Numbered from the stretch's first letter, positions 1-64,000 are shown. The stretch: 64,000 bases of DNA from an uncultured Gemmatimonadales bacterium (GCA_963740175.1 CAVUDL010000004.1:1600-65599); one strand, 5' to 3'. Numbers and translations are program-made. Notes: a model not told the origin generated them from the sequence alone.

Positions 1-606
1 GTCCGAGCCACTGGTAACGACGGTGCGGGCACCCAGGATTGAGGCGATCTGGAGTGCCGCAAGGGCAACTCCCCCGCCAATGCCCCAGATAAGCACCGTC
101 TCCCCGGCCCGCAGCTGCGCTCGGGTCACCAGCATCCGCCACGCGGTGAGCGTGGCCAGCGAGAAGGCGGCGGCCTGGGGCCAGGGCATATGGGATGGAA
201 CCGGCGCCAGGTTCCGGGCCGGCACCACGACCAGCTCGGCTGTCGTTCCGCCGGCGTGCTCACCCAGGACCCTGAGATCGGCGCAGAGCGAGTCCTCACC
301 TTCGCTGCAGGCGGGGCATTTGCCGCAGGACAGGGTGGGATTGATCATCACCCGGTCACCTGGCCGCCACGCCGATACCGCCGGGCCCACCTGCTCCACT
401 ACCCCAGCGCCGTCGGAGCCCACCACGTGTGGGTAGGTCAGGCGGGAGCCGGGCAAGCCCGCTGCAACGAATAAATCGAGACGGTTGAGGGCGGCGGCGC
501 CCATTCGGATCAGGACGTCATCCGGCGACTGGATGGCCGGGTCAGGCAACTCCTGTACCCTGAGTTGCTCGATGCCACCGGCAGCGGCCAGGGCCAGCGC
601 CTTCAT
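1..606 (-). CDS. Zn-dependent alcohol dehydrogenase / quinone oxidoreductase family (MDR), N-terminal ~200 aa; 3' end lies beyond the window edge
   Basis: Not in the ORF track because there is no stop inside the window. My reverse-complement translation from ATG at 606 reads MKALALAAAGGIEQLRVQELPDP...HVVGSDGAGVVEQVG...SCGKCPACSEGEDSLC...ETVLIWGIGGGVALAALQIA. This gives a GroES-like domain, a structural-Zn Cys cluster and a GxGxxG Rossmann start, with no in-frame stop down to nt 1. Confidence 0.8.
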   Translation of the reverse strand, partial: MKALALAAAGGIEQLRVQELPDPAIQSPDDVLIRMGAAALNRLDLFVAAGLPGSRLTYPHVVGSDGAGVVEQVGPAVSAWRPGDRVMINPTLSCGKCPACSEGEDSLCADLRVLGEHAGGTTAELVVVPARNLAPVPSHMPWPQAAAFSLATLTAWRMLVTRAQLRAGETVLIWGIGGGVALAALQIASILGARTVVTSGSD

Positions 607-619
607 CCGCTGGGACGGG

Positions 620-2863
620 TCAGAACGATGGGCTCAGGATCTGTTCGCCCGGGGTGAGCGGAACAGCGACAGCGGAGCCACCAGGCGCCGTAGATTGCAA
701 GAAGAGACTGAATTCCACCCGGCCTTTGGCGGCGTCGGTGATCTTCCCGACGACGTAGGCAAGGCGATCTCCCTCGCGCGACACGGCGAGCGCGGGAGCG
801 GGATCTTCGGTCTGTAGCAGCTGGATAGGGGCCGTGGTCCCCCATGGCAGCCGCATGACCCTGGACCCCTTGGACCGTCCGCCTCGTTCGGCGATATATG
901 CGATATCCCCATTGCGGAAGAACCGTGGGCTCGATTCACGTACCGGGCTCTGCGTGAGTCGGCGCTGGTCGGTCCCGTCAACATTCATCGCATAGACCTC
1001 GGGGTTGCCTTCCCGAGCTGATATGAAAGCGATCGTCCGGCCGTCCGGTGAAACGGACGGAGAGTGATTCCCCCCCGACGCCGTGGTCAGCTGCCGCATC
1101 TCCCCGCCCTGGAGAGGAATTACGGCAATGTGGGTAGCAATGCCCCGCGTGGCCGTGTACACGATCTGGCGCCCATCCGGCGTCCAGGTTGGCTCCCCCT
1201 CGCTGGCGCCATCGCTCGTAAGCCGCCGGACGTTGGTTCCGTCGGCATCCATGACATACAGGTCGAAGTTGCCGCTCCGGTTCGAGCTGAAGGCGATCCG
1301 GGTCCGGTCGGGCGAGAGCGCCGGCTGGATGTTGCTGGCGCTGTCCTGAAGCACGGGGAGCAGGGCAGTCGGGCCACCGGATCGGAGCTGATAGATCCCG
1401 AAGTTTCCACCGCGATTCGAGGTCAGGAGCAGCTCTCCCACTACGTAGACATCCGCCTTGGCGGTCTTGCCCCACGGCGTCGTAGCCGTCACCACGGCGT
1501 GTCCGGGAACGAGGCCGTCCACGGTGCCTTCCCGCACCAGCGCGACATCAGGCCGGTCCGAGCTCCACCGCACGCCGGTGGCGCGGCTGCTCATGGTGCC
1601 CGGCTCATCCTTCAGGAGGGCCGTGAACGTGGTGCGCAGCCCAGCTGTAACGCCCGCGCGTGCGGGCTGGATATCGATCTCACCCACCACGATGTGCACG
1701 GTCCACACCGCGGGCTGGATTCCCGGAAGCCGGGCGGTCAACGTGGTGGTACCCAAGGCCTTGGGTGTCAGAACCCCGGTGCTGCGATCGAAGCTGGCAA
1801 GGGTGGTGTCGGCCAGCTCCCAAACGATCCGCGCCTCGGGTATGGGGGTCGAGTCCGCGGCTTCGGCGGTGGCCGTGAACCGGCGAGTGGATCGAACAGG
1901 GAGTTGCACCGGACCGCCGCTCTGGAGTGGAGACACCACCAGGGCCTCCGGGAGCCGGTGCACCGTCACCGTCGCCCGCCGCTCCAGCGAAAATCCACTG
2001 ACAATGATTTCGGTCTTTCCCGGAGCGATGGCGCGTACGACTCCCGCCGGGGTGACCGTTGCAACGGCAGTATCGGCAGACCGCCATCGGATCAAACCGC
2101 GGATTTCACGATTTCCCTGTGACGGGACGATTGCCCGGAGGGTGTCCGTGTCACTGGGCCCCAAGGTGAGGCTATTGCGGGACAACGCGAAGTCCGGCTG
2201 AGAAACTTCCACCGACAGGGTTGCGAGCAGCCGGGTGTTGGTGGAAGCCTGAATGACCGTGCGCCCCGGCGACAGACCAGTCACGACACCGCTGCTGTCG
2301 ACCGTGGCAATCTCAGGTTTGATGGACCTCCAGGACACTCGTCCCGCTGCACCCGGCGATCCGTCGTTCCGCATCGCAAGGGCGGTGATCCGGACGCTCT
2401 CGCCGGGATAGAGTGCCGCGGATGGGGGATCGAGGGTCAGCACCGATGCTGTACCCCCTCGCCCCCCGGCAGCCTCGGGTGGAGCGCTGCCGGTGATGAG
2501 CACGGCCATGGAGGCACGGCGGCCCTGCGACCGTGCCTCGATCTTGGCAAGACCGGGGGTGACGCCGAGCACGGTGCCGTCCTTCCGCACCCGCGCTATC
2601 ATCGTGTCGGAGCTCCAGAAGGTGAACTTCGCCGCCGCGATCAGATTCCCCCGGGTATCGAAAGCCGCAGCGAAGAGCGCCTGCTTCTGACCCACACCCA
2701 GGGTCATGGTCTCGGGCGTAACCTGAATCTCCGAAACGTTTTGTGCTTGTGCGTCGAGAGCGCTGGCAGAGAATATCGCCGCCAGCCCTGCCAGCAGGGA
2801 TGGGCGGAGCGATAACGACAAACCAGCACCCTTTCGGGCCTGGCGGGTGTCATTGAGTTTCAC
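620..2863 (-). CDS. secreted protein with tandem bacterial Ig-like (Big_2-type) domains and a C-terminal TolB-like PD40/WD40-like beta-propeller
   Basis: 747-aa ORF with a signal-like N-terminus (LLAGLAAIFSASALDAQA). Repeated Ig-like modules (VTPGLAKIEA, LSPGRTVIQAS, IAPGKTEIIVSG, LVPGHAVVTATT) are followed by PD40-type repeats (LSPDRTRIAFSSNRSGNFDLYVMDADG, WTPDGRQIVY, VSPDGRTIAFISAREGNPEVYAMNVDG). Confidence 0.8.
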   Translation of the reverse strand: MKLNDTRQARKGAGLSLSLRPSLLAGLAAIFSASALDAQAQNVSEIQVTPETMTLGVGQKQALFAAAFDTRGNLIAAAKFTFWSSDTMIARVRKDGTVLGVTPGLAKIEARSQGRRASMAVLITGSAPPEAAGGRGGTASVLTLDPPSAALYPGESVRITALAMRNDGSPGAAGRVSWRSIKPEIATVDSSGVVTGLSPGRTVIQASTNTRLLATLSVEVSQPDFALSRNSLTLGPSDTDTLRAIVPSQGNREIRGLIRWRSADTAVATVTPAGVVRAIAPGKTEIIVSGFSLERRATVTVHRLPEALVVSPLQSGGPVQLPVRSTRRFTATAEAADSTPIPEARIVWELADTTLASFDRSTGVLTPKALGTTTLTARLPGIQPAVWTVHIVVGEIDIQPARAGVTAGLRTTFTALLKDEPGTMSSRATGVRWSSDRPDVALVREGTVDGLVPGHAVVTATTPWGKTAKADVYVVGELLLTSNRGGNFGIYQLRSGGPTALLPVLQDSASNIQPALSPDRTRIAFSSNRSGNFDLYVMDADGTNVRRLTSDGASEGEPTWTPDGRQIVYTATRGIATHIAVIPLQGGEMRQLTTASGGNHSPSVSPDGRTIAFISAREGNPEVYAMNVDGTDQRRLTQSPVRESSPRFFRNGDIAYIAERGGRSKGSRVMRLPWGTTAPIQLLQTEDPAPALAVSREGDRLAYVVGKITDAAKGRVEFSLFLQSTAPGGSAVAVPLTPGEQILSPSF

Positions 2864-3153
2864 CGGATGATTGATTCCAGAACGAGGATATCGGGTAATT
2901 ATAGCGCACGAGGGAGGTCACCGCATCGTGCTCGTGCCGGACCGGGGCCAGCAGCCGGGGCCGCGCTGTCCGAGTAACCGCATAGCGTCGAACGATTTCC
3001 AGTTCGGGTCCAGAGCTGATGGCAGATGGTGACGCGCCACGCCTTGCACAAGTTTTGAGGGCGTGCATGTTATATACGTGATTCACCGGTGGCGCAGGCG
3101 CGCCGCGATACCGGCGGCGGGTGGCGCCGCACATGCGATGGGAGGGAGCGAAG

Positions 3154-3609
3154 ATGGCCGAGCTTCATTATATGGAGATGGGCTGGTCGGGCTCAGGATG
3201 GATGGATCCCCTACCTATGGACAACACGATGCCCTCAAGTTCCTCCTCCTCCTCATCCTCGTTCGGCGATGGTGACGAGACCGCGCGTCCCCGCCGAAAG
3301 GCGGCCAAGAAGTCCGGCAAGAGAACGGCGAAGAAGGCCGCCAGGAAGGCGGGAAGATCGGCGAGGCGTTCGGCTCGCAAGAGCGCCCGGAAGGGCAGGA
3401 AGGCTGCTCGTAGGGCCGGTCGGTCAGCCAAGCGTTCAGCACGCAAGAGCGTCCGAAAGGTCAAGAAGGCTGTTCGTAAGGTCGGTCGGTTAGCCAAGCG
3501 CTCGGTCCGCAAGAGCGCTCGAAAGGGTAAGAAGGCTGCGCGTAAGGCCGGTCGGTCAGCCAAGCGCTCGGCTCGCAAGAGCGCCCGGAAGGGCCGCAAG
3601 TCGTCTTAG
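3154..3609 (+). CDS. Lys/Arg-rich tandem-repeat protein (histone H1 / AlgP-like basic repeats) with acidic, Ser-rich N-terminus
   Basis: ORF 3121..3609. I prefer the ATG at 3154 because GGGAGGGAG lies about 8 nt upstream. The C-terminal ~110 aa consist of about 4.5 copies of a 20-aa (60-nt) unit, [22 protein letters not shown]. Confidence 0.6.
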
Positions 3610-5540
3610 CCGCGAGCCTCCAGTCGGGCCATGGCCGCGGCGCAGTTGATCAACGCAATGTGGGTGAAGGCCTGAGGGAAGTTGCCCAGGAACGCGCCGG
3701 TCGCGGGGTCGATCTCTTCGGAATAGAGTCCGACATGGTTCGCGTGGCGGAGCATGCGCCGGAAAATCCTGTCGGCCCGCTCGCGGTCGCCGATTGACGC
3801 CAGCGCCTGCGCTAACCAGAAGGTACAGATCGAGAAGGCGCCTTCTTCTCCCTCGAGGCCGTCGGGCTGCCGGTAGCGATAGACCAGCTCGCCATCCACA
3901 GTCGTCAGCTCCCGTGCGATAGCCTTCACGGTGCTGTGGACCCGGGGGTCGTTCCAGGGCAGGAACCGGAACATCGGAATGGCCAGCGCCGCGGCGTCAA
4001 GCACGTCGCTGTCATAAGATTGCACGAATGACTGCCGCGGCTCGCTCCAGCCCCGCTCCATGATCTCTGCGTGCAGCGCGTCACGCGCTGCCCGCCATGC
4101 CTCGGTGTCCCCCTCGAGGCTCAGCTCCTCGGCCATCCGGACACCGCGGTCCAGCGCCACCCAGCTCATCACCTTGCTGAACACGTAATGACGCACTTCG
4201 CCTCTGACTTCCCAGATGCTGGAGTCGGGCAGGTGCCAGTTCTTGCTGACCCAGTCGACCAGGCCCCGCAGGACGCGCCAGGTACCCTCGGTCATCTCGT
4301 GGTTCCGGCGCCAGATGTCGGCGGTCTCCATGACCTCGCCATACACATCCAGCTGAAGCTGGCCCACCGCGCCGTTCCCTACTCGGACCGGGCGGGATCC
4401 GAGATATCCGGTGAGATGGTCGAGCTGCCGCTCGATGAGGTCCCGCCTCCCATCGATTCCATACATGATCTGAAGATGCCCACCGCCCTCGTGGCGGCAG
4501 ACTTTCTTCAGAAACCGCATGAACTGGTCGGCTTCCCGGTAGTGTCCCACTGCATCCAGCGCGGCCAGCGTGAAGGCCGCGTCCCGGAGCCAGACGAAAC
4601 GGTAGTCCCAGTTGCGTACGCCGCCGATGGTCTCGGGGAGTGAGGTCGTGGGTGCCGCGATGAGGGCGCCGGTCTCCGCGTGGGTGAGCAGCTTCAAGGC
4701 CAGGGCGGAGCGCTTTACCATGCCGCGGAACGGGCCCTTGTAGCGAACCTTGGATGACCACTTCTGCCAGAATGCCGCGGTGATATCGAGCTTCCGGGAG
4801 CTTTCGTAGCGGTCGACCGGGTGGATATCGTCGTCGTCATACCGCAGCACCAGCCAACGCTCCTCCCCCTTTTCCATGTCGAACTGGGTGGTCGCGGTGG
4901 ACTGTTCGATGAGCCAGTTGAACGCTTTGGCGCTCGACAGGGTGAGCACCTGGTCGGTCCGGTCGGTAGCGAACAACCCCGCTCGCAGCAGCTCCAGGCG
5001 GGTGGTCCGGGCGCCATACTCGAAGCGGGGCATGAAGATCATCGACATCCGGGCCCGGCCCCGGGTGCAGCGAAGCTGCCGGTGGATTTCCGGATGCTCG
5101 CCCGAGGGCTGGCCGTCCTCGGCCACCGGCATGAAATCGGTGACCGTCACCATGCCGTGCTCGGTACGGAACGTGGTCTCGAGGATGTTGGTGCGCGGAA
5201 GGTAGCGTTGGCCGGAGGTCCACTGCCCCTCAGGCCGGATTGCCCAGCAGCCCCCCCGCTCGGAGTCCAGCAGCGAGGCGAAGACGCTGCCGCTGTCGAA
5301 GCGGGGAAGACAGCACCAGTCGATCGAGCCGTTGACTCCGACGAGCGCGGCCGTGCGCATGTCGCCGATGAGGCCGTAATCGGAAATGAGCTGTTGCCGA
5401 ACGGTGCCGGAGCGCCGGTCGGCGTCATCGGCCGGCGACAGCAGCTTGACGTCGGTCATCGCCCAATAATAAGCCGACAGAGACGGATCTTGCATCGCAG
5501 GGAGGAATCGTCCACCTTCCGGTACCATTTCCACCGACAT
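3606..5540 (-). CDS. glycoside hydrolase family 15 (glucoamylase/trehalase-like)
   Basis: 644-aa ORF with GH15-like stretches: [60 protein letters not shown]. Confidence 0.85.
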
Positions 5541-5543
5541 TTC

Positions 5544-6017
5544 ATGCGTTCCTCCTTGCTCCTCGTGGCCACACTTCTCGCGGCCTGCCGTGGGAGTGCC
5601 CAGCCTGAAACGGCACCATCTCCAGGCTCTGGCCCTGCCGCACTCAAGCCTCTGATCACCGCGCAGCTGGACCGCTCAGCCGCGGATTGGAACCGGGGAG
5701 ACCTGGATGGATTCATGTCGGATTACGCTCCCGAAAGCACCACCACCTACGTGGATGGCCGCCGCTCCCGTGCCGGCTTCGACTTCATCCGCGGCGTCTA
5801 TGCGCCGCGGTTTGCTGCGGGTGCCCAGCGGGACAGCCTCCACTTCGAGGAGATCGAGGTCCGACCCCTCAGCCCATCGCTTGCCCTGGTGACAGCCCGC
5901 TTCATCCTCCAGCGCGGATCGGAGATCACCGCCAGCGGCCCTTTCACGCTGGTAATGGAACAGCGGCCCCAGGGCTGGAAGATTCTCCACGATCACTCCT
6001 CCAGTGATCCGCGCTAA
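5544..6017 (+). CDS. SnoaL-like / DUF4440 (NTF2-fold) lipoprotein
   Basis: C-terminal part of ORF 4821..6017; the upstream part is a shadow of GH15. ATG at 5544 gives MRSSLLLVATLLAAC (lipobox). DWNRGDLDGFMSDY is typical of NTF2-like DUF4440 proteins. Confidence 0.7.
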   Translation: MRSSLLLVATLLAACRGSAQPETAPSPGSGPAALKPLITAQLDRSAADWNRGDLDGFMSDYAPESTTTYVDGRRSRAGFDFIRGVYAPRFAAGAQRDSLHFEEIEVRPLSPSLALVTARFILQRGSEITASGPFTLVMEQRPQGWKILHDHSSSDPR

Positions 6018-7371
6018 CCAGGGCTGCAGCCTTGCCCTGGCCGGTCTGCTGTTTCTCGGCTGCAAGGGTGTGGCCAGCGACGGAATTGCACTGGTCGGCG
6101 CCACGCTGATCGATGGCAACGACGGCCCCCCTATGCGGGACGCCGTGGTCGTGGTGCGCCGCGGCCGCATCGAATCGGTGAGCGAGCGGGGCGGGTTCGA
6201 GTTGCCGCGGAGGACCCGGGAGGTGGACGTCTCCGGTCGTTGGATCATCCCGGGACTGATCGACGCCCACGCCCATCTGAGCCCGGCCGCAACCTGGGCT
6301 CCTCCCCGGTATCTCGCCTGGGGTGTCACCACCGTACGCGACGTACACGGTGGAACCGCTTCCATCCCCCAGCTCCGCAAGATCGCAGATGGCAGTCCGC
6401 CCCGAAGCCCCAGGGTCTACGCCGCCGGCGCCATGATTGACGGGCTCCCCACCACCTATCCCGATGCCATCGGCGTCAACGGCGAGAAAGATGCCCGCCA
6501 GGGCGTCGATCGACTGGTCACGGCGGGAGCGGATCTGATCAAGGTGTACACCCGGGTCGATGCGCCCCTGCTTCGCGCCATTGTGGATGAGGCAAAGGCG
6601 TTCAACCTGAAGGTCACCGCCCACCTGGGCATGACCGACGCGGTCACCGCCGCGAAGATCGGTATCGCTGCGATCGAGCACATGAGCGGGGTGCCCGAGG
6701 CAGCGTCCCGCAGCCCCTCGGCTCTGATCACGGCACACTACCGCGGCTTCTATCCGGGGTGGACCGCCTCGGAACGAAGCTGGGCCGACCTCGACTCCGC
6801 CGCTCTTACTCGGGTGGCCCAGCGTCTGGCCGAGGCCGGGATCACCATCATCCCGACGCTCGTGTTGCATGAAACGTTGAGCCGGCTCAGAGAGAGGAGC
6901 CTGTTGAGAGACCCCGCCCTGGAGGATGTCCCGGAGGAGCAGCAAAGGGACTGGGATGTGCCCGGGATGATCAACCGCGCGGGCTGGGCCGACACCGATT
7001 TCGACGCCTTTCGCCGCTCCCGGCCGATGCAGGATCTGTTTGTGCGAGCCTTCGCCGCCGCCGGTGGGCGGATCGCGGCCGGTACCGATGCTTCGAACCA
7101 GATGCTGGTGCCGGGCTACAGCGAGCACCGGGAAATGGAGCTGCTGGTTCGAGCCGGCCTGACCCCGCGCGAGGCGCTCCGGGCCGCGACGCGAAATGCC
7201 GCGGTGCTCCTGGGCGCTGACTCGCTCGGGCTCATCGCACCCGGAAATGCGGCGGATTTGTTGGTGCTGTCCCAGGATCCCCTGGCCGATATCCGGAACA
7301 CCCGGGCCATTCAGGCCATCATGGCGCGCGGTCATCTGCTCGACGCGGACTCGATTCGCGCCACCTGGTAG
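6004..7371 (+). CDS. amidohydrolase family metallo-hydrolase (imidazolonepropionase-like), probable lipoprotein
   Basis: 455 aa. It has LLFLGC near the N-terminus, the HxH metal motif GLIDAHAHL, a later AGTDA stretch, and the ADLLVLSQDPLADI tail typical of this family. Confidence 0.85.
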   Translation: MIRANQGCSLALAGLLFLGCKGVASDGIALVGATLIDGNDGPPMRDAVVVVRRGRIESVSERGGFELPRRTREVDVSGRWIIPGLIDAHAHLSPAATWAPPRYLAWGVTTVRDVHGGTASIPQLRKIADGSPPRSPRVYAAGAMIDGLPTTYPDAIGVNGEKDARQGVDRLVTAGADLIKVYTRVDAPLLRAIVDEAKAFNLKVTAHLGMTDAVTAAKIGIAAIEHMSGVPEAASRSPSALITAHYRGFYPGWTASERSWADLDSAALTRVAQRLAEAGITIIPTLVLHETLSRLRERSLLRDPALEDVPEEQQRDWDVPGMINRAGWADTDFDAFRRSRPMQDLFVRAFAAAGGRIAAGTDASNQMLVPGYSEHREMELLVRAGLTPREALRAATRNAAVLLGADSLGLIAPGNAADLLVLSQDPLADIRNTRAIQAIMARGHLLDADSIRATW

Positions 7372-7373
7372 CG

Positions 7374-8309
7374 ATGCGATCGGTCGACCGTTCTCTGCCC
7401 GGTGACCAGACGGGACCCGACAGCGTACGCGACGGCATCGAGCGGCTGCGCCTGTTTTTTGCCGAGGGCACCACCCGTCAGGCGGTCCTGGCGCGGCAGG
7501 CACTGGAGCAGCCGGCACCCGGTGACGAGCTGCTGGCGCGCAGCCTGGTGGATGACATGCGCGCGGAAACACGTATGGACGGCAGCATCGCCGGCGATGC
7601 CATGGCTACGATATGGCGGGCCCACGAGCTGCTGGACCTGGGATCCGCTGCCGATCACGCCGGCACCGTACGAGTGCTGGGCTGGGTACTCGACCTGCAG
7701 ACCAAGCCAGGTGCGTTCAGCGAGGGGTGCAGTCCGCCTCGCCACGCCCAACGCACATGCGAGCACTTCATCTCCGGTTTCTTTTCGCCCGCGCCCGCGG
7801 AGCAGCGGTTTGCACCGGTGATGCTGCCCAATGGGAAGGTGTTCCGCGCCGAGCCGGGGGCGCGTTTTGCCGTCAGCTGCCTGGCGCTGCGGGCGGCGCT
7901 TCGGGGAAGGCTGGACCATCGTCCGCAGGTGCGCCAGCACGTTCTGAGTCTGATCCAGCTCCAGGAGCACTGGCACGATTGGAGCGGATACTTCTCGGCC
8001 GATGCGATCATCGCCGGCATCCATGCACTAGCGTTTGCGCCTCCCGAGCACCGCGAGATCCTCCCCCGGCTCGCTACCGTCGTCGCGGCCCATCAATCGG
8101 ACGACGGCGACTGGAAGCAGGCCGACCTGTTCCATACACTGGATGCGCTGCACGCGCTGCATACGCCCGACGCTCAGGCGGCGGTCCGCCGGGCGGTTCC
8201 CGCACTCCTCGCTCGTCAGAGGATCGATGGCAGCTTCGGCTCGACCGCCCAGCAGGAACGCGCCCTCATTGCCCTGCGCTCATTGATCTGGGTGGGGAAG
8301 GAGATGTAG
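7374..8309 (+). CDS. hypothetical protein (alpha-helical repeat; family not recognised)
   Basis: 311-aa ORF with G/C-rich third positions. Its ATG lies 2 nt after the upstream stop, and the selD start lies 1 nt after its stop. Confidence 0.55.
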   Translation: MRSVDRSLPGDQTGPDSVRDGIERLRLFFAEGTTRQAVLARQALEQPAPGDELLARSLVDDMRAETRMDGSIAGDAMATIWRAHELLDLGSAADHAGTVRVLGWVLDLQTKPGAFSEGCSPPRHAQRTCEHFISGFFSPAPAEQRFAPVMLPNGKVFRAEPGARFAVSCLALRAALRGRLDHRPQVRQHVLSLIQLQEHWHDWSGYFSADAIIAGIHALAFAPPEHREILPRLATVVAAHQSDDGDWKQADLFHTLDALHALHTPDAQAAVRRAVPALLARQRIDGSFGSTAQQERALIALRSLIWVGKEM

Positions 8310-8310
8310 T

Positions 8311-9387
8311 GTGGCCGACGATCCGTTGGACCAGAAGCCGCGTATCCGACTGACCGCTCTGTCTCATGGAGCCGGCTGAGCCTGCAAGCTCGGCCCAGCC
8401 GACCTGGCGCAGGTCCTGCGCCATCTGCCCACCATCGCGGACCCCAGAGTCCTCATCGACGCCGCCACCCGGGACGACGCCGCGGTCTTCCTGCTGTCGC
8501 CCGACCGCGCGTTGGTAGCGACGGTAGACTTCTTTACCCCCATCGTGGACAATCCCGCCGCCTGGGGGGCCATCGCCGTCGCCAACGCTCTCAGCGATAT
8601 CTACGCGATGGGAGCTACCCCGCTCTTTGGCCTCAACCTCGTGGGCTGGCCCCGCGATCGGGCGCCTTTCGAGATGCTGGGTGAGGTTCTCCGAGGTGCG
8701 GCGGAAGTGACCGAACGGGCCCGGTGCCTCGTCCTCGGCGGACACTCCATTGATGCGGTTGAGCCTACCTTTGGCATGGCGGTCATTGGTGAGGTGCACC
8801 CGGACCGGATGCTGACCAACGCTGGGGCATGCGCGGGAGACATTCTCATTCTGACCAAGCCGCTCGGCACCGGGATCCTCGCCACAGCGCTCAAGCGCGA
8901 TGCCCTGTTGGAGGGCGGCATGGCCGACGCCGTTCGGTCGATGACTACGCTCAACGATGGTGCCGCGCGGGCGGCGCTTCGGATAGGGGTGAGCGCCGTG
9001 ACGGACGTGACCGGCTTCGGGCTGCTGGGCCATCTCGGCAACATGCTCGAGGCGAGCAGTGTCGCCGCGGAGATTGCCTTCGAGGCACTGCCCATCCTGC
9101 CCCACGCCCGCAACCTGGCCGCCCGGGGGGTCGTTCCCGGGGGCACCGAGCGCAACCTTGCGGCGGCCGAGCGGGTGGAGTGGGACCAGGACCTCAACGC
9201 CGCGGATCGTTATCTCTGCGTGGATGCACAAACATCCGGCGGCCTTCTGCTGGCCGTCCCGCCGGAAAACGAGGCCGCCCTGGTTGCCGCGCTGCAGGAG
9301 GAACAGACGCCCGCCGCGGCCGTCGTCGGCCGAATCGTCGCCGGGCCTGCGGGGCGGGTTCGGGTCACTCGGCAGCCCAGAAAGTAA
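8311..9387 (+). CDS. selD: selenide, water dikinase SelD, Sec-containing (UGA at 8377..8379 read as selenocysteine)
   Basis: The track lists only 8512..9387. The same frame stays open upstream apart from one TGA: GTG(8311) MADDPLDQKPRIRLTALSHGAG-U-ACKLGPADLAQVL...TVDFFTPIVDNP...TDVTGFGLLGHL...VPGGTERN...DAQTSGGLLLAV. An RBS (ggggaaggag) lies at 8294..8303. Confidence 0.85.
8377..8422 (+). promoter_or_regulatory. UGA-Sec codon plus candidate bacterial SECIS hairpin
   Basis: Perfect hairpin GGCGCAG-GUC-CUGCGCC at 8406..8422. The apical sequence GCAGGUC(C)UGC lies about 30 nt downstream of the UGA. Confidence 0.5.
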
Positions 9388-9398
9388 GAGCATTCCGG

Positions 9399-9623
9399 AT
9401 GGCTTCCCTCCGCTGGACAGCCGAGCGCATGGATCAGCTGGAACACGCCGCCCGCAAAGGTCTGCGAGTCGCACTCTCACGCAGAGGCACGGAGTACATC
9501 GTCGTAGCACTCCGGGTCACCACCGACGGGCGGGACGAGGTCCTGATCGGCCGACTGCCGATGACCGGCGAGGATCTGACATTCCGGCTCCAGGATATCG
9601 ACAGCTTCCAGGTCATCGAGTGA
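9399..9623 (+). CDS. small hypothetical protein (74 aa)
   Basis: C-terminal in-frame part of shadow ORF 8829..9623, starting at ATG 9399. The stop overlaps the rnhA GTG start (GTGA). Confidence 0.5.
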   Translation: MASLRWTAERMDQLEHAARKGLRVALSRRGTEYIVVALRVTTDGRDEVLIGRLPMTGEDLTFRLQDIDSFQVIE

Positions 9624-10234
9624 GCAGTATCGCGGTGGTGCACCTGGACGAGAGCTGCCTGGGCAACGGACGCGAAGGGGAGAATCAGGGAGGATACGGG
9701 GGTCTGATCGAAGCCCGGACCCGCTCAGGCATCCAGCGCCGGGACTTCTACGGACACGCCGGCGGAACCACGAACAATCGGATGGCCCTGGTTGGTGCCA
9801 CGGCGGCGCTGGAGCTTCTCGGCGCGAAGGGTGCCCGGCTGCGAGTCCTGATGGTCTCGGACTCGGAGTATCTGGTCAAAGGCATGCGGCTCTGGGCTCC
9901 CGGCTGGGAGGCCAGAGGCTGGAAACGCACCGCAGGCCCGATCGAGAACCTCCCGCTGTGGCAATCACTGGTGCGAGCGGGACGACGACATGACGTACAG
10001 TGGACCTGGGTCCGGGGACACGCCGGACATCCGAAGAACGAGTACGCCGACAACCTGGCCCTGTCAGCAGCGCGGGAACAGGAATCCTCCTCCGGCGCGG
10101 TGGAGTCGGGCTTCGACCACTGGCTGGCGGCGAAGCAGGGGAAAGGAAAGTTTCCCGGCTACGACCCCGACGCCGATTTCGAGACGCTCCAGGCTCGTTT
10201 GGCCGCGGGCGAGGAGTTCCCACTGGCGGGGTAG
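9620..10234 (+). CDS. rnhA: ribonuclease HI with ~50-aa C-terminal extension
   Basis: GTG at 9620 in the frame of ORF 9059..10234. Motifs: VHLDESCLGNG, TNNRMAL, SDSEYLVKG, WTWVRGHAGHPKNEYADNLA. Confidence 0.85.
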   Translation: MSSIAVVHLDESCLGNGREGENQGGYGGLIEARTRSGIQRRDFYGHAGGTTNNRMALVGATAALELLGAKGARLRVLMVSDSEYLVKGMRLWAPGWEARGWKRTAGPIENLPLWQSLVRAGRRHDVQWTWVRGHAGHPKNEYADNLALSAAREQESSSGAVESGFDHWLAAKQGKGKFPGYDPDADFETLQARLAAGEEFPLAG

Positions 10235-10264
10235 GATAGGATTATTCTCACTTCTCACCCGAGG

Positions 10265-10927
10265 GTGATCCGGCTGACCGACCTGAAGCGCTTCTTTCAC
10301 CAGCTGGTGCGAAACCTGGCCGCGACCGACCCGGCCCGGCTGCGACGCCCGCTACCCCTCACCGACATACGCGACACCATCCTGCCCTACCGCGCCAACC
10401 GCCGGGCGCTTCAACTGGAGAGCAGTGAGGATTACGAGCTGGTCCTCATGCAGCTCTGCGCCGGCGAGGGAGGGTTCGCCACGACCCAGCCACCCGACGT
10501 CAGGGCGCTGTTCGCCGCAGAGCTTCGGAGCGCCAATCCCGACTTGGCCATCCTGCATCTTCACGAGAACGCGGTGATCACGCTGGAGCCAAAGCGCCTG
10601 GCGGATGCTCTGGATTCAAAGCCGGAGCTCGCGTTCGCGCCGCCGGGCCATCTGCCGGATCTACTGGTAGACGAGTCACCGGTCTCCACGCTGGCCGACC
10701 TGCAGCCCCGGGATCCCTTGGAGAGCGGCCCTGCTTCGAAACCCCACCCTGACACTTCCGCAATCCACTGTAGCACCTGCGGTGAGGTGCTGCCCGGACA
10801 TCGCATGGTAAACTTCTGTCCCCAGTGCGGCAGCAGTCAGATTCGGACCGGTTGCCCCGCTTGCGGCAGCGAGGTGGAGACCGGGTGGCGTCACTGCGTA
10901 ACGTGCGGAGCCGCCGTGAGCGGCTGA
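10265..10927 (+). CDS. hypothetical protein with C-terminal double zinc-ribbon
   Basis: 220 aa. The C-terminus, CSTCGEVLPGHRMVNFCPQCGSSQIRTGCPACGSEVETGWRHCVTCG, contains four CxxC pairs. Confidence 0.6.
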   Translation: MIRLTDLKRFFHQLVRNLAATDPARLRRPLPLTDIRDTILPYRANRRALQLESSEDYELVLMQLCAGEGGFATTQPPDVRALFAAELRSANPDLAILHLHENAVITLEPKRLADALDSKPELAFAPPGHLPDLLVDESPVSTLADLQPRDPLESGPASKPHPDTSAIHCSTCGEVLPGHRMVNFCPQCGSSQIRTGCPACGSEVETGWRHCVTCGAAVSG

Positions 10928-10995
10928 CGACCAGCCACCCGGAGCCGGGCCCTCGCTTGAAGTGCCTCTGAGCCCCGACCATATTTCACCGTTCA

Positions 10996-12231
10996 ATGTC
11001 CTCCTCCAGTGGTACCAGGCGGAATCCCTCCTCAGCTCGACCTGGCGTCGTCTTCCTGTCCGGCGTGCGCACCGGCTTCGGCACCTTCGGTGGCACGCTC
11101 AAGGATCTCTCGGCCACGGACTTGGGCGTGGTTGCGGCGAAGGCGGCGGTGCAGCGCGGGGGCGTGGACCCCGGTTCTATCGGCCACGTGGTCTTCGGAA
11201 ACGTGCTCCAGACCTCGCCGGACGCGATCTATCTCGCCCGGCACATCGGTATCCGTGCCGGCTTGCCGATCGAAACGCCTGCCGTGACGGTCAACCGCCT
11301 GTGCGGCTCGGGCTTCGAGGCCGTCGCGCAGGCTGCGCAGCAGATCGTGCTGGGCGAGGCCGACGCCGTGCTGGCGGGCGGCACCGAATCGATGAGTCAG
11401 GCGCCCCACGTCGTGCGGGGGGCTCGCTGGGGGCTTCGGCTCGGCCCCGCGGCTGCATTGGAAGACACCCTATGGGAAGCGTTGCGGGATCCGAGCTGCG
11501 GCCTCTCGATGGCGGAGACGGCCGAAAATCTGGCGACCAAGTACCAGATCAGCCGCTCAGCGGTTGACTGCTATGCCGCCCGCAGCCAGGCTGCCGCCGC
11601 AGCTGCCTGGGAGTCGAAGTCCTTCACTGATGAAGTTGTTCCGCTGCCCATTCAGAACCGCAAGACGAAGCAGAATGAAGACTGGGCCGCGGACGAGCAC
11701 ATGCGTCCCGGAACCACGCTCGAGGCCCTCGCCAAGCTGCCACCGTACTTCAAGAAGGACGGCGTAGTGACCGCCGGCAACGCCTCCGGAATTTCCGATG
11801 GCGCCGCTGCGCTGGTGATGGCGAGCGAGAGCTTTGCGGCCGAGCGCGGTCTCAAGCCGATCGGACGGCTCCTCTCCTGGGCCAGCGTAGGGGTAGAACC
11901 CGCCTACATGGGCATCGGACCGGCACCGGCGGCGCGGAAGGCGCTTGCCCGGGCCGGGCTCACGCTCGATGAGATGGACCTGGTTGAAGTGAATGAGGCC
12001 TTTGCCGCCCAGTACCTGGCTGTGGAACAGGAGCTCGGGCTTGATCGGGAGCGAACCAACGTTGAGGGCGGCGCCATCGCCCTGGGCCATCCACTCGGCG
12101 CGAGCGGGGCCCGCATCACCCTCCACCTCCTGCACGCGCTCCGGCGCCGTGGCGGACGCTATGGGCTGGGCAGTGCGTGTATCGGCGGCGGGCAGGGCGC
12201 GGCGGTTGTGGTAGAAGCCTTCTCCGGCTGA
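10996..12231 (+). CDS. acetyl-CoA C-acetyltransferase (thiolase II)
   Basis: 411 aa. Active-site Cys region VNRLCGSGFEAV, NEAFAAQ, and the C-terminal thiolase signature GLGSACIGGGQGAAVVVE. Confidence 0.95.
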   Translation: MSSSSGTRRNPSSARPGVVFLSGVRTGFGTFGGTLKDLSATDLGVVAAKAAVQRGGVDPGSIGHVVFGNVLQTSPDAIYLARHIGIRAGLPIETPAVTVNRLCGSGFEAVAQAAQQIVLGEADAVLAGGTESMSQAPHVVRGARWGLRLGPAAALEDTLWEALRDPSCGLSMAETAENLATKYQISRSAVDCYAARSQAAAAAAWESKSFTDEVVPLPIQNRKTKQNEDWAADEHMRPGTTLEALAKLPPYFKKDGVVTAGNASGISDGAAALVMASESFAAERGLKPIGRLLSWASVGVEPAYMGIGPAPAARKALARAGLTLDEMDLVEVNEAFAAQYLAVEQELGLDRERTNVEGGAIALGHPLGASGARITLHLLHALRRRGGRYGLGSACIGGGQGAAVVVEAFSG

Positions 12232-12237
12232 GGGCAT

Positions 12238-13098
12238 ATGGACATCCTGATTCCCGCCGTCGTCGTCGCGGTCTATTCCTTCCTCAGCCTTCGGGTGCTG
12301 CGCCAGTACGAGCGGGGCGTGACGTTCTTCCTGGGAAAGTTTTGGGGGACCAAGGGCCCGGGAGTGATTTTTCTGCCGGCGGGATTCGCGAGCCAGAAAC
12401 GCGTCTCGCTGCGGATCGTCGCCATGGACATACCGCCCCAGGACGTGATTACCCGCGACAACGTCTCGGTCAAGGTGAACGCGGTGCTGTACATGAGGGT
12501 TACCGACCCGGAGAGGGCGGTGATCGTCATCGAAGACTATCTCTACGCCACCAGCCAGCTGGCCCAGACCACCCTCCGTTCGGTGCTGGGAGAGGTCGAG
12601 CTCGATGAGCTGCTGTCGGACCGCGAGAAGATCAATGCGGTGCTGAAGAAGATCATCGACGAGCGGACCGATGCCTGGGGCATCGAGGTGTCCGCGGTCG
12701 AGGTGAAGGACGTCGACCTTCCCGACCAGATGAAGCGGGCCATGGCTCGCCAGGCCGAAGCCGAGCGGGAGCGGCGCGCCAAGGTGATCGCGGCGCAAGG
12801 CGAGCTGCAGGCGTCCGAGACGTTGACCCAGGCCGCCAAGAACCTGGCCGCCGAGCCAACCGCCCTTCAGCTCCGCTATCTCCAGACGGTCACGGAGATC
12901 GCGGCGGAGAATAATTCCACCACCATCTTCCCGATTCCGATCGACCTGTTCCGGCCCTTCCTCACCGCCGGGGCTGGCGCCACGCCGCGCCCCGAAAGCT
13001 CGGCCGAGGCACCCGGCACCGCCCTGCCCGCGTCCGACATCTCCTCCCTGATGTCCCAGCTCCGCCTACAGGCCGCTCGGACCCCCAAGCAGGAGTAG
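12238..13098 (+). CDS. SPFH/Band 7 (stomatin/slipin-like) membrane protein
   Basis: 286 aa with an N-terminal TM segment. SPFH core [18 protein letters not shown]...[14 protein letters not shown] and coiled-coil [23 protein letters not shown]. Confidence 0.9.
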
Positions 13099-13099
13099 C

Positions 13100-13933
13100 A
13101 TGGCCGAGGGTTCAGTCGCTCGCATTGACCGCGCTGCGCTGGAGCGAATCATCCAGCGCGCCGCAGAGCTGCAGACCGCCGAACGAGACATGGGCGACAG
13201 TCTCACGTCCGACGAGCTGATCGCGCTGGGCCGGGAGGTCGGCATACCGGGCCGCTACCTCCAGCAGGCATTGCTGGAGGAGAGGACCCGCCTGGTCAAC
13301 GTGGGTGCCGCCGGCCTCTTCGAGCGGGTCACAGGGCCCGGACAGATCAGCGCTCAGCGTGTGGTGCGAGGCGACCCCGATTCGGTCGAGGCCGCGCTGC
13401 TGCAGTGGATGGAGCGGAATGAGCTGCTCTGCGTCCAGCGGCAACAGACCGGCCGGATTACATGGGAGCCGCTCGGTGGAATCCAGGCAGCCTTCCGGCG
13501 ATCCACCGCGGCGATCGGAGGCGGCAAGCGTCCGTTCATGCTCTCGCGCGCGGCGACAGTCTCCGCGACGGTCGTGGCCCTGGAGCCCGGATACGCGCAC
13601 GTCTCCCTGATGGCGGACACCCGCAAAGCGCGGGGCGAGTATGTGGGGGTGGGAGCCGCCCTGGCCGGGGCCGGCATCGCGGGGACGGCCGCGATGGTTG
13701 CCCTGGGTGCTCTCCTGCCGGTCGCGCTGCTCCCGCTCCCGGTGGCTCTCGGCATGGGGTACGGCGTGTTACGGCGTTACGGCCCGGCGCTCGCGAGAGT
13801 CCAGCTGGGCCTGGAACGGGCGCTCGACTTTCTGGAACAGGGCGCCGCCACCCCACGGCACCAGCTCCCCGACCGGAACTCAGGCATGCTCGGCTTGCTG
13901 GCGGATGAACTGAGAAAGGCGCTGAAACAGTGA
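13100..13933 (+). CDS. hypothetical membrane protein
   Basis: 277 aa. The start lies 1 nt after the SPFH stop, and the stop overlaps the next GTG start. The hydrophobic C-terminal half reads GVGAALAGAGIAGTAAMVALGALLPVALLPLPVALG. Confidence 0.55.
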   Translation: MAEGSVARIDRAALERIIQRAAELQTAERDMGDSLTSDELIALGREVGIPGRYLQQALLEERTRLVNVGAAGLFERVTGPGQISAQRVVRGDPDSVEAALLQWMERNELLCVQRQQTGRITWEPLGGIQAAFRRSTAAIGGGKRPFMLSRAATVSATVVALEPGYAHVSLMADTRKARGEYVGVGAALAGAGIAGTAAMVALGALLPVALLPLPVALGMGYGVLRRYGPALARVQLGLERALDFLEQGAATPRHQLPDRNSGMLGLLADELRKALKQ

Positions 13934-14823
13934 AAGTGGGGGTCCTCGGCTGCGGGCTCATGGGCAGCGGCATAGCGCAGGCGGCTGCCATCGCGGGCTT
14001 CGACACAGTGGTACGCGATGTTTCTCAGCCACTGCTCGAGCGAGGCCGCGCCGGAATCCTGAAGTCTCTGGGGCGCATGGTGGAACGAGGCAAGTTGACG
14101 GGCGAAGCTCGCGATGCCGCCCTCTCCAAGCTTCGCTTTGTCACCGAGCTCCAGCAGCTGCGCGATCGCGACATCATTGTGGAGGCCGTTACCGAAGACC
14201 TGGACCTGAAAAATGGCCTCTGGCGCGAGCTGGACTCGACTTGCCCGGCGGGGACGATATTCGCGTCCAACACCTCCAGCCTGACCATCGCGTCGATGGC
14301 AGGAGCCACTACCCGGCCGGACCGATTCGTGGGGCTGCATTTCTTCAACCCGGTTCCCATGATGCCGCTGGTCGAGGTGATCCGGAGTTCCGCGACGAGC
14401 CGGGAGACGTTCGACCGGGCATACGGTTTTGCCCGGGCCCTGGGGAAGGAGCCGGTCGCGGCAACCGACAGCCCCGGCTTCATCGTCAACTTGCTCCTGG
14501 TCCCCTTCCTGCTCGACGCGGCCCGGGCACTCGAGCGCGGCACCGCCTCCATCGCTGACATCGATCGGGCGATGCAACTGGGCTGTGGCCACCCCATGGG
14601 CCCGCTTTCACTGATGGACTTCATCGGGCTCGACACCGTAGTGCGAATCGCCGACATCATGATGGATGCGTATGGCGAGGACCGCTACCAGGCCCCGGAT
14701 CTGCTCCGGCGCATGGTCATCGAGGGGAGCCACGGCCGGAAAAGCGGGAAGGGGTTTTATGATTACTCGGTTGATCCGCCAGTTCCGATGGCATTGCAGG
14801 AAGGCGTGAACAGTAAACGGTGA
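13930..14823 (+). CDS. hbd: 3-hydroxybutyryl-CoA / 3-hydroxyacyl-CoA dehydrogenase
   Basis: 297 aa. Rossmann start KVGVLGCGLMGSGIAQ, then FASNTSSL, GLHFFNPVPMMPLVE, PGFIVNLLL, GRKSGKGFYDY. Confidence 0.9.
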   Translation: MKVGVLGCGLMGSGIAQAAAIAGFDTVVRDVSQPLLERGRAGILKSLGRMVERGKLTGEARDAALSKLRFVTELQQLRDRDIIVEAVTEDLDLKNGLWRELDSTCPAGTIFASNTSSLTIASMAGATTRPDRFVGLHFFNPVPMMPLVEVIRSSATSRETFDRAYGFARALGKEPVAATDSPGFIVNLLLVPFLLDAARALERGTASIADIDRAMQLGCGHPMGPLSLMDFIGLDTVVRIADIMMDAYGEDRYQAPDLLRRMVIEGSHGRKSGKGFYDYSVDPPVPMALQEGVNSKR

Positions 14824-14882
14824 ACGGTAAACAGGCCCCACCCTCCCCGTTCACTGTTCACTGTTCACCGTTCACGCTTTTT
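14804..14882 (+). terminator. hairpin plus T-run downstream of hbd; arms built from GTGAACN heptamers
   Basis: The left arm gcgtgaacagtaaacggtgaacggtaaacagg includes the hbd stop. The right arm is ccgttcactgttcactgttcaccgttcacgc, followed by ttttt. Confidence 0.55.
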
Positions 14883-14893
14883 GGGAGATTGAC

Positions 14894-15505
14894 ATGCTCG
14901 GCTACGACTGGCCTCGCCTTCACGCAGCCCTAAACGACCTGCCCATTGCTCTGCTTCTCGGGGCCGTTCTGTTCGACGTCCTGGCGCTGGCCACTCGACG
15001 TGAGTCTTTCCGACTGGTCAGCTTTTGGACCCTAGTACTGGGCGCGGTCGGTGGCGTGGCAGCGGTGATTTCGGGCCTCCAGGCGGAGGAGCATATCTCC
15101 CATGGAGACGCGGTGCACCGGGTCATGGAGACACACGAGACGCTGGGGCTCGTGACGCTGGGGATATTCGGACTCCTGGCGCTGTGGCGGATCGTGCGAG
15201 AGCGACGCATGGGCAACGGGGAGCGAGCCGCTGGAGTGCTCCTGGCGCTCGCCGGCGCCGGGGTGCTGTTCACCACGGGGCTGTACGGGGGCAGGCTGGT
15301 GTTCGAACATGCCGCGGGGGTTCCCACCACCGTGCTGGAAGCGGAGCTCAAGGAGCGAGGCAGGGACCATCATCATGCAGCGGGCGTAGACGATCAAGCT
15401 CCCGCGGCAGACTCCTCGATGGTGCCCGGCGCGCCTGCCCATGTGGATTCCCCCGGAACACCACCCCACTCGCACTCCCCCGGCACCCCGGCCCACGGGC
15501 ACTGA
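14894..15505 (+). CDS. DUF2231-like membrane protein with His-rich C-terminal tail
   Basis: 203 aa with four hydrophobic segments. The tail is DHHHAAG...HVDSPGTPPHSHSPGTPAHGH. Confidence 0.7.
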   Translation: MLGYDWPRLHAALNDLPIALLLGAVLFDVLALATRRESFRLVSFWTLVLGAVGGVAAVISGLQAEEHISHGDAVHRVMETHETLGLVTLGIFGLLALWRIVRERRMGNGERAAGVLLALAGAGVLFTTGLYGGRLVFEHAAGVPTTVLEAELKERGRDHHHAAGVDDQAPAADSSMVPGAPAHVDSPGTPPHSHSPGTPAHGH

Positions 15506-15507
15506 TC

Positions 15508-16017
15508 GTGGGTAACCGGTCGCGCGCGCTCCTTCTCTTCGTAGCGGCTGGCTGCCAGCCCAATACGACGCGTCCTTCCTTTACCCCGTTGCCCGAGGCG
15601 CCGGGCAGCGAGATCCGGCTTTCGGTTCCGGAGGCAACCCGCCGCCTTGCCGAGGCTCTGAAAGCGGATTCAATACCGGCCCAAACGGTCAGGGTCAAGG
15701 ATGGATATTTGGAGACCCAGTGGTTCAATGCCCGGACGGGACACCGGGCAAGTCAGCGAAGATCGATGGGACCGGGAGTGGTGCGGGTGCGAGCCTGGGT
15801 GGATCCGGCTCGTCCCGGCAGCAGTCAGCTGACCGTGGAGACCCTGTATCGTCCGGTGGCGGATCCCTCGCTACCGCCGCGCGAGCTGGAGCGCCAGGTC
15901 TCGGCGGATCACCGCGTGGCCCGAAAGGTCCAGGCTGTGCTGGTTCGTCTGGGTGAGCGATACGGAACTCCGCCACCGCCGGCAGCGGCACCGGCGGAGC
16001 CGGAACAATCCTATTAG
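15508..16017 (+). CDS. hypothetical lipoprotein
   Basis: GTG at 15508 in the frame of ORF 15025..16017, 2 nt after the upstream stop. Lipobox LLLFVAAGC. Confidence 0.6.
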   Translation: MGNRSRALLLFVAAGCQPNTTRPSFTPLPEAPGSEIRLSVPEATRRLAEALKADSIPAQTVRVKDGYLETQWFNARTGHRASQRRSMGPGVVRVRAWVDPARPGSSQLTVETLYRPVADPSLPPRELERQVSADHRVARKVQAVLVRLGERYGTPPPPAAAPAEPEQSY

Positions 16018-16051
16018 CGGAGGCAGCGGGCAGGCACTCTCACTTTCTCAC

Positions 16052-16846
16052 TTACACCACGTAGGCCCGGACCCACTCTTCCAGCTGCCCCAGGTTGATC
16101 GCTGCGTCCTTGCAGGGACCCGAGGGCAACGTCATCGTGAGGCCCAGCACCGGGATCTTTCCCGCCACATCGTGTAATCCGCTGACCATGTCGCGCTCGC
16201 AGGCCACCGCTACCACCGCCCGGGGCCGGCGCTCCCGGATCACCCGGCGGGCCAGCTGCCCTCTCGTGGCGACGAAGACCGGCACTCCGTACTGCCCGGC
16301 TATCCCAAGCACGCCATCGAGGGTCGCCTTCGAAAGGCAGCGGGGGATGAGAACCAGCAGCTCGCCCTGGCCTACCTTACGACCCCGCCTCAGCGCCAGG
16401 CCGTTGTAGACCTTCACCGCCGCATTTTCTACCCAGTCCCGCCGGCCGAAGCGCCCGGCGACCCGAGAGGTCAGCCGCATCAAGCGAAGGAAGGGTCCGC
16501 GCTCCGCCAGACGCTCCGGTAGTAGCGGACGCCCGAGCTCGTAGGAGAGAAAGAGCACGCCCCACCATGCCCACAGCACAGAGCCGATGACCAGCAGACC
16601 GCTCCATAGGGTGGTGGGGATGGCTGAATGGACATCGGCCAGACGCGGGGCCAACAGAAAGAGCAGAAGACTCACCCCACCCAGGGCCACCCCGAGTGTG
16701 AGTGCCGACCAGGCGAAGAAGAGTGCTGGAGAGGAGTCGTAGTTGCCTTCGTTGGGCAGCGGCCTGCCGTCCCACTCGTCCCACTCGTGTCCCAGGCGGC
16801 GATCTACATCTATATGTATGAGTTGTGCCCGGGGACCGTCAGCCAT
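16052..16846 (-). CDS. DUF116-family membrane protein
   Basis: 264 aa with an N-terminal TM region. The C-terminal LIPRCLSKA...AVACERDMVSG...LPSGPCKD pattern is what I recall for DUF116. Confidence 0.7.
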   Translation of the reverse strand: MADGPRAQLIHIDVDRRLGHEWDEWDGRPLPNEGNYDSSPALFFAWSALTLGVALGGVSLLLFLLAPRLADVHSAIPTTLWSGLLVIGSVLWAWWGVLFLSYELGRPLLPERLAERGPFLRLMRLTSRVAGRFGRRDWVENAAVKVYNGLALRRGRKVGQGELLVLIPRCLSKATLDGVLGIAGQYGVPVFVATRGQLARRVIRERRPRAVVAVACERDMVSGLHDVAGKIPVLGLTMTLPSGPCKDAAINLGQLEEWVRAYVV

Positions 16847-16874
16847 AGATGGAGAACATAATTAGCTTTGGCCG

Positions 16875-18515
16875 ATGCTGCCTCATCCGGCGCTCCGAGG
16901 TGCTTTCCGCACCGACCCCAGGGCGCGCGCCGCGTATTCCGAGGGTGCCGGGATTTACCGCATCATTCCCGCGGCCGTGGCCCGGCCCGAGGACGTCGAG
17001 GACCTGAAGGGGCTGGTCGCCTGGGCCGCAGAGCGGCGGATCGGCCTGGTTCCCCGAGGGGCAGGCAGCGCCATGGCCGGGGGAAATGTGGGCGACGGGG
17101 TCGTCGTCGATCTCACCCGTCTGAGCCATCCTTTCCAAATAGATTCTGCCAGTCGCCGGGCCACTACGGGAGCCGCGGTGACCCTGGCGCAGCTGAACAC
17201 CGCGGCTGCGGGGCATGGACTGAGGCTGCCGCCTGACCCTTCGAGCGGCCGGTGGGCCACGCTCGGAGGGATGGTTTCTACCAACGCCGCGGGCGCCAGA
17301 TCGGTCCGCTACGGCAGCGTACGGCGATGGGTCCAGGCGCTTCGACTTGTCTGCGCCGATGGCGAGGAGCTGGTGCTCCGCAGGGGACAGCCTGCGCCTG
17401 ACTCAGACGGCGCGGCCCTTTCCCGTTTGAACCGGGACGTCGCCCCACGGATCCGGGCTGCCGCTACCCTCATCGCCAGCCGTTATCCGAAGACCCGCAA
17501 GAATTCCTCGGGCTACGCCCTCGACGCTTATCTCGCTTCGGGTGACGTCCTCGATCTGGTGATTGGGGCCGAGGGGACGCTCGGTATCGTCACCGAGATC
17601 GAATGGCGGTTGGAGCCCATTCCGCCGTTTCGTGCGGGGCTCCGGGTGCATCTGGCATCGCTGGACCGCCTCAGCGACGTGGTCAGTGCGTTGAATCCAT
17701 GGGAGCCTTCCGCCCTCGAGCTGCTGGACCGGACATTCCTCGACCTGATTGGCGCGGGGACGTCGCGAGGATTCAGCGAGGGCTTCGTTCCCGAAGCCAT
17801 CCTGCTGGTCGAGCTGGAGCGGAGTGATCCTGAAGAGCTGCGGCAGGTCCTAGCCGGGGTGTCGGCAGCGATTGAGCGCTGGACCGTCTCGATCGAAACG
17901 GCCTACTCGCCGCCAGAAGCGGAGCGGCTGTGGGCCATTCGGCATGCCGCGAGTCCCATACTCGCCGCGCTCCCCGAGGATCGCCGCTCGCTTCAGGTCA
18001 TCGAGGATGCCTGTGTCCCCCTGTCACACATGGGTGAGTACATCAGAGCCGTGCGCCGGATGGCGGCGGAGCGGGAGCTGCCGGTGGTGATGTTCGGCCA
18101 CGCAGGTGACGGCCATATTCACGTGAATCTCCTCCCCGAGCTCGCGGCTGCCGATTGGCAGCAGGAGATAGCCGGCTTGCTCGAGGATGTTACGTCGGTT
18201 GTCATCGATCTGGGCGGCACTCCCTCGGGTGAGCATGGCGACGGCCGGCTGCGGGCGGGAACTCTTCCCAAACTGTACGGACCCGAGATCATGAAGCTGT
18301 TCGCTGAGGTTAAGCGGGCATTTGACCCCCTCGGAATATTCAATCCGGGAATTATCCTTCCCTCCGGCGAGCCGCCGATCAGCCGGCTGAAGGTCGGTGA
18401 GCGCGCCGCGAAGATTCCGGAGGACGTCCAGCAGGGGCTCCGCCAGATCGAGCAGACGGGCGGGTATGCGCGCGATCGGATGGAATTGGCGGGTGATCTG
18501 GGAGCTGAGGGCTAG
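16875..18515 (+). CDS. FAD-linked oxidase (GlcD / D-lactate dehydrogenase-like)
   Basis: 546 aa. FAD_binding_4-like region VPRGAGSAMAGGNVG and C-terminal GGTPSGEHGDGRLR. Confidence 0.9.
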   Translation: MLPHPALRGAFRTDPRARAAYSEGAGIYRIIPAAVARPEDVEDLKGLVAWAAERRIGLVPRGAGSAMAGGNVGDGVVVDLTRLSHPFQIDSASRRATTGAAVTLAQLNTAAAGHGLRLPPDPSSGRWATLGGMVSTNAAGARSVRYGSVRRWVQALRLVCADGEELVLRRGQPAPDSDGAALSRLNRDVAPRIRAAATLIASRYPKTRKNSSGYALDAYLASGDVLDLVIGAEGTLGIVTEIEWRLEPIPPFRAGLRVHLASLDRLSDVVSALNPWEPSALELLDRTFLDLIGAGTSRGFSEGFVPEAILLVELERSDPEELRQVLAGVSAAIERWTVSIETAYSPPEAERLWAIRHAASPILAALPEDRRSLQVIEDACVPLSHMGEYIRAVRRMAAERELPVVMFGHAGDGHIHVNLLPELAAADWQQEIAGLLEDVTSVVIDLGGTPSGEHGDGRLRAGTLPKLYGPEIMKLFAEVKRAFDPLGIFNPGIILPSGEPPISRLKVGERAAKIPEDVQQGLRQIEQTGGYARDRMELAGDLGAEG

Positions 18516-18625
18516 GAGCTGGGGGTGGGACTTAGTCCGCTATGTCGCTTTGTTTTGAATGGGAGTACAATTGCGCTCGTTTCGGCTTCTAACTCTTGAC
18601 TCCTAGCTCCCAGCTCCCAGCTCCC
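18501..18625. repeat. imperfect inverted repeat built from GGAGCT / AGCTCC hexamers
   Basis: The left arm ggagctgagggctaggagctggggg contains the upstream stop TAG. The right arm tcctagctcccagctcccagctccc abuts the thyX ATG. Confidence 0.5.
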
Positions 18626-19378
18626 ATGGAAATCCTTCGCTCTCCCCGCGTCACCCTCATCGCCCGGCCGGAGTTTCTCGAGCCGGCCCATCTGCCGGTC
18701 CAGTGGAAGGGCGACTCCAGCGATGGAGAGAAGATCGCCGAGTTTGCCGGGCGGCTGTGCTATATGAGCCAGCACAACCCGGCAGGACGCACCACCGCCG
18801 AATACCTCCGCAACATCCTGAAGCAGGGGCACGGGTCGGTGTTCGAGCATTCCTCCTACGTCATGCTGATCGAGGGTATCTCCCGCTCCTGCAGCCACGA
18901 GCTGGTGCGTCACCGGGCCGGTTGGGGCTACTCCCAGCTCTCCCAGCGGTACGTCGACGAGTCTCACGCCGCCTTCGTCATGCCTCCCGCCATCATGGGC
19001 GCCGCCGAGCTGGAGGCGGAGTGGACCAACCAGGTGAAGGCGGCGCAGGCGGCTTATGTGGCCTCGGTCGAGCGGCTGATGACGCGCTACGAGTGGGTCG
19101 AGGACAAGGTCCACCGCCGGAAAATGGCTCGCGAGGCGGCCCGCAGCGTCCTACCCAACGCCACCGAGGTCAAGATCGTGGTGAGCGCAAACGTTCGGGC
19201 CTGGCGCACCATGCTGGAGCTGCGACTGGGTGAGGGGGCCGAGCTGGAGATCCGCCGCATGGCCGTCGCCTGTCTCCGGGTGCTACAGCAGGAGGCGCCC
19301 GCGCTCTTCGACGACTTCGAGATCTATGCAACGACAGAGGGGAGTGAGGCGGGGCGGGTGGGGTTTCATAAGGTCTAG
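18626..19378 (+). CDS. thyX: FAD-dependent thymidylate synthase ThyX
   Basis: ThyX motif RHRxxxxxQxSxRY is present as VRHRAGWGYSQLSQRYV. I chose ATG 18626 (MEILRSPRV) because the longer start lies inside the repeat. Confidence 0.9.
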   Translation: MEILRSPRVTLIARPEFLEPAHLPVQWKGDSSDGEKIAEFAGRLCYMSQHNPAGRTTAEYLRNILKQGHGSVFEHSSYVMLIEGISRSCSHELVRHRAGWGYSQLSQRYVDESHAAFVMPPAIMGAAELEAEWTNQVKAAQAAYVASVERLMTRYEWVEDKVHRRKMAREAARSVLPNATEVKIVVSANVRAWRTMLELRLGEGAELEIRRMAVACLRVLQQEAPALFDDFEIYATTEGSEAGRVGFHKV

Positions 19379-19498
19379 TCGCCAGTCACGAGTCGCGAGT
19401 CACCAGCAACAGCACCTCATCCCGAGCTCCGCGAAGGACCCACTCCCTCGGCCTCCGAGCCCAGTAACTGGCAACTGGCGACTCGTGACTCGCGACTC
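19379..19498. repeat. ~120-nt dispersed intergenic element (copy E1) with AGTCRCG-heptamer inverted arms
   Basis: Arms are gtcgccagtcacgagtcgcgagtcacc and ggcaactggcgactcgtgactcgcgactc. The core agcaacagcacctcatcccgagc recurs at about 38.80 kb and 41.38 kb. Confidence 0.6.
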
Positions 19499-19536
19499 CC
19501 TCCAAAAACTCATTCCCACTTTTCCCCAAAAAACTA

Positions 19537-19565
19537 TTGTGTGACCAAACGCTTTTTCTTACCTT
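19537..19565 (+). promoter_or_regulatory. candidate sigma70-type promoter for the ATP-grasp/GNAT/KamA operon
   Basis: TTGTGT-N17-TACCTT, inside the only AT-rich stretch of this neighbourhood (19500..19633). Confidence 0.3.
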
Positions 19566-19633
19566 AGTTACGTCAATCGTCGCACTCGTCTCGGCTCGTC
19601 TCTCGCGGACGGCCTTTTTTGTAGAGGAAGCCT

Positions 19634-20737
19634 TTGGCAGTTCGGATCGGACTCGCCTTCAATCTCAAACCTGCGGCGCCGGCTAGTCCAGCCGGGGCGA
19701 AATCCGAATCCCCTTCTTCCGACGATCCCCCGAGTCGGGGTCTCCGCCCTGACCTTCATCAACCAGATCTGTACGCCGAGTGGGATGAGCCCGCAACCAT
19801 CGATGCGGTGGAGCGGGCGCTCAGCACCGTCGGCCAGGTGTACCGACTCGAGGCGAACGCCAGCTTCCCCTCGCGGCTCTCCCTGCTGCGTCCCGACTTC
19901 GTCTTCAACATCGCCGAGGGGCTCTATGGCCCCAACCGCGAGTCGCATGTCCCGGCCATCTGCGAGTTCCTCGGCGTGCCGTGTCACGCCTCGGATCCTC
20001 TGACGCTGAGCCTCGCGCTGCATAAGGCCCGAGCCAAGGAGATTCTTGCGCACCGGGGCGTTCCCACTGCCCCCTTCGTGCTGGCGCGGTCGCCTGACGA
20101 AGCCCGGCATGTGGCGCTCCCGTTCCCGCTCTTCGTGAAGCCCGCCTTCGAAGGATCCGGCAAGGGCGTCACGGTGAAGAGCCTGTGTCGGAACCGCTCT
20201 CAGCTGGTCCGTCAGGTCTCTCATCTCCTGGCGACTTACGCCGAGCCGGTGCTGATCGAGACCTATCTGCCCGGTCAGGAGTTCACGGTCGCCATCCTCG
20301 GCAACGGTGACGAAGCCCGCTGCCTGCCGATTATCGGCATGCGATTTGATATGCTCCCGCGCGGTGCCCCGCCCATCTATGGCTATGAAGCCAAGTGGAT
20401 CTGGGACACTCCGAGCAAACCGCTCGAGATCTATGATTGTCCGGCGAGCATCCCGGAGTCTCTGGCCGAGGAAGTTCGCGCCGCCGCACTGGCGGCCTAC
20501 CACGCCTTGGAATGCCGCGACTGGTGCCGCGTCGATATTCGCTGTGACGCCACTGGCCGCCCGCTGGTCGTCGAGCTCAACCCGCTGCCGGGCGTTTTGC
20601 CTGACCCGCGGGACCACTCCTGCTTTCCGAAGGCCGCCGCGGCGGCCGGTATGAGCTACGACGATCTCATCCGCACCGTCGCCGACATCGCCTGGCGCCG
20701 GATCAGCGGCCGTTCACTCCTGGCGGAGGTTGCCTGA
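19634..20737 (+). CDS. ATP-grasp amide ligase, D-Ala-D-Ala ligase-like (copy 1)
   Basis: 367 aa with a TTG start and GAGGAAG 6 nt upstream. Ddl-like features: FNIAEGLYG, PLFVKPAFEGSGKGV, LIETYLPGQEFTV, VVELNPLPG. Confidence 0.8.
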   Translation: MAVRIGLAFNLKPAAPASPAGAKSESPSSDDPPSRGLRPDLHQPDLYAEWDEPATIDAVERALSTVGQVYRLEANASFPSRLSLLRPDFVFNIAEGLYGPNRESHVPAICEFLGVPCHASDPLTLSLALHKARAKEILAHRGVPTAPFVLARSPDEARHVALPFPLFVKPAFEGSGKGVTVKSLCRNRSQLVRQVSHLLATYAEPVLIETYLPGQEFTVAILGNGDEARCLPIIGMRFDMLPRGAPPIYGYEAKWIWDTPSKPLEIYDCPASIPESLAEEVRAAALAAYHALECRDWCRVDIRCDATGRPLVVELNPLPGVLPDPRDHSCFPKAAAAAGMSYDDLIRTVADIAWRRISGRSLLAEVA

Positions 20738-21747
20738 TGAAAGTTGCGATCCTCTTCGATGCGGGCAGCGACGAGTGGAGTCCCCAGGACGTGGCCGCCG
20801 TGGTGGCCAACGTCCATGAGGTGCGAGACGTGCTGCGGCGCCGCGGCCATGAGGTCGAGCTGCTGCCGGTGCGGTTCGGGGACTTCCGCTGGCTCTCGCG
20901 CGCCCGGCGGGCGGACCTGGTCTTCAATCTCTGCGAGGGGATCAACGGCCACGCCCGCTTCGAAGACTTCGTCGTCGGCACCCTGGAGCTCACTGGCGTC
21001 CCGTTCACCGGCTGCCGCACCTGGCCCACCAGCGTCTGCCACCGGAAGCACGTCGCCAACACCCTTCTCTCATCCGCCGGCCTCCCGGTTCCGACGTACA
21101 TGCTGGCCCAGGCCAACAAGACCCCGTCCGAGTTCCCGCTCCCGGCCATCGTGAAGCCTGCCGCCGAAGACGCCAGCGTCGGGATCGACAATGGGGCGGT
21201 CTGCACCAGCAAGCGGGCCCTGAAGAAGCGGGTGGCTCAGATGCTGGAGCAGTTCGAGGAGGTGCTGGTCCAGGAATACATCGCCGGCCGGGAGTTCAAC
21301 GTCGGCTTCGTGGGTAAGCGGATGCTCCCTATCGCCGAGATCCGATTCGACACGCTGCCGGACGGTACCTGGCCCATCGTGAGCTACGCCGCCAAATGGA
21401 TTCCGGGCAGCCCCGAGGACGAAGGCACCATCCCCATCTGTCCCGCCGAGCTCGAGCCCGAGCTAGCCGGCCGCATCGCTCAGGTGGCCCGTTCGGCCTG
21501 GGAACACCTCTCTGAAGGTGAGGGCTATGGGCGGGTGGACATGCGGCTGGGCGAGGACGGCCAGCCCTATGTCCTGGAGGTGAACCCGTCGCCCGACCTC
21601 TCCAGCAACGCCGGGCTGGCCCGTATGGGCCGCGCCTTCGGGTGGAACTACGACGACCTGGTCATGCAGATCGTCGACGAGGCTCTCACCCGCTCGCAGA
21701 GCCATCGTGCCGCGGCCGCCCTCGTCAGCGGGGTGTCCGCCGCTTGA
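20737..21747 (+). CDS. ATP-grasp amide ligase, D-Ala-D-Ala ligase-like (copy 2)
   Basis: 336 aa. The ATG overlaps the upstream stop (TGATG). Motifs: FNLCEGINGH, AIVKPAAEDASVGI, VQEYIAGREFNV, VLEVNPSPD. Confidence 0.8.
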   Translation: MKVAILFDAGSDEWSPQDVAAVVANVHEVRDVLRRRGHEVELLPVRFGDFRWLSRARRADLVFNLCEGINGHARFEDFVVGTLELTGVPFTGCRTWPTSVCHRKHVANTLLSSAGLPVPTYMLAQANKTPSEFPLPAIVKPAAEDASVGIDNGAVCTSKRALKKRVAQMLEQFEEVLVQEYIAGREFNVGFVGKRMLPIAEIRFDTLPDGTWPIVSYAAKWIPGSPEDEGTIPICPAELEPELAGRIAQVARSAWEHLSEGEGYGRVDMRLGEDGQPYVLEVNPSPDLSSNAGLARMGRAFGWNYDDLVMQIVDEALTRSQSHRAAAALVSGVSAA

Positions 21748-22265
21748 GCGGCACCCTCGTCTCACCCCTTCTTCGCCACCTCAGCGTCGCCGACCGGGCC
21801 CGCATCGAGGAGATCACCCGTGCCGTTGGGCTCTTCCGCGAGGATGAGATCCCGGTGGCGCTCGAGGTCTTCGATGAGGCCATGGCGGCCGGGCCCGGCG
21901 GTTCCTATAACGTGCTGGGCGCCGAGGCTGATGGCCGGCTCGCCGGGTGGATCTGCTGGGGCCCCACGCCCTGCACCCTCGGCACCTATGATCTCTACTG
22001 GATGGCAGTGGACCCGGCGCTTCAGGGCTCCGGTCTCGGCACCGCCCTGATCGCCGAGATGGAGCGCCGCCTGCATGGTGCGGCGCGTCTCATCCTGGTG
22101 GAGACCGCGGGGCGGGCCGACTATCAGGCCACTCGCCGCTTCTACGAGGCGCGAGGCTACCGCGCGGTGGCCACGATCCCGGATTTCTACGCGCCGGGGG
22201 ACGATCAGGTGGTGTTTGTGAAGGACGTGAGCGGGACTAGGACAAGCGCGAGCGGTAAGCAGTAA
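21744..22265 (+). CDS. GNAT-family N-acetyltransferase
   Basis: TTG at 21744 overlaps the upstream stop (TTGA) and is the only plausible start in frame. The acetyl-CoA motif is VDPALQGSGLGTALI. Confidence 0.75.
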   Translation: MSGTLVSPLLRHLSVADRARIEEITRAVGLFREDEIPVALEVFDEAMAAGPGGSYNVLGAEADGRLAGWICWGPTPCTLGTYDLYWMAVDPALQGSGLGTALIAEMERRLHGAARLILVETAGRADYQATRRFYEARGYRAVATIPDFYAPGDDQVVFVKDVSGTRTSASGKQ

Positions 22266-22340
22266 GCGGAAAACCGAACGTGTCACCCTGAGCGAAGCGA
22301 AGGGGCCAAAGCTCCACCGCCCTTCGATGCGAGGAGACCC
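22266..22340. repeat. intra-operon repeat/hairpin (GTCACCCTGAGCGAAGCGAAGGGG type)
   Basis: gcgaagggg...ccgcccttcg can pair. The element lies between the GNAT stop and the KamA ATG. Confidence 0.4.
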
Positions 22341-23468
22341 ATGGAAAACTGGCAAGAGGTCCTCAGAAAGAACTCGATCGCCTCGCTCGACGCGCTGGCG
22401 CTGAAGTTCGGGCCCGAGAACTTTCCCGAGCTCGACCGCCTCAGGCAGGCGGCTGACAACTTCGAGTTCCGCATCTCGCCGGCCATGGTCGACCTCATCA
22501 AGTCGCCCGACGACCCGATGTGGCGGCAGTACGTGCCGTCGGTGGAGGAGCTGGACGTGGTGGACGGGATCGTGGACTCGCTCAACGAGGACGCGGACAG
22601 CCCGGTTCCGAACATCACCCACCGCTACCCGGACCGGGCCCTGTTCCTGGTCTCGCCCGTCTGCGCCACCTACTGCCGCTTCTGCACCCGGCGCCGGAAG
22701 GTGGGCGACCCCGAGAAGATCCCCATGTCCCAGTTCGAGAGCGCCTTCCGCTATCTGGAGGAGCACACCGAGATCCGGGACGTGATCATGTCCGGCGGCG
22801 ATCCGCTGCTGCTGAACGATCGGCGCCTGGAAGCGATACTGACCCGGCTTCGGTCCATCCCGCATATCCAGATCATCCGGATCGGCAGCCGGATACCATG
22901 TCACCTTCCCGAGCGGATCACGCCCGAGCTCTGCGCACTGCTGAAGCGGTTCCACCCGCTCTTCATCAACACCCACTTCAACCACCCGGACGAGCTCACT
23001 CCCGCGGCCGTGGCGGGGCTCGGCATGCTGGCCGATGCGGGTATTCCGCTGGGCTGTCAGACGGTGCTGCTCCGGGGCGTCAACGACACCCCCGCCGTCA
23101 TGATGGAGCTGATGCACCGGCTGCTGATGGCCCGGGTCCGGCCCTACTACATCTATATGGCCGACCAGGTCGCCGGGGCCGAGCACTTCCGCACCTCGGT
23201 TCAGACCGGCATCGAGATCATGCGGGCACTTCGGGGCTGGACCAGCGGGCTGGCCATCCCGTACTTCGTGATCGACGCGCCCGGCGGTGGGGGTAAGATC
23301 CCGATCCTGCCGGAGTACGTCGAGAGCATGAACGAAGAAGAGGTGGTACTGAAGAACTTCCGGGGCGAGCGGTACGTCTATCGCCAGCCCCGCGAGGAGG
23401 CCGGGGTCATCGAGCTGAAGAAGCCGCGGAGGCGGGGATCGAAGTCGCCGAAGCGGAAGACCGCTTAG
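22341..23468 (+). CDS. KamA-family radical SAM lysine 2,3-aminomutase-like enzyme
   Basis: 375 aa. Radical-SAM cluster motif CATYCRFCTRRRK, then SGGDPLLL and a KamA-like C-terminal region. Confidence 0.85.
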   Translation: MENWQEVLRKNSIASLDALALKFGPENFPELDRLRQAADNFEFRISPAMVDLIKSPDDPMWRQYVPSVEELDVVDGIVDSLNEDADSPVPNITHRYPDRALFLVSPVCATYCRFCTRRRKVGDPEKIPMSQFESAFRYLEEHTEIRDVIMSGGDPLLLNDRRLEAILTRLRSIPHIQIIRIGSRIPCHLPERITPELCALLKRFHPLFINTHFNHPDELTPAAVAGLGMLADAGIPLGCQTVLLRGVNDTPAVMMELMHRLLMARVRPYYIYMADQVAGAEHFRTSVQTGIEIMRALRGWTSGLAIPYFVIDAPGGGGKIPILPEYVESMNEEEVVLKNFRGERYVYRQPREEAGVIELKKPRRRGSKSPKRKTA

Positions 23469-23511
23469 TAGTCATTGCGAGGGTGCGCAGCACTCGAAGC
23501 AATCCAGGCGA

Positions 23512-25107
23512 CTATCTGTCCCGATCAACTCGCCACCGGGCCAGCCCGCTGGCCCACGAGTACGGATCCAGCTCGACCCCCTCCAGTCTGCGACTTACCG
23601 CCGCCACGTTGGCCAGCGAGTAGAGAAAGATCGCTGGCGCATCGGCGTTGAGCGTGTCCATCGCTTCGCGCCAGAGGCGTCTGGCTCCGCCCACATCGGC
23701 TCGGCTGGAGGCCGCCTGTACCAGCGAATCAAAAACCGGATTGGCGTAGCGCCCGTGGTTGGCCACCCCCCAGCCCGCGCGAGTCCACTGGTCGATCAGG
23801 CCTCGTGGGCTGGGCTCGTCCAGATAGGCGCCGATATAGCTGTCAAATCGCCCCTGAGCGAGCCGCTCCTGGAACACCGGAAAATCCACTGCGGTCACCG
23901 TCGCCTTCACTCCCGCCCTCCGCCACGCCTCCTGGATTGCGAGCGCCAGCTGCCGCCGAGTGGAACTGGTCGAGGGAACCAGAATGTCGATGCTGGCTGG
24001 GGTGTGACGCCGTTTCACTCGGCTCATCGACTCCCTTGTCTGCGCGGAGTCGAAGGGCAAGGTTTTCGTCTCGTCATCCCAGATCCAGAGCAGCTGTGAC
24101 ATGGGGCCGGGAGGCACCTTGGTTTCCTCGCCGAAGAGCGCGCGTGCGAGGGCTGGGCGGTCCACCGCCTGCGTCAGCGCCCGCCTCAGCTCCACGTCCC
24201 CAAGCACCGGATGCGGCCGCCCGGCCTTGTCAGCCACCCGGAAGGCCAGAAAGCCATACACGGCGGCCGGATAAGGCTCGGTCCGAAGACTCGTGTCACG
24301 CGCCACGCGCTGAACCCGGTCGGGCGACCCTACCGTCTCCATCACGTCGGCCTCGTGGCTCAACAGCAGGTTCAGCGCCGCCTCGGGATCGGGGGCGAAC
24401 CGCCAGACGGCGCGGCGAATGGTGGGAAGATCGTCGTTTCTCCGAGCCGCACCGGTATCGGCCACCAGGGTGAGGAAGCGGCCTCGATCCCAGCTCTGTA
24501 CTCGATAAGGACCGCTTCCAACCAGGTGCGCCAGGCTCGTATCGGCAGCCCAGCGAGCGCGGGGGATCGAATCCCAGACGTGACGGGGCAGGATGCGTAC
24601 GTGGTAGGTGGCATCGTACAACTGCTCGGGCGATGGCTCCGAGAAACTGATCCGGACCGTCGTCGAATCCTCCGCCGCCGCCCGCACCTTGCCGGCGAGA
24701 TACCCCCGGGCCACGGCATCGAGCGTCGAATCAGTGAAGGCGTCGAATGAGAAGACCACGTCATCGGCGGTCACCGGGCGGCCATCGTGCCAGCGCGCCC
24801 CGGGCCGTAGCCGAAAGCGCCAGCTCAGGGAATCGATCCGTTCCCACTCCTCCGCGAGGCCGGGCCGAAACGATTTTGGATCGATGGGTGAGGCGCGCGG
24901 CGCCAGATAGGCCAATCGCTCGAACACCTGGTCGCTGACGTCGCGGCCCACGGTTTCGCCGATCAGAGGCGGAAGAAGGCTGGACGGCTCACTGGTGGCG
25001 GAAACGACAACCGTTCCGCACTGGTCACAGTCGGAACGGCGATCCTGGCAGCCCACTATCAAGCTCAGCGCCAGGAGAGATAGCCCCGGCCTCAGACCCA
25101 CGGTCAT
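23512..25107 (-). CDS. ABC transporter substrate-binding protein, family 5 (peptide/nickel type), lipoprotein
   Basis: ORF 23512..25182. I chose the internal ATG at 25107 (MTVGLRPGLSLLALSLIVGC lipobox) because it removes the overlap with the upstream gene. Confidence 0.8.
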   Translation of the reverse strand: MTVGLRPGLSLLALSLIVGCQDRRSDCDQCGTVVVSATSEPSSLLPPLIGETVGRDVSDQVFERLAYLAPRASPIDPKSFRPGLAEEWERIDSLSWRFRLRPGARWHDGRPVTADDVVFSFDAFTDSTLDAVARGYLAGKVRAAAEDSTTVRISFSEPSPEQLYDATYHVRILPRHVWDSIPRARWAADTSLAHLVGSGPYRVQSWDRGRFLTLVADTGAARRNDDLPTIRRAVWRFAPDPEAALNLLLSHEADVMETVGSPDRVQRVARDTSLRTEPYPAAVYGFLAFRVADKAGRPHPVLGDVELRRALTQAVDRPALARALFGEETKVPPGPMSQLLWIWDDETKTLPFDSAQTRESMSRVKRRHTPASIDILVPSTSSTRRQLALAIQEAWRRAGVKATVTAVDFPVFQERLAQGRFDSYIGAYLDEPSPRGLIDQWTRAGWGVANHGRYANPVFDSLVQAASSRADVGGARRLWREAMDTLNADAPAIFLYSLANVAAVSRRLEGVELDPYSWASGLARWRVDRDR

Positions 25108-25118
25108 GGTAGCCTCTG

Positions 25119-26735
25119 TTAGGCTGCCTCGGCGATCCGGGTGGCCGAGCGCAGAAACGCCTGATACACGTCTGGTCGCCACCAGCTACGGACCTCCGCG
25201 ATCTTCACCAGCGCGTCCCGGAATGATAGGGCCGGACGATAGCTGCGTGTAGTCGTGAGCGCGTCGAAAACGTCCGCGATGCAGATGATCTGCGCGTTGA
25301 CCGGGATCTCATCGCCCCGGAGCCGGTCGGGATAGCCGGTGCCGTCATACCGCTCGTGGTGCCAGCGGATGATCGGCTTGATGTCCCAGGGGAAATCGAC
25401 TGTGGCCAATAGCTCCAGGCCCCAGGCCGGATGCATCTGGATCACCCGCAATTCGTCGGGGGTGAGGGGCCCCGCCTTGTTGAGGATCTCGTGCGGGACC
25501 CGCACCTTGCCCAGGTCGTGCAGATAGGCGCCGATCCGGATGGTGGTTTGCTGCGCATCATCTAGACCCAGCTCCCGGGCCAGGGCCACGGCATAGCCGG
25601 CGACCCTCTCACAGTGCCCGTGGGTGTAGCTGTCGGACGATTCGATCGATTGACCCCAGTCCCGCACCACCGCAAGGTAGGTCTCTTCCAGCCGGCCGAC
25701 CTTGGTCGAGACATCCACCAGGTCCACCCGCGCATCCAGCCGGCCGAACAGACGGTGGGCCGCGTTCAGCAGCCGCAGCGCCTCCTGGTTACGCCCCATA
25801 CTCTGATACAGCAGCGCCATCTCGCGGTCGGCTTCGGCTTCGCTCAGGATCGACCCGGTGCTCACCGCCAGCTCGATGGCTGAGCGCAGGCGTGACTCGG
25901 CCAGCGCGTGGCGGCCGGTCTCCCGATAGACGCGGCCGATCACCTTATAGGCATCGGCCTTGTCGAGCTTGGCCCCGAGCTGGTCGAAAATTCCCAACGC
26001 GGTCTCGGCGTTCTGCCGCGCCTGGTCGTAGCGCTGCCGAGCCAGGTGCACCTCGGAGTGGTTCAGCAGGCCCAGCCCCTGGAGATGGATGTCCCCAATC
26101 CGCTCGGCGATCTCGAAGCTCAGGCTAAAGTAGCGGTCGGCGTCGTCCCACAGGTCCCGGTCGGCACTCACCATGCCCAGGTTGTGGTAAGCGATGGCGC
26201 AGCCCCGGTCGTCGCCGGCGCTCTCGAACGCCTGAAGCGAGCGCTGGTAGTGGGTGAGCGCCTCGGCCAGGGACCCCTGGATGTTGGCCAGGATGCCCAG
26301 GTTCTGCTCGGTCCGTCCCCGGAGCTCGGCGCTGGCTCCGCCCAGCTCCAGCGCCCGGTAGAACTTTTCCCGGGCTGCTTGGATGGCGCCGCTCTCGAAA
26401 TCGAAGCCCGCCAGAGCATTGAGGGCCTCGGCGGCAAGAAGGGTATCGCCGATTTCGTTGGCGGTGCGTTGGCTGCGCTCGCAGAGCTCGCGGGCTCGCA
26501 CTCGCTCGTCCCGGTGGTGACAGACCACGCCCAGGCGGCGCAATGCCTCCGCCAACACTTTCCGCTCCCCGTCCCGTTCGGCGGCCTCGATGGCAGCGGT
26601 GTAACACTGGAGGGCCTCGGCCATGCAGCCGGTACGCTCATGGGCCCGGGCATCGCGCAAAAAATCCCCGGCACGGTGGGGCCCGCTGTCCTGGGCCCAC
26701 CGTGCCTGGGGGAGAGTGCTTCGATCGGGTATCAC
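25119..26735 (-). CDS. TPR-repeat protein with C-terminal HD-GYP domain (putative c-di-GMP phosphodiesterase)
   Basis: 538 aa with multiple TPR-like repeats (A..AL..LG), then HDLGKVRVP and HHERYDGTGYPDRL. Confidence 0.85.
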   Translation of the reverse strand: MIPDRSTLPQARWAQDSGPHRAGDFLRDARAHERTGCMAEALQCYTAAIEAAERDGERKVLAEALRRLGVVCHHRDERVRARELCERSQRTANEIGDTLLAAEALNALAGFDFESGAIQAAREKFYRALELGGASAELRGRTEQNLGILANIQGSLAEALTHYQRSLQAFESAGDDRGCAIAYHNLGMVSADRDLWDDADRYFSLSFEIAERIGDIHLQGLGLLNHSEVHLARQRYDQARQNAETALGIFDQLGAKLDKADAYKVIGRVYRETGRHALAESRLRSAIELAVSTGSILSEAEADREMALLYQSMGRNQEALRLLNAAHRLFGRLDARVDLVDVSTKVGRLEETYLAVVRDWGQSIESSDSYTHGHCERVAGYAVALARELGLDDAQQTTIRIGAYLHDLGKVRVPHEILNKAGPLTPDELRVIQMHPAWGLELLATVDFPWDIKPIIRWHHERYDGTGYPDRLRGDEIPVNAQIICIADVFDALTTTRSYRPALSFRDALVKIAEVRSWWRPDVYQAFLRSATRIAEAA

Positions 26736-26739
26736 GAGC

Positions 26740-27342
26740 TCAGTACGCGACCGCGTAGCGGGAAAAGTGGTCGATCGGGGCGGTGACGGTCTTGCCTCTG
26801 AACAGATCGAGCGATCGCAGCACCTCGAGGATCTTTAGGTTCTCGTCGGTGTATACGATGCGCTTCTGCACCAGCACCAGCAGACAGTTCTTGTAGTCCA
26901 TGACCAGACCGGCCGGCTGCTCGAACTGCAGCCCTTCCGGACTGAAGCGCACCGAGTTGGTCCTGCCCGGAATCTGCTCGGCGGTAATGAGCGTGTTCTG
27001 CCGCAAGGCGCCACGCGGAATGACCAGAACGTGGTTGCCCACCGCGATGGTGCCACCCTGATAGCCGATCGTCTTACTGGTCACCTGATACGGTTGCGGG
27101 GCACAGGTCAGCAGATCGGTAACCTGGAGCACCGAGCCTACGACGCCGGTGACAGCATCACCGAGCAGGCCGTCACCTGACAGGAGCCCATCACCCTCGA
27201 ACAGATTGCCCAGCAGATAAGCCTGCTGATCGTCCGCCTGGGTGGCTGAGGGTGAGGTGGGGCTGTCGCCGGCCGAGCAGCTCACCGTAGCGGAGAGTGC
27301 CAGGACCAGCGCGAGAGAGAACAACCTCTGCGTCCATTTCAT
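26740..27342 (-). CDS. hypothetical lipoprotein
   Basis: The internal ATG at 27342 gives MKWTQRLFSLALVLALSATVSC (lipobox). The stop lies 4 nt before the HD-GYP gene start. Confidence 0.6.
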   Translation of the reverse strand: MKWTQRLFSLALVLALSATVSCSAGDSPTSPSATQADDQQAYLLGNLFEGDGLLSGDGLLGDAVTGVVGSVLQVTDLLTCAPQPYQVTSKTIGYQGGTIAVGNHVLVIPRGALRQNTLITAEQIPGRTNSVRFSPEGLQFEQPAGLVMDYKNCLLVLVQKRIVYTDENLKILEVLRSLDLFRGKTVTAPIDHFSRYAVAY

Positions 27343-27724
27343 GTCGGCGGCTCCAGTTGCAGGGTGAGCGACGGGCGACGATACCGCGACCGCTGATACG
27401 GTCGCCGGAAGGCAGCGCGAGATCGGGCTGCATCCGGTACGCGGAAAACTGCTGACTTCGGCCCCTTGGGTTCGCAAGCGGTGTGCCCTGGGTATCCGGG
27501 GCTGTCGAGAAATTGGGCAGCGAATTGTTGCGCTAGGCAGGGAGTGCTGAATGGTGGGGTTGGCTTCGCCAAGTCGGTTCAGGCTGTACGGAAACGACTC
27601 AGGTGCAACTCCTGAAAGTTGAGGGAACCAGGCAGCGGTGAGGGACCGGCGCCTCGCCTCGGGGCCACACTGGATGGTTATGGGGGCAAGGAATTAGACG
27701 ATAACTGCAACTGAAGACACGAAG

Positions 27725-28102
27725 CTAAATGAGGTTGGGTTGGGCGGTTCGTCTCCGCATCACATACGTGTAGACGGCAACATTGAGGGCGATCACCAAC
27801 GCGCCAAGCAGCACCTGAACGCTGCGGGTCAACGCTGACGGATAGAGAACAGGCAGAATGTAGTGCTCGATGAAGCCCGTCGAGTAGCCAGCATCGCCGG
27901 CCATGCGGCGCAGCGACTTCTCCAGCGGGGTGAGCGGGCACACCCAGCCGGCGAACTCGATCGCGGCACCCCATACGGCGGCCGGGATGTGCAGGTAGGC
28001 CACCTTCGCCCATCGCAGCACCAGGAGCCCACCAGCTACGACGAACACGACGAAGACAAAATGCAGCCCAACAACGAGGTCAGCGAGGATTCGGTACATC
28101 AT
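27725..28102 (-). CDS. DUF2784-like small membrane protein
   Basis: Start at MMYRILADLVVGLHFVFVVFVVAGG (28102). The protein has three to four TM segments. Confidence 0.65.
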   Translation of the reverse strand: MMYRILADLVVGLHFVFVVFVVAGGLLVLRWAKVAYLHIPAAVWGAAIEFAGWVCPLTPLEKSLRRMAGDAGYSTGFIEHYILPVLYPSALTRSVQVLLGALVIALNVAVYTYVMRRRTAQPNLI

Positions 28103-28116
28103 CTTCCAAGAAGAAA

Positions 28117-28214
28117 GCGTGAGCGGGGCTAGAACAAGCGTGAGCGGGACCCTAGACTCGCAGCCCCGCTCACCGCTCACGTTCTAGTCCCGCTTACGTT
28201 TTAGCGGCTCACGC
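28117..28214. repeat. inverted repeat built from GCGTGAGCGG-type units
   Basis: gcgtgagcggggctagaacaagcgtgagcggg pairs with gccccgctcaccgctcacgttctag...gcggctcacgc. The right end overlaps the EF-G paralog stop. Confidence 0.55.
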
Positions 28215-30263
28215 TGTCTGCAGCTGTTCTTTCTGGTTCTCCTCCGCCACCTTTGTCGCGATCTCGGGAGGCGCTTCGGCATACCCGTGTCGCTTCTGCC
28301 GGTGCGTGCCCCTCCCGTGGGTGATCGAATGCAGCGTCGTCGAATACTTGTAGAGCTCGGCCTCCGGCACGATGGCCCGCACTTTGGTCAATCGCCCGTC
28401 CGGCTCGGTGCCGAGGATGTGCCCCCGCCGAGCGCTGAGGTCGCCCATGACGTCGCCCAGTACGTCGTCCGGCGCCCAGGTCTCCACCTCCATCAGCGGC
28501 TCCAGCAACACCGGCCGGGCCTTGGGAGCCACGTTCCTGAAGGCGAGAATTCCGGCCATCTTGAACGACATCTCGTTGGAATCCACGTCGTGATAGGACC
28601 CGTCGAAGCACTCGACCTTGAAGTCCACCAGCGGATATCCTGCGATCACACCCCGAACGGCCGCTTCCTGAATGCCGCGGTCCACCGCGGGCACGTACTT
28701 GCCCGGGATCACCCCGCCCACAATCTCGTCCTCGAACTGGTACCCTGACCCGCGCGCCAGCGGTGCGATCCGGATCCAGCAGTCGCCATACTGACCCCGC
28801 CCGCCGGACTGCTTCTTGTGCTTGCCTTGCCCCTCGGCCTTTCCCTTGATCGTCTCACGGTACGCGATCCGCGGACGCACCAGCTCGGCGTGGACCCCGA
28901 ACTTGCGCTCCAGGCGATTGAGGATGGTGTCGAAGTGGCGCTCGCCCATCCCATGAATCAGGGTCTGGCCCAGCTCCGAGCTGTACTCGAAGTGGAAGGT
29001 CGGGTCTTCCTCGTGCAGCTTGTGGAGGCCGGCGGCCAGCTTGTCCTCCTCGCCCCGCTGCTTCACCACCACCGCCGAGGTGGCGACGGCCTCGGGGAAC
29101 GGGATCGGCGGTAGCCGCACCGGATCCTCGCGCCAGCAGAAGGTGTCGCCCGTGTGGGTGTCCTTGAGTTTGGCGACGGAGCCGATGTCTCCCGCGGACA
29201 GCCTCTCGACCTCGAAACGCTCCTTTCCCTGCTGCACCGACAGGTGATTCAGCTTCTCGATGGTCTCGTGCTCGGCATTGAAGACCTCGCCTCCGTTCCT
29301 GACCTCTCCGGTGTAGAGCCTGAACAGGGTCACATCGCCTACGTGCGACTCGGACAGAGTCTTGAAGACCCGCCCAACCAGGGGGGCGTCGGCCGGCGGC
29401 GTGACTTCTGCGGGTGAGGGGAACAGCTCCACCATCTTCTTGAGCAGCGTGCGGGTGCCGTAGGTCAGCTCGCCACTGCCGCAGAACAGGGGGACGATCT
29501 CGCCGTTGATGATGGCCTTCTTCACCGCACGGATGAAGGCATCGCGCGTGATTTCCCCGCCACCCAGATATCGCTCGATCAGCTCGTCGTCGGTGGACGC
29601 GACCGCCTCGGTGAGCTGTTCGCTGTACTGCTTGAAGAGCGACTCGTACTCAGGGGGGATGGGCACCACGTCGTATTCGCCGGTCTTGGTGCCCTTCTTA
29701 TAGAAGTGGCAGTGGCCGGAGAACAGGTTGATGATGCCATGGAAGTCGTGCCCGTCGCCCACGGGGATCTCTACCGGAACCACCTTGGGGGTCAGATGGG
29801 CCTTCACGTCATCGAAGACCCGCTCGAAGTCGGCGTGCTCCTTGTCCATCAACGAAACGAAGAGGATCCGGGGCAGATGCAGCTGGTCGCAGACTTCCCA
29901 GACTTTCTCGGTGCCCACCTCCACCCCGCCCGTGCCGCTGAGGACCACGACGGCGGCATCGGCCGCGTGCAGGCCGCTGACGACCTCGCCGAAGTAGTCG
30001 AGATATCCGGGAGTGTCGATGAGGTTGATCTTGGTGTCGAGCCATTCGGCGTAGCCGAGGCCCAGGTTGATGGAATGCTTGCGGTTGATTTCGTCGGGAG
30101 AGTAGTCGGTGAGCGTGGTACCGTCTTTGATCGAGCCGTGGCGCCGGCTGGCGGCGGAAACGAAGGCGAGCGCGTCAACCAGGGATGTCTTACCGCTGGC
30201 GCCGTGCCCGACGAACGCCACGTTTCTTATGGCGCTGGAGCCATAGACCTTCATGGCCTCCAC
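28209..30263 (-). CDS. elongation factor G family GTPase (non-canonical EF-G paralog)
   Basis: 684 aa. G1 motif GHGASGKT and G3 motif DTPGYLDYFGE, with a five-domain EF-G length and a C-terminal EFG_IV/C-like region. Confidence 0.9.
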   Translation of the reverse strand: MEAMKVYGSSAIRNVAFVGHGASGKTSLVDALAFVSAASRRHGSIKDGTTLTDYSPDEINRKHSINLGLGYAEWLDTKINLIDTPGYLDYFGEVVSGLHAADAAVVVLSGTGGVEVGTEKVWEVCDQLHLPRILFVSLMDKEHADFERVFDDVKAHLTPKVVPVEIPVGDGHDFHGIINLFSGHCHFYKKGTKTGEYDVVPIPPEYESLFKQYSEQLTEAVASTDDELIERYLGGGEITRDAFIRAVKKAIINGEIVPLFCGSGELTYGTRTLLKKMVELFPSPAEVTPPADAPLVGRVFKTLSESHVGDVTLFRLYTGEVRNGGEVFNAEHETIEKLNHLSVQQGKERFEVERLSAGDIGSVAKLKDTHTGDTFCWREDPVRLPPIPFPEAVATSAVVVKQRGEEDKLAAGLHKLHEEDPTFHFEYSSELGQTLIHGMGERHFDTILNRLERKFGVHAELVRPRIAYRETIKGKAEGQGKHKKQSGGRGQYGDCWIRIAPLARGSGYQFEDEIVGGVIPGKYVPAVDRGIQEAAVRGVIAGYPLVDFKVECFDGSYHDVDSNEMSFKMAGILAFRNVAPKARPVLLEPLMEVETWAPDDVLGDVMGDLSARRGHILGTEPDGRLTKVRAIVPEAELYKYSTTLHSITHGRGTHRQKRHGYAEAPPEIATKVAEENQKEQLQTA

Positions 30264-30320
30264 CTCCTAGGATGGGTTGGATTTTGAAGGTGGGGTCGGA
30301 ACGCGGAGATGTCAAATGGG

Positions 30321-30445
30321 GAAGGCTGGCTATTAGCTATTGGCTATTGGCTATTGGCTACGCCGGTGACTTACGAAGCTCCCCCTCGAAGCTGGAGATC
30401 CGCGCGGCCAAGGTGCCAGCCAATAGCCAATAGCCAATAGCCTTC
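30321..30445. repeat. long hairpin: perfect 23-bp stem made of tandem GCTATTG heptamers, ~60-nt loop
   Basis: gctattggctattggctattggc (30336..30358) is the exact reverse complement of gccaatagccaatagccaatagc (30419..30441). Confidence 0.8.
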
Positions 30446-30450
30446 TCGAC

Positions 30451-31026
30451 CTACTTCACCTCTCTACCCACGGCCTGCACGTCGCCGCCGGTCACTTCCC
30501 GCTGCTTTCCGATGTTCGGGGGCGTGCCGGTCACCATGCCCTTGACCAGCTCGAACAGCACCAGCGGCTTGGGCTTGTCCACCTTCAGGTAGGTGACCGA
30601 GTGGACCTCTACCAGGATCAGGGCGAGTCTGGGATCGTCCGGCCCGCCATCGCGCTGGCCGCCCTCGTCACCGAACCATGCCTTCCAATCGGGGCGATAC
30701 AACTCGTGGATCGCCATGCGGTCCTGCGATATCATGGCGGTGCCGCTCACCGAGACCCACTCCCGGCTGCCGTCCCGGTAGTACGAGAGGTTGACGTGGG
30801 GATCGAAGCTCAGCTCATCCAGCTTGTTGGACTCGATGTCGGTCACGAACCAGAGATCGGTGCCCTCCGCCTGAGTCTGGGTCGCCATCGCACGGGAAAC
30901 CAGGTGGCCGTCCGGGCGGCGGGTGGTGAACATGGCGATCTCGATCCCCTCGATGAGGTTATAGAGGTCCTCGATCTTCTTGCCGAGTGGGGCGTTGTCG
31001 CGGTTAACGTCGCTGGCTTTGCTCAT
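30451..31026 (-). CDS. pyridoxamine 5'-phosphate oxidase-like FMN-binding protein (general stress protein 26-like)
   Basis: Internal ATG at 31026 (MSKASDVNRDN...). The stretches IAMFTTRRPDGHLVSRAM and WVSVSGTA are typical of this family. Confidence 0.75.
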   Translation of the reverse strand: MSKASDVNRDNAPLGKKIEDLYNLIEGIEIAMFTTRRPDGHLVSRAMATQTQAEGTDLWFVTDIESNKLDELSFDPHVNLSYYRDGSREWVSVSGTAMISQDRMAIHELYRPDWKAWFGDEGGQRDGGPDDPRLALILVEVHSVTYLKVDKPKPLVLFELVKGMVTGTPPNIGKQREVTGGDVQAVGREVK

Positions 31027-31158
31027 GCTGGACGGCTCGGCGTTGAGATGGTTCATAAGAGTTGCTGCACATGGCACCTATTTAAGGTCACTCGGTGACC
31101 GGGCGAAAGGCCGTCCGTCACATCCGAGCTTCCCATCAACCCGAACCCGCTGCCCCGC

Positions 31159-32376
31159 TTACTTCAGCCAGTTCACGAAAAAGGTGATGATGATCGCATT
31201 CGTGAAATCGATGAAGAACGCCCCTACCAGCGGGACTATAAGGAAAGCCCGGGGCGCGGCTCCGAATCGAGCCACCAGGGCCCGCATGTTGGCCACCGCA
31301 TTCGCCGTGGTGCCGAGCACGAAGCCGATGAACCCGCTCGCCATCACCGCCGACTCGTAGTCCTTTCCCATGACCCGGAACGAGACGGTCAGCGCGAACA
31401 GCAGCACCAGAATCACCTGGGCCACCAGGATCACGAAGAGTGGCAACGCCAATCCCGCCAGCTCCCACAGCTTCAGGCTCATGAGAGCGACAACCAGGAA
31501 GATGTTCAGCGCCAGATTGCCCATGAACTCCATGGCCCGCTGGTCGATCCGAAGCCACCGGGTGCCGTCATCCAGATTTCGGAGCACTGAGGCCACCAGC
31601 ATCGCGCCGATGTACCCCGGCATGGTGATCCCCCGCGACTGGATGAAGGAGCTGACCAGGCTACCCAGCCCCATGGCCAGGGCCAGCACCGCCATGTTGC
31701 GCATGAGTGAGGTGTCTTCCCGATCAACCTCCACCACCAGCGTCTCCGACGGAGATTCCAGCTCCGATTCCCTTTCCTGCGCCGCCATGGCTCCGGAGCC
31801 GGTGGGCTTGAGATTGAAACGGCGGATCAGGTAGGTACCGACCGGCCCCCCAACTAACCCGCCACATACGATGCCGGCGGTCGCCGCTGTGAGCGCCAGC
31901 GGCCCTGCGCCTCTCAGCCCCGCCTGCTCGAACACCGGCGCAAAGGCGAGCCCGGTAGCGGGGCCACCCACCAGCGTCACCGAGCCCGCCATGACGCCGA
32001 GCAACGGGTTCTCGCCGAACCCAAGCGCGATCGCGATGCCGGTGAAGTTCTGCACGAAGCAGAAGATGGTTGCGAGCACCAGGAAGATCAGCACCTGGAT
32101 GCCACCGACCCGGAGCAGCGCCAGGCTCGCGCTCATTCCGATGGAGGTGAAGAAGGCGACGCTGAGCGTGGACTGAAGCGCGGTGTCGAGCTGGACGGCG
32201 ACACCCCGCTCACGCAGCAGGATCACCAGCAGCGTGAAGCCGAGCCCACCCACCACGGCCGCCGGAATGTTGAGCCGGTCCAGCCAGCGGACCCGCTTCT
32301 TGAGCTGGATGCCGCCGAAGTAGACCAAGGCGGCCAGGCTCAGCGTCTGGAGCAAGTCGAGCTTGATGTCGGTCAT
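31159..32376 (-). CDS. gltS: sodium/glutamate symporter GltS
   Basis: 405 aa, collinear with the E. coli GltS sequence as I remember it: LKLWELAGLALP, GKDYESAVMASGF.GF.LGTTANAVANM, VPLVGAFFIDF.NA. Confidence 0.9.
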   Translation of the reverse strand: MTDIKLDLLQTLSLAALVYFGGIQLKKRVRWLDRLNIPAAVVGGLGFTLLVILLRERGVAVQLDTALQSTLSVAFFTSIGMSASLALLRVGGIQVLIFLVLATIFCFVQNFTGIAIALGFGENPLLGVMAGSVTLVGGPATGLAFAPVFEQAGLRGAGPLALTAATAGIVCGGLVGGPVGTYLIRRFNLKPTGSGAMAAQERESELESPSETLVVEVDREDTSLMRNMAVLALAMGLGSLVSSFIQSRGITMPGYIGAMLVASVLRNLDDGTRWLRIDQRAMEFMGNLALNIFLVVALMSLKLWELAGLALPLFVILVAQVILVLLFALTVSFRVMGKDYESAVMASGFIGFVLGTTANAVANMRALVARFGAAPRAFLIVPLVGAFFIDFTNAIIITFFVNWLK

Positions 32377-32409
32377 CGAGAGAAGGTTCGGGGTTGGTGG
32401 CCCGGGCGA

Positions 32410-33567
32410 TTACGGGGTCAGGACCCCGCGCGCGATCGAGAGGCAGTCGCCACCCGAGCTGAAGAGGTAAAACGTCTTGCCGTCGGCGCTCATGTACTTG
32501 GTCGGAATGTCCGCCCGCTCGCCCGAGCCCCAGCCGGTGGAACGGCACCCGGTGGTGCTGGTGCCGCCCGGCCAGGTGCCGTTGCTCCAGAACACCGTCT
32601 CCCACGGACCCCACGGATTGGAGGACAGCAGCACGGCCAGGCCTCCGTAGAAGCGCATCCCTTCGTCGGGCGTCTCCGGAGTCGGATCCACGATCAGCGA
32701 AAGCATGAACTTCCGGAGACCCGGGTTCCAGCTCATGCCGGCGCGCGGGTTGAACTTGGTGCCGGCCCGGAACAGGATCGGCTTCGCCGCGCTCGCCAGC
32801 GAGCACCAAGCCGGTGTGCTCGAACTGCCGCAGAAGAATTTCCAGTTGGCTCGGCCATTCAGATTGACGCGCGAGCCGCGTATCAGTCCGAACGCGGGCA
32901 CCAGAGTGTACGCGCTGTTGCTCACGCTCCCGGTCGTGCCGGACCCCATCGGCACCACGGCATACACGTAATCGGCCGGGCCGCCGGCATACCCCTGCCC
33001 GTACTGCACGAACGACGCGTAGCCGACTTCGGGTAGGGTAAAGTTGGCCCAGATGAAGTCGGGCGACGCGGTGTTGTAGTTGCCGGAGGACTTGAGCCTG
33101 ACCCCCGTCCCTCCGGCGTTGATGTTGCGAATCCATTGCCAGAGCCTGCCGCCGGCGTGCAGCATTCCTGCGGCCTTCTCGCTGGCCGGCCCCTCGCCCA
33201 TCGCATCCACTCCGGCCCCGACTCTGGTGTCGTCCCAATTAAGTGGATCGCCGGTCGGCACCGCGGTGAACGATACTCCATACGCCGAGGTGCCGGAGAT
33301 TCTTCCGAACCCCATGCCGATTTTCTGCGGTACGCCCGCCGGACGGCAGTCGCCAAACGCCGTGTAGAGATTTCCGTTCGGAGCCCAGGTGGGAGTCCAC
33401 GAGTCGCAGCCGCGGGTGCTGGCGATCTGTTTCATCTGTGACTGTGGATCCCAGGTGATCGTGCTCGCCACCGCCTGCGCCAGCTCCAGAAGTGTCTCGT
33501 CCGCCGAGCCGCTGCAGGCCACCAGACAAACTATCGGGCCATATAGCAGCACATGCCTCGGTGTCAT
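32410..33567 (-). CDS. secreted hypothetical lipoprotein (cassette copy 1, gene A1)
   Basis: 385 aa with lipobox LVACSG. It is a paralog of 47613..48810, roughly two-thirds identical by eye. Confidence 0.7.
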   Translation of the reverse strand: MTPRHVLLYGPIVCLVACSGSADETLLELAQAVASTITWDPQSQMKQIASTRGCDSWTPTWAPNGNLYTAFGDCRPAGVPQKIGMGFGRISGTSAYGVSFTAVPTGDPLNWDDTRVGAGVDAMGEGPASEKAAGMLHAGGRLWQWIRNINAGGTGVRLKSSGNYNTASPDFIWANFTLPEVGYASFVQYGQGYAGGPADYVYAVVPMGSGTTGSVSNSAYTLVPAFGLIRGSRVNLNGRANWKFFCGSSSTPAWCSLASAAKPILFRAGTKFNPRAGMSWNPGLRKFMLSLIVDPTPETPDEGMRFYGGLAVLLSSNPWGPWETVFWSNGTWPGGTSTTGCRSTGWGSGERADIPTKYMSADGKTFYLFSSGGDCLSIARGVLTP

Positions 33568-33723
33568 CTATCCTCGTCGATGCAGGGCGACCCCTTCGGG
33601 CGCCCTCGGGTCCAATACGCAAGGGGACCAAGTCTCGCCTTGACCTGCGGGTACCCGGTCCGTACCCTATGCTCACCCGGAACGCCCGGTCCCGCCCGTC
33701 TCACGGAACGCAGGGAGAGTGCA

Positions 33724-35472
33724 GTGGCACACATAAGATGGCTCATCGTCCCCGCACTCGCCTCCGGCTGCATGAACGCCGAGCCCACCACCGGTCCACC
33801 CCACGAAGTTGCCGTCACCAGCGTCGCCGCCACCGATCCCACCGTCCCCTTCCGCTGGGGCACCGCCACTCCCGAAAGCCAGGGGATGTGTGGCAGCACC
33901 AAGCGGCTCGGCTGCACCCGGACCCTGCTGAGCATCTGGAACACCATCAGCAACCCGATCCACAACACCAAAAAGTTCCTGGTCATCCGGAACGACAAGA
34001 TCATCTACGATAAGGGCGGCACACTGCCCTATGCCGTGTACTCCGCCTCCAAGGGGCTCCTGGGAGCGCCGACGCTGGTGCACGCCATGAGCAAGTGTGG
34101 TGTCGGCCTCACCGATCCGGCCGCTCACTGGCTGGCCCACGGCGAGGGAGCCAAGTGGGGCACGACCTATCCGTGGAACGCCATCACGGTGGAACAGCTG
34201 GCCACGCACACCAGCGGCGTGTGCGACTATGGTAACACCAGCACAGTCTGCCGCAATGAGTACCCGGGCTGGCAGCTGGCCTACGATCGGGCCGATCTCG
34301 GTGGAACTAAGTACCTCTACCCCGGCGACGCGTTCACCATCGCGCGCGCGAAGGCCGAGCAAAACCGGGAGCCTGCTGCTCCCGGCAGCGTCCACGAGTA
34401 CAGCAACGTTGGACACGGACTGATGAACTATGTGGTGCAGCGGGCCTGCGGCCAGAAGCTCACCGACATCTTTGACCTCTACATCAAGCAGCTGGGTATG
34501 GGATCAGCGGCCTTTCCGGCCGTGATCTACACCGATGAGGGCCAGGTGTTCAACCAGAGCACCGGGGTCGCCAAGTGGAAGGGGTTGGATGGGGCGGCGG
34601 TTCTGCGCCTGGCGGGGCGACTGGGGATCTGGGAGAACCAGAACGTGGAGCCGGTCAAGTACTGGCACGCTGTCACCAAGATTGCCGGCAACATCCCCGC
34701 GGCTGCCGCCGCCGGGTGGGGCGTAGTCTACGAAAACAACTCGGCCAACAGGTGGACCAAGACCTCGGGCCACCGGCGGCTCTCGAACGAGACGTTCGGC
34801 CACGGCGGCAACTACAGCACCGTCTTCCTCAACGATCCGCTCAGCAGCACCATCATCGTGCGCCAGGGCGAGAACAACGCCACCAGCGCCTCGTATCTCA
34901 CCAAGAATGGCTGCGTGGCGGGATGGACCGGAACCGCACCGACCTGCACCACGGGAAAGGATTGGAACAACAACTGGGGTATTTCCACCAGCGTGCAGGG
35001 CTGGCCCGAAGTCGGACCCCGAATCAAGCTGGTTGATCCACTGCAGGAGGCCTTCTTCTTCCCGCCGCCATTCTGCCGGATGACGGCGGCAGCCGGCGCG
35101 GCCGTGGACAACGCCACCGACGTCTACGACGTGGCGCCGGACGCCACCACAGTGGATCTCACGGCGTCCATCCAGGTGAACCCCCGGGAAGGTGCCGGCT
35201 CATCGGTGGTGAGCAAGGTCGAGTTCTATAAGGAAAGCGGCGGCGCTCCGGCGGAATACATCGGAGACGGAACGCCGGTGCCCGGGACCAGTCCGGCGCA
35301 GTATCAGCTGGCGTATGACGCGGAAGCCCATGGGCCGCCGGACGAGGTGAGGACCTACTTCGCCAACTGCATCGCCCAGTCAACGATAGATCCCACCCGC
35401 AAGGTTCCGTCCTACTCTCGGCCGGTGCGGGTGCGGCGGCTGGGGACGGGAGAGACGGCGGTAAGGCGGTAA
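33724..35472 (+). CDS. serine hydrolase, beta-lactamase/PBP-like (SxxK) with C-terminal extra domain (cassette copy 1, gene B1)
   Basis: GTG at 33724 in the frame of ORF 33553..35472 (VAHIRWLIVPALASGC lipobox). Motifs: YSASKG (SxxK), EYSNVGHGL (YxN). It is a paralog of 48846..50600. Confidence 0.8.
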   Translation: MAHIRWLIVPALASGCMNAEPTTGPPHEVAVTSVAATDPTVPFRWGTATPESQGMCGSTKRLGCTRTLLSIWNTISNPIHNTKKFLVIRNDKIIYDKGGTLPYAVYSASKGLLGAPTLVHAMSKCGVGLTDPAAHWLAHGEGAKWGTTYPWNAITVEQLATHTSGVCDYGNTSTVCRNEYPGWQLAYDRADLGGTKYLYPGDAFTIARAKAEQNREPAAPGSVHEYSNVGHGLMNYVVQRACGQKLTDIFDLYIKQLGMGSAAFPAVIYTDEGQVFNQSTGVAKWKGLDGAAVLRLAGRLGIWENQNVEPVKYWHAVTKIAGNIPAAAAAGWGVVYENNSANRWTKTSGHRRLSNETFGHGGNYSTVFLNDPLSSTIIVRQGENNATSASYLTKNGCVAGWTGTAPTCTTGKDWNNNWGISTSVQGWPEVGPRIKLVDPLQEAFFFPPPFCRMTAAAGAAVDNATDVYDVAPDATTVDLTASIQVNPREGAGSSVVSKVEFYKESGGAPAEYIGDGTPVPGTSPAQYQLAYDAEAHGPPDEVRTYFANCIAQSTIDPTRKVPSYSRPVRVRRLGTGETAVRR

Positions 35473-35488
35473 GGCTGTAAGGCGGTAA
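35457..35488. repeat. tandem 8-mer (GGCGGTAA) x4 overlapping the B1 stop codon
   Basis: ggcggtaa ggcggtaa ggctgtaa ggcggtaa. The CDS stop TAA (35470..35472) lies in unit 2. Confidence 0.9.
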
Positions 35489-35626
35489 ACTTTCGGCTCC
35501 TCACAGGGGTGGGGTCTTCCACGGGCAGGCTCCAGCCGGAGCACTGCGTTCTTTTGTGCGAAGGCGGGAGTCCTGCCCGCAATTATCAGGGCGGGGCGAG
35601 GCAGGTTCCTACCACGGGGAACTCCA

Positions 35627-36037
35627 ATGAAAACTCAACGCCTTCTCATTGTCTTAACCGTCTTCAATGTTCTGGCCCTGGCCGTATCTCTTAGTCAGAC
35701 ACGAACCGCCCTGGCAGGTGGCCCCGCACCGGTACTGCGCGGCCGGGCGCTCGAGATCGTGGACGACCGCGGTCGAGTGCGCGCGAGTATCTCGGTCCTG
35801 CCGGCGGATCCCGACTTCGAGATGCCGGACGGCAAGCGGGGATATCCGGAGACGGTGCTGCTCCGGCTGATAACTGCCGAGGGGCGGCCCAATGTGAAGC
35901 TGGGAACCACCCAGCGCGGAGCAGGCCTGCTGGTGGGCGGCGAAGCCGATCCGACCTACGTGCAGGTGCTAGCGGAAGGTCCCTCCACCACAGTGAAGCT
36001 CAGCGAGCGGAACGGGGTGCGAGTGATCCAGCCTTAG
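35627..36037 (+). CDS. hypothetical secreted protein
   Basis: 136 aa with signal peptide MKTQRLLIVLTVFNVLALAVSLSQ and a GGGGA RBS. Confidence 0.55.
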   Translation: MKTQRLLIVLTVFNVLALAVSLSQTRTALAGGPAPVLRGRALEIVDDRGRVRASISVLPADPDFEMPDGKRGYPETVLLRLITAEGRPNVKLGTTQRGAGLLVGGEADPTYVQVLAEGPSTTVKLSERNGVRVIQP

Positions 36038-36049
36038 CTCCACCCCAGA

Positions 36050-37510
36050 TCACTGAGGTACAATCTTGTACACTCCGCCCTGCCTGGTAGTCAGGTACAG
36101 CTCGCCGGCGTCGTCTTTTCCGAAGCTGGTGATTTGTCCGCCCGGCGCGAGCGCGGGCCAATCGGTCTGATCGACGGCCACGCCGGCTTCCACACGAAAA
36201 CTGTGGACCCAGCCGAGGCAGAAGTCGGCGTAGAAGTATTTCCCCTCGTGTCCGGTCAGCGCGGCACCGCGATACACGTACCCGCCGGTGACCGAGCATC
36301 CCTCGTCGTGGCTGTACTCCACCACCGGCAAGCTGATCCCCGTCTCATCGCATCCCGCCCGGGAGCAATGCCTTCCCTCCATCAGGCTCCAGCCGAAGTT
36401 GACCCCTCGGCCCGCCCCCTCGCCGGCGCTGGAGTAGTTCACCTCTTCCCACTGACTCTCGCCGACTTCCCCGATATAGAGATCCCCGTTGGCCGGATCG
36501 AAGCTGAAGCGCCACGGGTTTCGGAGCCCGTAGCTCCAGACCTCCGGCCGCGCACCGGCGGTGGTCACGAAGGGGTTGTCGGCCGGCACAGCATAGGGGC
36601 TGGCCGAGGAAACGTCGATCCTGAGGATCGAGCCGAGCAGATCAGCAAGCGATTGGCCCCGGCCGCCGTCGCTGTCGTCGCCGTCGCCCAGGCCGATGTA
36701 GAGCATGCCGTCCGGCCCGAAGACGAGCTGGCCGCCGAAGTGGGCCTGCCCCGGACGAGTGACTTCGAGCACGAGCGACTCGGTCGGATCGGCGCGGTCG
36801 GGGTCGGCGGACGCGCGGAACAGCGAGATACGGCTGGCGCCGGAGAAATCGGAATAGTGGACCAGGAACCGTCCGCTGGTGGCGTAGTCGGGGAAGAAGG
36901 CGAGCCCCAGCAGTCCCGACTCGCCCGCGGTGGACATCACCTTGCTGGTAATATCGAGGAACGGCGCGTCCAGTACGGCCCCGTCCTTGATCACGCGGAT
37001 GACGCCGCCCTTCTGCACCACGAACAGCCGGCTGTCACCCGGCGGCGAGGCCACGTAGAGCGGAAAGGTCAGGCCGGTGGCGACTTCCTGCAGTGCCGGC
37101 GTAACGGTGGCAGGAGGTGGGACGGGGGTGGAGGTCACCGTGATCGTCAGGCTCCCCGCAACCTCATCGGCGGTGGCGCTGATCTGGACCGGCCCCGCCG
37201 CCAGACCGCTGACCAGTCCGGACGAGGACACCGATGCCAGCGTGCCGTCGCTGGTCGCCCAGTTGAAAGTGCGGCCATCGAGCACGTTACCAGCTGCGTC
37301 CCGGGCGGATGCCGTAAGCTGAAGCGTCTGGCCCACCTCGACCGTGGTCACCGGCGCCGTGACCGTCACCTGCGCCACCGGCGCGGGGTCGGGCGGGGGC
37401 GTAATGTCAGTACCCCCCTCGTCACCGCAGGACGCGAGCAATGGGATCAAGGCAAGAACGGCTGCGAAGACGCGGAGCGTCCCGGGCCGATTGGTGAAGG
37501 GGTTTGGCAC
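36050..37510 (-). CDS. PQQ-dependent sugar (glucose/sorbosone) dehydrogenase-like beta-propeller with N-terminal Ig-like domain, lipoprotein
   Basis: 486 aa with lipobox LLASCG. Motifs: GLLGLAFFPDY, HFGGQLVFGPDGMLYIGLGDG, WSYGLRNPWRFSFD, GDLYIGEVGESQWEEVN. Confidence 0.8.
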   Translation of the reverse strand: MPNPFTNRPGTLRVFAAVLALIPLLASCGDEGGTDITPPPDPAPVAQVTVTAPVTTVEVGQTLQLTASARDAAGNVLDGRTFNWATSDGTLASVSSSGLVSGLAAGPVQISATADEVAGSLTITVTSTPVPPPATVTPALQEVATGLTFPLYVASPPGDSRLFVVQKGGVIRVIKDGAVLDAPFLDITSKVMSTAGESGLLGLAFFPDYATSGRFLVHYSDFSGASRISLFRASADPDRADPTESLVLEVTRPGQAHFGGQLVFGPDGMLYIGLGDGDDSDGGRGQSLADLLGSILRIDVSSASPYAVPADNPFVTTAGARPEVWSYGLRNPWRFSFDPANGDLYIGEVGESQWEEVNYSSAGEGAGRGVNFGWSLMEGRHCSRAGCDETGISLPVVEYSHDEGCSVTGGYVYRGAALTGHEGKYFYADFCLGWVHSFRVEAGVAVDQTDWPALAPGGQITSFGKDDAGELYLTTRQGGVYKIVPQ

Positions 37511-37619
37511 AGCGCCTCCGGGGGTGGGGCTATTGGGACTCGCGACTGGTTTCCTGCTGCTGATAACTTACAGGCCAAATGCGGTTCGGGCGATGAAGCA
37601 GGCTTAACCGGGATATCGC

Positions 37620-37952
37620 ATGTCTTACATGCATGGCCGCACCTATCTGTGGGCAGACGACAGCCACGTCCACCTCTGGTCGGCCGAAGGGTACGACGGC
37701 TGGGACGAATCCACCTGGGTCAAGGAGTTCGAGGCGCCCAACGACCGGAAGTCGGCCGCGTTCGGGCGCCCCAGTGGAGTCTCCGTGCGCCAGAAGGTCG
37801 CCGACGAGTACGTCGCCATGCGCATGGCGGAGCTGGTGGCGACCGGCCAGTTCGCCGCCGTCATGGACCGGGCGCTGGCGAATCATCGGGAGAACCCCGG
37901 CTGCCAGGCGCTGGCCAAGCAGGCCTCATTCCTCCGGTCCGCGCTGAAGTAA
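37620..37952 (+). CDS. hypothetical protein (110 aa)
   Basis: ORF with an ATG start and good third-position GC. No family recognised. Confidence 0.45.
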   Translation: MSYMHGRTYLWADDSHVHLWSAEGYDGWDESTWVKEFEAPNDRKSAAFGRPSGVSVRQKVADEYVAMRMAELVATGQFAAVMDRALANHRENPGCQALAKQASFLRSALK

Positions 37953-38048
37953 GCGGGGCAGCGGGCCCACCATGTCTTGCTCAACCGCGGACATTCGTCA
38001 TATATGTAGGAACCCCCTAGCACGGCACGTTCGTCTGGCGGCCTGGCC

Positions 38049-38756
38049 ATGCGCCCTACCCTCGTCGAGTCCGGCAGGAACTTCTTTCAAAGCGCCGAGT
38101 GTGCCTTCGGCAGTATGCTGGCCCACCTGGTCGTGGTGTGGTTTGCCGTCAGCCTGACCTCGGATGGCCGGCAGCTGCCGGCTGACGAGCGCGAGGCCCG
38201 GGTGTTCTTCCTGCTGCCGCCCGACCGGGTGGACGTGCGCGACCGGCAGTCCGAGATCCTCCAGTACGGCAAGCTGGGCGGGGACCTGGAAGATGGGAGG
38301 TATCTCCTGAGGCCCGACGGAGGCTGGCTGAGCCTGGGTCCGGCGCATGGGGCAAGGGGGAAGCGGCGGAAGACCGGCGCCCGGGGCGAGCTCCCGGCCG
38401 GTCCGCCCTCGCCCTACCTCCCGGACACCGCGTTCAGCGTGCTGGAGGTGGACCAGATCGTGGAGCGGTACGAGTCCAGCGCGGCGCCGGTATATCCCGC
38501 GGAGCTGATGGCGATCGGCCTCGAGGGCCTGGTGCAGGCGAGCTACGTGGTGGATACCGCAGGACGGGTGGACACCACCACCATCCGGGTGGTGAAGAGC
38601 GACGATCCCCGGTTTACCCAGTCGGTGCGTGATGCGCTGGGGCTCAGCCGGTTCCGGCCGGCGAAGCGGGCCGGGAAAACCGTGCGGCAGCTGGTAGAGC
38701 AGAAATTCCGCTTCAAGATTGTCCCGCCCGAGGAGTTCGCCAAGCAGGTGAGTTAG
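38049..38756 (+). CDS. TonB-family energy transducer (C-terminal TonB_C domain)
   Basis: 235 aa with an N-terminal TM segment. The C-terminus reads PVYPAELMAIGLEGLVQASYVVDTAGRVD...RFRPAKRAGKTVRQLVEQKFRF. Confidence 0.7.
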   Translation: MRPTLVESGRNFFQSAECAFGSMLAHLVVVWFAVSLTSDGRQLPADEREARVFFLLPPDRVDVRDRQSEILQYGKLGGDLEDGRYLLRPDGGWLSLGPAHGARGKRRKTGARGELPAGPPSPYLPDTAFSVLEVDQIVERYESSAAPVYPAELMAIGLEGLVQASYVVDTAGRVDTTTIRVVKSDDPRFTQSVRDALGLSRFRPAKRAGKTVRQLVEQKFRFKIVPPEEFAKQVS

Positions 38757-38884
38757 TCGCGAGTTCGCCAGGCAAAAAAGTCGCCAGTCGCGAGCAACAG
38801 CACCTCATCGCGAGCAACACGAGGGACCGACCCCTCTAGTATTCCCAATCCGGCGAGCTGGCGGGTCGTGATACGCGACTCGGC
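38755..38884. repeat. ~120-nt dispersed intergenic element (copy E2)
   Basis: It shares the core agcaacagcacctcatcgcgagc..cgagggacc and GTCGCGAG / CGCGACTC arms with the copy at 19379..19498. Confidence 0.55.
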
Positions 38885-38889
38885 CTTAT

Positions 38890-41241
38890 TTATGACCCCG
38901 AATTCGCAGCGGTGGTGGCGTTGATTTGCACCGATACCGAGGCCGTATTCGAGCAGACGGTGGTACGCTTCTCACACACCTTGGCTCGATAGGTAGCGGC
39001 TGTGGTGGAATTGTTTATCAACGTACGTTGACCGGTGTTGGGCGCGATTCTCCGGAAGCGATCGTTCAAGTAGATGTCCACCGAGTCGGCCTGTGCCCCA
39101 GTCCAGGTGAGATCCAGGTAGTGCTGGGTGGCGGTTGCCCTGCCTGTGATGCTGAGCTGGATCCCCGCCGGTGTGGGCGCTGGGAACGAAATAGTGGCTT
39201 CATTCGAGCAAACCGAGCTGCGCTTCTGACACACCTTGGCTCGATAGGTGGCGGCACCAGTGGAGTTGTTTATCAATGTACGTTGACCAGTGTTCGGCGC
39301 GATTCTCCGGAAGCGATCGTTCAGGTAGATGTCCACCGAGTCGCCCTGCGCTCCGGTCCACGTGAGATCCAGGTAGTGCTGGGTGGCGGTTGCCCTGCCG
39401 GCGGCGCTGAGCTGGATCGACGTGGGGGGTGGCGGTGGCGGCGGCGGATCCGGGTCGTCCGGCACCAGGCCATTTCCGATCTGAACGATTCTACCGACCG
39501 ACGGCACGTTGTTGCCATTCAGAATAAACAGCAGGTAATGACCCGGTGGCGTCCGGTTGCGGCTGGCAGGTACATCGATCGACAATGCGCCGGCCTGTCG
39601 TTCGAACGAGAGCCACTGAAACCGGGCGTTCATGTCGAAGGCGTGAGTCGTGGACCCCAGACGGATCAGACTCACCTTCGTAATACTACCAGCATCCGGG
39701 GTCGTGATTGTGAAGGAAGCGCCATACCCCACCTGAGTGGGGGACCCGGCGATAGTGGGTCGTCCACCCCGGAACAGATAGGGCGGTGAGAAGAGCTCGG
39801 CACTGCGTTGGTCCGGCCCCGCGTCGCCGCTTCCGGCGTGGAGGACGCGGCCGTCCGGAAGCAGCAGAGAGGTCGAGTGGTACACCCGATTCACCCTGTT
39901 GCTTGCCAGCGTGGTCCAGATGCCGGTCGCCGGATCCCACAGCTCCGCCGAGTGCACCGCCAACTGGTCATCATTGAACCCGGTCCCGCTGGTTCCGCCG
40001 GTAACCAGCACCTCTCCGGTCGGCAGCACCGTCGCGTTCAGATGCCGCCGGCGAACGGCCAGAGATCCGGTCCACCTCCAGGTTGGTGCCACTGAATTCA
40101 AGTCGATGATCTCCGCGGTATTGGTGGTCCTGCCGCCGCCCACGTACAGGATTTTCCCGTCCTCGTACCACACTGCGGCTCCATAGTCGCGAACACCGTA
40201 GAGCCGGCTCGGTCCCGGTGTCCACGCACCGGTCCCGCTGGGATCCAGGTATCGGGTCCCCTTGGTCTCACCCGCCAGGTAGACCTTCCCGTCCGCGGTC
40301 AGGAATGCTCGAGGGTACAGGGGCAGTGCGAGCTGGGCCGTGCTCAGTCTCCGTAGGGCACCGTTGGACCAGACCTCGTGCTCCCGGACGTTGGCCCCGG
40401 CCAGATCTCTCCCCGCCAGGATCAGGACATCGCCGTTCGCCAAGGTCGTGTTGGTGGGGTACCAGCGGGCATAGCGCATCGGTGGGGCCCGGCTCCATGT
40501 CTGGGTGACGGGATCAAAGATGGTGTTGTCCGGAATGCCGGTGGCGCCGACGTCGGGATCGCTGTTGCCGCCAGATGCCAGCACCCGGCCATCGGCCAGG
40601 AGCGAGTGGCCGGAGCAGAAGATCACGGACGGGCTGGGCGCCGAGGTAAAGCTTCCGCTCGCCGGGTTCCACACCTGGGGGACACCCGACAAGCCGAAGG
40701 AAAGCACTTTTCCGGTCGGCAGCAGCGTCAGGTGCACGGCGATGTTGGGCCAGGCGAAAGGAGCGGTCCACGTCCCTGCCTCCGCGCTGGCGACGCCGGC
40801 GACGGCGAACGACACGGCGGAGGCGCCGCAGGGTAGACCCTGGTTTCGCCTCCGTGTCACCCGCTCGTTCTCGATATAGAGCTCGACCGTGCCCCGCCGC
40901 GTAGTCTCGACCTCGGTCTCGCTGAACCAGGGATCTCCATCAGCCGGCCGTTCCGGCAGGGTGAGGCTGCCGCTCTCCCCGGTGCCCGACACCCGATAGG
41001 TCACCTGAACGGCAGACCCGGAGTTGGTGGCGAGGAACCTGTTGCCGCAGACGTAGACCAGATCGACGGGGGCAAGGTTGCTGGCTTCGGGGGTGTCCTC
41101 GTCCGCCGCTCCGGATCGCTGCGGCGGCGACTGCTGATCATCGCCACAAGCGGCCAGAATCCCCGTCATGCAGGAAAGCATGAGGTGCGTAAACCACCGG
41201 GTTCTCAAGAAGCCTGTGGTAGAGGCTGAACGAGGGACCAT
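38890..41241 (-). CDS. galactose oxidase / glyoxal oxidase-like protein (kelch-type propeller plus DUF1929-like domain) with two near-identical C-terminal 85-aa modules
   Basis: 783 aa. Kelch-like repeats are followed by KVSLIRLGSTTHAFDMNARFQWLSF...PGHYLLFILN, a poly-Pro linker, and a duplicated IQLS..GRATATQHYLDLTWTGAQ..SVDIYLNDRFRRIAPNTGQRTLINNST module. Confidence 0.8.
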   Translation of the reverse strand: MVPRSASTTGFLRTRWFTHLMLSCMTGILAACGDDQQSPPQRSGAADEDTPEASNLAPVDLVYVCGNRFLATNSGSAVQVTYRVSGTGESGSLTLPERPADGDPWFSETEVETTRRGTVELYIENERVTRRRNQGLPCGASAVSFAVAGVASAEAGTWTAPFAWPNIAVHLTLLPTGKVLSFGLSGVPQVWNPASGSFTSAPSPSVIFCSGHSLLADGRVLASGGNSDPDVGATGIPDNTIFDPVTQTWSRAPPMRYARWYPTNTTLANGDVLILAGRDLAGANVREHEVWSNGALRRLSTAQLALPLYPRAFLTADGKVYLAGETKGTRYLDPSGTGAWTPGPSRLYGVRDYGAAVWYEDGKILYVGGGRTTNTAEIIDLNSVAPTWRWTGSLAVRRRHLNATVLPTGEVLVTGGTSGTGFNDDQLAVHSAELWDPATGIWTTLASNRVNRVYHSTSLLLPDGRVLHAGSGDAGPDQRSAELFSPPYLFRGGRPTIAGSPTQVGYGASFTITTPDAGSITKVSLIRLGSTTHAFDMNARFQWLSFERQAGALSIDVPASRNRTPPGHYLLFILNGNNVPSVGRIVQIGNGLVPDDPDPPPPPPPPTSIQLSAAGRATATQHYLDLTWTGAQGDSVDIYLNDRFRRIAPNTGQRTLINNSTGAATYRAKVCQKRSSVCSNEATISFPAPTPAGIQLSITGRATATQHYLDLTWTGAQADSVDIYLNDRFRRIAPNTGQRTLINNSTTAATYRAKVCEKRTTVCSNTASVSVQINATTAANSGS

Positions 41242-41523
41242 ATGAGCCCGGGCGAGGAAGAATTCGGAAAGGGAAACTCACCCTACGATGCAGCCCGGCG
41301 GCGGGCTCGTCAAGCTCAGTCGAGCGCCAGTGCATTGTGCTCCAGGCGTTTGCACGCAGCTGCCAGGCGCGAGTCTCAGTCGCAGCAGCAGCACCTCATC
41401 ATGAACACCGCTGGTGTAAGACCCCTCCCCAAGCCAATGCACGACACTGCTACCCCCTTGTGATCAGACCGTGGCGAAGCGGCCCTAGAATCCGGGAAGT
41501 CCCCCGTTTTCTGGAGACGCAGG

Positions 41524-41754
41524 ATGAAGGCATGCACGTTCGAAGCCCCAGTCGTGGCTGCCGCCTACGGCACCGAGCTTGGAATTGAGGCTCGGCTGAG
41601 TGTGCCGGCTGCTGAGGTGGCAAATGTCGACGCGGGAGCCTGGTCGTCCATATTGCAGACGATTGAGGCCTTGTTCTGCCGAGCATCCCCCTCTCTGTCG
41701 AGCTACTTCTATCACGTGCTGGGAGAGGATGCCGACAACGAGTTGGATGATTGA
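41524..41754 (+). CDS. possible small acidic-tailed protein (76 aa), weakly supported
   Basis: ATG with GGAG 8 nt upstream. Third-position GC is clearly lower than in neighbouring genes, so it may be non-coding. Confidence 0.3.
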   Translation: MKACTFEAPVVAAAYGTELGIEARLSVPAAEVANVDAGAWSSILQTIEALFCRASPSLSSYFYHVLGEDADNELDD

Positions 41755-41900
41755 CCTTGCTCGCGACTGGCGGCTCGCGACTCAAAAACTGTGACATAGG
41801 ATGTTTCTATTCGCGACATTTTCGGGTTGCCTGCCGACGTCCCGAGTCAGATATTGGCGCAGGCATTTATCACTGGTCCCTCGTCACTAGTCACTATCCT

Positions 41901-41949
41901 GGCGACTGGCGACTGGCGACTAGCGACTAGCGACTAGCGACTAGCGACT
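41901..41949. repeat. tandem 7-mer (GGCGACT x3, AGCGACT x4)
   Basis: ggcgactggcgactggcgactagcgactagcgactagcgactagcgact, ending 21 nt upstream of the next ATG. Confidence 0.9.
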
Positions 41950-41970
41950 GATTCATCACGGAGGCTTATC

Positions 41971-42456
41971 ATGGCGAAGAACACGCAGGCGATACCGAAG
42001 GGCTATCACACCGTCACCCCCAGCCTCTTCGTGGCTGGAGCGGCCAAGGCAATCGACTTCTACAAGAAGGCGTTGGGAGCCGAAGAGCGGATGCGGTTTC
42101 CGGCCCCGGATGGGACCATCATGCACGCCGAGATCCGGATCGGCGACTCGATCATCATGCTGGGCGATGAGATGCCGGACCATGGCGGCAAGAGCCCCAA
42201 GACCCTCGGCGGCACGCCGGTCGGCTTCTTTGTCTATCGCGAGAACGTAGATGCGGCCTGGAAGCAGGCGCTTGACGCCGGTGGCAAGGAGGTCATGCCG
42301 CTGGAGGACCAGTTCTGGGGCGACCGCGCCGGATGCTTCGTGGATCCCTTCGGGCACCAGTGGTGGCTGGCCCAGCACATTCGGGACATGACGCCGGAAG
42401 AGCTTACCAAGGCCTCAGAGTCGTTCTTCTCGCAGCAGGCGCAGCCGACCGCATAG
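41971..42456 (+). CDS. VOC (glyoxalase/bleomycin-resistance fold) protein, PhnB-like
   Basis: 161 aa. Motifs: IPKGYHTVTPSLFV, AIDFYKKALGAEE, FGHQWWLA. Confidence 0.8.
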   Translation: MAKNTQAIPKGYHTVTPSLFVAGAAKAIDFYKKALGAEERMRFPAPDGTIMHAEIRIGDSIIMLGDEMPDHGGKSPKTLGGTPVGFFVYRENVDAAWKQALDAGGKEVMPLEDQFWGDRAGCFVDPFGHQWWLAQHIRDMTPEELTKASESFFSQQAQPTA

Positions 42457-42650
42457 CACGCCTGAACGATTGAGAGCCTGGGAGCGGACCTGGTCACCGG
42501 GTCCGCTCTTTCGTGCCCGGGTAGCTCCCTCGGCGCCATTGGACTGGTGTCCAATCCATAGCATTTCCCGGTACTACACAGTAGGTTGAGGAGCCCCCCA
42601 AGTAGCTTTCCTGCCAGAGCCGGCCGTTTCCGCCGGACCTAAGGCCTCAC

Positions 42651-43181
42651 ATGACGACCGAGCGTATCGCCCCCTCAGCCGAGGGGCGGCGAATCGTCAT
42701 TTGTGACTACAACGCCTTGCTGCTGTCAGTGACGGGGCTCCTGCGTATGAGCGGCTATGCCGTGTTCCAGGCCCACGACGGATGGGCCGCGCGGGAGCTG
42801 TGCATCCTGCTACCCAATATCGAGTTGCTGGTGCTGAACACCTACGGGACGGGGATCGATGTCGCCGAGCTCTGCGGGAGCATCCGAACCGTCAAGCCGG
42901 GCCTGCCGGTGCTCCACATCGGCTCGAGCATACCAGAGGGACTGCCCCCCGATGTGCCGACGCTGTCCGAGAACTTCAATGCGGATAGTCTCTTGCTGGC
43001 GGTGGGGGCGCTGATCAAACCGGGGCTGATGCGCCAAGTCCCGGTCGTGCTGCAGTCCAAGGGCAGAACCATGAGCTATCCCAACGGGCGACGCCGGGAA
43101 GACACCGGCTCGCGGCCCCCGGTGCCCCGGATTGCGATCGTCCCGCTACGGGTCGAGCCTGTCGAATCGTCTGAGAAGTAA
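42651..43181 (+). CDS. receiver-like (pseudo-receiver) domain protein
   Basis: 176 aa with a CheY-like layout (RIVICDYN...LLVLNTYGTGID...PVLHIGS). Asn sits where the phospho-acceptor Asp is expected. Confidence 0.5.
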   Translation: MTTERIAPSAEGRRIVICDYNALLLSVTGLLRMSGYAVFQAHDGWAARELCILLPNIELLVLNTYGTGIDVAELCGSIRTVKPGLPVLHIGSSIPEGLPPDVPTLSENFNADSLLLAVGALIKPGLMRQVPVVLQSKGRTMSYPNGRRREDTGSRPPVPRIAIVPLRVEPVESSEK

Positions 43182-43183
43182 CG

Positions 43184-43405
43184 CTACTCGGCGTCCTGCT
43201 CCAGCTCCACCCCGGCTGCCCTCGCCTGCGCCCGCAGGAGCTCTATCTCGTCCCCGACGCCGGCATAGGCCTCGGCGATGAGCTCCGACTGCTGCCGCAG
43301 CACCTCGCGCTGCCGCAGCAGATGCAACAGCTTTTGAGCCATCTCCTCGCCGTCCTCCATACCTGAGAAGCTGCGTTTCGCCTGGTAGGACGTCAAGATC
43401 GGCAC
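43184..43405 (-). CDS. small coiled-coil hypothetical protein (73 aa)
   Basis: ORF with a heptad-like LLHLLRQREVLRQQSELIAEAY stretch. Confidence 0.4.
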   Translation of the reverse strand: MPILTSYQAKRSFSGMEDGEEMAQKLLHLLRQREVLRQQSELIAEAYAGVGDEIELLRAQARAAGVELEQDAE

Positions 43406-43465
43406 TCCTCACAACTCGCCCGGTCGATCGTCATCCAGCCACCGGGGACAGGTGTGTCAGGTCCT

Positions 43466-44176
43466 TCATTCCGGCGCTACCACGGTCGTCGCCCGTTGAA
43501 CCGGCGCATCGGTGAGAAGGCCGCGATGCTCCAGGGTATGGCTCGCCACGTCGGCGAGAAGCTTGAGCACCACCATCACCACGGCGAATGCCGCCTCCGG
43601 GGCAAGCGCGGGCAGGAGACTGGCTGCCGCGATCCCGGCCAGCAGCACGACGCCCACCAGCGACATGCGCGCGTAGGGCCAGAAGACCAGGCTGGCGATG
43701 TTGAGCCGGTCGTACTCCCGGCCCACCAGGAAGTTTCGCACGAAGGAGACGCCATGGCTCAGGCAGAGCGCGCCGATTGCCAGCAGGAGACCGGGCCCAG
43801 CGGCCGAGAGGGCCCGAGGAATGCTGGTCCCGGCTCCGCCGTCGAGCCGGAGCATTGCCGGCAGCAGCAGCACGAACAGGCCTATGGCCAGCGCGAACGC
43901 GCCGAACTTGAAGGCGAAGAAGCCCACGCCTATCACGGTGAAGAAGAAGCGATTGAGCCCGCTCCCCAGATCCACCCACCGGGCCGCCCAGCTCCCCAGC
44001 GGCGCGGCGCCGAACACGCCGACCACCATCATGCGCGCCACGTTGTACGCTCCGAGGATCACCACCTCGCTCCAGTAGACCAGCAGGGTCTCGTAGTAGC
44101 CCCACTCATGCCGCAGCGCCTGGAAGGCCACGAACAGGTTGGCGATGACCAGGGCGGCGAGGCCGGTGCGGCTCAC
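43466..44176 (-). CDS. polytopic hypothetical membrane protein
   Basis: ORF 43466..44224. I prefer the GTG at 44176, which overlaps the upstream stop (GTGA). The protein has six or more hydrophobic segments. Confidence 0.6.
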   Translation of the reverse strand: MSRTGLAALVIANLFVAFQALRHEWGYYETLLVYWSEVVILGAYNVARMMVVGVFGAAPLGSWAARWVDLGSGLNRFFFTVIGVGFFAFKFGAFALAIGLFVLLLPAMLRLDGGAGTSIPRALSAAGPGLLLAIGALCLSHGVSFVRNFLVGREYDRLNIASLVFWPYARMSLVGVVLLAGIAAASLLPALAPEAAFAVVMVVLKLLADVASHTLEHRGLLTDAPVQRATTVVAPE

Positions 44177-44559
44177 GCGCTGCGCTCGTCCAGCCGCGAG
44201 AGGTGAGTGAGCACGCACCGCCACTGTCCCTTCTGCCGCACGAAGACGCAGGAGACCCGCTCGACTTCCCGGAACGGTTGCCCCTGGTACTTCCCGCCGG
44301 AGACCCCGCGCGCCAGAGTCACCGCGGTATCGCCATAGACTCGCACGCTCAGGTCGTGCGTCTCCATCACATCGTGACTCAGCGCGCCCGACCGCACCAG
44401 CTCCAGAAAGGTCGCCTTGTCACCCACCTGTCCGTCCGAGCCGACGATCGCCCAGTCGTCCGACATGAACTGTCCGATCGCGTCGGCGTCGTTGGAGACC
44501 ATCGCCTCATCCCACTCGCGCGCCAGCGTAATCAGCTGGTCCGTGGTGCCGCCGGCCAT
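44173..44559 (-). CDS. SnoaL-like / DUF4440 (NTF2-fold) protein
   Basis: The internal ATG at 44559 gives MAGGTTDQLITLAREWDEAMVSNDADAIGQFMSDDW. The upstream part of the listed ORF is a shadow. Confidence 0.7.
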   Translation of the reverse strand: MAGGTTDQLITLAREWDEAMVSNDADAIGQFMSDDWAIVGSDGQVGDKATFLELVRSGALSHDVMETHDLSVRVYGDTAVTLARGVSGGKYQGQPFREVERVSCVFVRQKGQWRCVLTHLSRLDERSA

Positions 44560-44570
44560 GCCCGTTCCTT

Positions 44571-45059
44571 TCACAATCCGCAAACTTCGGTAAAGGTGGC
44601 AACAGCCGACCGGACGCCGGGCTCGTCGTGACTCCATAGCCGCGATAGCGGGAGAACACCGCCGTAGCGCAAGCGCACGGCGGGGCGCCACACCTTGCCG
44701 CCGTCGCTGTCCTCGCTCTCTTCCACCACCGCGCTCTCGAGCTGGTCGAACGGGAGCTGTCGCACCTCGCGGCCGAGTATGCCCCAGCGTACCAGGCGGA
44801 GGGAGCGGCGGGTCAGGTCGAGCTCGACTCTTGAGGTTGGGTTTTGCGCCAGCCACCACAGCCCTCCGGCGCACACCCCGAGCCCCACCGCGGCGCTGGC
44901 GAGTCGCTCCCACGGTTTCAGCTGGTCTGCGTTCTGGGCCAGACCGAGCGACATCGCGATAGCCAGCGCGCCCCCGGCGAAGAGAAAGAGCCCCAGTACC
45001 CAGAAGAGGGCCGGCCGGTCACGGAGTGAGACTCGTCCGCCTTCGCGTGTGATGCGCAC
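44571..45059 (-). CDS. hypothetical membrane protein
   Basis: 162 aa with two TM segments, followed by a soluble domain. Confidence 0.5.
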   Translation of the reverse strand: MRITREGGRVSLRDRPALFWVLGLFLFAGGALAIAMSLGLAQNADQLKPWERLASAAVGLGVCAGGLWWLAQNPTSRVELDLTRRSLRLVRWGILGREVRQLPFDQLESAVVEESEDSDGGKVWRPAVRLRYGGVLPLSRLWSHDEPGVRSAVATFTEVCGL

Positions 45060-45062
45060 TGG

Positions 45063-45665
45063 CTACGTGATCCTGGTCCGTGGCTTGGGCGGTGGGTGCA
45101 GCGTTTCCCCCGCCTTCAGCATGCGGACGAACTCCTGCAAGCGTCGCGCACGGGTCTCGGGTTTCCGCGCGTCGTGCAACCGGTACAGGATGGCGTACCG
45201 GTTGGTGCTGTCCAGCTGCTCGAAGAATCGCTTGGCCTTTGGGTGCGCATCCAGCGCCGCCTGAAGATCTTCGGGCGGCCTGATCTTGCCGGGCGACGGA
45301 TACGCCGCCGCCCAGCGTCCGTCCCGCTGGGCGGCCTCCATATCGCGAATCCCCGCTCCCGACAACCGGCCTTCGGCATGGAGACGCTCGACCGACGCCC
45401 GGTTTATCTGCGACCACTTGCTTCTCGGCCGCCGCGGTGTGAAGCGCTGCCGGTACCATTCGGCATCCACCGATTTGGTCTGCCCGTCGATCCACCCGTA
45501 GCACAGCGCCACCTCCAGCGCCTGCGCATAGGTCACCGACGCGAGCCCGCTGCTCTTCTTGGCGAACTCGAGCCAGATACCCGGCGACTTCTGGTGTTGC
45601 CGTTCGAGCCAGGCGGCCCACGCAGCCTGGCTGCGGAAGCGTTTGACAGTGAGGTCAGGTTTCAT
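45063..45665 (-). CDS. YdeI/OmpD-associated family protein
   Basis: Internal ATG at 45665 (MKPDLTVKRFRSQAAWAAWL...). The stretches ALCYGWIDG and NRYAILYRL are typical of this family. Confidence 0.75.
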   Translation of the reverse strand: MKPDLTVKRFRSQAAWAAWLERQHQKSPGIWLEFAKKSSGLASVTYAQALEVALCYGWIDGQTKSVDAEWYRQRFTPRRPRSKWSQINRASVERLHAEGRLSGAGIRDMEAAQRDGRWAAAYPSPGKIRPPEDLQAALDAHPKAKRFFEQLDSTNRYAILYRLHDARKPETRARRLQEFVRMLKAGETLHPPPKPRTRIT

Positions 45666-45676
45666 ACTGTTCGTCC

Positions 45677-46954
45677 ATGAATGTAACCGCCGTCCAGCGC
45701 CGGACACTGCGTCTGCTCTTCGTCACCCAGATCATCAGCGGCGTGGGCGTCGCGGTGGGCGCGTCGGTGGGAGCGCTGCTGGCTGCGGACATCGCGGGTG
45801 TGGGAATGTCGGGCCTGGCGCAGAGCGCCGCGGTGATCGGGACTGCGCTCTTTGCCGTCCCGGCAACGGCCATCGTGAACCGGCGCGGGCGGCGGCCCAG
45901 CCTGGCGCTGCTGTATCTCATCGCGGCGACTGGCGCGATCGTCGTCCTGCTCGCGGCGACGCGGGGATCCATCCCCCTCCTCTTCCCGGGATTCTTTCTG
46001 TTCGGCGCCGCGACCGCTGCCAACTTCCAGGCCCGCTACGCCGCGGTGGACCTGGCGCCGCCGGCGCTTCGTGGCCGCCACCTTTCCTTAATAGTGTGGG
46101 CCACCACGCTGGGCGCGGTGCTGGGCCCAAGCCTGGCGCCGGTGGCGGGCACCTCCGTGGCCCGGTTCGGCATCCCCACCCTGGCAGGACCGTACCTCTT
46201 CTCGGCACTCCTGTTCACCCTGGCGATCGCGCTGCTGCTGGTGTTCCTGCGCCCCGACCCGGCGGTAGTTGCGCGGGCATCGATCCCGACGACCCCAGAC
46301 GCGCCGCGGCTCGGGATGCGGGCGGCGCTCCGGTTCGTGCTGTCGCACCCTGCGGCCCGACTGGGCGTCAGCGCCATGGCCGTCGGCAACGTGGTGATGA
46401 TCGGGGTGATGGCGATGACGCCGGTGCACATCAAGAGCGCCGGTCACGACGCGGCCCACACCCTTGGCATCGTCGGGATCGTGCTCAGCTTTCATATCGC
46501 GGGGATGTACGCGTTCTCGCCGGTGTTTGGATGGCTGACCGACCGGCTCGGCCGGCGCCCCGTGATCATTGTTGGGATCGCCCTGCTACTGGCCGCGTGC
46601 GCGCTGGCGGGGACGGCGCGGCACGATACCACACGTCTCGCGGCCGCATTGATGACACTCGGGCTCGGCTGGTCGGCTGCGATGGTGGCCGGCTCCACGC
46701 TGCTGAGCGAGTCGATTCCGGTGGAGCTGCGCGCGTCAGCGCAGGGGCTGTCCGATCTGGTGATGGGACTGGCCGGAGCCACGGCCGGCGCGATCTCGGG
46801 CGTGATCGTGGCCGGGTGGGGCTATCCGACGCTGACTCTGCTGGCCGCGCTCGCGACGGCGCCGCTGATATTGCTCGTGTCGTTTTACGTCGCCCGCACT
46901 GACGCCGAGGCCACCGCCTCATCCCGAGCGTCTACCACCTCATCCCGAGCGTAG
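45677..46954 (+). CDS. MFS transporter
   Basis: 425 aa with about 12 TM segments and an MFS-like loop, NRRGRRPS. The last 14 aa are encoded by two copies of an intergenic repeat motif. Confidence 0.85.
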   Translation: MNVTAVQRRTLRLLFVTQIISGVGVAVGASVGALLAADIAGVGMSGLAQSAAVIGTALFAVPATAIVNRRGRRPSLALLYLIAATGAIVVLLAATRGSIPLLFPGFFLFGAATAANFQARYAAVDLAPPALRGRHLSLIVWATTLGAVLGPSLAPVAGTSVARFGIPTLAGPYLFSALLFTLAIALLLVFLRPDPAVVARASIPTTPDAPRLGMRAALRFVLSHPAARLGVSAMAVGNVVMIGVMAMTPVHIKSAGHDAAHTLGIVGIVLSFHIAGMYAFSPVFGWLTDRLGRRPVIIVGIALLLAACALAGTARHDTTRLAAALMTLGLGWSAAMVAGSTLLSESIPVELRASAQGLSDLVMGLAGATAGAISGVIVAGWGYPTLTLLAALATAPLILLVSFYVARTDAEATASSRASTTSSRA

Positions 46955-46966
46955 CGAGGCGAGTCA

Positions 46967-47009
46967 CGCGACTAAAGTCGCTGCTCGGCAGACCGTGGCT
47001 TCGCCACGG
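46967..47009 (+). repeat. REP copy (left flank)
   Basis: CGCGACTAAAGTCGCTGCTCGGCAGACCGTGGCTTCGCCACGG. It forms two hairpins: GCGAC-TAAA-GTCGC and CCGTGGC-TTC-GCCACGG. Confidence 0.8.
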
Positions 47010-47131
47010 CGATAGCGGGAGTCGGCCGATTGCAGCGCAGATCTAGCTTCGCAATGGCGTGCGTGGAATAGGTCTCGTCAGAAGCATTTCGGGACTCGAG
47101 GGCTCTGGAATTCGGAGCATCTTCGGGGCCC

Positions 47132-47560
47132 ATGCGCCATCGCCTGTATATCCATCTGGTTTGGACCACCCGTGGCAGAGAACGATTAATCGATCGCGAT
47201 CTAGCGCGATTCCTCTGCCGGTTCCTCAGGGCCATGGCCCGCAAGGAGAGAGCCTACATTCTGGAAATCGGCCTGGTCCAAACTCACGTTCATGTTCTGG
47301 CCCGCGTGCACCCAACGAACTCGATTTCTTCGCTAGTCAAACGGCTGAAGGGGGCGAGCTCGGCAGTCGCAGCCGACGCAGGACTGGGCAAGACGGCCAA
47401 GCTCTATTGGGCGAAGGGGTACTCGGTACAAAGTGTAAGCAGTCGATCCTTGGACACTGTCCGAGGATACCTCCGCAGTCAGCCGGCCCACCACGGATCC
47501 GAGGCGATCGTGGGTTGGGAGGGTGACAGGCCAGAATACGACACTGCTAGTGTGACGTAA
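47132..47560 (+). CDS. IS200/IS605-family Y1 HUH transposase (REP-associated tyrosine transposase-like)
   Basis: 142 aa. Motifs: LYIHLVWTTRGR, HUH motif THVHVL, catalytic Tyr region YWAKGYSVQSV. Confidence 0.85.
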   Translation: MRHRLYIHLVWTTRGRERLIDRDLARFLCRFLRAMARKERAYILEIGLVQTHVHVLARVHPTNSISSLVKRLKGASSAVAADAGLGKTAKLYWAKGYSVQSVSSRSLDTVRGYLRSQPAHHGSEAIVGWEGDRPEYDTASVT

Positions 47561-47578
47561 CAACGACAGCGCTGATGT

Positions 47579-47621
47579 CCGTGGCGCAGCCACGGCGAGC
47601 CGAGCAGCGACTTTAGTCGCG
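47579..47621 (-). repeat. REP copy (right flank, inverted)
   Basis: The reverse complement reads CGCGACTAAAGTCGCTGCTCGGCTCGCCGTGGCTGCGCCACGG. It overlaps the last three codons and the stop of the gene at 47613. Confidence 0.8.
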
Positions 47622-48810
47622 AATCGTCCCTCGGGCGATCGACAGGCAGTCCCCGCCGGAGCTGAAGAGATAGAAGGTCCTGCCGTCCGCGCTCATGTAC
47701 TTGGTGGGAATGTCGGCCCGCTCACCAGAGCCCCAGTCCGTGGACCCGCACGCTGCGGTGCTGGTGCCTCCGGGCCAGGTTGCGCCTTCGCTGGAGAACA
47801 CCGTCTGCCACGGGCCCCACGGCTGAGCCGACACCAGGACCACGAGTCCGCCATTGAACCGGCTGCCCGGGCTCGGCGACGCTGCGGCGGGATCGAATAC
47901 CAGCGACAACATGAAGCGCTCCGATCCCGGGGTTCCAACTCATGCCGGCGCGGGGAGTGAAGCTGATCCCTGGCGCATGAAAGACCGGGGTAGCGGCACT
48001 CGGCGCCGAGCACCACGCCGGGCTTTCCGCGCTGCCGCAGAAGTACTCCCAGCTGCCCTGCTGCATCAGATCGATGCGAGAGCCGCGCAGCAGGCCGAAC
48101 GCCGGCACCAGCTCATAGGCGCTGCTGCTGATGCCGCCGGCGGCGCTCGAGCTCATCGGGATGACGGCATACACGTAGTCGGCCGGACCGCCAGTGTATC
48201 CCCGTCCGTACTGCACGAACGAGGCGTAGCCCACCCCGGGCAGGCTCCAGTCCACCCAGGTGAACGCCGGGTTGGGCGAGTCGTAGTTGTCGGAAAATTT
48301 CAGGCGCACTCCGGTGCCGGAGGAGCTGATGTTCCGGATCCAGTACCAGAAGCGGGAGCCATCGTGCAGCATGCCGGCCGCCTTGTGACTGGCCGAGTCA
48401 TCGCCCACGGCTTCCACGCCGGCGCCGAGCGCCGCGTCGTCCCAGTCGTTAGGATCGCCGGTGGCAACCACCGTGAAGGAAACGCTCTCCGCGGTGGGGC
48501 CGGAGATTCGACCGAAGCCCATCCCGATCTTCCCGGGCACGCCGTCTGGCCGGCAGTCGCCGAACGCGGTGTAGAGGTTGTCGTCGGGGGCCCAGGTCGG
48601 GGTCCACGAGTCGCAGCCGGCGGTACTGGCGACTTGCATCATTGCGGATTGAGGGTCCCACTGTATGGTGGTGAGAGGTGCCGGCTCCTCCGCCGGTGGC
48701 AGCTCGTCGTCCGGCACCTCCGGGGCAGGGTCCACGGTGTCACCACAGCCGGTGCCCAGCAGGAACGCCAGGACGGCCACCACCCGTAGGGCGCTGGTGA
48801 GGTTGCTCAC
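47613..48810 (-). pseudogene. secreted hypothetical lipoprotein, cassette copy 2 (gene A2), interrupted by a 1-nt frameshift near 47915..47927
   Basis: Split between ORFs 47722..48969 (real start GTG 48810, lipobox LLGTGC) and 47613..47912. Between the conserved GG and ATG, copy 1 has 12 nt and this copy has 13 nt. Confidence 0.65.
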
Positions 48811-48845
48811 CGAGGTTGCGCGGGCTTTCGAGGTACCGTCACAGG

Positions 48846-50600
48846 ATGCCAATTCCCCGTCTTTCACGCTGGCCGGGCGCCATATCGCTCCTGACACTCG
48901 CGCTGAGTTGTACCGCCGATCCGCCAACCTCATTACCTGAGACGTCCTTTCCCGACAGCGTGCCGGCAACCGATAGCGTGCCGGCGGTCCCGATCGACGG
49001 CTTCCAGTGGGGCTCCGCCACCCCGGAGAGCCAGGGGATGTGCGGGGCCTCGATCCAGCTGGGCTGCACCAAGACTCTGGAGCAGATCTGGACCGGTATC
49101 AGTGAGCCCAAGCACAATACCAAGCGGCTCATAGTGATCCGGAACGATCGGGTGATCTACGACCGGGGCGAGCCGGGACCGCACCCCTCGTATTCCGCCT
49201 CCAAGGGCCTCCTCGGCGCACCCGCGCTGGTGTATGCCATGAGCAAATGCGGAGTGGGACTGGGAAGCCGGGTCTCGGGCTGGCTGGGCCATGGCAGCGG
49301 CGCCCGCTGGGCGACCCAGTATCCCTGGACCGACATCACGGTCGAGCACCTCGCCACCCATACCAGCGGCGTGTGCGACTACGCCAACCCCAGCGCCGCC
49401 TGTCAGGATGGGACTCCCGAGTGGCAGCGGGCCTACGATGTCGCCGAACGGGGAGGCGAAGAACATGAGTATCCCGACGATGCCTTCACCATCGCCCGGC
49501 TGCACTCCGAGCTGAACAGCGAGCCCGCGCTGCCTCCGGGAACCGTCTACGAGTACAGCAACGTCGGGCACGCCCTGCTGAACTACTCGGTCCAGCGAGC
49601 CTGCGGTGAGAGTCTGGCCGACATCTTCGATCTGCACATCAAACAGCCCGGCATGGGCTCGCCGGTCGGTCCGGCGCTGATCCAGACCGATGAAGGCCAA
49701 CAGTTCAATCAGAGCGCCGGCATCGCGAGGTGGGAGGGCCTCGATGGCGCCGCGGTGCTGCGGCTGGCCGGCCGGCTCGGTATCTGGAATAACAGGAATG
49801 TGGAGCCGGTGAGGTACTGGCATGAACTGACCAAAGTGGAAGGGAATCTCCCGGCCGCATCGTACGCGAGTCGAGGCGTGATATACGAGAACAACTCGTT
49901 GGACACCTGGACCCAGTCGCCCGGCCACAAGCGGCTCTCGCCGGAGACGTTTGGACACGGCGGCAACTACAGCACCGTTTTTCTAACCGATCCTTTGACC
50001 GCTACGATCGTGGTGCGGCAGGGCGAGAACAACGCGACCGGCGCGTCGTACCTCACGACCAATGGGTGCGAGCCGGGCTGGACCGGGACGGCGCCGGACT
50101 GTCAGGAAGGGACCGACTGGAGCAACAACTGGAACGTGGCCGGCGGCGAGCTCGGCTCCTCCCGGGTTGGACCCCGAGTACTGATAGTGGAGCCGCTGCA
50201 GGAAGCGTTCTTCTTTCCACCGCCGTTCTGCCGCATCACGGCCGCAGCCGGGCAGCCGGTCGACCGCACCAGCGACTCCTACGCTACGCCCTCAGGCGCC
50301 ACGACTGTCGACCTGGTAGCAGAGATCATTCCCAACCCGCGTGAGGGCGAGGGCTCGTCGGTGGCCGACCGGGTCGAGTTCTACAAGGAGAGCGAAGGCT
50401 TCGCGCCGCAGCACGTCGGCAACGGGACATTGGTCCCTGGCAGCAGCCCGGCACAGTATCAGCTGTCCTACAGCGTGGATGCTCACGGTGCACCGGGCGA
50501 GACCAGGACCTATTTCGCCAGCTGCGTGGCCAGGTCGGCGCAGGACGGCACCAAGGAAGTTCCCTCCTATTCGCGGCCGGTTCGAGTTGGCCGGATGTGA
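48846..50600 (+). CDS. serine hydrolase, beta-lactamase/PBP-like (cassette copy 2, gene B2)
   Basis: Internal ATG at 48846 (MPIPRLSRWPGAISLLTLALSC). Motifs YSASKG and EYSNVGHAL. It is collinear with 33724..35472. Confidence 0.8.
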   Translation: MPIPRLSRWPGAISLLTLALSCTADPPTSLPETSFPDSVPATDSVPAVPIDGFQWGSATPESQGMCGASIQLGCTKTLEQIWTGISEPKHNTKRLIVIRNDRVIYDRGEPGPHPSYSASKGLLGAPALVYAMSKCGVGLGSRVSGWLGHGSGARWATQYPWTDITVEHLATHTSGVCDYANPSAACQDGTPEWQRAYDVAERGGEEHEYPDDAFTIARLHSELNSEPALPPGTVYEYSNVGHALLNYSVQRACGESLADIFDLHIKQPGMGSPVGPALIQTDEGQQFNQSAGIARWEGLDGAAVLRLAGRLGIWNNRNVEPVRYWHELTKVEGNLPAASYASRGVIYENNSLDTWTQSPGHKRLSPETFGHGGNYSTVFLTDPLTATIVVRQGENNATGASYLTTNGCEPGWTGTAPDCQEGTDWSNNWNVAGGELGSSRVGPRVLIVEPLQEAFFFPPPFCRITAAAGQPVDRTSDSYATPSGATTVDLVAEIIPNPREGEGSSVADRVEFYKESEGFAPQHVGNGTLVPGSSPAQYQLSYSVDAHGAPGETRTYFASCVARSAQDGTKEVPSYSRPVRVGRM

Positions 50601-50639
50601 TCCTCCCGTAGCTGCTTTTCGCCGGCTCCCACCCCTGGC

Positions 50640-51692
50640 TCAGCCGAATGTGAACGCGAAGAGCTCCACGCCCGGATCGAGAAACTCGATCTCGAACTGC
50701 CGCTCGGCGATCGGCTTCGGCTGTCGAATCAGCTGGTAGAGCCGCTGGCCGGTCACAGTGCCCATGCCCTGCTCGTCCACGTCGAGCCCGTGAGCGGCGC
50801 CGGGCGGATGGCCATCGATGGTCACCCGAAACCGCACGGAGGTTCCCGCCGCCGCCGGTCCCATCACCAGATGCAGGTCCCGGGCGTGAAAGCGGTACAC
50901 CAGTCGGCCGCTGGCCTGGTGGAGCACCGTGGCCTGCTTTCCTATCGTCCAGCTCCCGGCCAGCGCCCAATGATTCAGCTTCACTCGGGTGGGAACCGCA
51001 TATCCGTGGCGCTGGTCGGCTATGCCTCCGGGAGAGGCGAAGTTCACCGTGCGCTCATGGCCGAGATAGTTTTCCGGAGACTGCAGGCTGGCCCAATCGG
51101 CTGCCGCCTCTATGCCCCGGCCCTCGACCGAAACGTTTTCCTTCCCGCGGCCGCCCGTCCGCGCCTCGGCCAGCAGCTCTCGAATCACCCGCTCTGATTG
51201 GGCGTATTCACCCTCGCCGAACTGATGGTGGCGGATGCGACCCTTACCGTTGATGAAATAGAGGGCGGGCCAATACTGGTTGTCGAACGCACGCCAGATG
51301 GCGTGCTCGTTGTCCACCGCCACGGCAAAGTCGATGCCCTCCCGCTTCAGCTCCCGCCGCACGTTCTCGAGGTCTTTCTCGAACTCGAACTCGGGTGCGT
51401 GCACCTGGATCACCACCAGTCCCTCATCCTTGTACTTCTCGGCCCAGGCGCGGACGTAGGGAAGGGTGCGGAGCCAGTTGATGCAGGTGTAGGTGCCGAA
51501 CTCGATCAGGACGACCTTGCCGCGGAGGGCAGCGGAGGTAAGCGGCGGCGAGTTGATCCACTCCGTGGCGCTGCCGAGCGATGCCAGCTCGGGCTCGACG
51601 GGGGTCTGGACGGAGGTGCGCATCGGCGATCCGGTTGCGCCGGCCAGGACCGCGGCCAGCAGGAGCTGGTGTGGGTTCACGATAAAGCTCAC
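50640..51692 (-). CDS. thioredoxin-fold redoxin, DipZ C-terminal-like (thioredoxin domain plus beta-sandwich domain)
   Basis: GTG at 51692 overlaps the upstream stop (GTGA). The stretch VVLIEFGTYTCINWLRTLPYV resembles the DipZ CxxC region, but the second Cys is replaced by Trp. Confidence 0.75.
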   Translation of the reverse strand: MSFIVNPHQLLLAAVLAGATGSPMRTSVQTPVEPELASLGSATEWINSPPLTSAALRGKVVLIEFGTYTCINWLRTLPYVRAWAEKYKDEGLVVIQVHAPEFEFEKDLENVRRELKREGIDFAVAVDNEHAIWRAFDNQYWPALYFINGKGRIRHHQFGEGEYAQSERVIRELLAEARTGGRGKENVSVEGRGIEAAADWASLQSPENYLGHERTVNFASPGGIADQRHGYAVPTRVKLNHWALAGSWTIGKQATVLHQASGRLVYRFHARDLHLVMGPAAAGTSVRFRVTIDGHPPGAAHGLDVDEQGMGTVTGQRLYQLIRQPKPIAERQFEIEFLDPGVELFAFTFG

Positions 51693-52723
51693 ATGGTCAG
51701 CACGACACGAAACTGTGCCTTGCCACTGATCATGCGGGCATAGGCCTCGTCGGCCTTTTCCAGGGGATAGGTCTCGATCAGGGCGCGCACGCCGCTCAGC
51801 TCGGCGAAGCGCAGCGTGTCCTCCGAGTCGGTGGGCGTCCCCGAGGACCACCCCTGGATCGACCGGCTTCCGGAAATGAGCTGGACCGGCGTCACTTCGA
51901 TCGGATCGAAGGCCGCACCGACTACCATGAGCCGGCCGTTGGGCGCAAGCCCGTCGATCAGGGCGGACATGGCCTTCGAGCTGGGGGCGGTCGCCAGGAT
52001 CACCTTGGCGCCGCCCAGCTTCTGCAGAGCCTGAGCCGGATCGGTCGCCGCGCTGTCGATGTATGCTGTGGCTCCCATCGCCCTGGCACGGCCCGCGTTG
52101 GCCGCGCCCCGCCCTATGGCCACCACCCGGTAGCCAAACTTGGCCGCGAACTGAATGCCGAGATGGCCCAGGCCGCCGATGCCCTGGACCGCGACCAGGT
52201 CGGCGGGCAACGCGCCACTGTGCCGCAGCGCATTGTAGGTGGTGATGCCGGCGCAGAGCAGCGGCGCGGCGTCCACGTCACTGAGTCCATCGGGCAGAGC
52301 GACCAGCGCGGTTGTGGGAGCCACCATGTATTCCTGGTAGCCGCCGTCGTAGCTGATGCCGGGAATCTGCAGATTTCGGCAATTGCGAAAATCGCCTCTC
52401 CTGCACTGGAGGCACGTCCCATCGTGGCCGCCGTGCCAACCCACCCCGACTCGCTGACCCTTCTTCCACCCGGAAACACCGTCACCGACCTCGTCGATAA
52501 TGCCCGCCACTTCATGACCCGGGATGCGAGGATACTGGATCCCGGGCCAGTGCCCTTCCTTGGTGAACTCATCACTGTGGCAGACCCCACAGGCCTGCAC
52601 CTTGATGCGCACCTCCCGGAAACCCGGGCTCGGAATCTCGCGCTCGACGATTGCGAACGCCGCTCCCGGGGCCGGAACCTGCGCCACCCTCATCGTTGCG
52701 GTTGCGACTGCCGTGGTTCCCAT
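51689..52723 (-). CDS. Zn-dependent NAD(P) alcohol dehydrogenase
   Basis: 344 aa. Motifs: CGVCHSDE, GHEVAGIIDEVG, GIGGLGHLGIQFA. Confidence 0.9.
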   Translation of the reverse strand: MGTTAVATATMRVAQVPAPGAAFAIVEREIPSPGFREVRIKVQACGVCHSDEFTKEGHWPGIQYPRIPGHEVAGIIDEVGDGVSGWKKGQRVGVGWHGGHDGTCLQCRRGDFRNCRNLQIPGISYDGGYQEYMVAPTTALVALPDGLSDVDAAPLLCAGITTYNALRHSGALPADLVAVQGIGGLGHLGIQFAAKFGYRVVAIGRGAANAGRARAMGATAYIDSAATDPAQALQKLGGAKVILATAPSSKAMSALIDGLAPNGRLMVVGAAFDPIEVTPVQLISGSRSIQGWSSGTPTDSEDTLRFAELSGVRALIETYPLEKADEAYARMISGKAQFRVVLTM

Positions 52724-52740
52724 ACGACCTCCTCTCAGTA

Positions 52741-52767
52741 TCCGTCCTCTCCGTCCTCTCCGTCTTT
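52741..52767. repeat. tandem 9-mer (TCCGTCCTC x2, TCCGTCTTT)
   Basis: It lies between the ADH start and the epoxide hydrolase stop. On the minus strand the units read GAGGACGGA (SD-like). Confidence 0.8.
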
Positions 52768-52768
52768 T

Positions 52769-54097
52769 CTACCGCAGCGACCGGAAGCCCGCGCGGAGTT
52801 CTTCCGAAAAGGCTTTTGGCTGCTCCCAGGCCGCGAAGTGCCCGCCTTTAGGGAGCCGGTTGTAGTGAATGAGCTTCGGATACGCCTTCTCAGCCCAACT
52901 CTTCGGCGCCTGGTAGATCTCTTCGGCGAAAGCGCTCACGGCGACCGGGATCTCGATGCCCCTCACATCGAAGAAGCCGCCAGCCGGAAGATTATGCCGG
53001 GTGTCCCAGTAGAGGCGTGCAGAGGAGATGGCGGTGTTCGTCAGCCAGTAGAGCGTGACGTTGTCGAGGATGTCGTCCCGGGTAAGACCTTCCGGCTTGC
53101 CGTCGAAAGCGCGCGCGATCATTCGGTAGCTGCGGATGTCATGGTCGATCATCCACGCCGCAAGGCCAACCGGAGAATCGGCGATCCCGTACAAAGTCTG
53201 TGGGCGGTTGTTCATCTCGATGGCGTAGCCCAACCCGTTCTTGTAGAAATCGTCGAGTTGATCCCACGCGGTTTTTTCATCAGGCGAGAGGCCGGCCGGC
53301 GGCGGGCCGCCAACTGCGAGTGCCTTCGACACATCGGGGGGAACGGTGGAGGCCATGTTGGTGTGAATGCCGAGCAGTCCCGACGGCTGTTGCAGGGCCA
53401 TCACCTCGGAAACGGCGTTGCCCCAATCGCCACCCTGCGCCACGTACTGTGTGTAGCCGAGGCGGTGCATCAGCTTCGCCCACGCCTTAGCGATGCTCAC
53501 CGGGTTCCACCCGGGCGCCGTCGGCTTGGCGGAGAAGCCGTAGCCCGGCAGGGACGGAATCACGAGGTGGAAGGCATCCGCTGCACTCCCCCCATGGGCC
53601 GTGGGATTTGTCAGCGGCTCGATGATTTTGAGCTGCTCGATGATGGAGCCGGGCCATCCATGCGTAACGATCATCGGTAACGCATTCTCGTGCTTGGAGC
53701 GCACGTGGATGAAGTGAATGTCGAGCCCATCGATGTTAGTGATAAAGGCGGGCAGGGCGTCGAGCCGCGCTTCCACCTTGCGCCAGTCGTACTCTGTCTC
53801 CCAATAGCGCGCCAGCTTCTGAATCGTGTTGAGCTGCACACCCTGTGAGTCATTCGTCACCTGTTCTCGATCTGGCCACTTTGTCGCCTTGATGCGCCGG
53901 CGGAGATCGGCGAGCGCCTCATCGGACGCATGAAACTTGAACGGCCGGATTGCGGTGTCTTTGCTTGCTACGGGTGGCGCGGGCGCGACCTGGGCCATGG
54001 TGGCCTCCTTGTAGGTCTGGGCGTAGCCAGGGGCTGCGAGCAGGACGAGGCTCAAGGCGCCCCTGGCTGCCGAGGTGGCAACATCGAGTCTGGTCAT
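52769..54097 (-). CDS. epoxide hydrolase (EHN N-terminal domain plus alpha/beta hydrolase), secreted
   Basis: 442 aa. Motifs: IRPFKFHASDEALADLRRRI, HGWPGS, GGDWG. Confidence 0.85.
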   Translation of the reverse strand: MTRLDVATSAARGALSLVLLAAPGYAQTYKEATMAQVAPAPPVASKDTAIRPFKFHASDEALADLRRRIKATKWPDREQVTNDSQGVQLNTIQKLARYWETEYDWRKVEARLDALPAFITNIDGLDIHFIHVRSKHENALPMIVTHGWPGSIIEQLKIIEPLTNPTAHGGSAADAFHLVIPSLPGYGFSAKPTAPGWNPVSIAKAWAKLMHRLGYTQYVAQGGDWGNAVSEVMALQQPSGLLGIHTNMASTVPPDVSKALAVGGPPPAGLSPDEKTAWDQLDDFYKNGLGYAIEMNNRPQTLYGIADSPVGLAAWMIDHDIRSYRMIARAFDGKPEGLTRDDILDNVTLYWLTNTAISSARLYWDTRHNLPAGGFFDVRGIEIPVAVSAFAEEIYQAPKSWAEKAYPKLIHYNRLPKGGHFAAWEQPKAFSEELRAGFRSLR

Positions 54098-54100
54098 GGC

Positions 54101-55424
54101 TCACCGTCCTTCGCGCAGCGATCTGAATGCAGCTCTGAGCTCCTCGCTGAAAATTGTCGGTTGCTCCCACGCCGCGAAGTGGCCGCCTTTTGCGACCCGG
54201 TTGTAATGGATGAGCTTGGGATAGGCCCGCTCGGTCCAGCTCCGCGGAGCCTCGTACTGCTCGCCGGGGAAGACGGTCACGGCCACCGGGATCTTGACGC
54301 CCTTGGCGTTGAAGAAGCCGCCCTTGTATTCCCAATAGAGACGCGAGGAAGAGACCCCTGTGTTCGTCAGCCAATACAGCGTGATGTTGTCGAGGATCTC
54401 GTCCCGTGTCAGCTCGCCGGTGGCGCTCGAGGTGCGGTTCAAGCCTGCCACGACCGCGGCGGCGGGCTGCCCGTGAGCGTCATTGTGATCGAGGAGCCAG
54501 GCCGCGAGGCCCACGGGCGAATCCGCCAGTCCGTACAGGGTCTGGGGGCGGGACCCCATGATCCGGGCGTAGTCCACCTGCTTGAACGTGCGGGCGAGCT
54601 GCTCGTAGGCGCGCTTTTCCTCGGCTGAGAGGCCGGATGGGGGCGGGGCGCCGATCCCGAGCGCCTTGTCGACATCTGCTGGAACCGTGGCCGGCATGTT
54701 GGTGTGGATGCCGAGCAATCCCGGTGGGGCCTGCAGACCCATCTGATCGACGACAAACGCACCCCAGTCGCCGCCCTGGGCGACGTACCGGGTGTAGCCG
54801 AGGCGCTTCATCAGCTCCGCCCAGGCTCGGCCCATTCGCTCGGGGCCCCAGCCGGTGCCCGTCGGCTTTCCGGAGAACCCGTAGCCCGGCATCGACGGGA
54901 TAACGACGTCGAATGCGTCTTCGGTCTTCCCTCCATGAGCGACAGGATCCGTCAGCGGTCCAATGAGCTTGATCTGCTCGAGCACCGAGCCCGGCCAGCC
55001 GTGGCTGATGACCAGCGGAAGTGCATTCTTCTCCCGCGACCGGACGTGGATGAAGTGAATCTCGAGCCCGTCGATGTTGGTCACGAAGTGCGGCAGGGCC
55101 TTGAGTTTCGCTTCCCCCTTTCGCCAGTCGTACTCCGTCCCCCAATAGCTTACGAGCTCTCGAATCATCGAGAGCGGCACCCCCTGCGACTGATCCCCGA
55201 CCGTCTCCTTTTCGGGCCAGCGCGTAGCAGCTATGCGCCGGCGAAGCTCCGCAAGATCCTGGTCCGGAACGTTGAACCGGAAGGATCGGATCGTGGTGTC
55301 CTCGGCCGCTGCGCGCGGCTGGGCGGAGGTCGCGACACTCTGGCCATAGCTGGGAGAAGCCGGAAAGGAGAAGGCCGAGGGCGGTCGCGGCCGCTAGGCT
55401 GCGCCGGACTTCTGCCGAGGTCAT
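54101..55424 (-). pseudogene. epoxide hydrolase paralog with frame disruption between the signal peptide and the mature domain
   Basis: The catalytic frame ([20 protein letters not shown]...HGWPGS...GGDWG) is open from 55393 down to 54101, but has no start codon before 55180. The signal peptide [25 protein letters not shown] (ATG 55424) is in another frame. Confidence 0.6.
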
Positions 55425-55466
55425 GGTGGAGTCCTGGTAAGGGCGGAGCGGATAGTCACGCCTGGG

Positions 55467-55510
55467 AACAACAAAAAACCGCCGCTCACCTTGATAGGGG
55501 GCTCGGCGGT
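55467..55510 (-). terminator. rho-independent terminator candidate downstream of the cupin gene
   Basis: On the minus strand, ACCGCCG...CGGCGGT is followed by TTTTTTGTTGTT. Confidence 0.55.
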
Positions 55511-55640
55511 CTTGAGACCATCACGGACGCCACGACGGCGCGGAGGAGGCGAGGACCTGGGCCACTAATGTGATTGCGGCAGACGCTACCCTAGCGGTCG
55601 GAACCTCTCCAGTCCATATGCACTTCGGCTAGGTGATGCC

Positions 55641-56030
55641 TCACTTGGCAAGGACGAGGAGCGGTTTCCCCTTTTCCACTATGTACGTGGCGAGCTCCGC
55701 GGCGTTACCCTTGCCGGTGTTCTTCACCGCATGGATCGCTCCGGCCGGGATGAACAGGACCTCGCCGGCCTTGAGCGTCGCGGGCGGGTTGTCCCCGAGC
55801 TGATACTCCATCGTGCCTTCGATGGCATAGACAATCTCTTCGCCCGGATGGCTGTGCCTGGGAAATGCTGCCCCCGGAGCGAAATCGACCCGCACCTGGA
55901 CCACCTCGCGGCCGGGCACGCTTAGATCGTGCCGCTGGAGGTCGGTCCGCGTGATCCCCGGCTGCTGCGCCTGCACTACCCGCGGCACCACGCCGATGGC
56001 GATGATCAACGCCAGCACGCCGCCCTTCAA
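55641..56030 (-). CDS. cupin-domain protein with signal peptide
   Basis: 129 aa. Motifs: FPRHSHPGEEIVYAIEG, AGAIHAVKN. Confidence 0.8.
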   Translation of the reverse strand: MKGGVLALIIAIGVVPRVVQAQQPGITRTDLQRHDLSVPGREVVQVRVDFAPGAAFPRHSHPGEEIVYAIEGTMEYQLGDNPPATLKAGEVLFIPAGAIHAVKNTGKGNAAELATYIVEKGKPLLVLAK

Positions 56031-56674
56031 AGCGGTAGCTCTTCGCCCGACTGCTCCTTCACCATGTACTCGGCGTACCAGGACGGCCAGTCCGCGTCCC
56101 GCTCGCCGGTCCGCTTCTCGTGCTCGCCGTGCGCGGTTTCGGCACGCTTGAGCGCCTGGGCCAGGTTGGCCACTGACGGGTAGGTGGTGTCACCGGCGAC
56201 ACGTCCGGGGAACCGGCTCGTCACCTCCTGTAACACCCAGCCGTTGCCGTCCGGGTCCATGAAGGTCGCGTAGGAGCCGTAGCTCTGGTGGTCAGGCGCG
56301 GAACCGCCGACCACGCCGCCGAAAGGTCCGGGACCCTTGGCGAAGTGAAACACCTCGCTCACCTCGACCCCGCGCCGCACCAGGTCGTCTCGTGCTGCCT
56401 GGATGTCGGAGACGACCAGGAACAACCCCTGGGCCGGTCCGGCTCCCTTCTTTCCCAGGTGAATCGAGCACTGGGAGCCCGGGGGCGTGAACTGGACCGC
56501 GCGGTCATCGCCGTCCTTGAAGTCGGCGTCGAGCCGCCAGCCGAGGCTCTCGTAGAATTTCTTGGCGCGGTCAACGTCCGAGACGGAGATGGTGACCACC
56601 TCGAGCTTCAGGTCGACCGTTCCGACGCGTGCGTCGGTGGTCGCGTTCTCACTGCGGACTGCGGCGGTGCTCAT
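56027..56674 (-). CDS. VOC/glyoxalase-family protein
   Basis: Internal ATG at 56674 (MSTAAVRSEN...). The stretch VSDVDRAKKFYESLGW is typical of the family. The stop overlaps the cupin start. Confidence 0.75.
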   Translation of the reverse strand: MSTAAVRSENATTDARVGTVDLKLEVVTISVSDVDRAKKFYESLGWRLDADFKDGDDRAVQFTPPGSQCSIHLGKKGAGPAQGLFLVVSDIQAARDDLVRRGVEVSEVFHFAKGPGPFGGVVGGSAPDHQSYGSYATFMDPDGNGWVLQEVTSRFPGRVAGDTTYPSVANLAQALKRAETAHGEHEKRTGERDADWPSWYAEYMVKEQSGEELPL

Positions 56675-56756
56675 GGCTGCCTCCTGGGTTGTCGAAGGGA
56701 GGTTGCTCGAAGGCTTAGACTTGCAGCGCAGAGCAGCGCTCGTCAATAGGGGTACA

Positions 56757-56909
56757 CGCGACTAAAGTCGCTGCTCGGCAGGGCGTGGCTACACCACGCA
56801 CGCTCTGCCGAAGGTATCAAGAAGCCCAGTCGAAGGAGGTCGCGGCGGACTATGTGAGGTCATAACCCGTGGCGCAGCCACGGTGTGCCGAGCAGCGACT
56901 TTAGTCGCG
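56757..56909. repeat. REP doublet (REPIN-like): two inverted REP copies, no transposase
   Basis: The copy at 56757..56799 (CGCGACTAAAGTCGCTGCTCGGCAGGGCGTGGCTACACCACGC) is paired with the inverted copy at 56867..56909. The 23-nt core matches the REPs at 46967 and 47621. Confidence 0.8.
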
Positions 56910-56994
56910 AGACCGCGAATTCGACCGCAAGAAGCTGGACGCGCAATCCGCCCACGGATGTTACCCTGGTGCACCTCATTCCGACGCGGACATC

Positions 56995-57480
56995 ATGCGC
57001 AGCTACAGAATTCAAGGTATTCCCGACGCGCTCGCCAGCGCCGCCAGGCAGTCCATGAGATCGCCCCAGTACGGCCACCCTGCCCATGCCGAGTTGGCGA
57101 CAGGGTATGGGCCGTGCCGCTTGTGCCTGCAAACTTTCCAGGTGGGCACCGACGAACGCTTGCTCTTCACCTATCAGCCTTTCACCGATCCGGCGGCGTT
57201 GCCGGCCCCTGGTCCCGTGTTCATCCATCAAGCGGCCTGCGAGCGTTACGACGGCGCCGAGCTACCGGACGCGCTGCGGCCTCTGCCGCTCGTGGTGGAG
57301 GGTTACGGCGCCGGCGGAGCGCTCCTCGCCCAGCGCCGAGTGGGTAGCGCACTCTTTGAGGAAGTCCTGGAGACCGTGTTGGGGGAGGAGCATGTCGCTT
57401 ATGCGCATCTCCGGAATGCGGAAGCCGGCTGCTTCATCGCCCGAGTCGATAGGGAGGGTGACGGAGGTGAGAGCGGGTAA
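56995..57480 (+). CDS. DUF1203-like protein
   Basis: 161 aa. The stretch GYGPCRLCLQTFQVGTDERLLFTYQPF is what I recall for DUF1203. Confidence 0.6.
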   Translation: MRSYRIQGIPDALASAARQSMRSPQYGHPAHAELATGYGPCRLCLQTFQVGTDERLLFTYQPFTDPAALPAPGPVFIHQAACERYDGAELPDALRPLPLVVEGYGAGGALLAQRRVGSALFEEVLETVLGEEHVAYAHLRNAEAGCFIARVDREGDGGESG

Positions 57481-57520
57481 GCGGGTAAGCGGGTAAGCGG
57501 GTAAGCGGGTAAGCGGGTAA
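57473..57520. repeat. tandem 8-mer (GCGGGTAA) x6 overlapping the stop of the upstream gene
   Basis: Six exact units. The CDS stop TAA (57478..57480) lies in unit 1. The array fills the 41-bp gap between convergent genes. Confidence 0.95.
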
Positions 57521-57521
57521 G

Positions 57522-58742
57522 CTAATTCGCCAAAACCGATTTCACGGAGTCGAGCGATCCATCGTTCGGCGCCGGCCTGACGCCGAGTAGATGTGCCAGC
57601 AGGGCGTAGACATGGATGTTCTGAAACGGCGGAACCACCACGCCCTTCTGGAACGCCGGCCCGCGGGCCAGGAAGATCGCCTGCATCGAGGGTGTCTCCG
57701 GCGGATAGCCGTGCGCCCCGCGAGCGAGGCGGCTCCGGATCGCGGCGACACCGCGAGTCGTCACCAGCCAGCCCTCGTCGGCTATGGCGACGAATTTCGG
57801 AACACGAGGATGGCCGCCGTAGTGATACCTCGCCAGGTCCTGCTTCCGGTAGACCCGGAGATGGGGCACCCGCGCCAGCGCCCGAGACACCGAGTCGGCT
57901 CCCGAGCGGGGTGAGAGCAACAGCACCGCGCCGAGATCTACGACGTCCACGATCGAAAGGTCCACAGAGTCGTCCAGATAGATGAGGCGGCCAGGCTCGA
58001 CCCTCGCCATGCCGTGATCCGACACCACTACCAGGTTCACCCGCTGCTCCAGTCCCCGCTGCTTCAGTCCATCCATGATCGCGCCAACCGCGCTGTCCAC
58101 CCGCGCGATCGCGGCGTCCGTCTCCGGGGCCTGGGGGCCGAACTGGTGCCCGGCGTCGTCCACGTCGCCGAAGTAGACGGTGATCAGCGCCGGCGCCTGA
58201 TCGGCGGGAAGGGAGAGCCAGTCGAGTACCTGGGTGACCCGAACCGCGTTGGGGACCGCGGCATCGAACAGCTTGTACCAGGTCGGGCGGACGCCTCCGA
58301 TGGCCACGTCGGAGCCGGGCCAGAAGAACGTCGCCGCCCGCTTCCCCTGCCGGACCGCGGTGGCCCAGATCGGCTCGCCGCCCCACCAGCGCGGGTCGCG
58401 CACCGCGGCGGTGTCGCCCAGCTTGAAGCGGCCGAGGGTCGAGTCCAGCATGGTGTTGGAGACGATGCCGTGGTGTTCAGGGTAGAGGCCGGTGGCCATG
58501 GTGTAGAAGTTGGGAAAGGTGAGGGTGGGAAAGACCGGGATGAGCCAGCGGGCTCGCACTCCTGCCCCGGCCAGCTCGCGCAAATGCCGGCTGCCGGGGC
58601 GCTCGAGGTAGCTGGGGTGAAAGCCGTCGAGTCCGATAAGGACGACGGTGGAGCCCGCGCTCTGAGCTGAGACGCCGGTCTCGCCGCACGCAGCCGCAAC
58701 GATCAGGCAGGTCAGCGCCGTCCATCGCCTTATTCGCCGCAC
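57522..58742 (-). CDS. nucleotide pyrophosphatase/phosphodiesterase (alkaline phosphatase superfamily)
   Basis: 406 aa. Motifs: LIGLDGFHPSY, TLTFPNFYTMATGLYPEHHGI, VVSDHGM. Confidence 0.85.
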   Translation of the reverse strand: MRRIRRWTALTCLIVAAACGETGVSAQSAGSTVVLIGLDGFHPSYLERPGSRHLRELAGAGVRARWLIPVFPTLTFPNFYTMATGLYPEHHGIVSNTMLDSTLGRFKLGDTAAVRDPRWWGGEPIWATAVRQGKRAATFFWPGSDVAIGGVRPTWYKLFDAAVPNAVRVTQVLDWLSLPADQAPALITVYFGDVDDAGHQFGPQAPETDAAIARVDSAVGAIMDGLKQRGLEQRVNLVVVSDHGMARVEPGRLIYLDDSVDLSIVDVVDLGAVLLLSPRSGADSVSRALARVPHLRVYRKQDLARYHYGGHPRVPKFVAIADEGWLVTTRGVAAIRSRLARGAHGYPPETPSMQAIFLARGPAFQKGVVVPPFQNIHVYALLAHLLGVRPAPNDGSLDSVKSVLAN

Positions 58743-58774
58743 GAAGGCCGGGCGCTGGTGCTCGCCGCGATCGC

Positions 58775-59785
58775 TCAGGGAGTTCTCACGGCCTCAGCCC
58801 CCTCGGGCCACGAGCCGCCTAGGAACGTCTGAACCGCACCGAAGAAGCGCTCGGGCGCTTCGACATAGGGAAAGTGGCCGACCCCCTGAAGGAGCAGAAA
58901 CCTGGCACCGGGAATAGCAGCCGCCCACTCCCGGCCACTCTCGACCGGCAGCGGATCGGCGCTCCCGTGGATGATGAGAGCGGGAGCCTTCACTCGGCCC
59001 ACGACCGGCCGCCAGTCCCACTGGCCCAAAGACGCAGCCACGAACCGGTCGACGCTGACGATCTTGTTGCGCCGGGATTCTGGCGTGCCCGCGCACATGT
59101 CTCCCTTGCTTCGCTTCATGTCGGACGGATCGGCGAAGAAGGGCTCGAACCAGAGCTCGTAGTAGGCGTGACACGCGCGGGTGTCTCCCGGATCGGCTCG
59201 ACGTGCCTCCATCCACCTCTCCATCTCGCTCCGGGTGGCGCTGTCCCGGCCGGCTGCGAGCTGCTGAAACGCGTCCACTAGCCCCTGTCGTCGCAGCGGA
59301 ATTCCATCCACGATGAGCAACCGCTCGATGCGGTCCGGGAAGCGCGACGCGTACAGGGCCGCGACTCCGGCGCCCCACGAGTGCCCGAGCAGCGTCACGC
59401 GCTCGAGCCGGAAGTGCCTGCGCACCGCCTCCAGATCGTCGGCGAATCGCCCGCCGTCGAGTGCGGCGGAATCGGTGACGAGAGTCGAACGGCCGGCGCC
59501 ACGCTGATCGTAGAAGATCAGGCTATGGTGCGCTGCCAGCGGAGTCAGGTCTTCGACGAGGTATTCCATGGTTAAGCCGGGGCCACCATGCAGCACGATG
59601 ACGGTGTCGGATTTAACGCCGACCGAACGGGCAAAGAGCCTCACGCCGCCGTCGGCCTCGACATAGCTCTCCCGCGGCTCGAGTTGCCCGGTGGCTGCGC
59701 TCGGACTGGGAGCGGCTCCCCGGGTAGAGCAACTGCCGAGTAGCACGGCGAGTGCCGAGAGTAGCCTGAAAAGAGAGGGTCTCAT
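58775..59785 (-). CDS. alpha/beta hydrolase (proline iminopeptidase-like), lipoprotein
   Basis: 336 aa. Motifs: LHGGPG, nucleophile elbow GHSWG, C-terminal GVGHFPY. Confidence 0.8.
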   Translation of the reverse strand: MRPSLFRLLSALAVLLGSCSTRGAAPSPSAATGQLEPRESYVEADGGVRLFARSVGVKSDTVIVLHGGPGLTMEYLVEDLTPLAAHHSLIFYDQRGAGRSTLVTDSAALDGGRFADDLEAVRRHFRLERVTLLGHSWGAGVAALYASRFPDRIERLLIVDGIPLRRQGLVDAFQQLAAGRDSATRSEMERWMEARRADPGDTRACHAYYELWFEPFFADPSDMKRSKGDMCAGTPESRRNKIVSVDRFVAASLGQWDWRPVVGRVKAPALIIHGSADPLPVESGREWAAAIPGARFLLLQGVGHFPYVEAPERFFGAVQTFLGGSWPEGAEAVRTP

Positions 59786-59806
59786 AGGCAGCGGCAGGGC
59801 TTGGCG

Positions 59807-60070
59807 CTATTCGATGGTCAGGTTCGCGAAAATGAGAACTTTCCGCTCCAGGTCGAACGTTGCACTCTTGCTGCGCGCGAGCAACTTCACCAGGACGTCG
59901 GTGTCCTCAGCACTGGGGCGGAGCACATACTCATCGGCACCGTGGTCCAGCACCAGCTGCAGGGTGAAGGCGCCCGGCGCGCCGCGCTCCTGCTCGGTCC
60001 AGGAAGCCTGCGCGTGGGTCACCTGTCGCACCTGGATCTGGCGTTCGGCAGGGGTTTCTCGGGGGGACAT
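59807..60070 (-). CDS. small hypothetical protein (87 aa)
   Basis: ORF with an ATG start and reasonable third-position GC. Confidence 0.45.
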   Translation of the reverse strand: MSPRETPAERQIQVRQVTHAQASWTEQERGAPGAFTLQLVLDHGADEYVLRPSAEDTDVLVKLLARSKSATFDLERKVLIFANLTIE

Positions 60071-60142
60071 AGATCGCTCCGGTTAATGGTGAGCCGTCCG
60101 CGCCTTCGGTCGCGGGATACCCCAAGCTAGCCGAATTGTTTG

Positions 60143-62289
60143 CTACCGGACCTCGCGAGACAGTGATGATGCAGGTACGCCTAGCTGTGCCGCGACGAAC
60201 GCCCATACATCAGTCCACTCAGCGACCGCCCCGGATGTCGATGCGTAACTGTGGCTCGCGTCGCTGGCCACCCGCAGCAGGATCGGGCGCTTGCACCCCT
60301 GCGCCGCCTGCAGTGTGGCGGCGAACTTGTAGGCATGACTCGGCACCACCCGATCGTCGTGGTCCCCGGTGAGGAGCAGCGTCGCGGGGTAGCAGGTCCC
60401 CGGCCGGACGCGGTGCAGCGGCGAGTAGGCGTGGAGCCATCGAAACGCGGTGCTGTCGTCGGGCGAGCCGTACTCGGGGATCCAGCCCGCGCCCACCGTG
60501 AACTTGTGGAAGCGCAGCATGTCGTAGTGGCCGGCATTGGCCACCGCGGCGGCGAACAGATCGGGCCGCTGGGTCAGCACCGCGCCCACGAGCAGGCCGC
60601 CATTGGAGTGGCCGTAGATCGCCAGCCGTTGTGGTGCGGTGTACCGTTCGCGCACCAGGTACTTTGCCGCCGCAATGAAGTCATCGAAGCTCTGCTGCTT
60701 GTGCTCCCGGCTGCCGCCCAGGTGCCAGGGCTCACCGTACTCGCCCCCGCCCCGGATGTTCGCCACGGCATACACCCCGCCTGCCTCGAGCCACGCCGGA
60801 ACCTGCGGCTCATAGCTCGGCTCCCGCACCGAGCCGTACCCGCCATATGCGGTGAGCATCACCGGATTGGTCCCATCGAGACGGAGCCCCTTCCGTGCCG
60901 TGATGAACATCGGGACCCGCGTGCCATCATTCGATCGGTAGAAAATCTGGCGCGTCTCGTACGCCGAGGTATCGAACGGAACTTGCGGCGGCTGGAGAGG
61001 AGTGGTCACATCGCGGGTGAGGTCGCGATGGAAGACGGTCGCCGGCCGGAGGAACGATGTGAAGGAGTAGAGTAGCTCCGGCGCGGAGGCCCGGCCGTTG
61101 AGCGGCCACTCCAATGCGCCGAGTCCGGGAAGCGGCACCTCGCCCGCTGGCTTCCCCTCGAGGGTAAACCGCCGCAGGCGGCTGGTGACGTCCACGAGGT
61201 AGTTGAGCGCCAGGCTGTGTCCGGCGACTGTGGCCGTCTCGATCACATCCGCGGCTTCGGGAATGACCGGGCGAGCCCGCGCCTTTTCCCCATCGGTCAG
61301 GGTGAGCGCGACGACGCGGCGGCGGGGCGCGTCCAGGTCAGTGAGCACATACAGCGTGTCGCCTACCGTGCCGAGTGGCGTGTGACCGGCGGGGCGATCG
61401 CCCAGCAGCGGCACGAGCGGCGCGGAAGGTTGGGCGACCTGGCTCGGCCGAGATCCATCGCATACATCCACGAGGTAGCGCCACGCTCGGCCACGGCGAA
61501 GGCCCACCGTCCGTCATCGCTCAGCATGCAGTAGAGCCATTGGTAGTTATCGGTCCAGCGGGCCAGCAGTGTGTCCGCCGACTGAGGGCGGCCGAGCCGG
61601 TGGTACCAGAGCTGCTTCTCGATGCTCGCGGATCCGGGCGCCGCCCCCGGTTTCTTCGGCGGCGGCCTGATGTAGAAGAAACCGCCGCCGTCGAAGGTCC
61701 AGCATGAAGTGCTCAGGGTTCCGCGAACCACGTCCGCGCGATCACGCCTGGTGGCGAGGTCGCGCACGTGCGTCTCCGCGGCGTCGGCTCCGCCGCGGGA
61801 GGTCGAGTAGGTCAGCCAGCGGCCATCGGGCGAGACGGCGAAGTCGCCCACGGCGATGGATCCATCCGGAGAGATCGTCTGTGGATCGAGCACCAGGGCC
61901 GGCGGGCTGCCGATGCCGCGTCGGGCGTACAGCAGCGGCTGCGGCAGGCCACCCGGGTTCTCCAGGTAGAAGAGCTGGCCCGCTTCCCGCCACGGCACCT
62001 CGGTGCGGCCGGAGCTCCAGAGCTTGGTCAACCGGCCCCGTAAGGCGTCACGGCCGGGAAGCTTGTCGAGATGATCGAGCGTGAGGCGACGCTGCGAGTC
62101 GAGCCATGCGATGGTGGCGCGATCATCGAGGCGCTCCAGCCACCGGTACGGATCGACCACTCGAACACCGTGGTAGTTGTCGACCACGCTGTCTCGGCGA
62201 GTGGCGGGATACACCGGTGCCTGGGCGTCCACCGAGAACGGCGGCATGGCTGCGAGGAGAAGCAGCACGAACGCAGGTGTGACTCGCAT
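60143..62289 (-). pseudogene. prolyl oligopeptidase (S9A) split by a frameshift near 61420..61470
   Basis: The N-terminal propeller ORF is 61363..62289 (YHGVRVVDPYRWLE). The C-terminal catalytic ORF is 60143..61507 (GHSNGGLLVG, GDHDDRV). The two frames overlap by about 145 nt. Confidence 0.7.
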
Positions 62290-62502
62290 CTGCCGGTTAC
62301 CGCCCTGCTCCTGCCAACGGGATCCTCTCCTGTTTCAAGGCCTCACTCCGGTAGCTGTAGTCCCGCGCGTTCGTCGACCTCACGCGCTAATATCGCAGAG
62401 ATCCAGGTCTGCACCAGATCGCGGAGGCTTGATTCGTGACTTCGGTTGCCGAACCGCGGCCATCCAGATCGGCTCGCCTCCCGTTTACACTCGTCACACG
62501 CA

Positions 62503-62970
62503 CACTGCTCCGTGTAAGCCTCACGCTGCACTCGGCAGGCGGAGGCTGCAGGCTGCTCCGGCAGCACTTGCCGATGGAAGGCGCACGCTGCTGGATGTAT
62601 GGCTCGCGCTGCTGGTTGCTCCCATCACGCTGCACCTCGTCACCCTTCCGCTGCACCCGGTCCGGTCCACGCTGCAGGCTGCTCCGGGCGCAAATAATTC
62701 GGCAGCCGCCCGCTGCACTCCGTCAGGTCCAGGCTGCAGGCTGCTACGGAACACTTGCGGATGTAAGTCGCACGCAGCCAGTTGCTCCGCGCACGCTGTA
62801 CCTCGTCAGCTGCCCGATGCACTCGGTACGGTGCACGCTGCACCTCGTCGGGAGCCGCAGCTCGTTGTCAGGTCCTCGCAGCTCGTTGTCAGGAGTCCGC
62901 AGCACGATGTGAGGAGCCCGCAGCTCGTCGTCAGGTGCCCGCTGCACGGCGTCAGGTTCGCGCTGCACGG
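62503..62970. repeat. phase-locked array of ~22 degenerate 21-bp tandem repeats (core CGCTGCAC)
   Basis: The core starts at 62503, 62524, 62544, 62565, 62586, 62607, 62628, 62649, 62670, (62690 degenerate), 62711, 62732, 62752, 62773, 62794, 62815, 62836. Exact 21-nt steps then follow at 62855, 62876, 62897, 62918, 62939 and 62960. Confidence 0.85.
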
Positions 62971-63012
62971 CGTCCTTCCCGTCTTTCCCGTCATTCCCCG
63001 TCCTTCCCGTCG
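62971..63012. repeat. tandem 9-10-mer (CGTCCTTCC-like) x4
   Basis: cgtccttcc cgtctttcc cgtcattccc cgtccttcc cgtcg. Confidence 0.85.
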
Positions 63013-63158
63013 TGTTCAACTTTTCGCACTTTGTTACAAAAGTTTGGCACGAAATATCCGATGATCCTTCCCGCCGAGAGAGAACCGGAATCGCTCGGGC
63101 AGTCACTCATTATTTACGCCGGTGCAGGTGTTCCGGTGGTGGGCCGGCCAAACGTAGT

Positions 63159-63892
63159 ATGAGGGTCCGTTGTATGAATGCCAGGACCCGTAGCCGGCTG
63201 GAGATGGCTCGGCGTGCGCTGGAGTTTGCTCAGGCGCACCCGGACACCAGCGAGGGCTACACCGCGGCCGTTCGCGAGTTGGAGGAGCTGCTGGCCCGAT
63301 TCCAAGCAGCTGGCCGACTTGCAGCGGCAGGGGATCGCGGAGGTTCGGGCCGCGACCCAGCGGAAGACGAACCTTCGCCGCTCGATCAGCCAGGGCCAGA
63401 TGCTGCATGTGGCCACGGCGGCGCAGCGGGCGGCGAAGGAGGAGCCGGAGCTGGCGCAGGAAGTTCGCGCTGGCGCGGCAGCCCACCGCGTACCTTGCGT
63501 TCCAGAGTCTCGCGCGGACGGTAGCCGCGGAGGCCGAGGGGCGGAAGGCGCTCCTGGTCAAGCATGGTCTGGTGGATTCGGTGCTGGTTGAGTCTGACCG
63601 AGTCGCTGGGCCAGTTCGATCAGGCCCAGGCCCGGGGCGGAGGGGAGCAGGATCCACATCGCTGCTCGGGGTCGAGCTGGAGGTGTGGTGTCGGGCGAGG
63701 GCGGTCCAGATTGTGAGGGTCATGGACAGCCTCAACCGGGTCCGCTTTGCCGGGGATCCGGACCTGCTGGCGGCATGGAAAAGCGCCAGCAATGTGATCG
63801 GGCCCAGGCGGGCCGGCGGTCAGGCGGACGGGGGAACGGAGTCCCCGTCCCCGACGCCTCCGTCTGAAGGTGCCGTGAAGCCGGCGGCGTGA
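63159..63892 (+). pseudogene. hypothetical gene broken by at least two, probably more, frameshifts
   Basis: Sensible helical protein text runs through three frames: MNARTRSRLEMARRALEFAQAHPDTSEGYTAAVRELEELLARF, then KQLADLQRQGIAEVRAATQRKTNLRRSISQGQMLHVATAAQRAAKEEPELAQ, then KFALARQPTAYLAFQSLARTVAAEAEGRKALLVKHGLVDSVLVE...VQIVRVMDSLNRVRFAGDPDLLAAWKSASNV. Confidence 0.5.
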
Positions 63893-64000
63893 CCTATGGA
63901 TCGGTCATGTCGTGGGTCGGAACACTGAGCCGCCGCCGAGAGTGCACCTCGGCGGCGGTTTCACATCTGGCGCAGCTCAGTTCAGAATCTCGGGCCGCCA

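What the first reader, a model, noticed from the sequence alone, without database searches (positions are those of the whole stretch)
19634..23468. ATP-grasp x2 / GNAT / KamA-like operon: candidate pathway for a beta-lysine-derived peptide or solute
Four co-directional genes are translationally coupled: a TGATG overlap at 20735..20739, a TTGA overlap at 21744..21747, and a 75-nt hairpin-bearing gap before the last gene. They sit behind the only AT-rich promoter-like gap in the area. KamA-family radical SAM enzymes (here CATYCRFCTRR) make beta-lysine. A GNAT next to the aminomutase parallels ablA/ablB (N-epsilon-acetyl-beta-lysine osmolyte) and B. subtilis yodP-kamA. Two Ddl-like ATP-grasp amide ligases belong to neither known pathway, and no EF-P or EpmA context is present. 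My inference is ligation of beta-lysine, or its acetyl derivative, to one or two further amino acids. The product would be a small peptide-like metabolite or compatible solute, or possibly a protein modification. I vaguely recall comparative-genomics predictions of ATP-grasp/aminomutase neighbourhoods but know of no experimental characterisation.
Basis: partly seen in the sequence, partly recalled or inferred. Interest (0 to 1): 0.7.

Follow-up and report, generated by a model that had tools for sequence, protein, structure and literature searches.

The report
Conserved beta-lysine peptide-ligase operon, product unknown
A soil Gemmatimonadales bacterium carries a four-gene operon (two D-Ala-D-Ala-ligase-like enzymes, an acetyltransferase and a lysine 2,3-aminomutase) that recurs, often as fused genes, in at least six other lineages, and it probably makes an undescribed small acetylated beta-lysine peptide.

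Summary
Four co-directional genes occupy 19634-23468: AG1, AG2, a GNAT and a KamA-family enzyme. The stated overlaps and the 75-nt gap are present.

The functional link is real. KamA directly follows the GNAT in 53 of 66 informative Gemmatimonadota loci. The same four domains recur in Nitrospirota, Omnitrophota, Spirochaetota and Gammaproteobacteria. Fusions exist in several combinations: KamA-AG1, AG1-KamA, AG1-AG2 and AG1-AG2-GNAT.

The aminomutase keeps the lysine-pocket residues (D293, D330, K337, R134). It scores closest to AblA and well below the EpmB cutoff.

Both ligases keep the Ddl catalytic residues but fall below every Ddl cutoff. The GNAT is not AblB-like; it belongs to the uncharacterised family of PDB 2R7H.

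Best explanation (inferred, not shown): KamA makes beta-lysine, AG1 and AG2 ligate it into a di- or tripeptide, and the GNAT caps an amine.

The product, and its role as solute, exported metabolite or oligomer, remain unknown. I found no published characterisation.

Caveats: 10 of 66 loci lack KamA, and a few lack the GNAT.

A conserved promoter-like block and a terminator-like leader hairpin precede AG1.

The parts
19534..19567 (+). Conserved AT-rich promoter-like block: CTATTGTG (TTGTGT as a -35-like hexamer), a 17-nt spacer, then CTTTTTCTTACCTTAG (TACCTT as a -10-like TAnnnT hexamer).
   Evidence: ATTGTG and CTTA..TTAG are invariant or nearly invariant across 22-25 Gemmatimonadales loci, while the flanks vary. 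The 12-mer occurs only once in the window. The simple sigma-70 scan did not call it. Its reading as a promoter is inference.
19593..19620 (+). Leader hairpin (GGC-T-CGTC / 7-nt loop / GACG-GCC) followed by T6, which looks like a terminator or attenuator. It ends 13 nt before the start codon. The SD-like sequence AGAGGAA lies at 19623-19629.
   Evidence: The terminator-like site was called at 19596-19612 plus a T run. The hairpin is kept in 21 loci, and 3 pairs show compensatory changes. Its folding energy is not exceptional (z 0.74). No Rfam family matches. Any regulatory role is inferred.
19634..20737 (+). AG1: a Ddl-like ATP-grasp amide ligase of 367 aa. Residues about 16-45 form a disordered low-complexity insert. 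This is the paralogue found fused to KamA in other phyla.
   Evidence: Matches PF07478 at E 3e-35. Scores 165 bits on NF002378 against a cutoff of 243. The AlphaFold2 model has pLDDT 91.6, and its best PDB matches are Ddl at TM 0.70/0.83 and 25-28 % identity. The Ddl catalytic residues are invariant. Fusions are shown.
20737..21747 (+). AG2: a second Ddl-like ATP-grasp ligase of 336 aa. It is 34 % identical to AG1 and belongs to a distinct subfamily. Its ATG overlaps the AG1 stop codon.
   Evidence: AG1-AG2 tandem fusions occur in many lineages.
21744..22265 (+). GNAT N-acetyltransferase of 173 aa from the TTG at 21744. It belongs to the family of PDB 2R7H.
   Evidence: Matches PF13508 and PF00583. 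Its best NCBIfam hit is RimI at 43.7 bits, below the cutoff of 86.4, with no AblB-type hit. Matches 2R7H at E 1e-33. Orthologues in other phyla are 32-39 % identical and share motifs.
22341..23468 (+). KamA-family radical SAM/PLP lysine 2,3-aminomutase of 375 aa. The LAM C-terminal part is shortened and the protein ends in a basic tail.
   Evidence: Scores 283 bits on TIGR00238 (cutoff 199), 433 on AblA (cutoff 525) and 231 on EpmB (cutoff 369). Matches 2A5H at E 9e-110. C125, C129, C132, R134, D293, D330 and K337 are conserved.

Best explanation
The operon encodes a short biosynthetic pathway for a beta-lysine-containing peptide-like metabolite.

**Step 1.** The KamA-family enzyme isomerises L-lysine to beta-lysine using radical SAM and PLP. 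This rests on conserved residues, not on an assay.

**Steps 2 and 3.** AG1 is the Ddl-like ligase found physically fused to KamA in other phyla. It would join beta-lysine to a second amino-acid-type substrate through an acyl-phosphate. AG2 would add a further unit, or would pre-form the partner dipeptide. These steps are inferred from three features: intact Ddl catalytic residues, the retained acceptor-carboxylate arginine, and an acidic motif at the donor-ammonium position.

**Step 4.** The RimI-like GNAT would acetylate a free amine and neutralise its charge. The recurring domain order KamA, AG1, AG2, GNAT suggests that acetylation comes last.

**Product.** The most likely product is a small N-acetylated di- or tripeptide. 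It would serve as a cytoplasmic solute or an exported metabolite.

**Regulation.** Expression appears to start from a conserved promoter. The transcript passes through a leader that carries a terminator-like hairpin.
For: **Conserved gene order.** AG1, AG2, GNAT and KamA are colinear in 53 of 66 informative Gemmatimonadota loci.

**Unbiased cross-phylum loci.** These four were found through AG-AG tandem proteins, not through KamA:
- a 5.7-Mb genome and a gammaproteobacterium, both with a divergent MFS transporter;
- a spirochaete;
- a locus with an AG-AG-GNAT triple fusion.

In all four, KamA lies immediately upstream and a GNAT follows or is fused.

**KamA-AG1 fusions.** They occur in Deltaproteobacteria, Ca. 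Magnetoovum, Omnitrophota and an archaeon. AG2 and the GNAT follow in two of these.

**Fusion census.** Among the 150 best cluster representatives there are 34 AG-AG tandems, 3 KamA-AG proteins and 1 AG-KamA protein.

**Lysine pocket.** C125/C129/C132, R134, D293, D330 and K337 are kept in all 11 module KamAs. AblA is the best-scoring NCBIfam model for the window enzyme (433 bits) and for the three cross-phylum KamAs scanned (475-511 bits).

**Ligase active sites.**
- Ddl K97, K144, E187, K215, R255, D257 and N272 are invariant in both ligase subfamilies.
- Ddl His63 is replaced by Glu in at least 90 % of the aligned sequences.

**Hints of a small-molecule product.**
- MFS transporters lie beside the module, and one GNAT is fused to a deacetylase domain (GNAT-HDAC-GNAT).
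- A Thioflavicoccus plasmid pairs an AG1 homologue with KamA and with genes for diaminobutyrate and diaminopropionate synthesis.
Against: No product has been observed, and substrate identities are inferred.

- Ten of 66 Gemmatimonadota loci keep AG1-AG2-GNAT with no adjacent KamA. Three others carry a divergent KamA-family gene in that position. The ligase pair may therefore not strictly need beta-lysine, or KamA may sit elsewhere in those genomes.
- Three loci (L078-L080) and the deltaproteobacterial locus lack the GNAT.
- No transporter or salt-related gene belongs to the window operon.
- KamA scores below the AblA equivalog cutoff, so arginine or ornithine cannot be excluded as substrate.
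- D293 and D330 as determinants of lysine specificity come from my recollection of the LAM structure literature, not from a tool result.
Confidence: 0.55

Rival explanations
1. The ligase pair acts iteratively and builds an oligomer or polymer that contains beta-lysine. This would be a cationic poly- or oligo-beta-lysine, or a cyanophycin-like reserve or envelope polymer. The GNAT would cap or neutralise it.
For: - Related 'type B' modules join AG-KamA to a cyanophycinase-family Peptidase_S51, either as a neighbouring gene or as a fused domain. They also include a PaaK/F390-like adenylating enzyme.
- The deltaproteobacterial locus has three ATP-grasp domains.
- There are two ligases, as there would be for two alternating bond types.
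Against: - No S51 peptidase, primer-binding domain or polymer-export gene is present in the window or in the Gemmatimonadota loci.
- From my own knowledge, Ddl-type ATP-grasp enzymes are typically single-turnover dipeptide ligases.
- The MFS transporter and the deacetylase fusion in relatives fit a small molecule better.
Confidence: 0.15
2. The enzymes modify a macromolecule. They would attach beta-lysine, or a short beta-lysyl peptide, to a protein, to peptidoglycan or to a lipid. This would be analogous to RimK, tubulin-tyrosine ligase or EpmA.
For: - The GNAT's best family match is the protein N-terminal acetyltransferase RimI.
- In the Omnitrophota locus, a LysW-like zinc-ribbon carrier protein and a RimK/LysX-like ATP-grasp enzyme flank the module.
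- Beta-lysine is already known as a protein modifier, on EF-P.
Against: - No conserved candidate target gene accompanies the module across phyla.
- The RimI match is far below cutoff (44 against 86 bits).
- No EF-P or EpmA gene is nearby.
- The ligases are Ddl-type, not RimK-type.
Confidence: 0.1
3. [quoted passage not shown] The two ligases would serve an unrelated function and be neighbours by accident.
For: A KamA beside a GNAT is the AblA/AblB arrangement. KamA scores best against the AblA model.
Against: - KamA-AG, AG-AG-GNAT and AG-AG fusions tie the ligases to the other two genes.
- The order and overlaps of the four genes are conserved.
- The GNAT gives no AblB-type match.
- AG1-AG2-GNAT persists in loci where KamA is absent.
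Confidence: 0.04

Closest known systems
AblA/AblB pathway for N-epsilon-acetyl-beta-lysine (methanogens and some bacteria), and B. subtilis yodP-kamA
   Same: A lysine 2,3-aminomutase with the same pocket residues lies next to a GNAT. AblA is the best-scoring model for the aminomutase.
   Different: - Two Ddl-like ligases are integral to the module and are found fused to KamA or to the GNAT.
- The GNAT belongs to another family (2R7H/RimI-like) and shows no AblB-type match.
- KamA falls below the AblA equivalog cutoff.
- Salt induction has not been tested.
N-acetylated peptide solutes and transmitters made by a GNAT plus an ATP-grasp enzyme: bacterial NAGGN (Ngg with AsnO) and animal NAAG (NAT8L with RIMKLA/B). 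This comparison comes from my own knowledge.
   Same: The logic is the same: an acetyltransferase works with ATP-grasp amide ligase(s) to give a small N-acetyl di- or tripeptide.
   Different: - Those ligases are RimK- or cyanophycin-synthetase-like, not Ddl-like.
- They use no beta-amino acid and no radical SAM enzyme.
- Homology was not tested here.
D-Ala-D-Ala ligase (DdlB, VanA) and Ddl-type amino-acid ligases
   Same: The fold is the same (TM 0.70/0.83). The ATP-binding and catalytic residues K144, E187, K215, R255, D257 and N272 are conserved.
   Different: - Scores are below all Ddl cutoffs.
- His63 is replaced by Glu, and Tyr216 by Trp, Lys or Glu.
- The omega-loop region carries an insertion.
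- There are two paralogues in tandem, and no cell-division or cell-wall gene context.
EpmB/EpmA/EF-P beta-lysylation
   Same: It uses a KamA-family aminomutase that supplies beta-lysine, and that enzyme has a shortened C-terminus.
   Different: - The EpmB model scores 231 bits against a cutoff of 369.
- No efp or epmA gene is adjacent.
- The ligating enzymes are ATP-grasp proteins, not a LysRS paralogue.
Cyanophycin synthetase and cyanophycinase
   Same: ATP-grasp peptide bond formation is involved. Some relatives of the module carry a cyanophycinase-family S51 peptidase.
   Different: The window has no Mur-ligase-like domain and no S51 peptidase. The S51 match is below cutoff (45 against 127 bits).

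Membership tests
KamA family radical SAM/PLP aminomutases (TIGR00238) | Score above the curated family cutoff, together with the CxxxCxxC cluster motif and the PLP lysine | tested here: met
   Scores 283.4 bits against a cutoff of 199.2. C125, C129, C132 and K337 align with 2A5H.
Lysine 2,3-aminomutase AblA/KamA (equivalog TIGR03820) | Score above the equivalog cutoff | tested here: not met
   Scores 432.7 against 525.4. Module KamAs from other phyla score 475-511, also below the cutoff.
Lysine 2,3-aminomutase AblA/KamA | Asp293 and Asp330, which bind the lysine epsilon-ammonium, and Arg134, which binds the carboxylate (2A5H numbering; these roles are recalled from the literature) | tested here: met
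   All three residues are conserved in the window enzyme and in 10 other module KamAs.
AblA/AblB N-epsilon-acetyl-beta-lysine pathway | An AblB-type beta-lysine N-acetyltransferase as the partner | tested here: not met
   The GNAT hit only RimI, PRK03624 and AAC(6') models, all below their cutoffs. It belongs to the 2R7H family. That the library holds an AblB model is my assumption.
AblA/AblB N-epsilon-acetyl-beta-lysine pathway | Salt-induced expression and accumulation of the solute | not testable with these tools
   This needs transcript and metabolite measurements.
EpmB/EpmA/EF-P modification system | Score above the EpmB equivalog cutoff | tested here: not met
   Scores 231 against 369.3.
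EpmB/EpmA/EF-P modification system | Adjacency to efp or epmA | tested here: not met
   Neither domain appears among the neighbours scanned in the window or in the called genes of L001 and L082-L091.
Cell-wall D-Ala-D-Ala ligase (Ddl) | ATP-grasp fold with the Ddl catalytic residues | tested here: met
Cell-wall D-Ala-D-Ala ligase (Ddl) | Score above the Ddl subfamily or equivalog cutoffs | tested here: not met
   AG1 scores 165.1 and AG2 142.0 against 243 for NF002378. All other Ddl and Van models score lower still.
Cell-wall D-Ala-D-Ala ligase (Ddl) | mur/fts (cell division and cell wall) gene context | tested here: not met
   The neighbours are thyX, an FAD oxidase, DUF116, a GNAT, KamA and an SBP_bac_5 protein.
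GNAT family of PDB 2R7H ('putative D-alanine N-acetyltransferase', function untested) | Full-length sequence similarity | tested here: met
   E 1.1e-33 over residues 15-161.
Cyanophycin-type polymer systems | An S51 cyanophycinase and/or a Mur-ligase-like domain in the locus | tested here: not met
   Both are absent from the window. S51 is present only in the distant type-B relatives L084 and L086.
NAGGN / NAAG-type N-acetyl-peptide synthesis | Homology of the ligase to Ngg or RIMKL | not tested
   The resemblance is one of logic only. No reference sequences were compared.
Known anti-phage defence systems (PADLOC) | Any model match | tested here: not met
   None of the four proteins matched any family.

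The most novel reading that the evidence does not exclude
A four-enzyme cassette (lysine 2,3-aminomutase, two dedicated Ddl-type ligases and a capping acetyltransferase) makes a so far undescribed N-acetyl-beta-lysyl peptide metabolite. The cassette is widespread in uncultured soil and sediment lineages: Gemmatimonadota, Nitrospirota, Omnitrophota, Spirochaetota, Proteobacteria and some archaea. In Gemmatimonadales it is controlled by its own conserved leader attenuator, which responds to an unknown signal.
Probability: 0.45. Interest if true: 0.7.

Novelty: new variant of a known kind. Interest (0 to 1): 0.6.

Why it matters
- **An unknown metabolite.** Beta-lysine is known in bacteria as an osmolyte precursor, an EF-P modifier and an antibiotic building block. 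A dedicated, widely conserved ATP-grasp route that turns it into a peptide would add a new small metabolite, or a new class of them. Gemmatimonadota are among the most abundant soil phyla and remain poorly cultured. My recollection is that they favour dry soils; this was not checked here.
- **New enzymes.** AG1 and AG2 would be Ddl-type ligases that accept a beta-amino or diamino acid. That would be useful for beta-peptide biocatalysis.
- **Better annotation.** The many genes now labelled 'D-alanine--D-alanine ligase' in this family are probably misannotated.
- **Directly testable.** The prediction can be tested by expressing a 3.8-kb fragment.

Tried and rejected
1. **Riboswitch in the leader.** An Rfam scan of 19300-19720 at E up to 10 gave only spurious miRNA-precursor hits to the long inverted repeat. 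No L-box or other riboswitch was found.
2. **Sigma-70 consensus scan.** It found no promoter. The promoter proposal rests on conservation only.
3. **Hairpin stability.** Neither the leader hairpin nor the hairpin in the 75-nt gap folds better than shuffled sequence.
4. **Defence system.** No PADLOC match.
5. **EpmB/EF-P and genuine Ddl.** Both were rejected on HMM cutoffs and on gene context.
6. **AblB identity of the GNAT.** Rejected.
7. **Related-loci search with broad alignments.** The accepted 4-sequence alignment returned only Gemmatimonadota among the 80 loci kept, out of 591 confirmed. Cross-phylum context therefore had to come from individual look-ups, some of which were chosen through KamA fusions and are biased.
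8. **Literature.** Nine searches found no characterisation. The comparative-genomics paper on amidoligases by Iyer and colleagues (2009) may have predicted such neighbourhoods. It is not held, so prior prediction cannot be excluded.
9. **Rhizobial plasmid homologues of AG1.** These are about 36 % identical and sit with a CapA-family protein or alone, without KamA. They belong to a different context.
10. **Lost scripting machine.** It failed. As a result, no KamA phylogeny with reference clades and no automated census of the later loci could be made.

Full report
**1. Observation**

The window comes from a Gemmatimonadales bacterium. The closest homologues of the first gene are named so by their sources.

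Four + strand genes fill 19634-23468:
- AG1 at 19634-20737, 367 aa, TTG start;
- AG2 at 20737-21747, 336 aa;
- a GNAT at 21744-22265;
- a KamA-family gene at 22341-23468, 375 aa.

Pfam and NCBIfam confirm the domains.

- TGATG at 20735-20739;
- TTGA at 21744-21747;
- a 75-nt gap before the last gene.

Homologues start the GNAT at the equivalent of 21744. The inverted repeat in the gap is real. It is no more stable than shuffled sequence, and the gap length varies among relatives.

GC falls to about 0.55 upstream of AG1.

**2. What the proteins are**

*KamA.*
- It passes the KamA-family model (283 against 199 bits).
- It scores best against AblA-type lysine 2,3-aminomutase (433 bits against a cutoff of 525).
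- It scores lower against the glutamate (380) and arginine (308) aminomutase models and against EpmB (231 against a cutoff of 369).
- It aligns with C. subterminale LAM (2A5H) at E 9e-110.
- The cluster cysteines, Arg134, Asp293, Asp330 and Lys337 are present. They are also present in ten KamAs from equivalent modules in other phyla.
- From the LAM literature as I recall it, Asp293 and Asp330 hold the epsilon-ammonium of lysine, and they are Lys and Asn in glutamate 2,3-aminomutase.

*AG1 and AG2.*
- They are 34 % identical to each other.
- Both match Ddl models, but far below the cutoffs (165 and 142 against 243 bits).
- The AG1 model is confident (pLDDT 91.6). Ddl structures are its closest PDB matches (TM 0.70/0.83, 25-28 % identity).
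- In an alignment with E. coli DdlB, the residues K97, K144, E187, K215, R255, D257 and N272 are invariant in 15 domains of both subfamilies. Both are therefore predicted to be active ligases that keep the acceptor-carboxylate arginine.
- His63 of DdlB is Glu in at least 90 % of the aligned sequences. An acidic motif, AE[FW]D in AG1-type domains, lies where Glu15 of Ddl binds the donor ammonium.
Residues 63-303 agree with the HMMER alignment.

*GNAT.* It is not AblB-like. Its best NCBIfam hit is RimI at 44 bits, below cutoff. It is a clear homologue (E 1e-33) of PDB 2R7H. That entry carries only a putative name, with no tested function given.

**3. Conservation**

A scan of one genome per GTDB species confirmed 591 relatives of AG1. 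The best 80 are all labelled Gemmatimonadota, apart from two MAGs with other labels.

The tblastn census, with ORF inspection of the doubtful cases, covers those 80 loci plus L001, 81 in all. It gave the following.

| Outcome | Loci |
|---|---|
| Contig ends too early to tell | 15 |
| KamA directly after the GNAT (one copy frameshifted, in a MAG that appears to be a long-read assembly) | 53 |
| A divergent 446-462-aa KamA-family gene in that position | 3 |
| Unrelated genes in that position | 10 |
| Total | 81 |

The divergent genes are 29-31 % identical to the window KamA and score below the family cutoff.

Three loci lack the GNAT.

The upstream genes thyX, FAD oxidase and DUF116 are syntenic. 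I take this to be lineage synteny rather than a functional link.

**4. Beyond the phylum**

An exhaustive search of 50 %-identity cluster representatives found 958 clusters with E below 1e-30 to AG1. Among the best 150 were these fusions:
- 34 AG-AG tandem proteins;
- three KamA-AG1 fusions;
- one AG1-KamA fusion;
- one AG-GNAT fusion.

Gene context of the KamA-AG fusions:
- Deltaproteobacteria: KamA-AG, then AG, then AG.
- Ca. Magnetoovum: KamA-AG, AG, GNAT.
- Omnitrophota: KamA-AG, AG, GNAT. A LysW-like zinc ribbon and a RimK/LysX-like ATP-grasp enzyme flank the module.
- An archaeon: KamA-AG plus a 450-aa unknown protein.

A second architecture, 'type B', consists of a PaaK/F390-like adenylating enzyme, AG-KamA and a cyanophycinase-family S51 peptidase. 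The peptidase is sometimes fused.

Four loci were reached through AG-AG tandem proteins, so they are not biased towards KamA. All four have KamA immediately upstream and a GNAT downstream or fused. Two of them have a divergent MFS transporter. In one, the GNAT is part of a GNAT-HDAC-GNAT protein.

GNATs from these loci are 32-39 % identical to the window GNAT and share its motifs. Three of their KamAs were scanned, and they again score nearest to AblA (475-511 bits) and far from EpmB.

A Thioflavicoccus plasmid places an AG1 homologue next to KamA and to genes for diaminobutyrate and diaminopropionate synthesis.

**5. Mechanism**

*Shown.* The four genes, their family membership, the conserved catalytic and lysine-pocket residues, the conserved gene order and the fusions.

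*Inferred.*
- KamA supplies beta-lysine.
- AG1 uses beta-lysine directly, because it is the paralogue fused to KamA.
- AG2 adds or prepares a second partner.
- The GNAT acetylates a free amine last. The recurring order is KamA, AG1, AG2, GNAT, and its nearest family is an N-terminal acetyltransferase.
- A small N-acetyl di- or tripeptide is favoured for three reasons. Ddl-type ligases act on small molecules. Relatives carry MFS transporters and a deacetylase fusion. No conserved protein target accompanies the module.

Loss of KamA in 15 % of Gemmatimonadota loci, and loss of the GNAT in a few, shows that the ligase pair is the constant core. It also warns that beta-lysine may not be obligatory in every lineage.

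**6. Regulation**

Two features upstream of AG1 are conserved across 20-25 Gemmatimonadales loci, while the flanking sequence varies:
- a block ATTGTG-N17-TA(C/A)(C/T)TT at 19534-19567;
- a hairpin followed by T6 at 19593-19620, just before the Shine-Dalgarno-like sequence.

Three stem pairs show compensatory changes. The block is unique in the window. No Rfam family matches, and the folding energy is unremarkable.

I read this as a promoter followed by a leader with a terminator-like element. This reading is inference.

**7. Comparison and novelty**

The nearest known systems are these:
- AblA/AblB, which has the same aminomutase type but a different GNAT and no ligases;
- the GNAT plus ATP-grasp logic of NAGGN and NAAG synthesis, an analogy recalled from my own knowledge;
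- Ddl itself, which shares the fold and catalytic residues, although membership fails on score and context;
- EpmB/EF-P, rejected as above.

Nine literature searches found no characterisation or explicit prediction. The 2009 amidoligase survey that might contain one could not be read.

I class the finding as a new variant of a known kind. It is a well-supported pathway of unknown product.

Noticed in passing
window 19377-19406 and 19468-19497: A 30-nt inverted repeat (87 % complementary, 61 nt apart) lies between thyX and the operon promoter. It is built from heptamer units AGTC[GA]C[GC]. Rfam gave only spurious miRNA-precursor hits. Weaker copies of the 14-mer lie at 37535, 38868 and 41770. 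It may be a thyX terminator or a REP-like element.
   Followed up: partly
window 19534-19633: A promoter-like block and a leader with a terminator-like hairpin are conserved upstream of AG1. They are also present in lineages whose cluster lacks KamA (L001, L031, L036), where about 25 extra nt separate the T run from the ribosome-binding site. This is a candidate attenuator with an unknown signal.
   Followed up: partly
L007 12706-14094; L012 12631-13971; L014 12706-14094: In three Gemmatimonadales MAGs the usual KamA is replaced, at the same position, by a divergent 446-462-aa KamA-family protein. It is 29-31 % identical and scores 159 bits on TIGR00238 against a cutoff of 199. In the two aligned (L007, L012) it keeps D293 and D330, but it has CGHC in place of CR[FH]C and a shifted PLP-lysine motif.
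   Followed up: partly
L084 6682-10835; L086 1024-5196: A second module architecture consists of a PaaK/F390-synthetase-like adenylating enzyme, an AG-KamA fusion and a cyanophycinase-family Peptidase_S51. The peptidase is fused as S51-AG-KamA in L084. It has no GNAT and no second Ddl-like ligase.
   Followed up: partly
L085 6287-6472 and 10829-11812: In an Omnitrophota MAG the module is flanked by a LysW-like zinc-ribbon protein (PF21344, 29.4 bits against a cutoff of 27) and a RimK/LysX-like ATP-grasp enzyme. This hints at an amino-group carrier protein variant.
   Followed up: no
L093 (Thioflavicoccus mobilis plasmid pTHIMO01), locus positions 2557-8038: The genes run diaminobutyrate transaminase, SbnA, an SbnB-like cyclodeaminase and a Ddl-like ATP-grasp enzyme, with a KamA-family gene convergent on them. 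This looks like a small cluster for a peptide of diamino acids, carried on a conjugative plasmid.
   Followed up: no
L088 10385-15974; L090 11610-15998: Next to the module in two gammaproteobacterial-type genomes lies a cluster on the opposite strand. It holds an AstE/AspA-family protein, a RimK-like ATP-grasp enzyme, a 7TM transglutaminase-like protein and a RimB-like protein, plus an M14 peptidase in L088. It is another predicted peptide-ligase system, and any link to the module is unknown.
   Followed up: no
window 23512-25182 (-) and 25119-26735 (-): A family-5 solute-binding protein (Opp/Dpp type) converges on KamA, with no permease gene seen beside it. A TPR plus HD-GYP-type protein follows. 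The binding protein lies downstream of KamA in many Gemmatimonadales loci. It could bind the peptide product, or this could be mere synteny.
   Followed up: no
L008 and L026: Two MAGs are labelled Solirubrobacterales and Bacillota. Yet they carry the Gemmatimonadales-type locus, with AG1 84 % and 78 % identical and the same upstream synteny (FAD oxidase, thyX; also DUF116 in L026). Binning or labelling errors are likely.
   Followed up: no
window 28209-30263 (-), 31159-32376 (-): An EF-G-like GTPase and a sodium/glutamate symporter (GltS) lie downstream of the operon. No link to the operon is evident.
   Followed up: no
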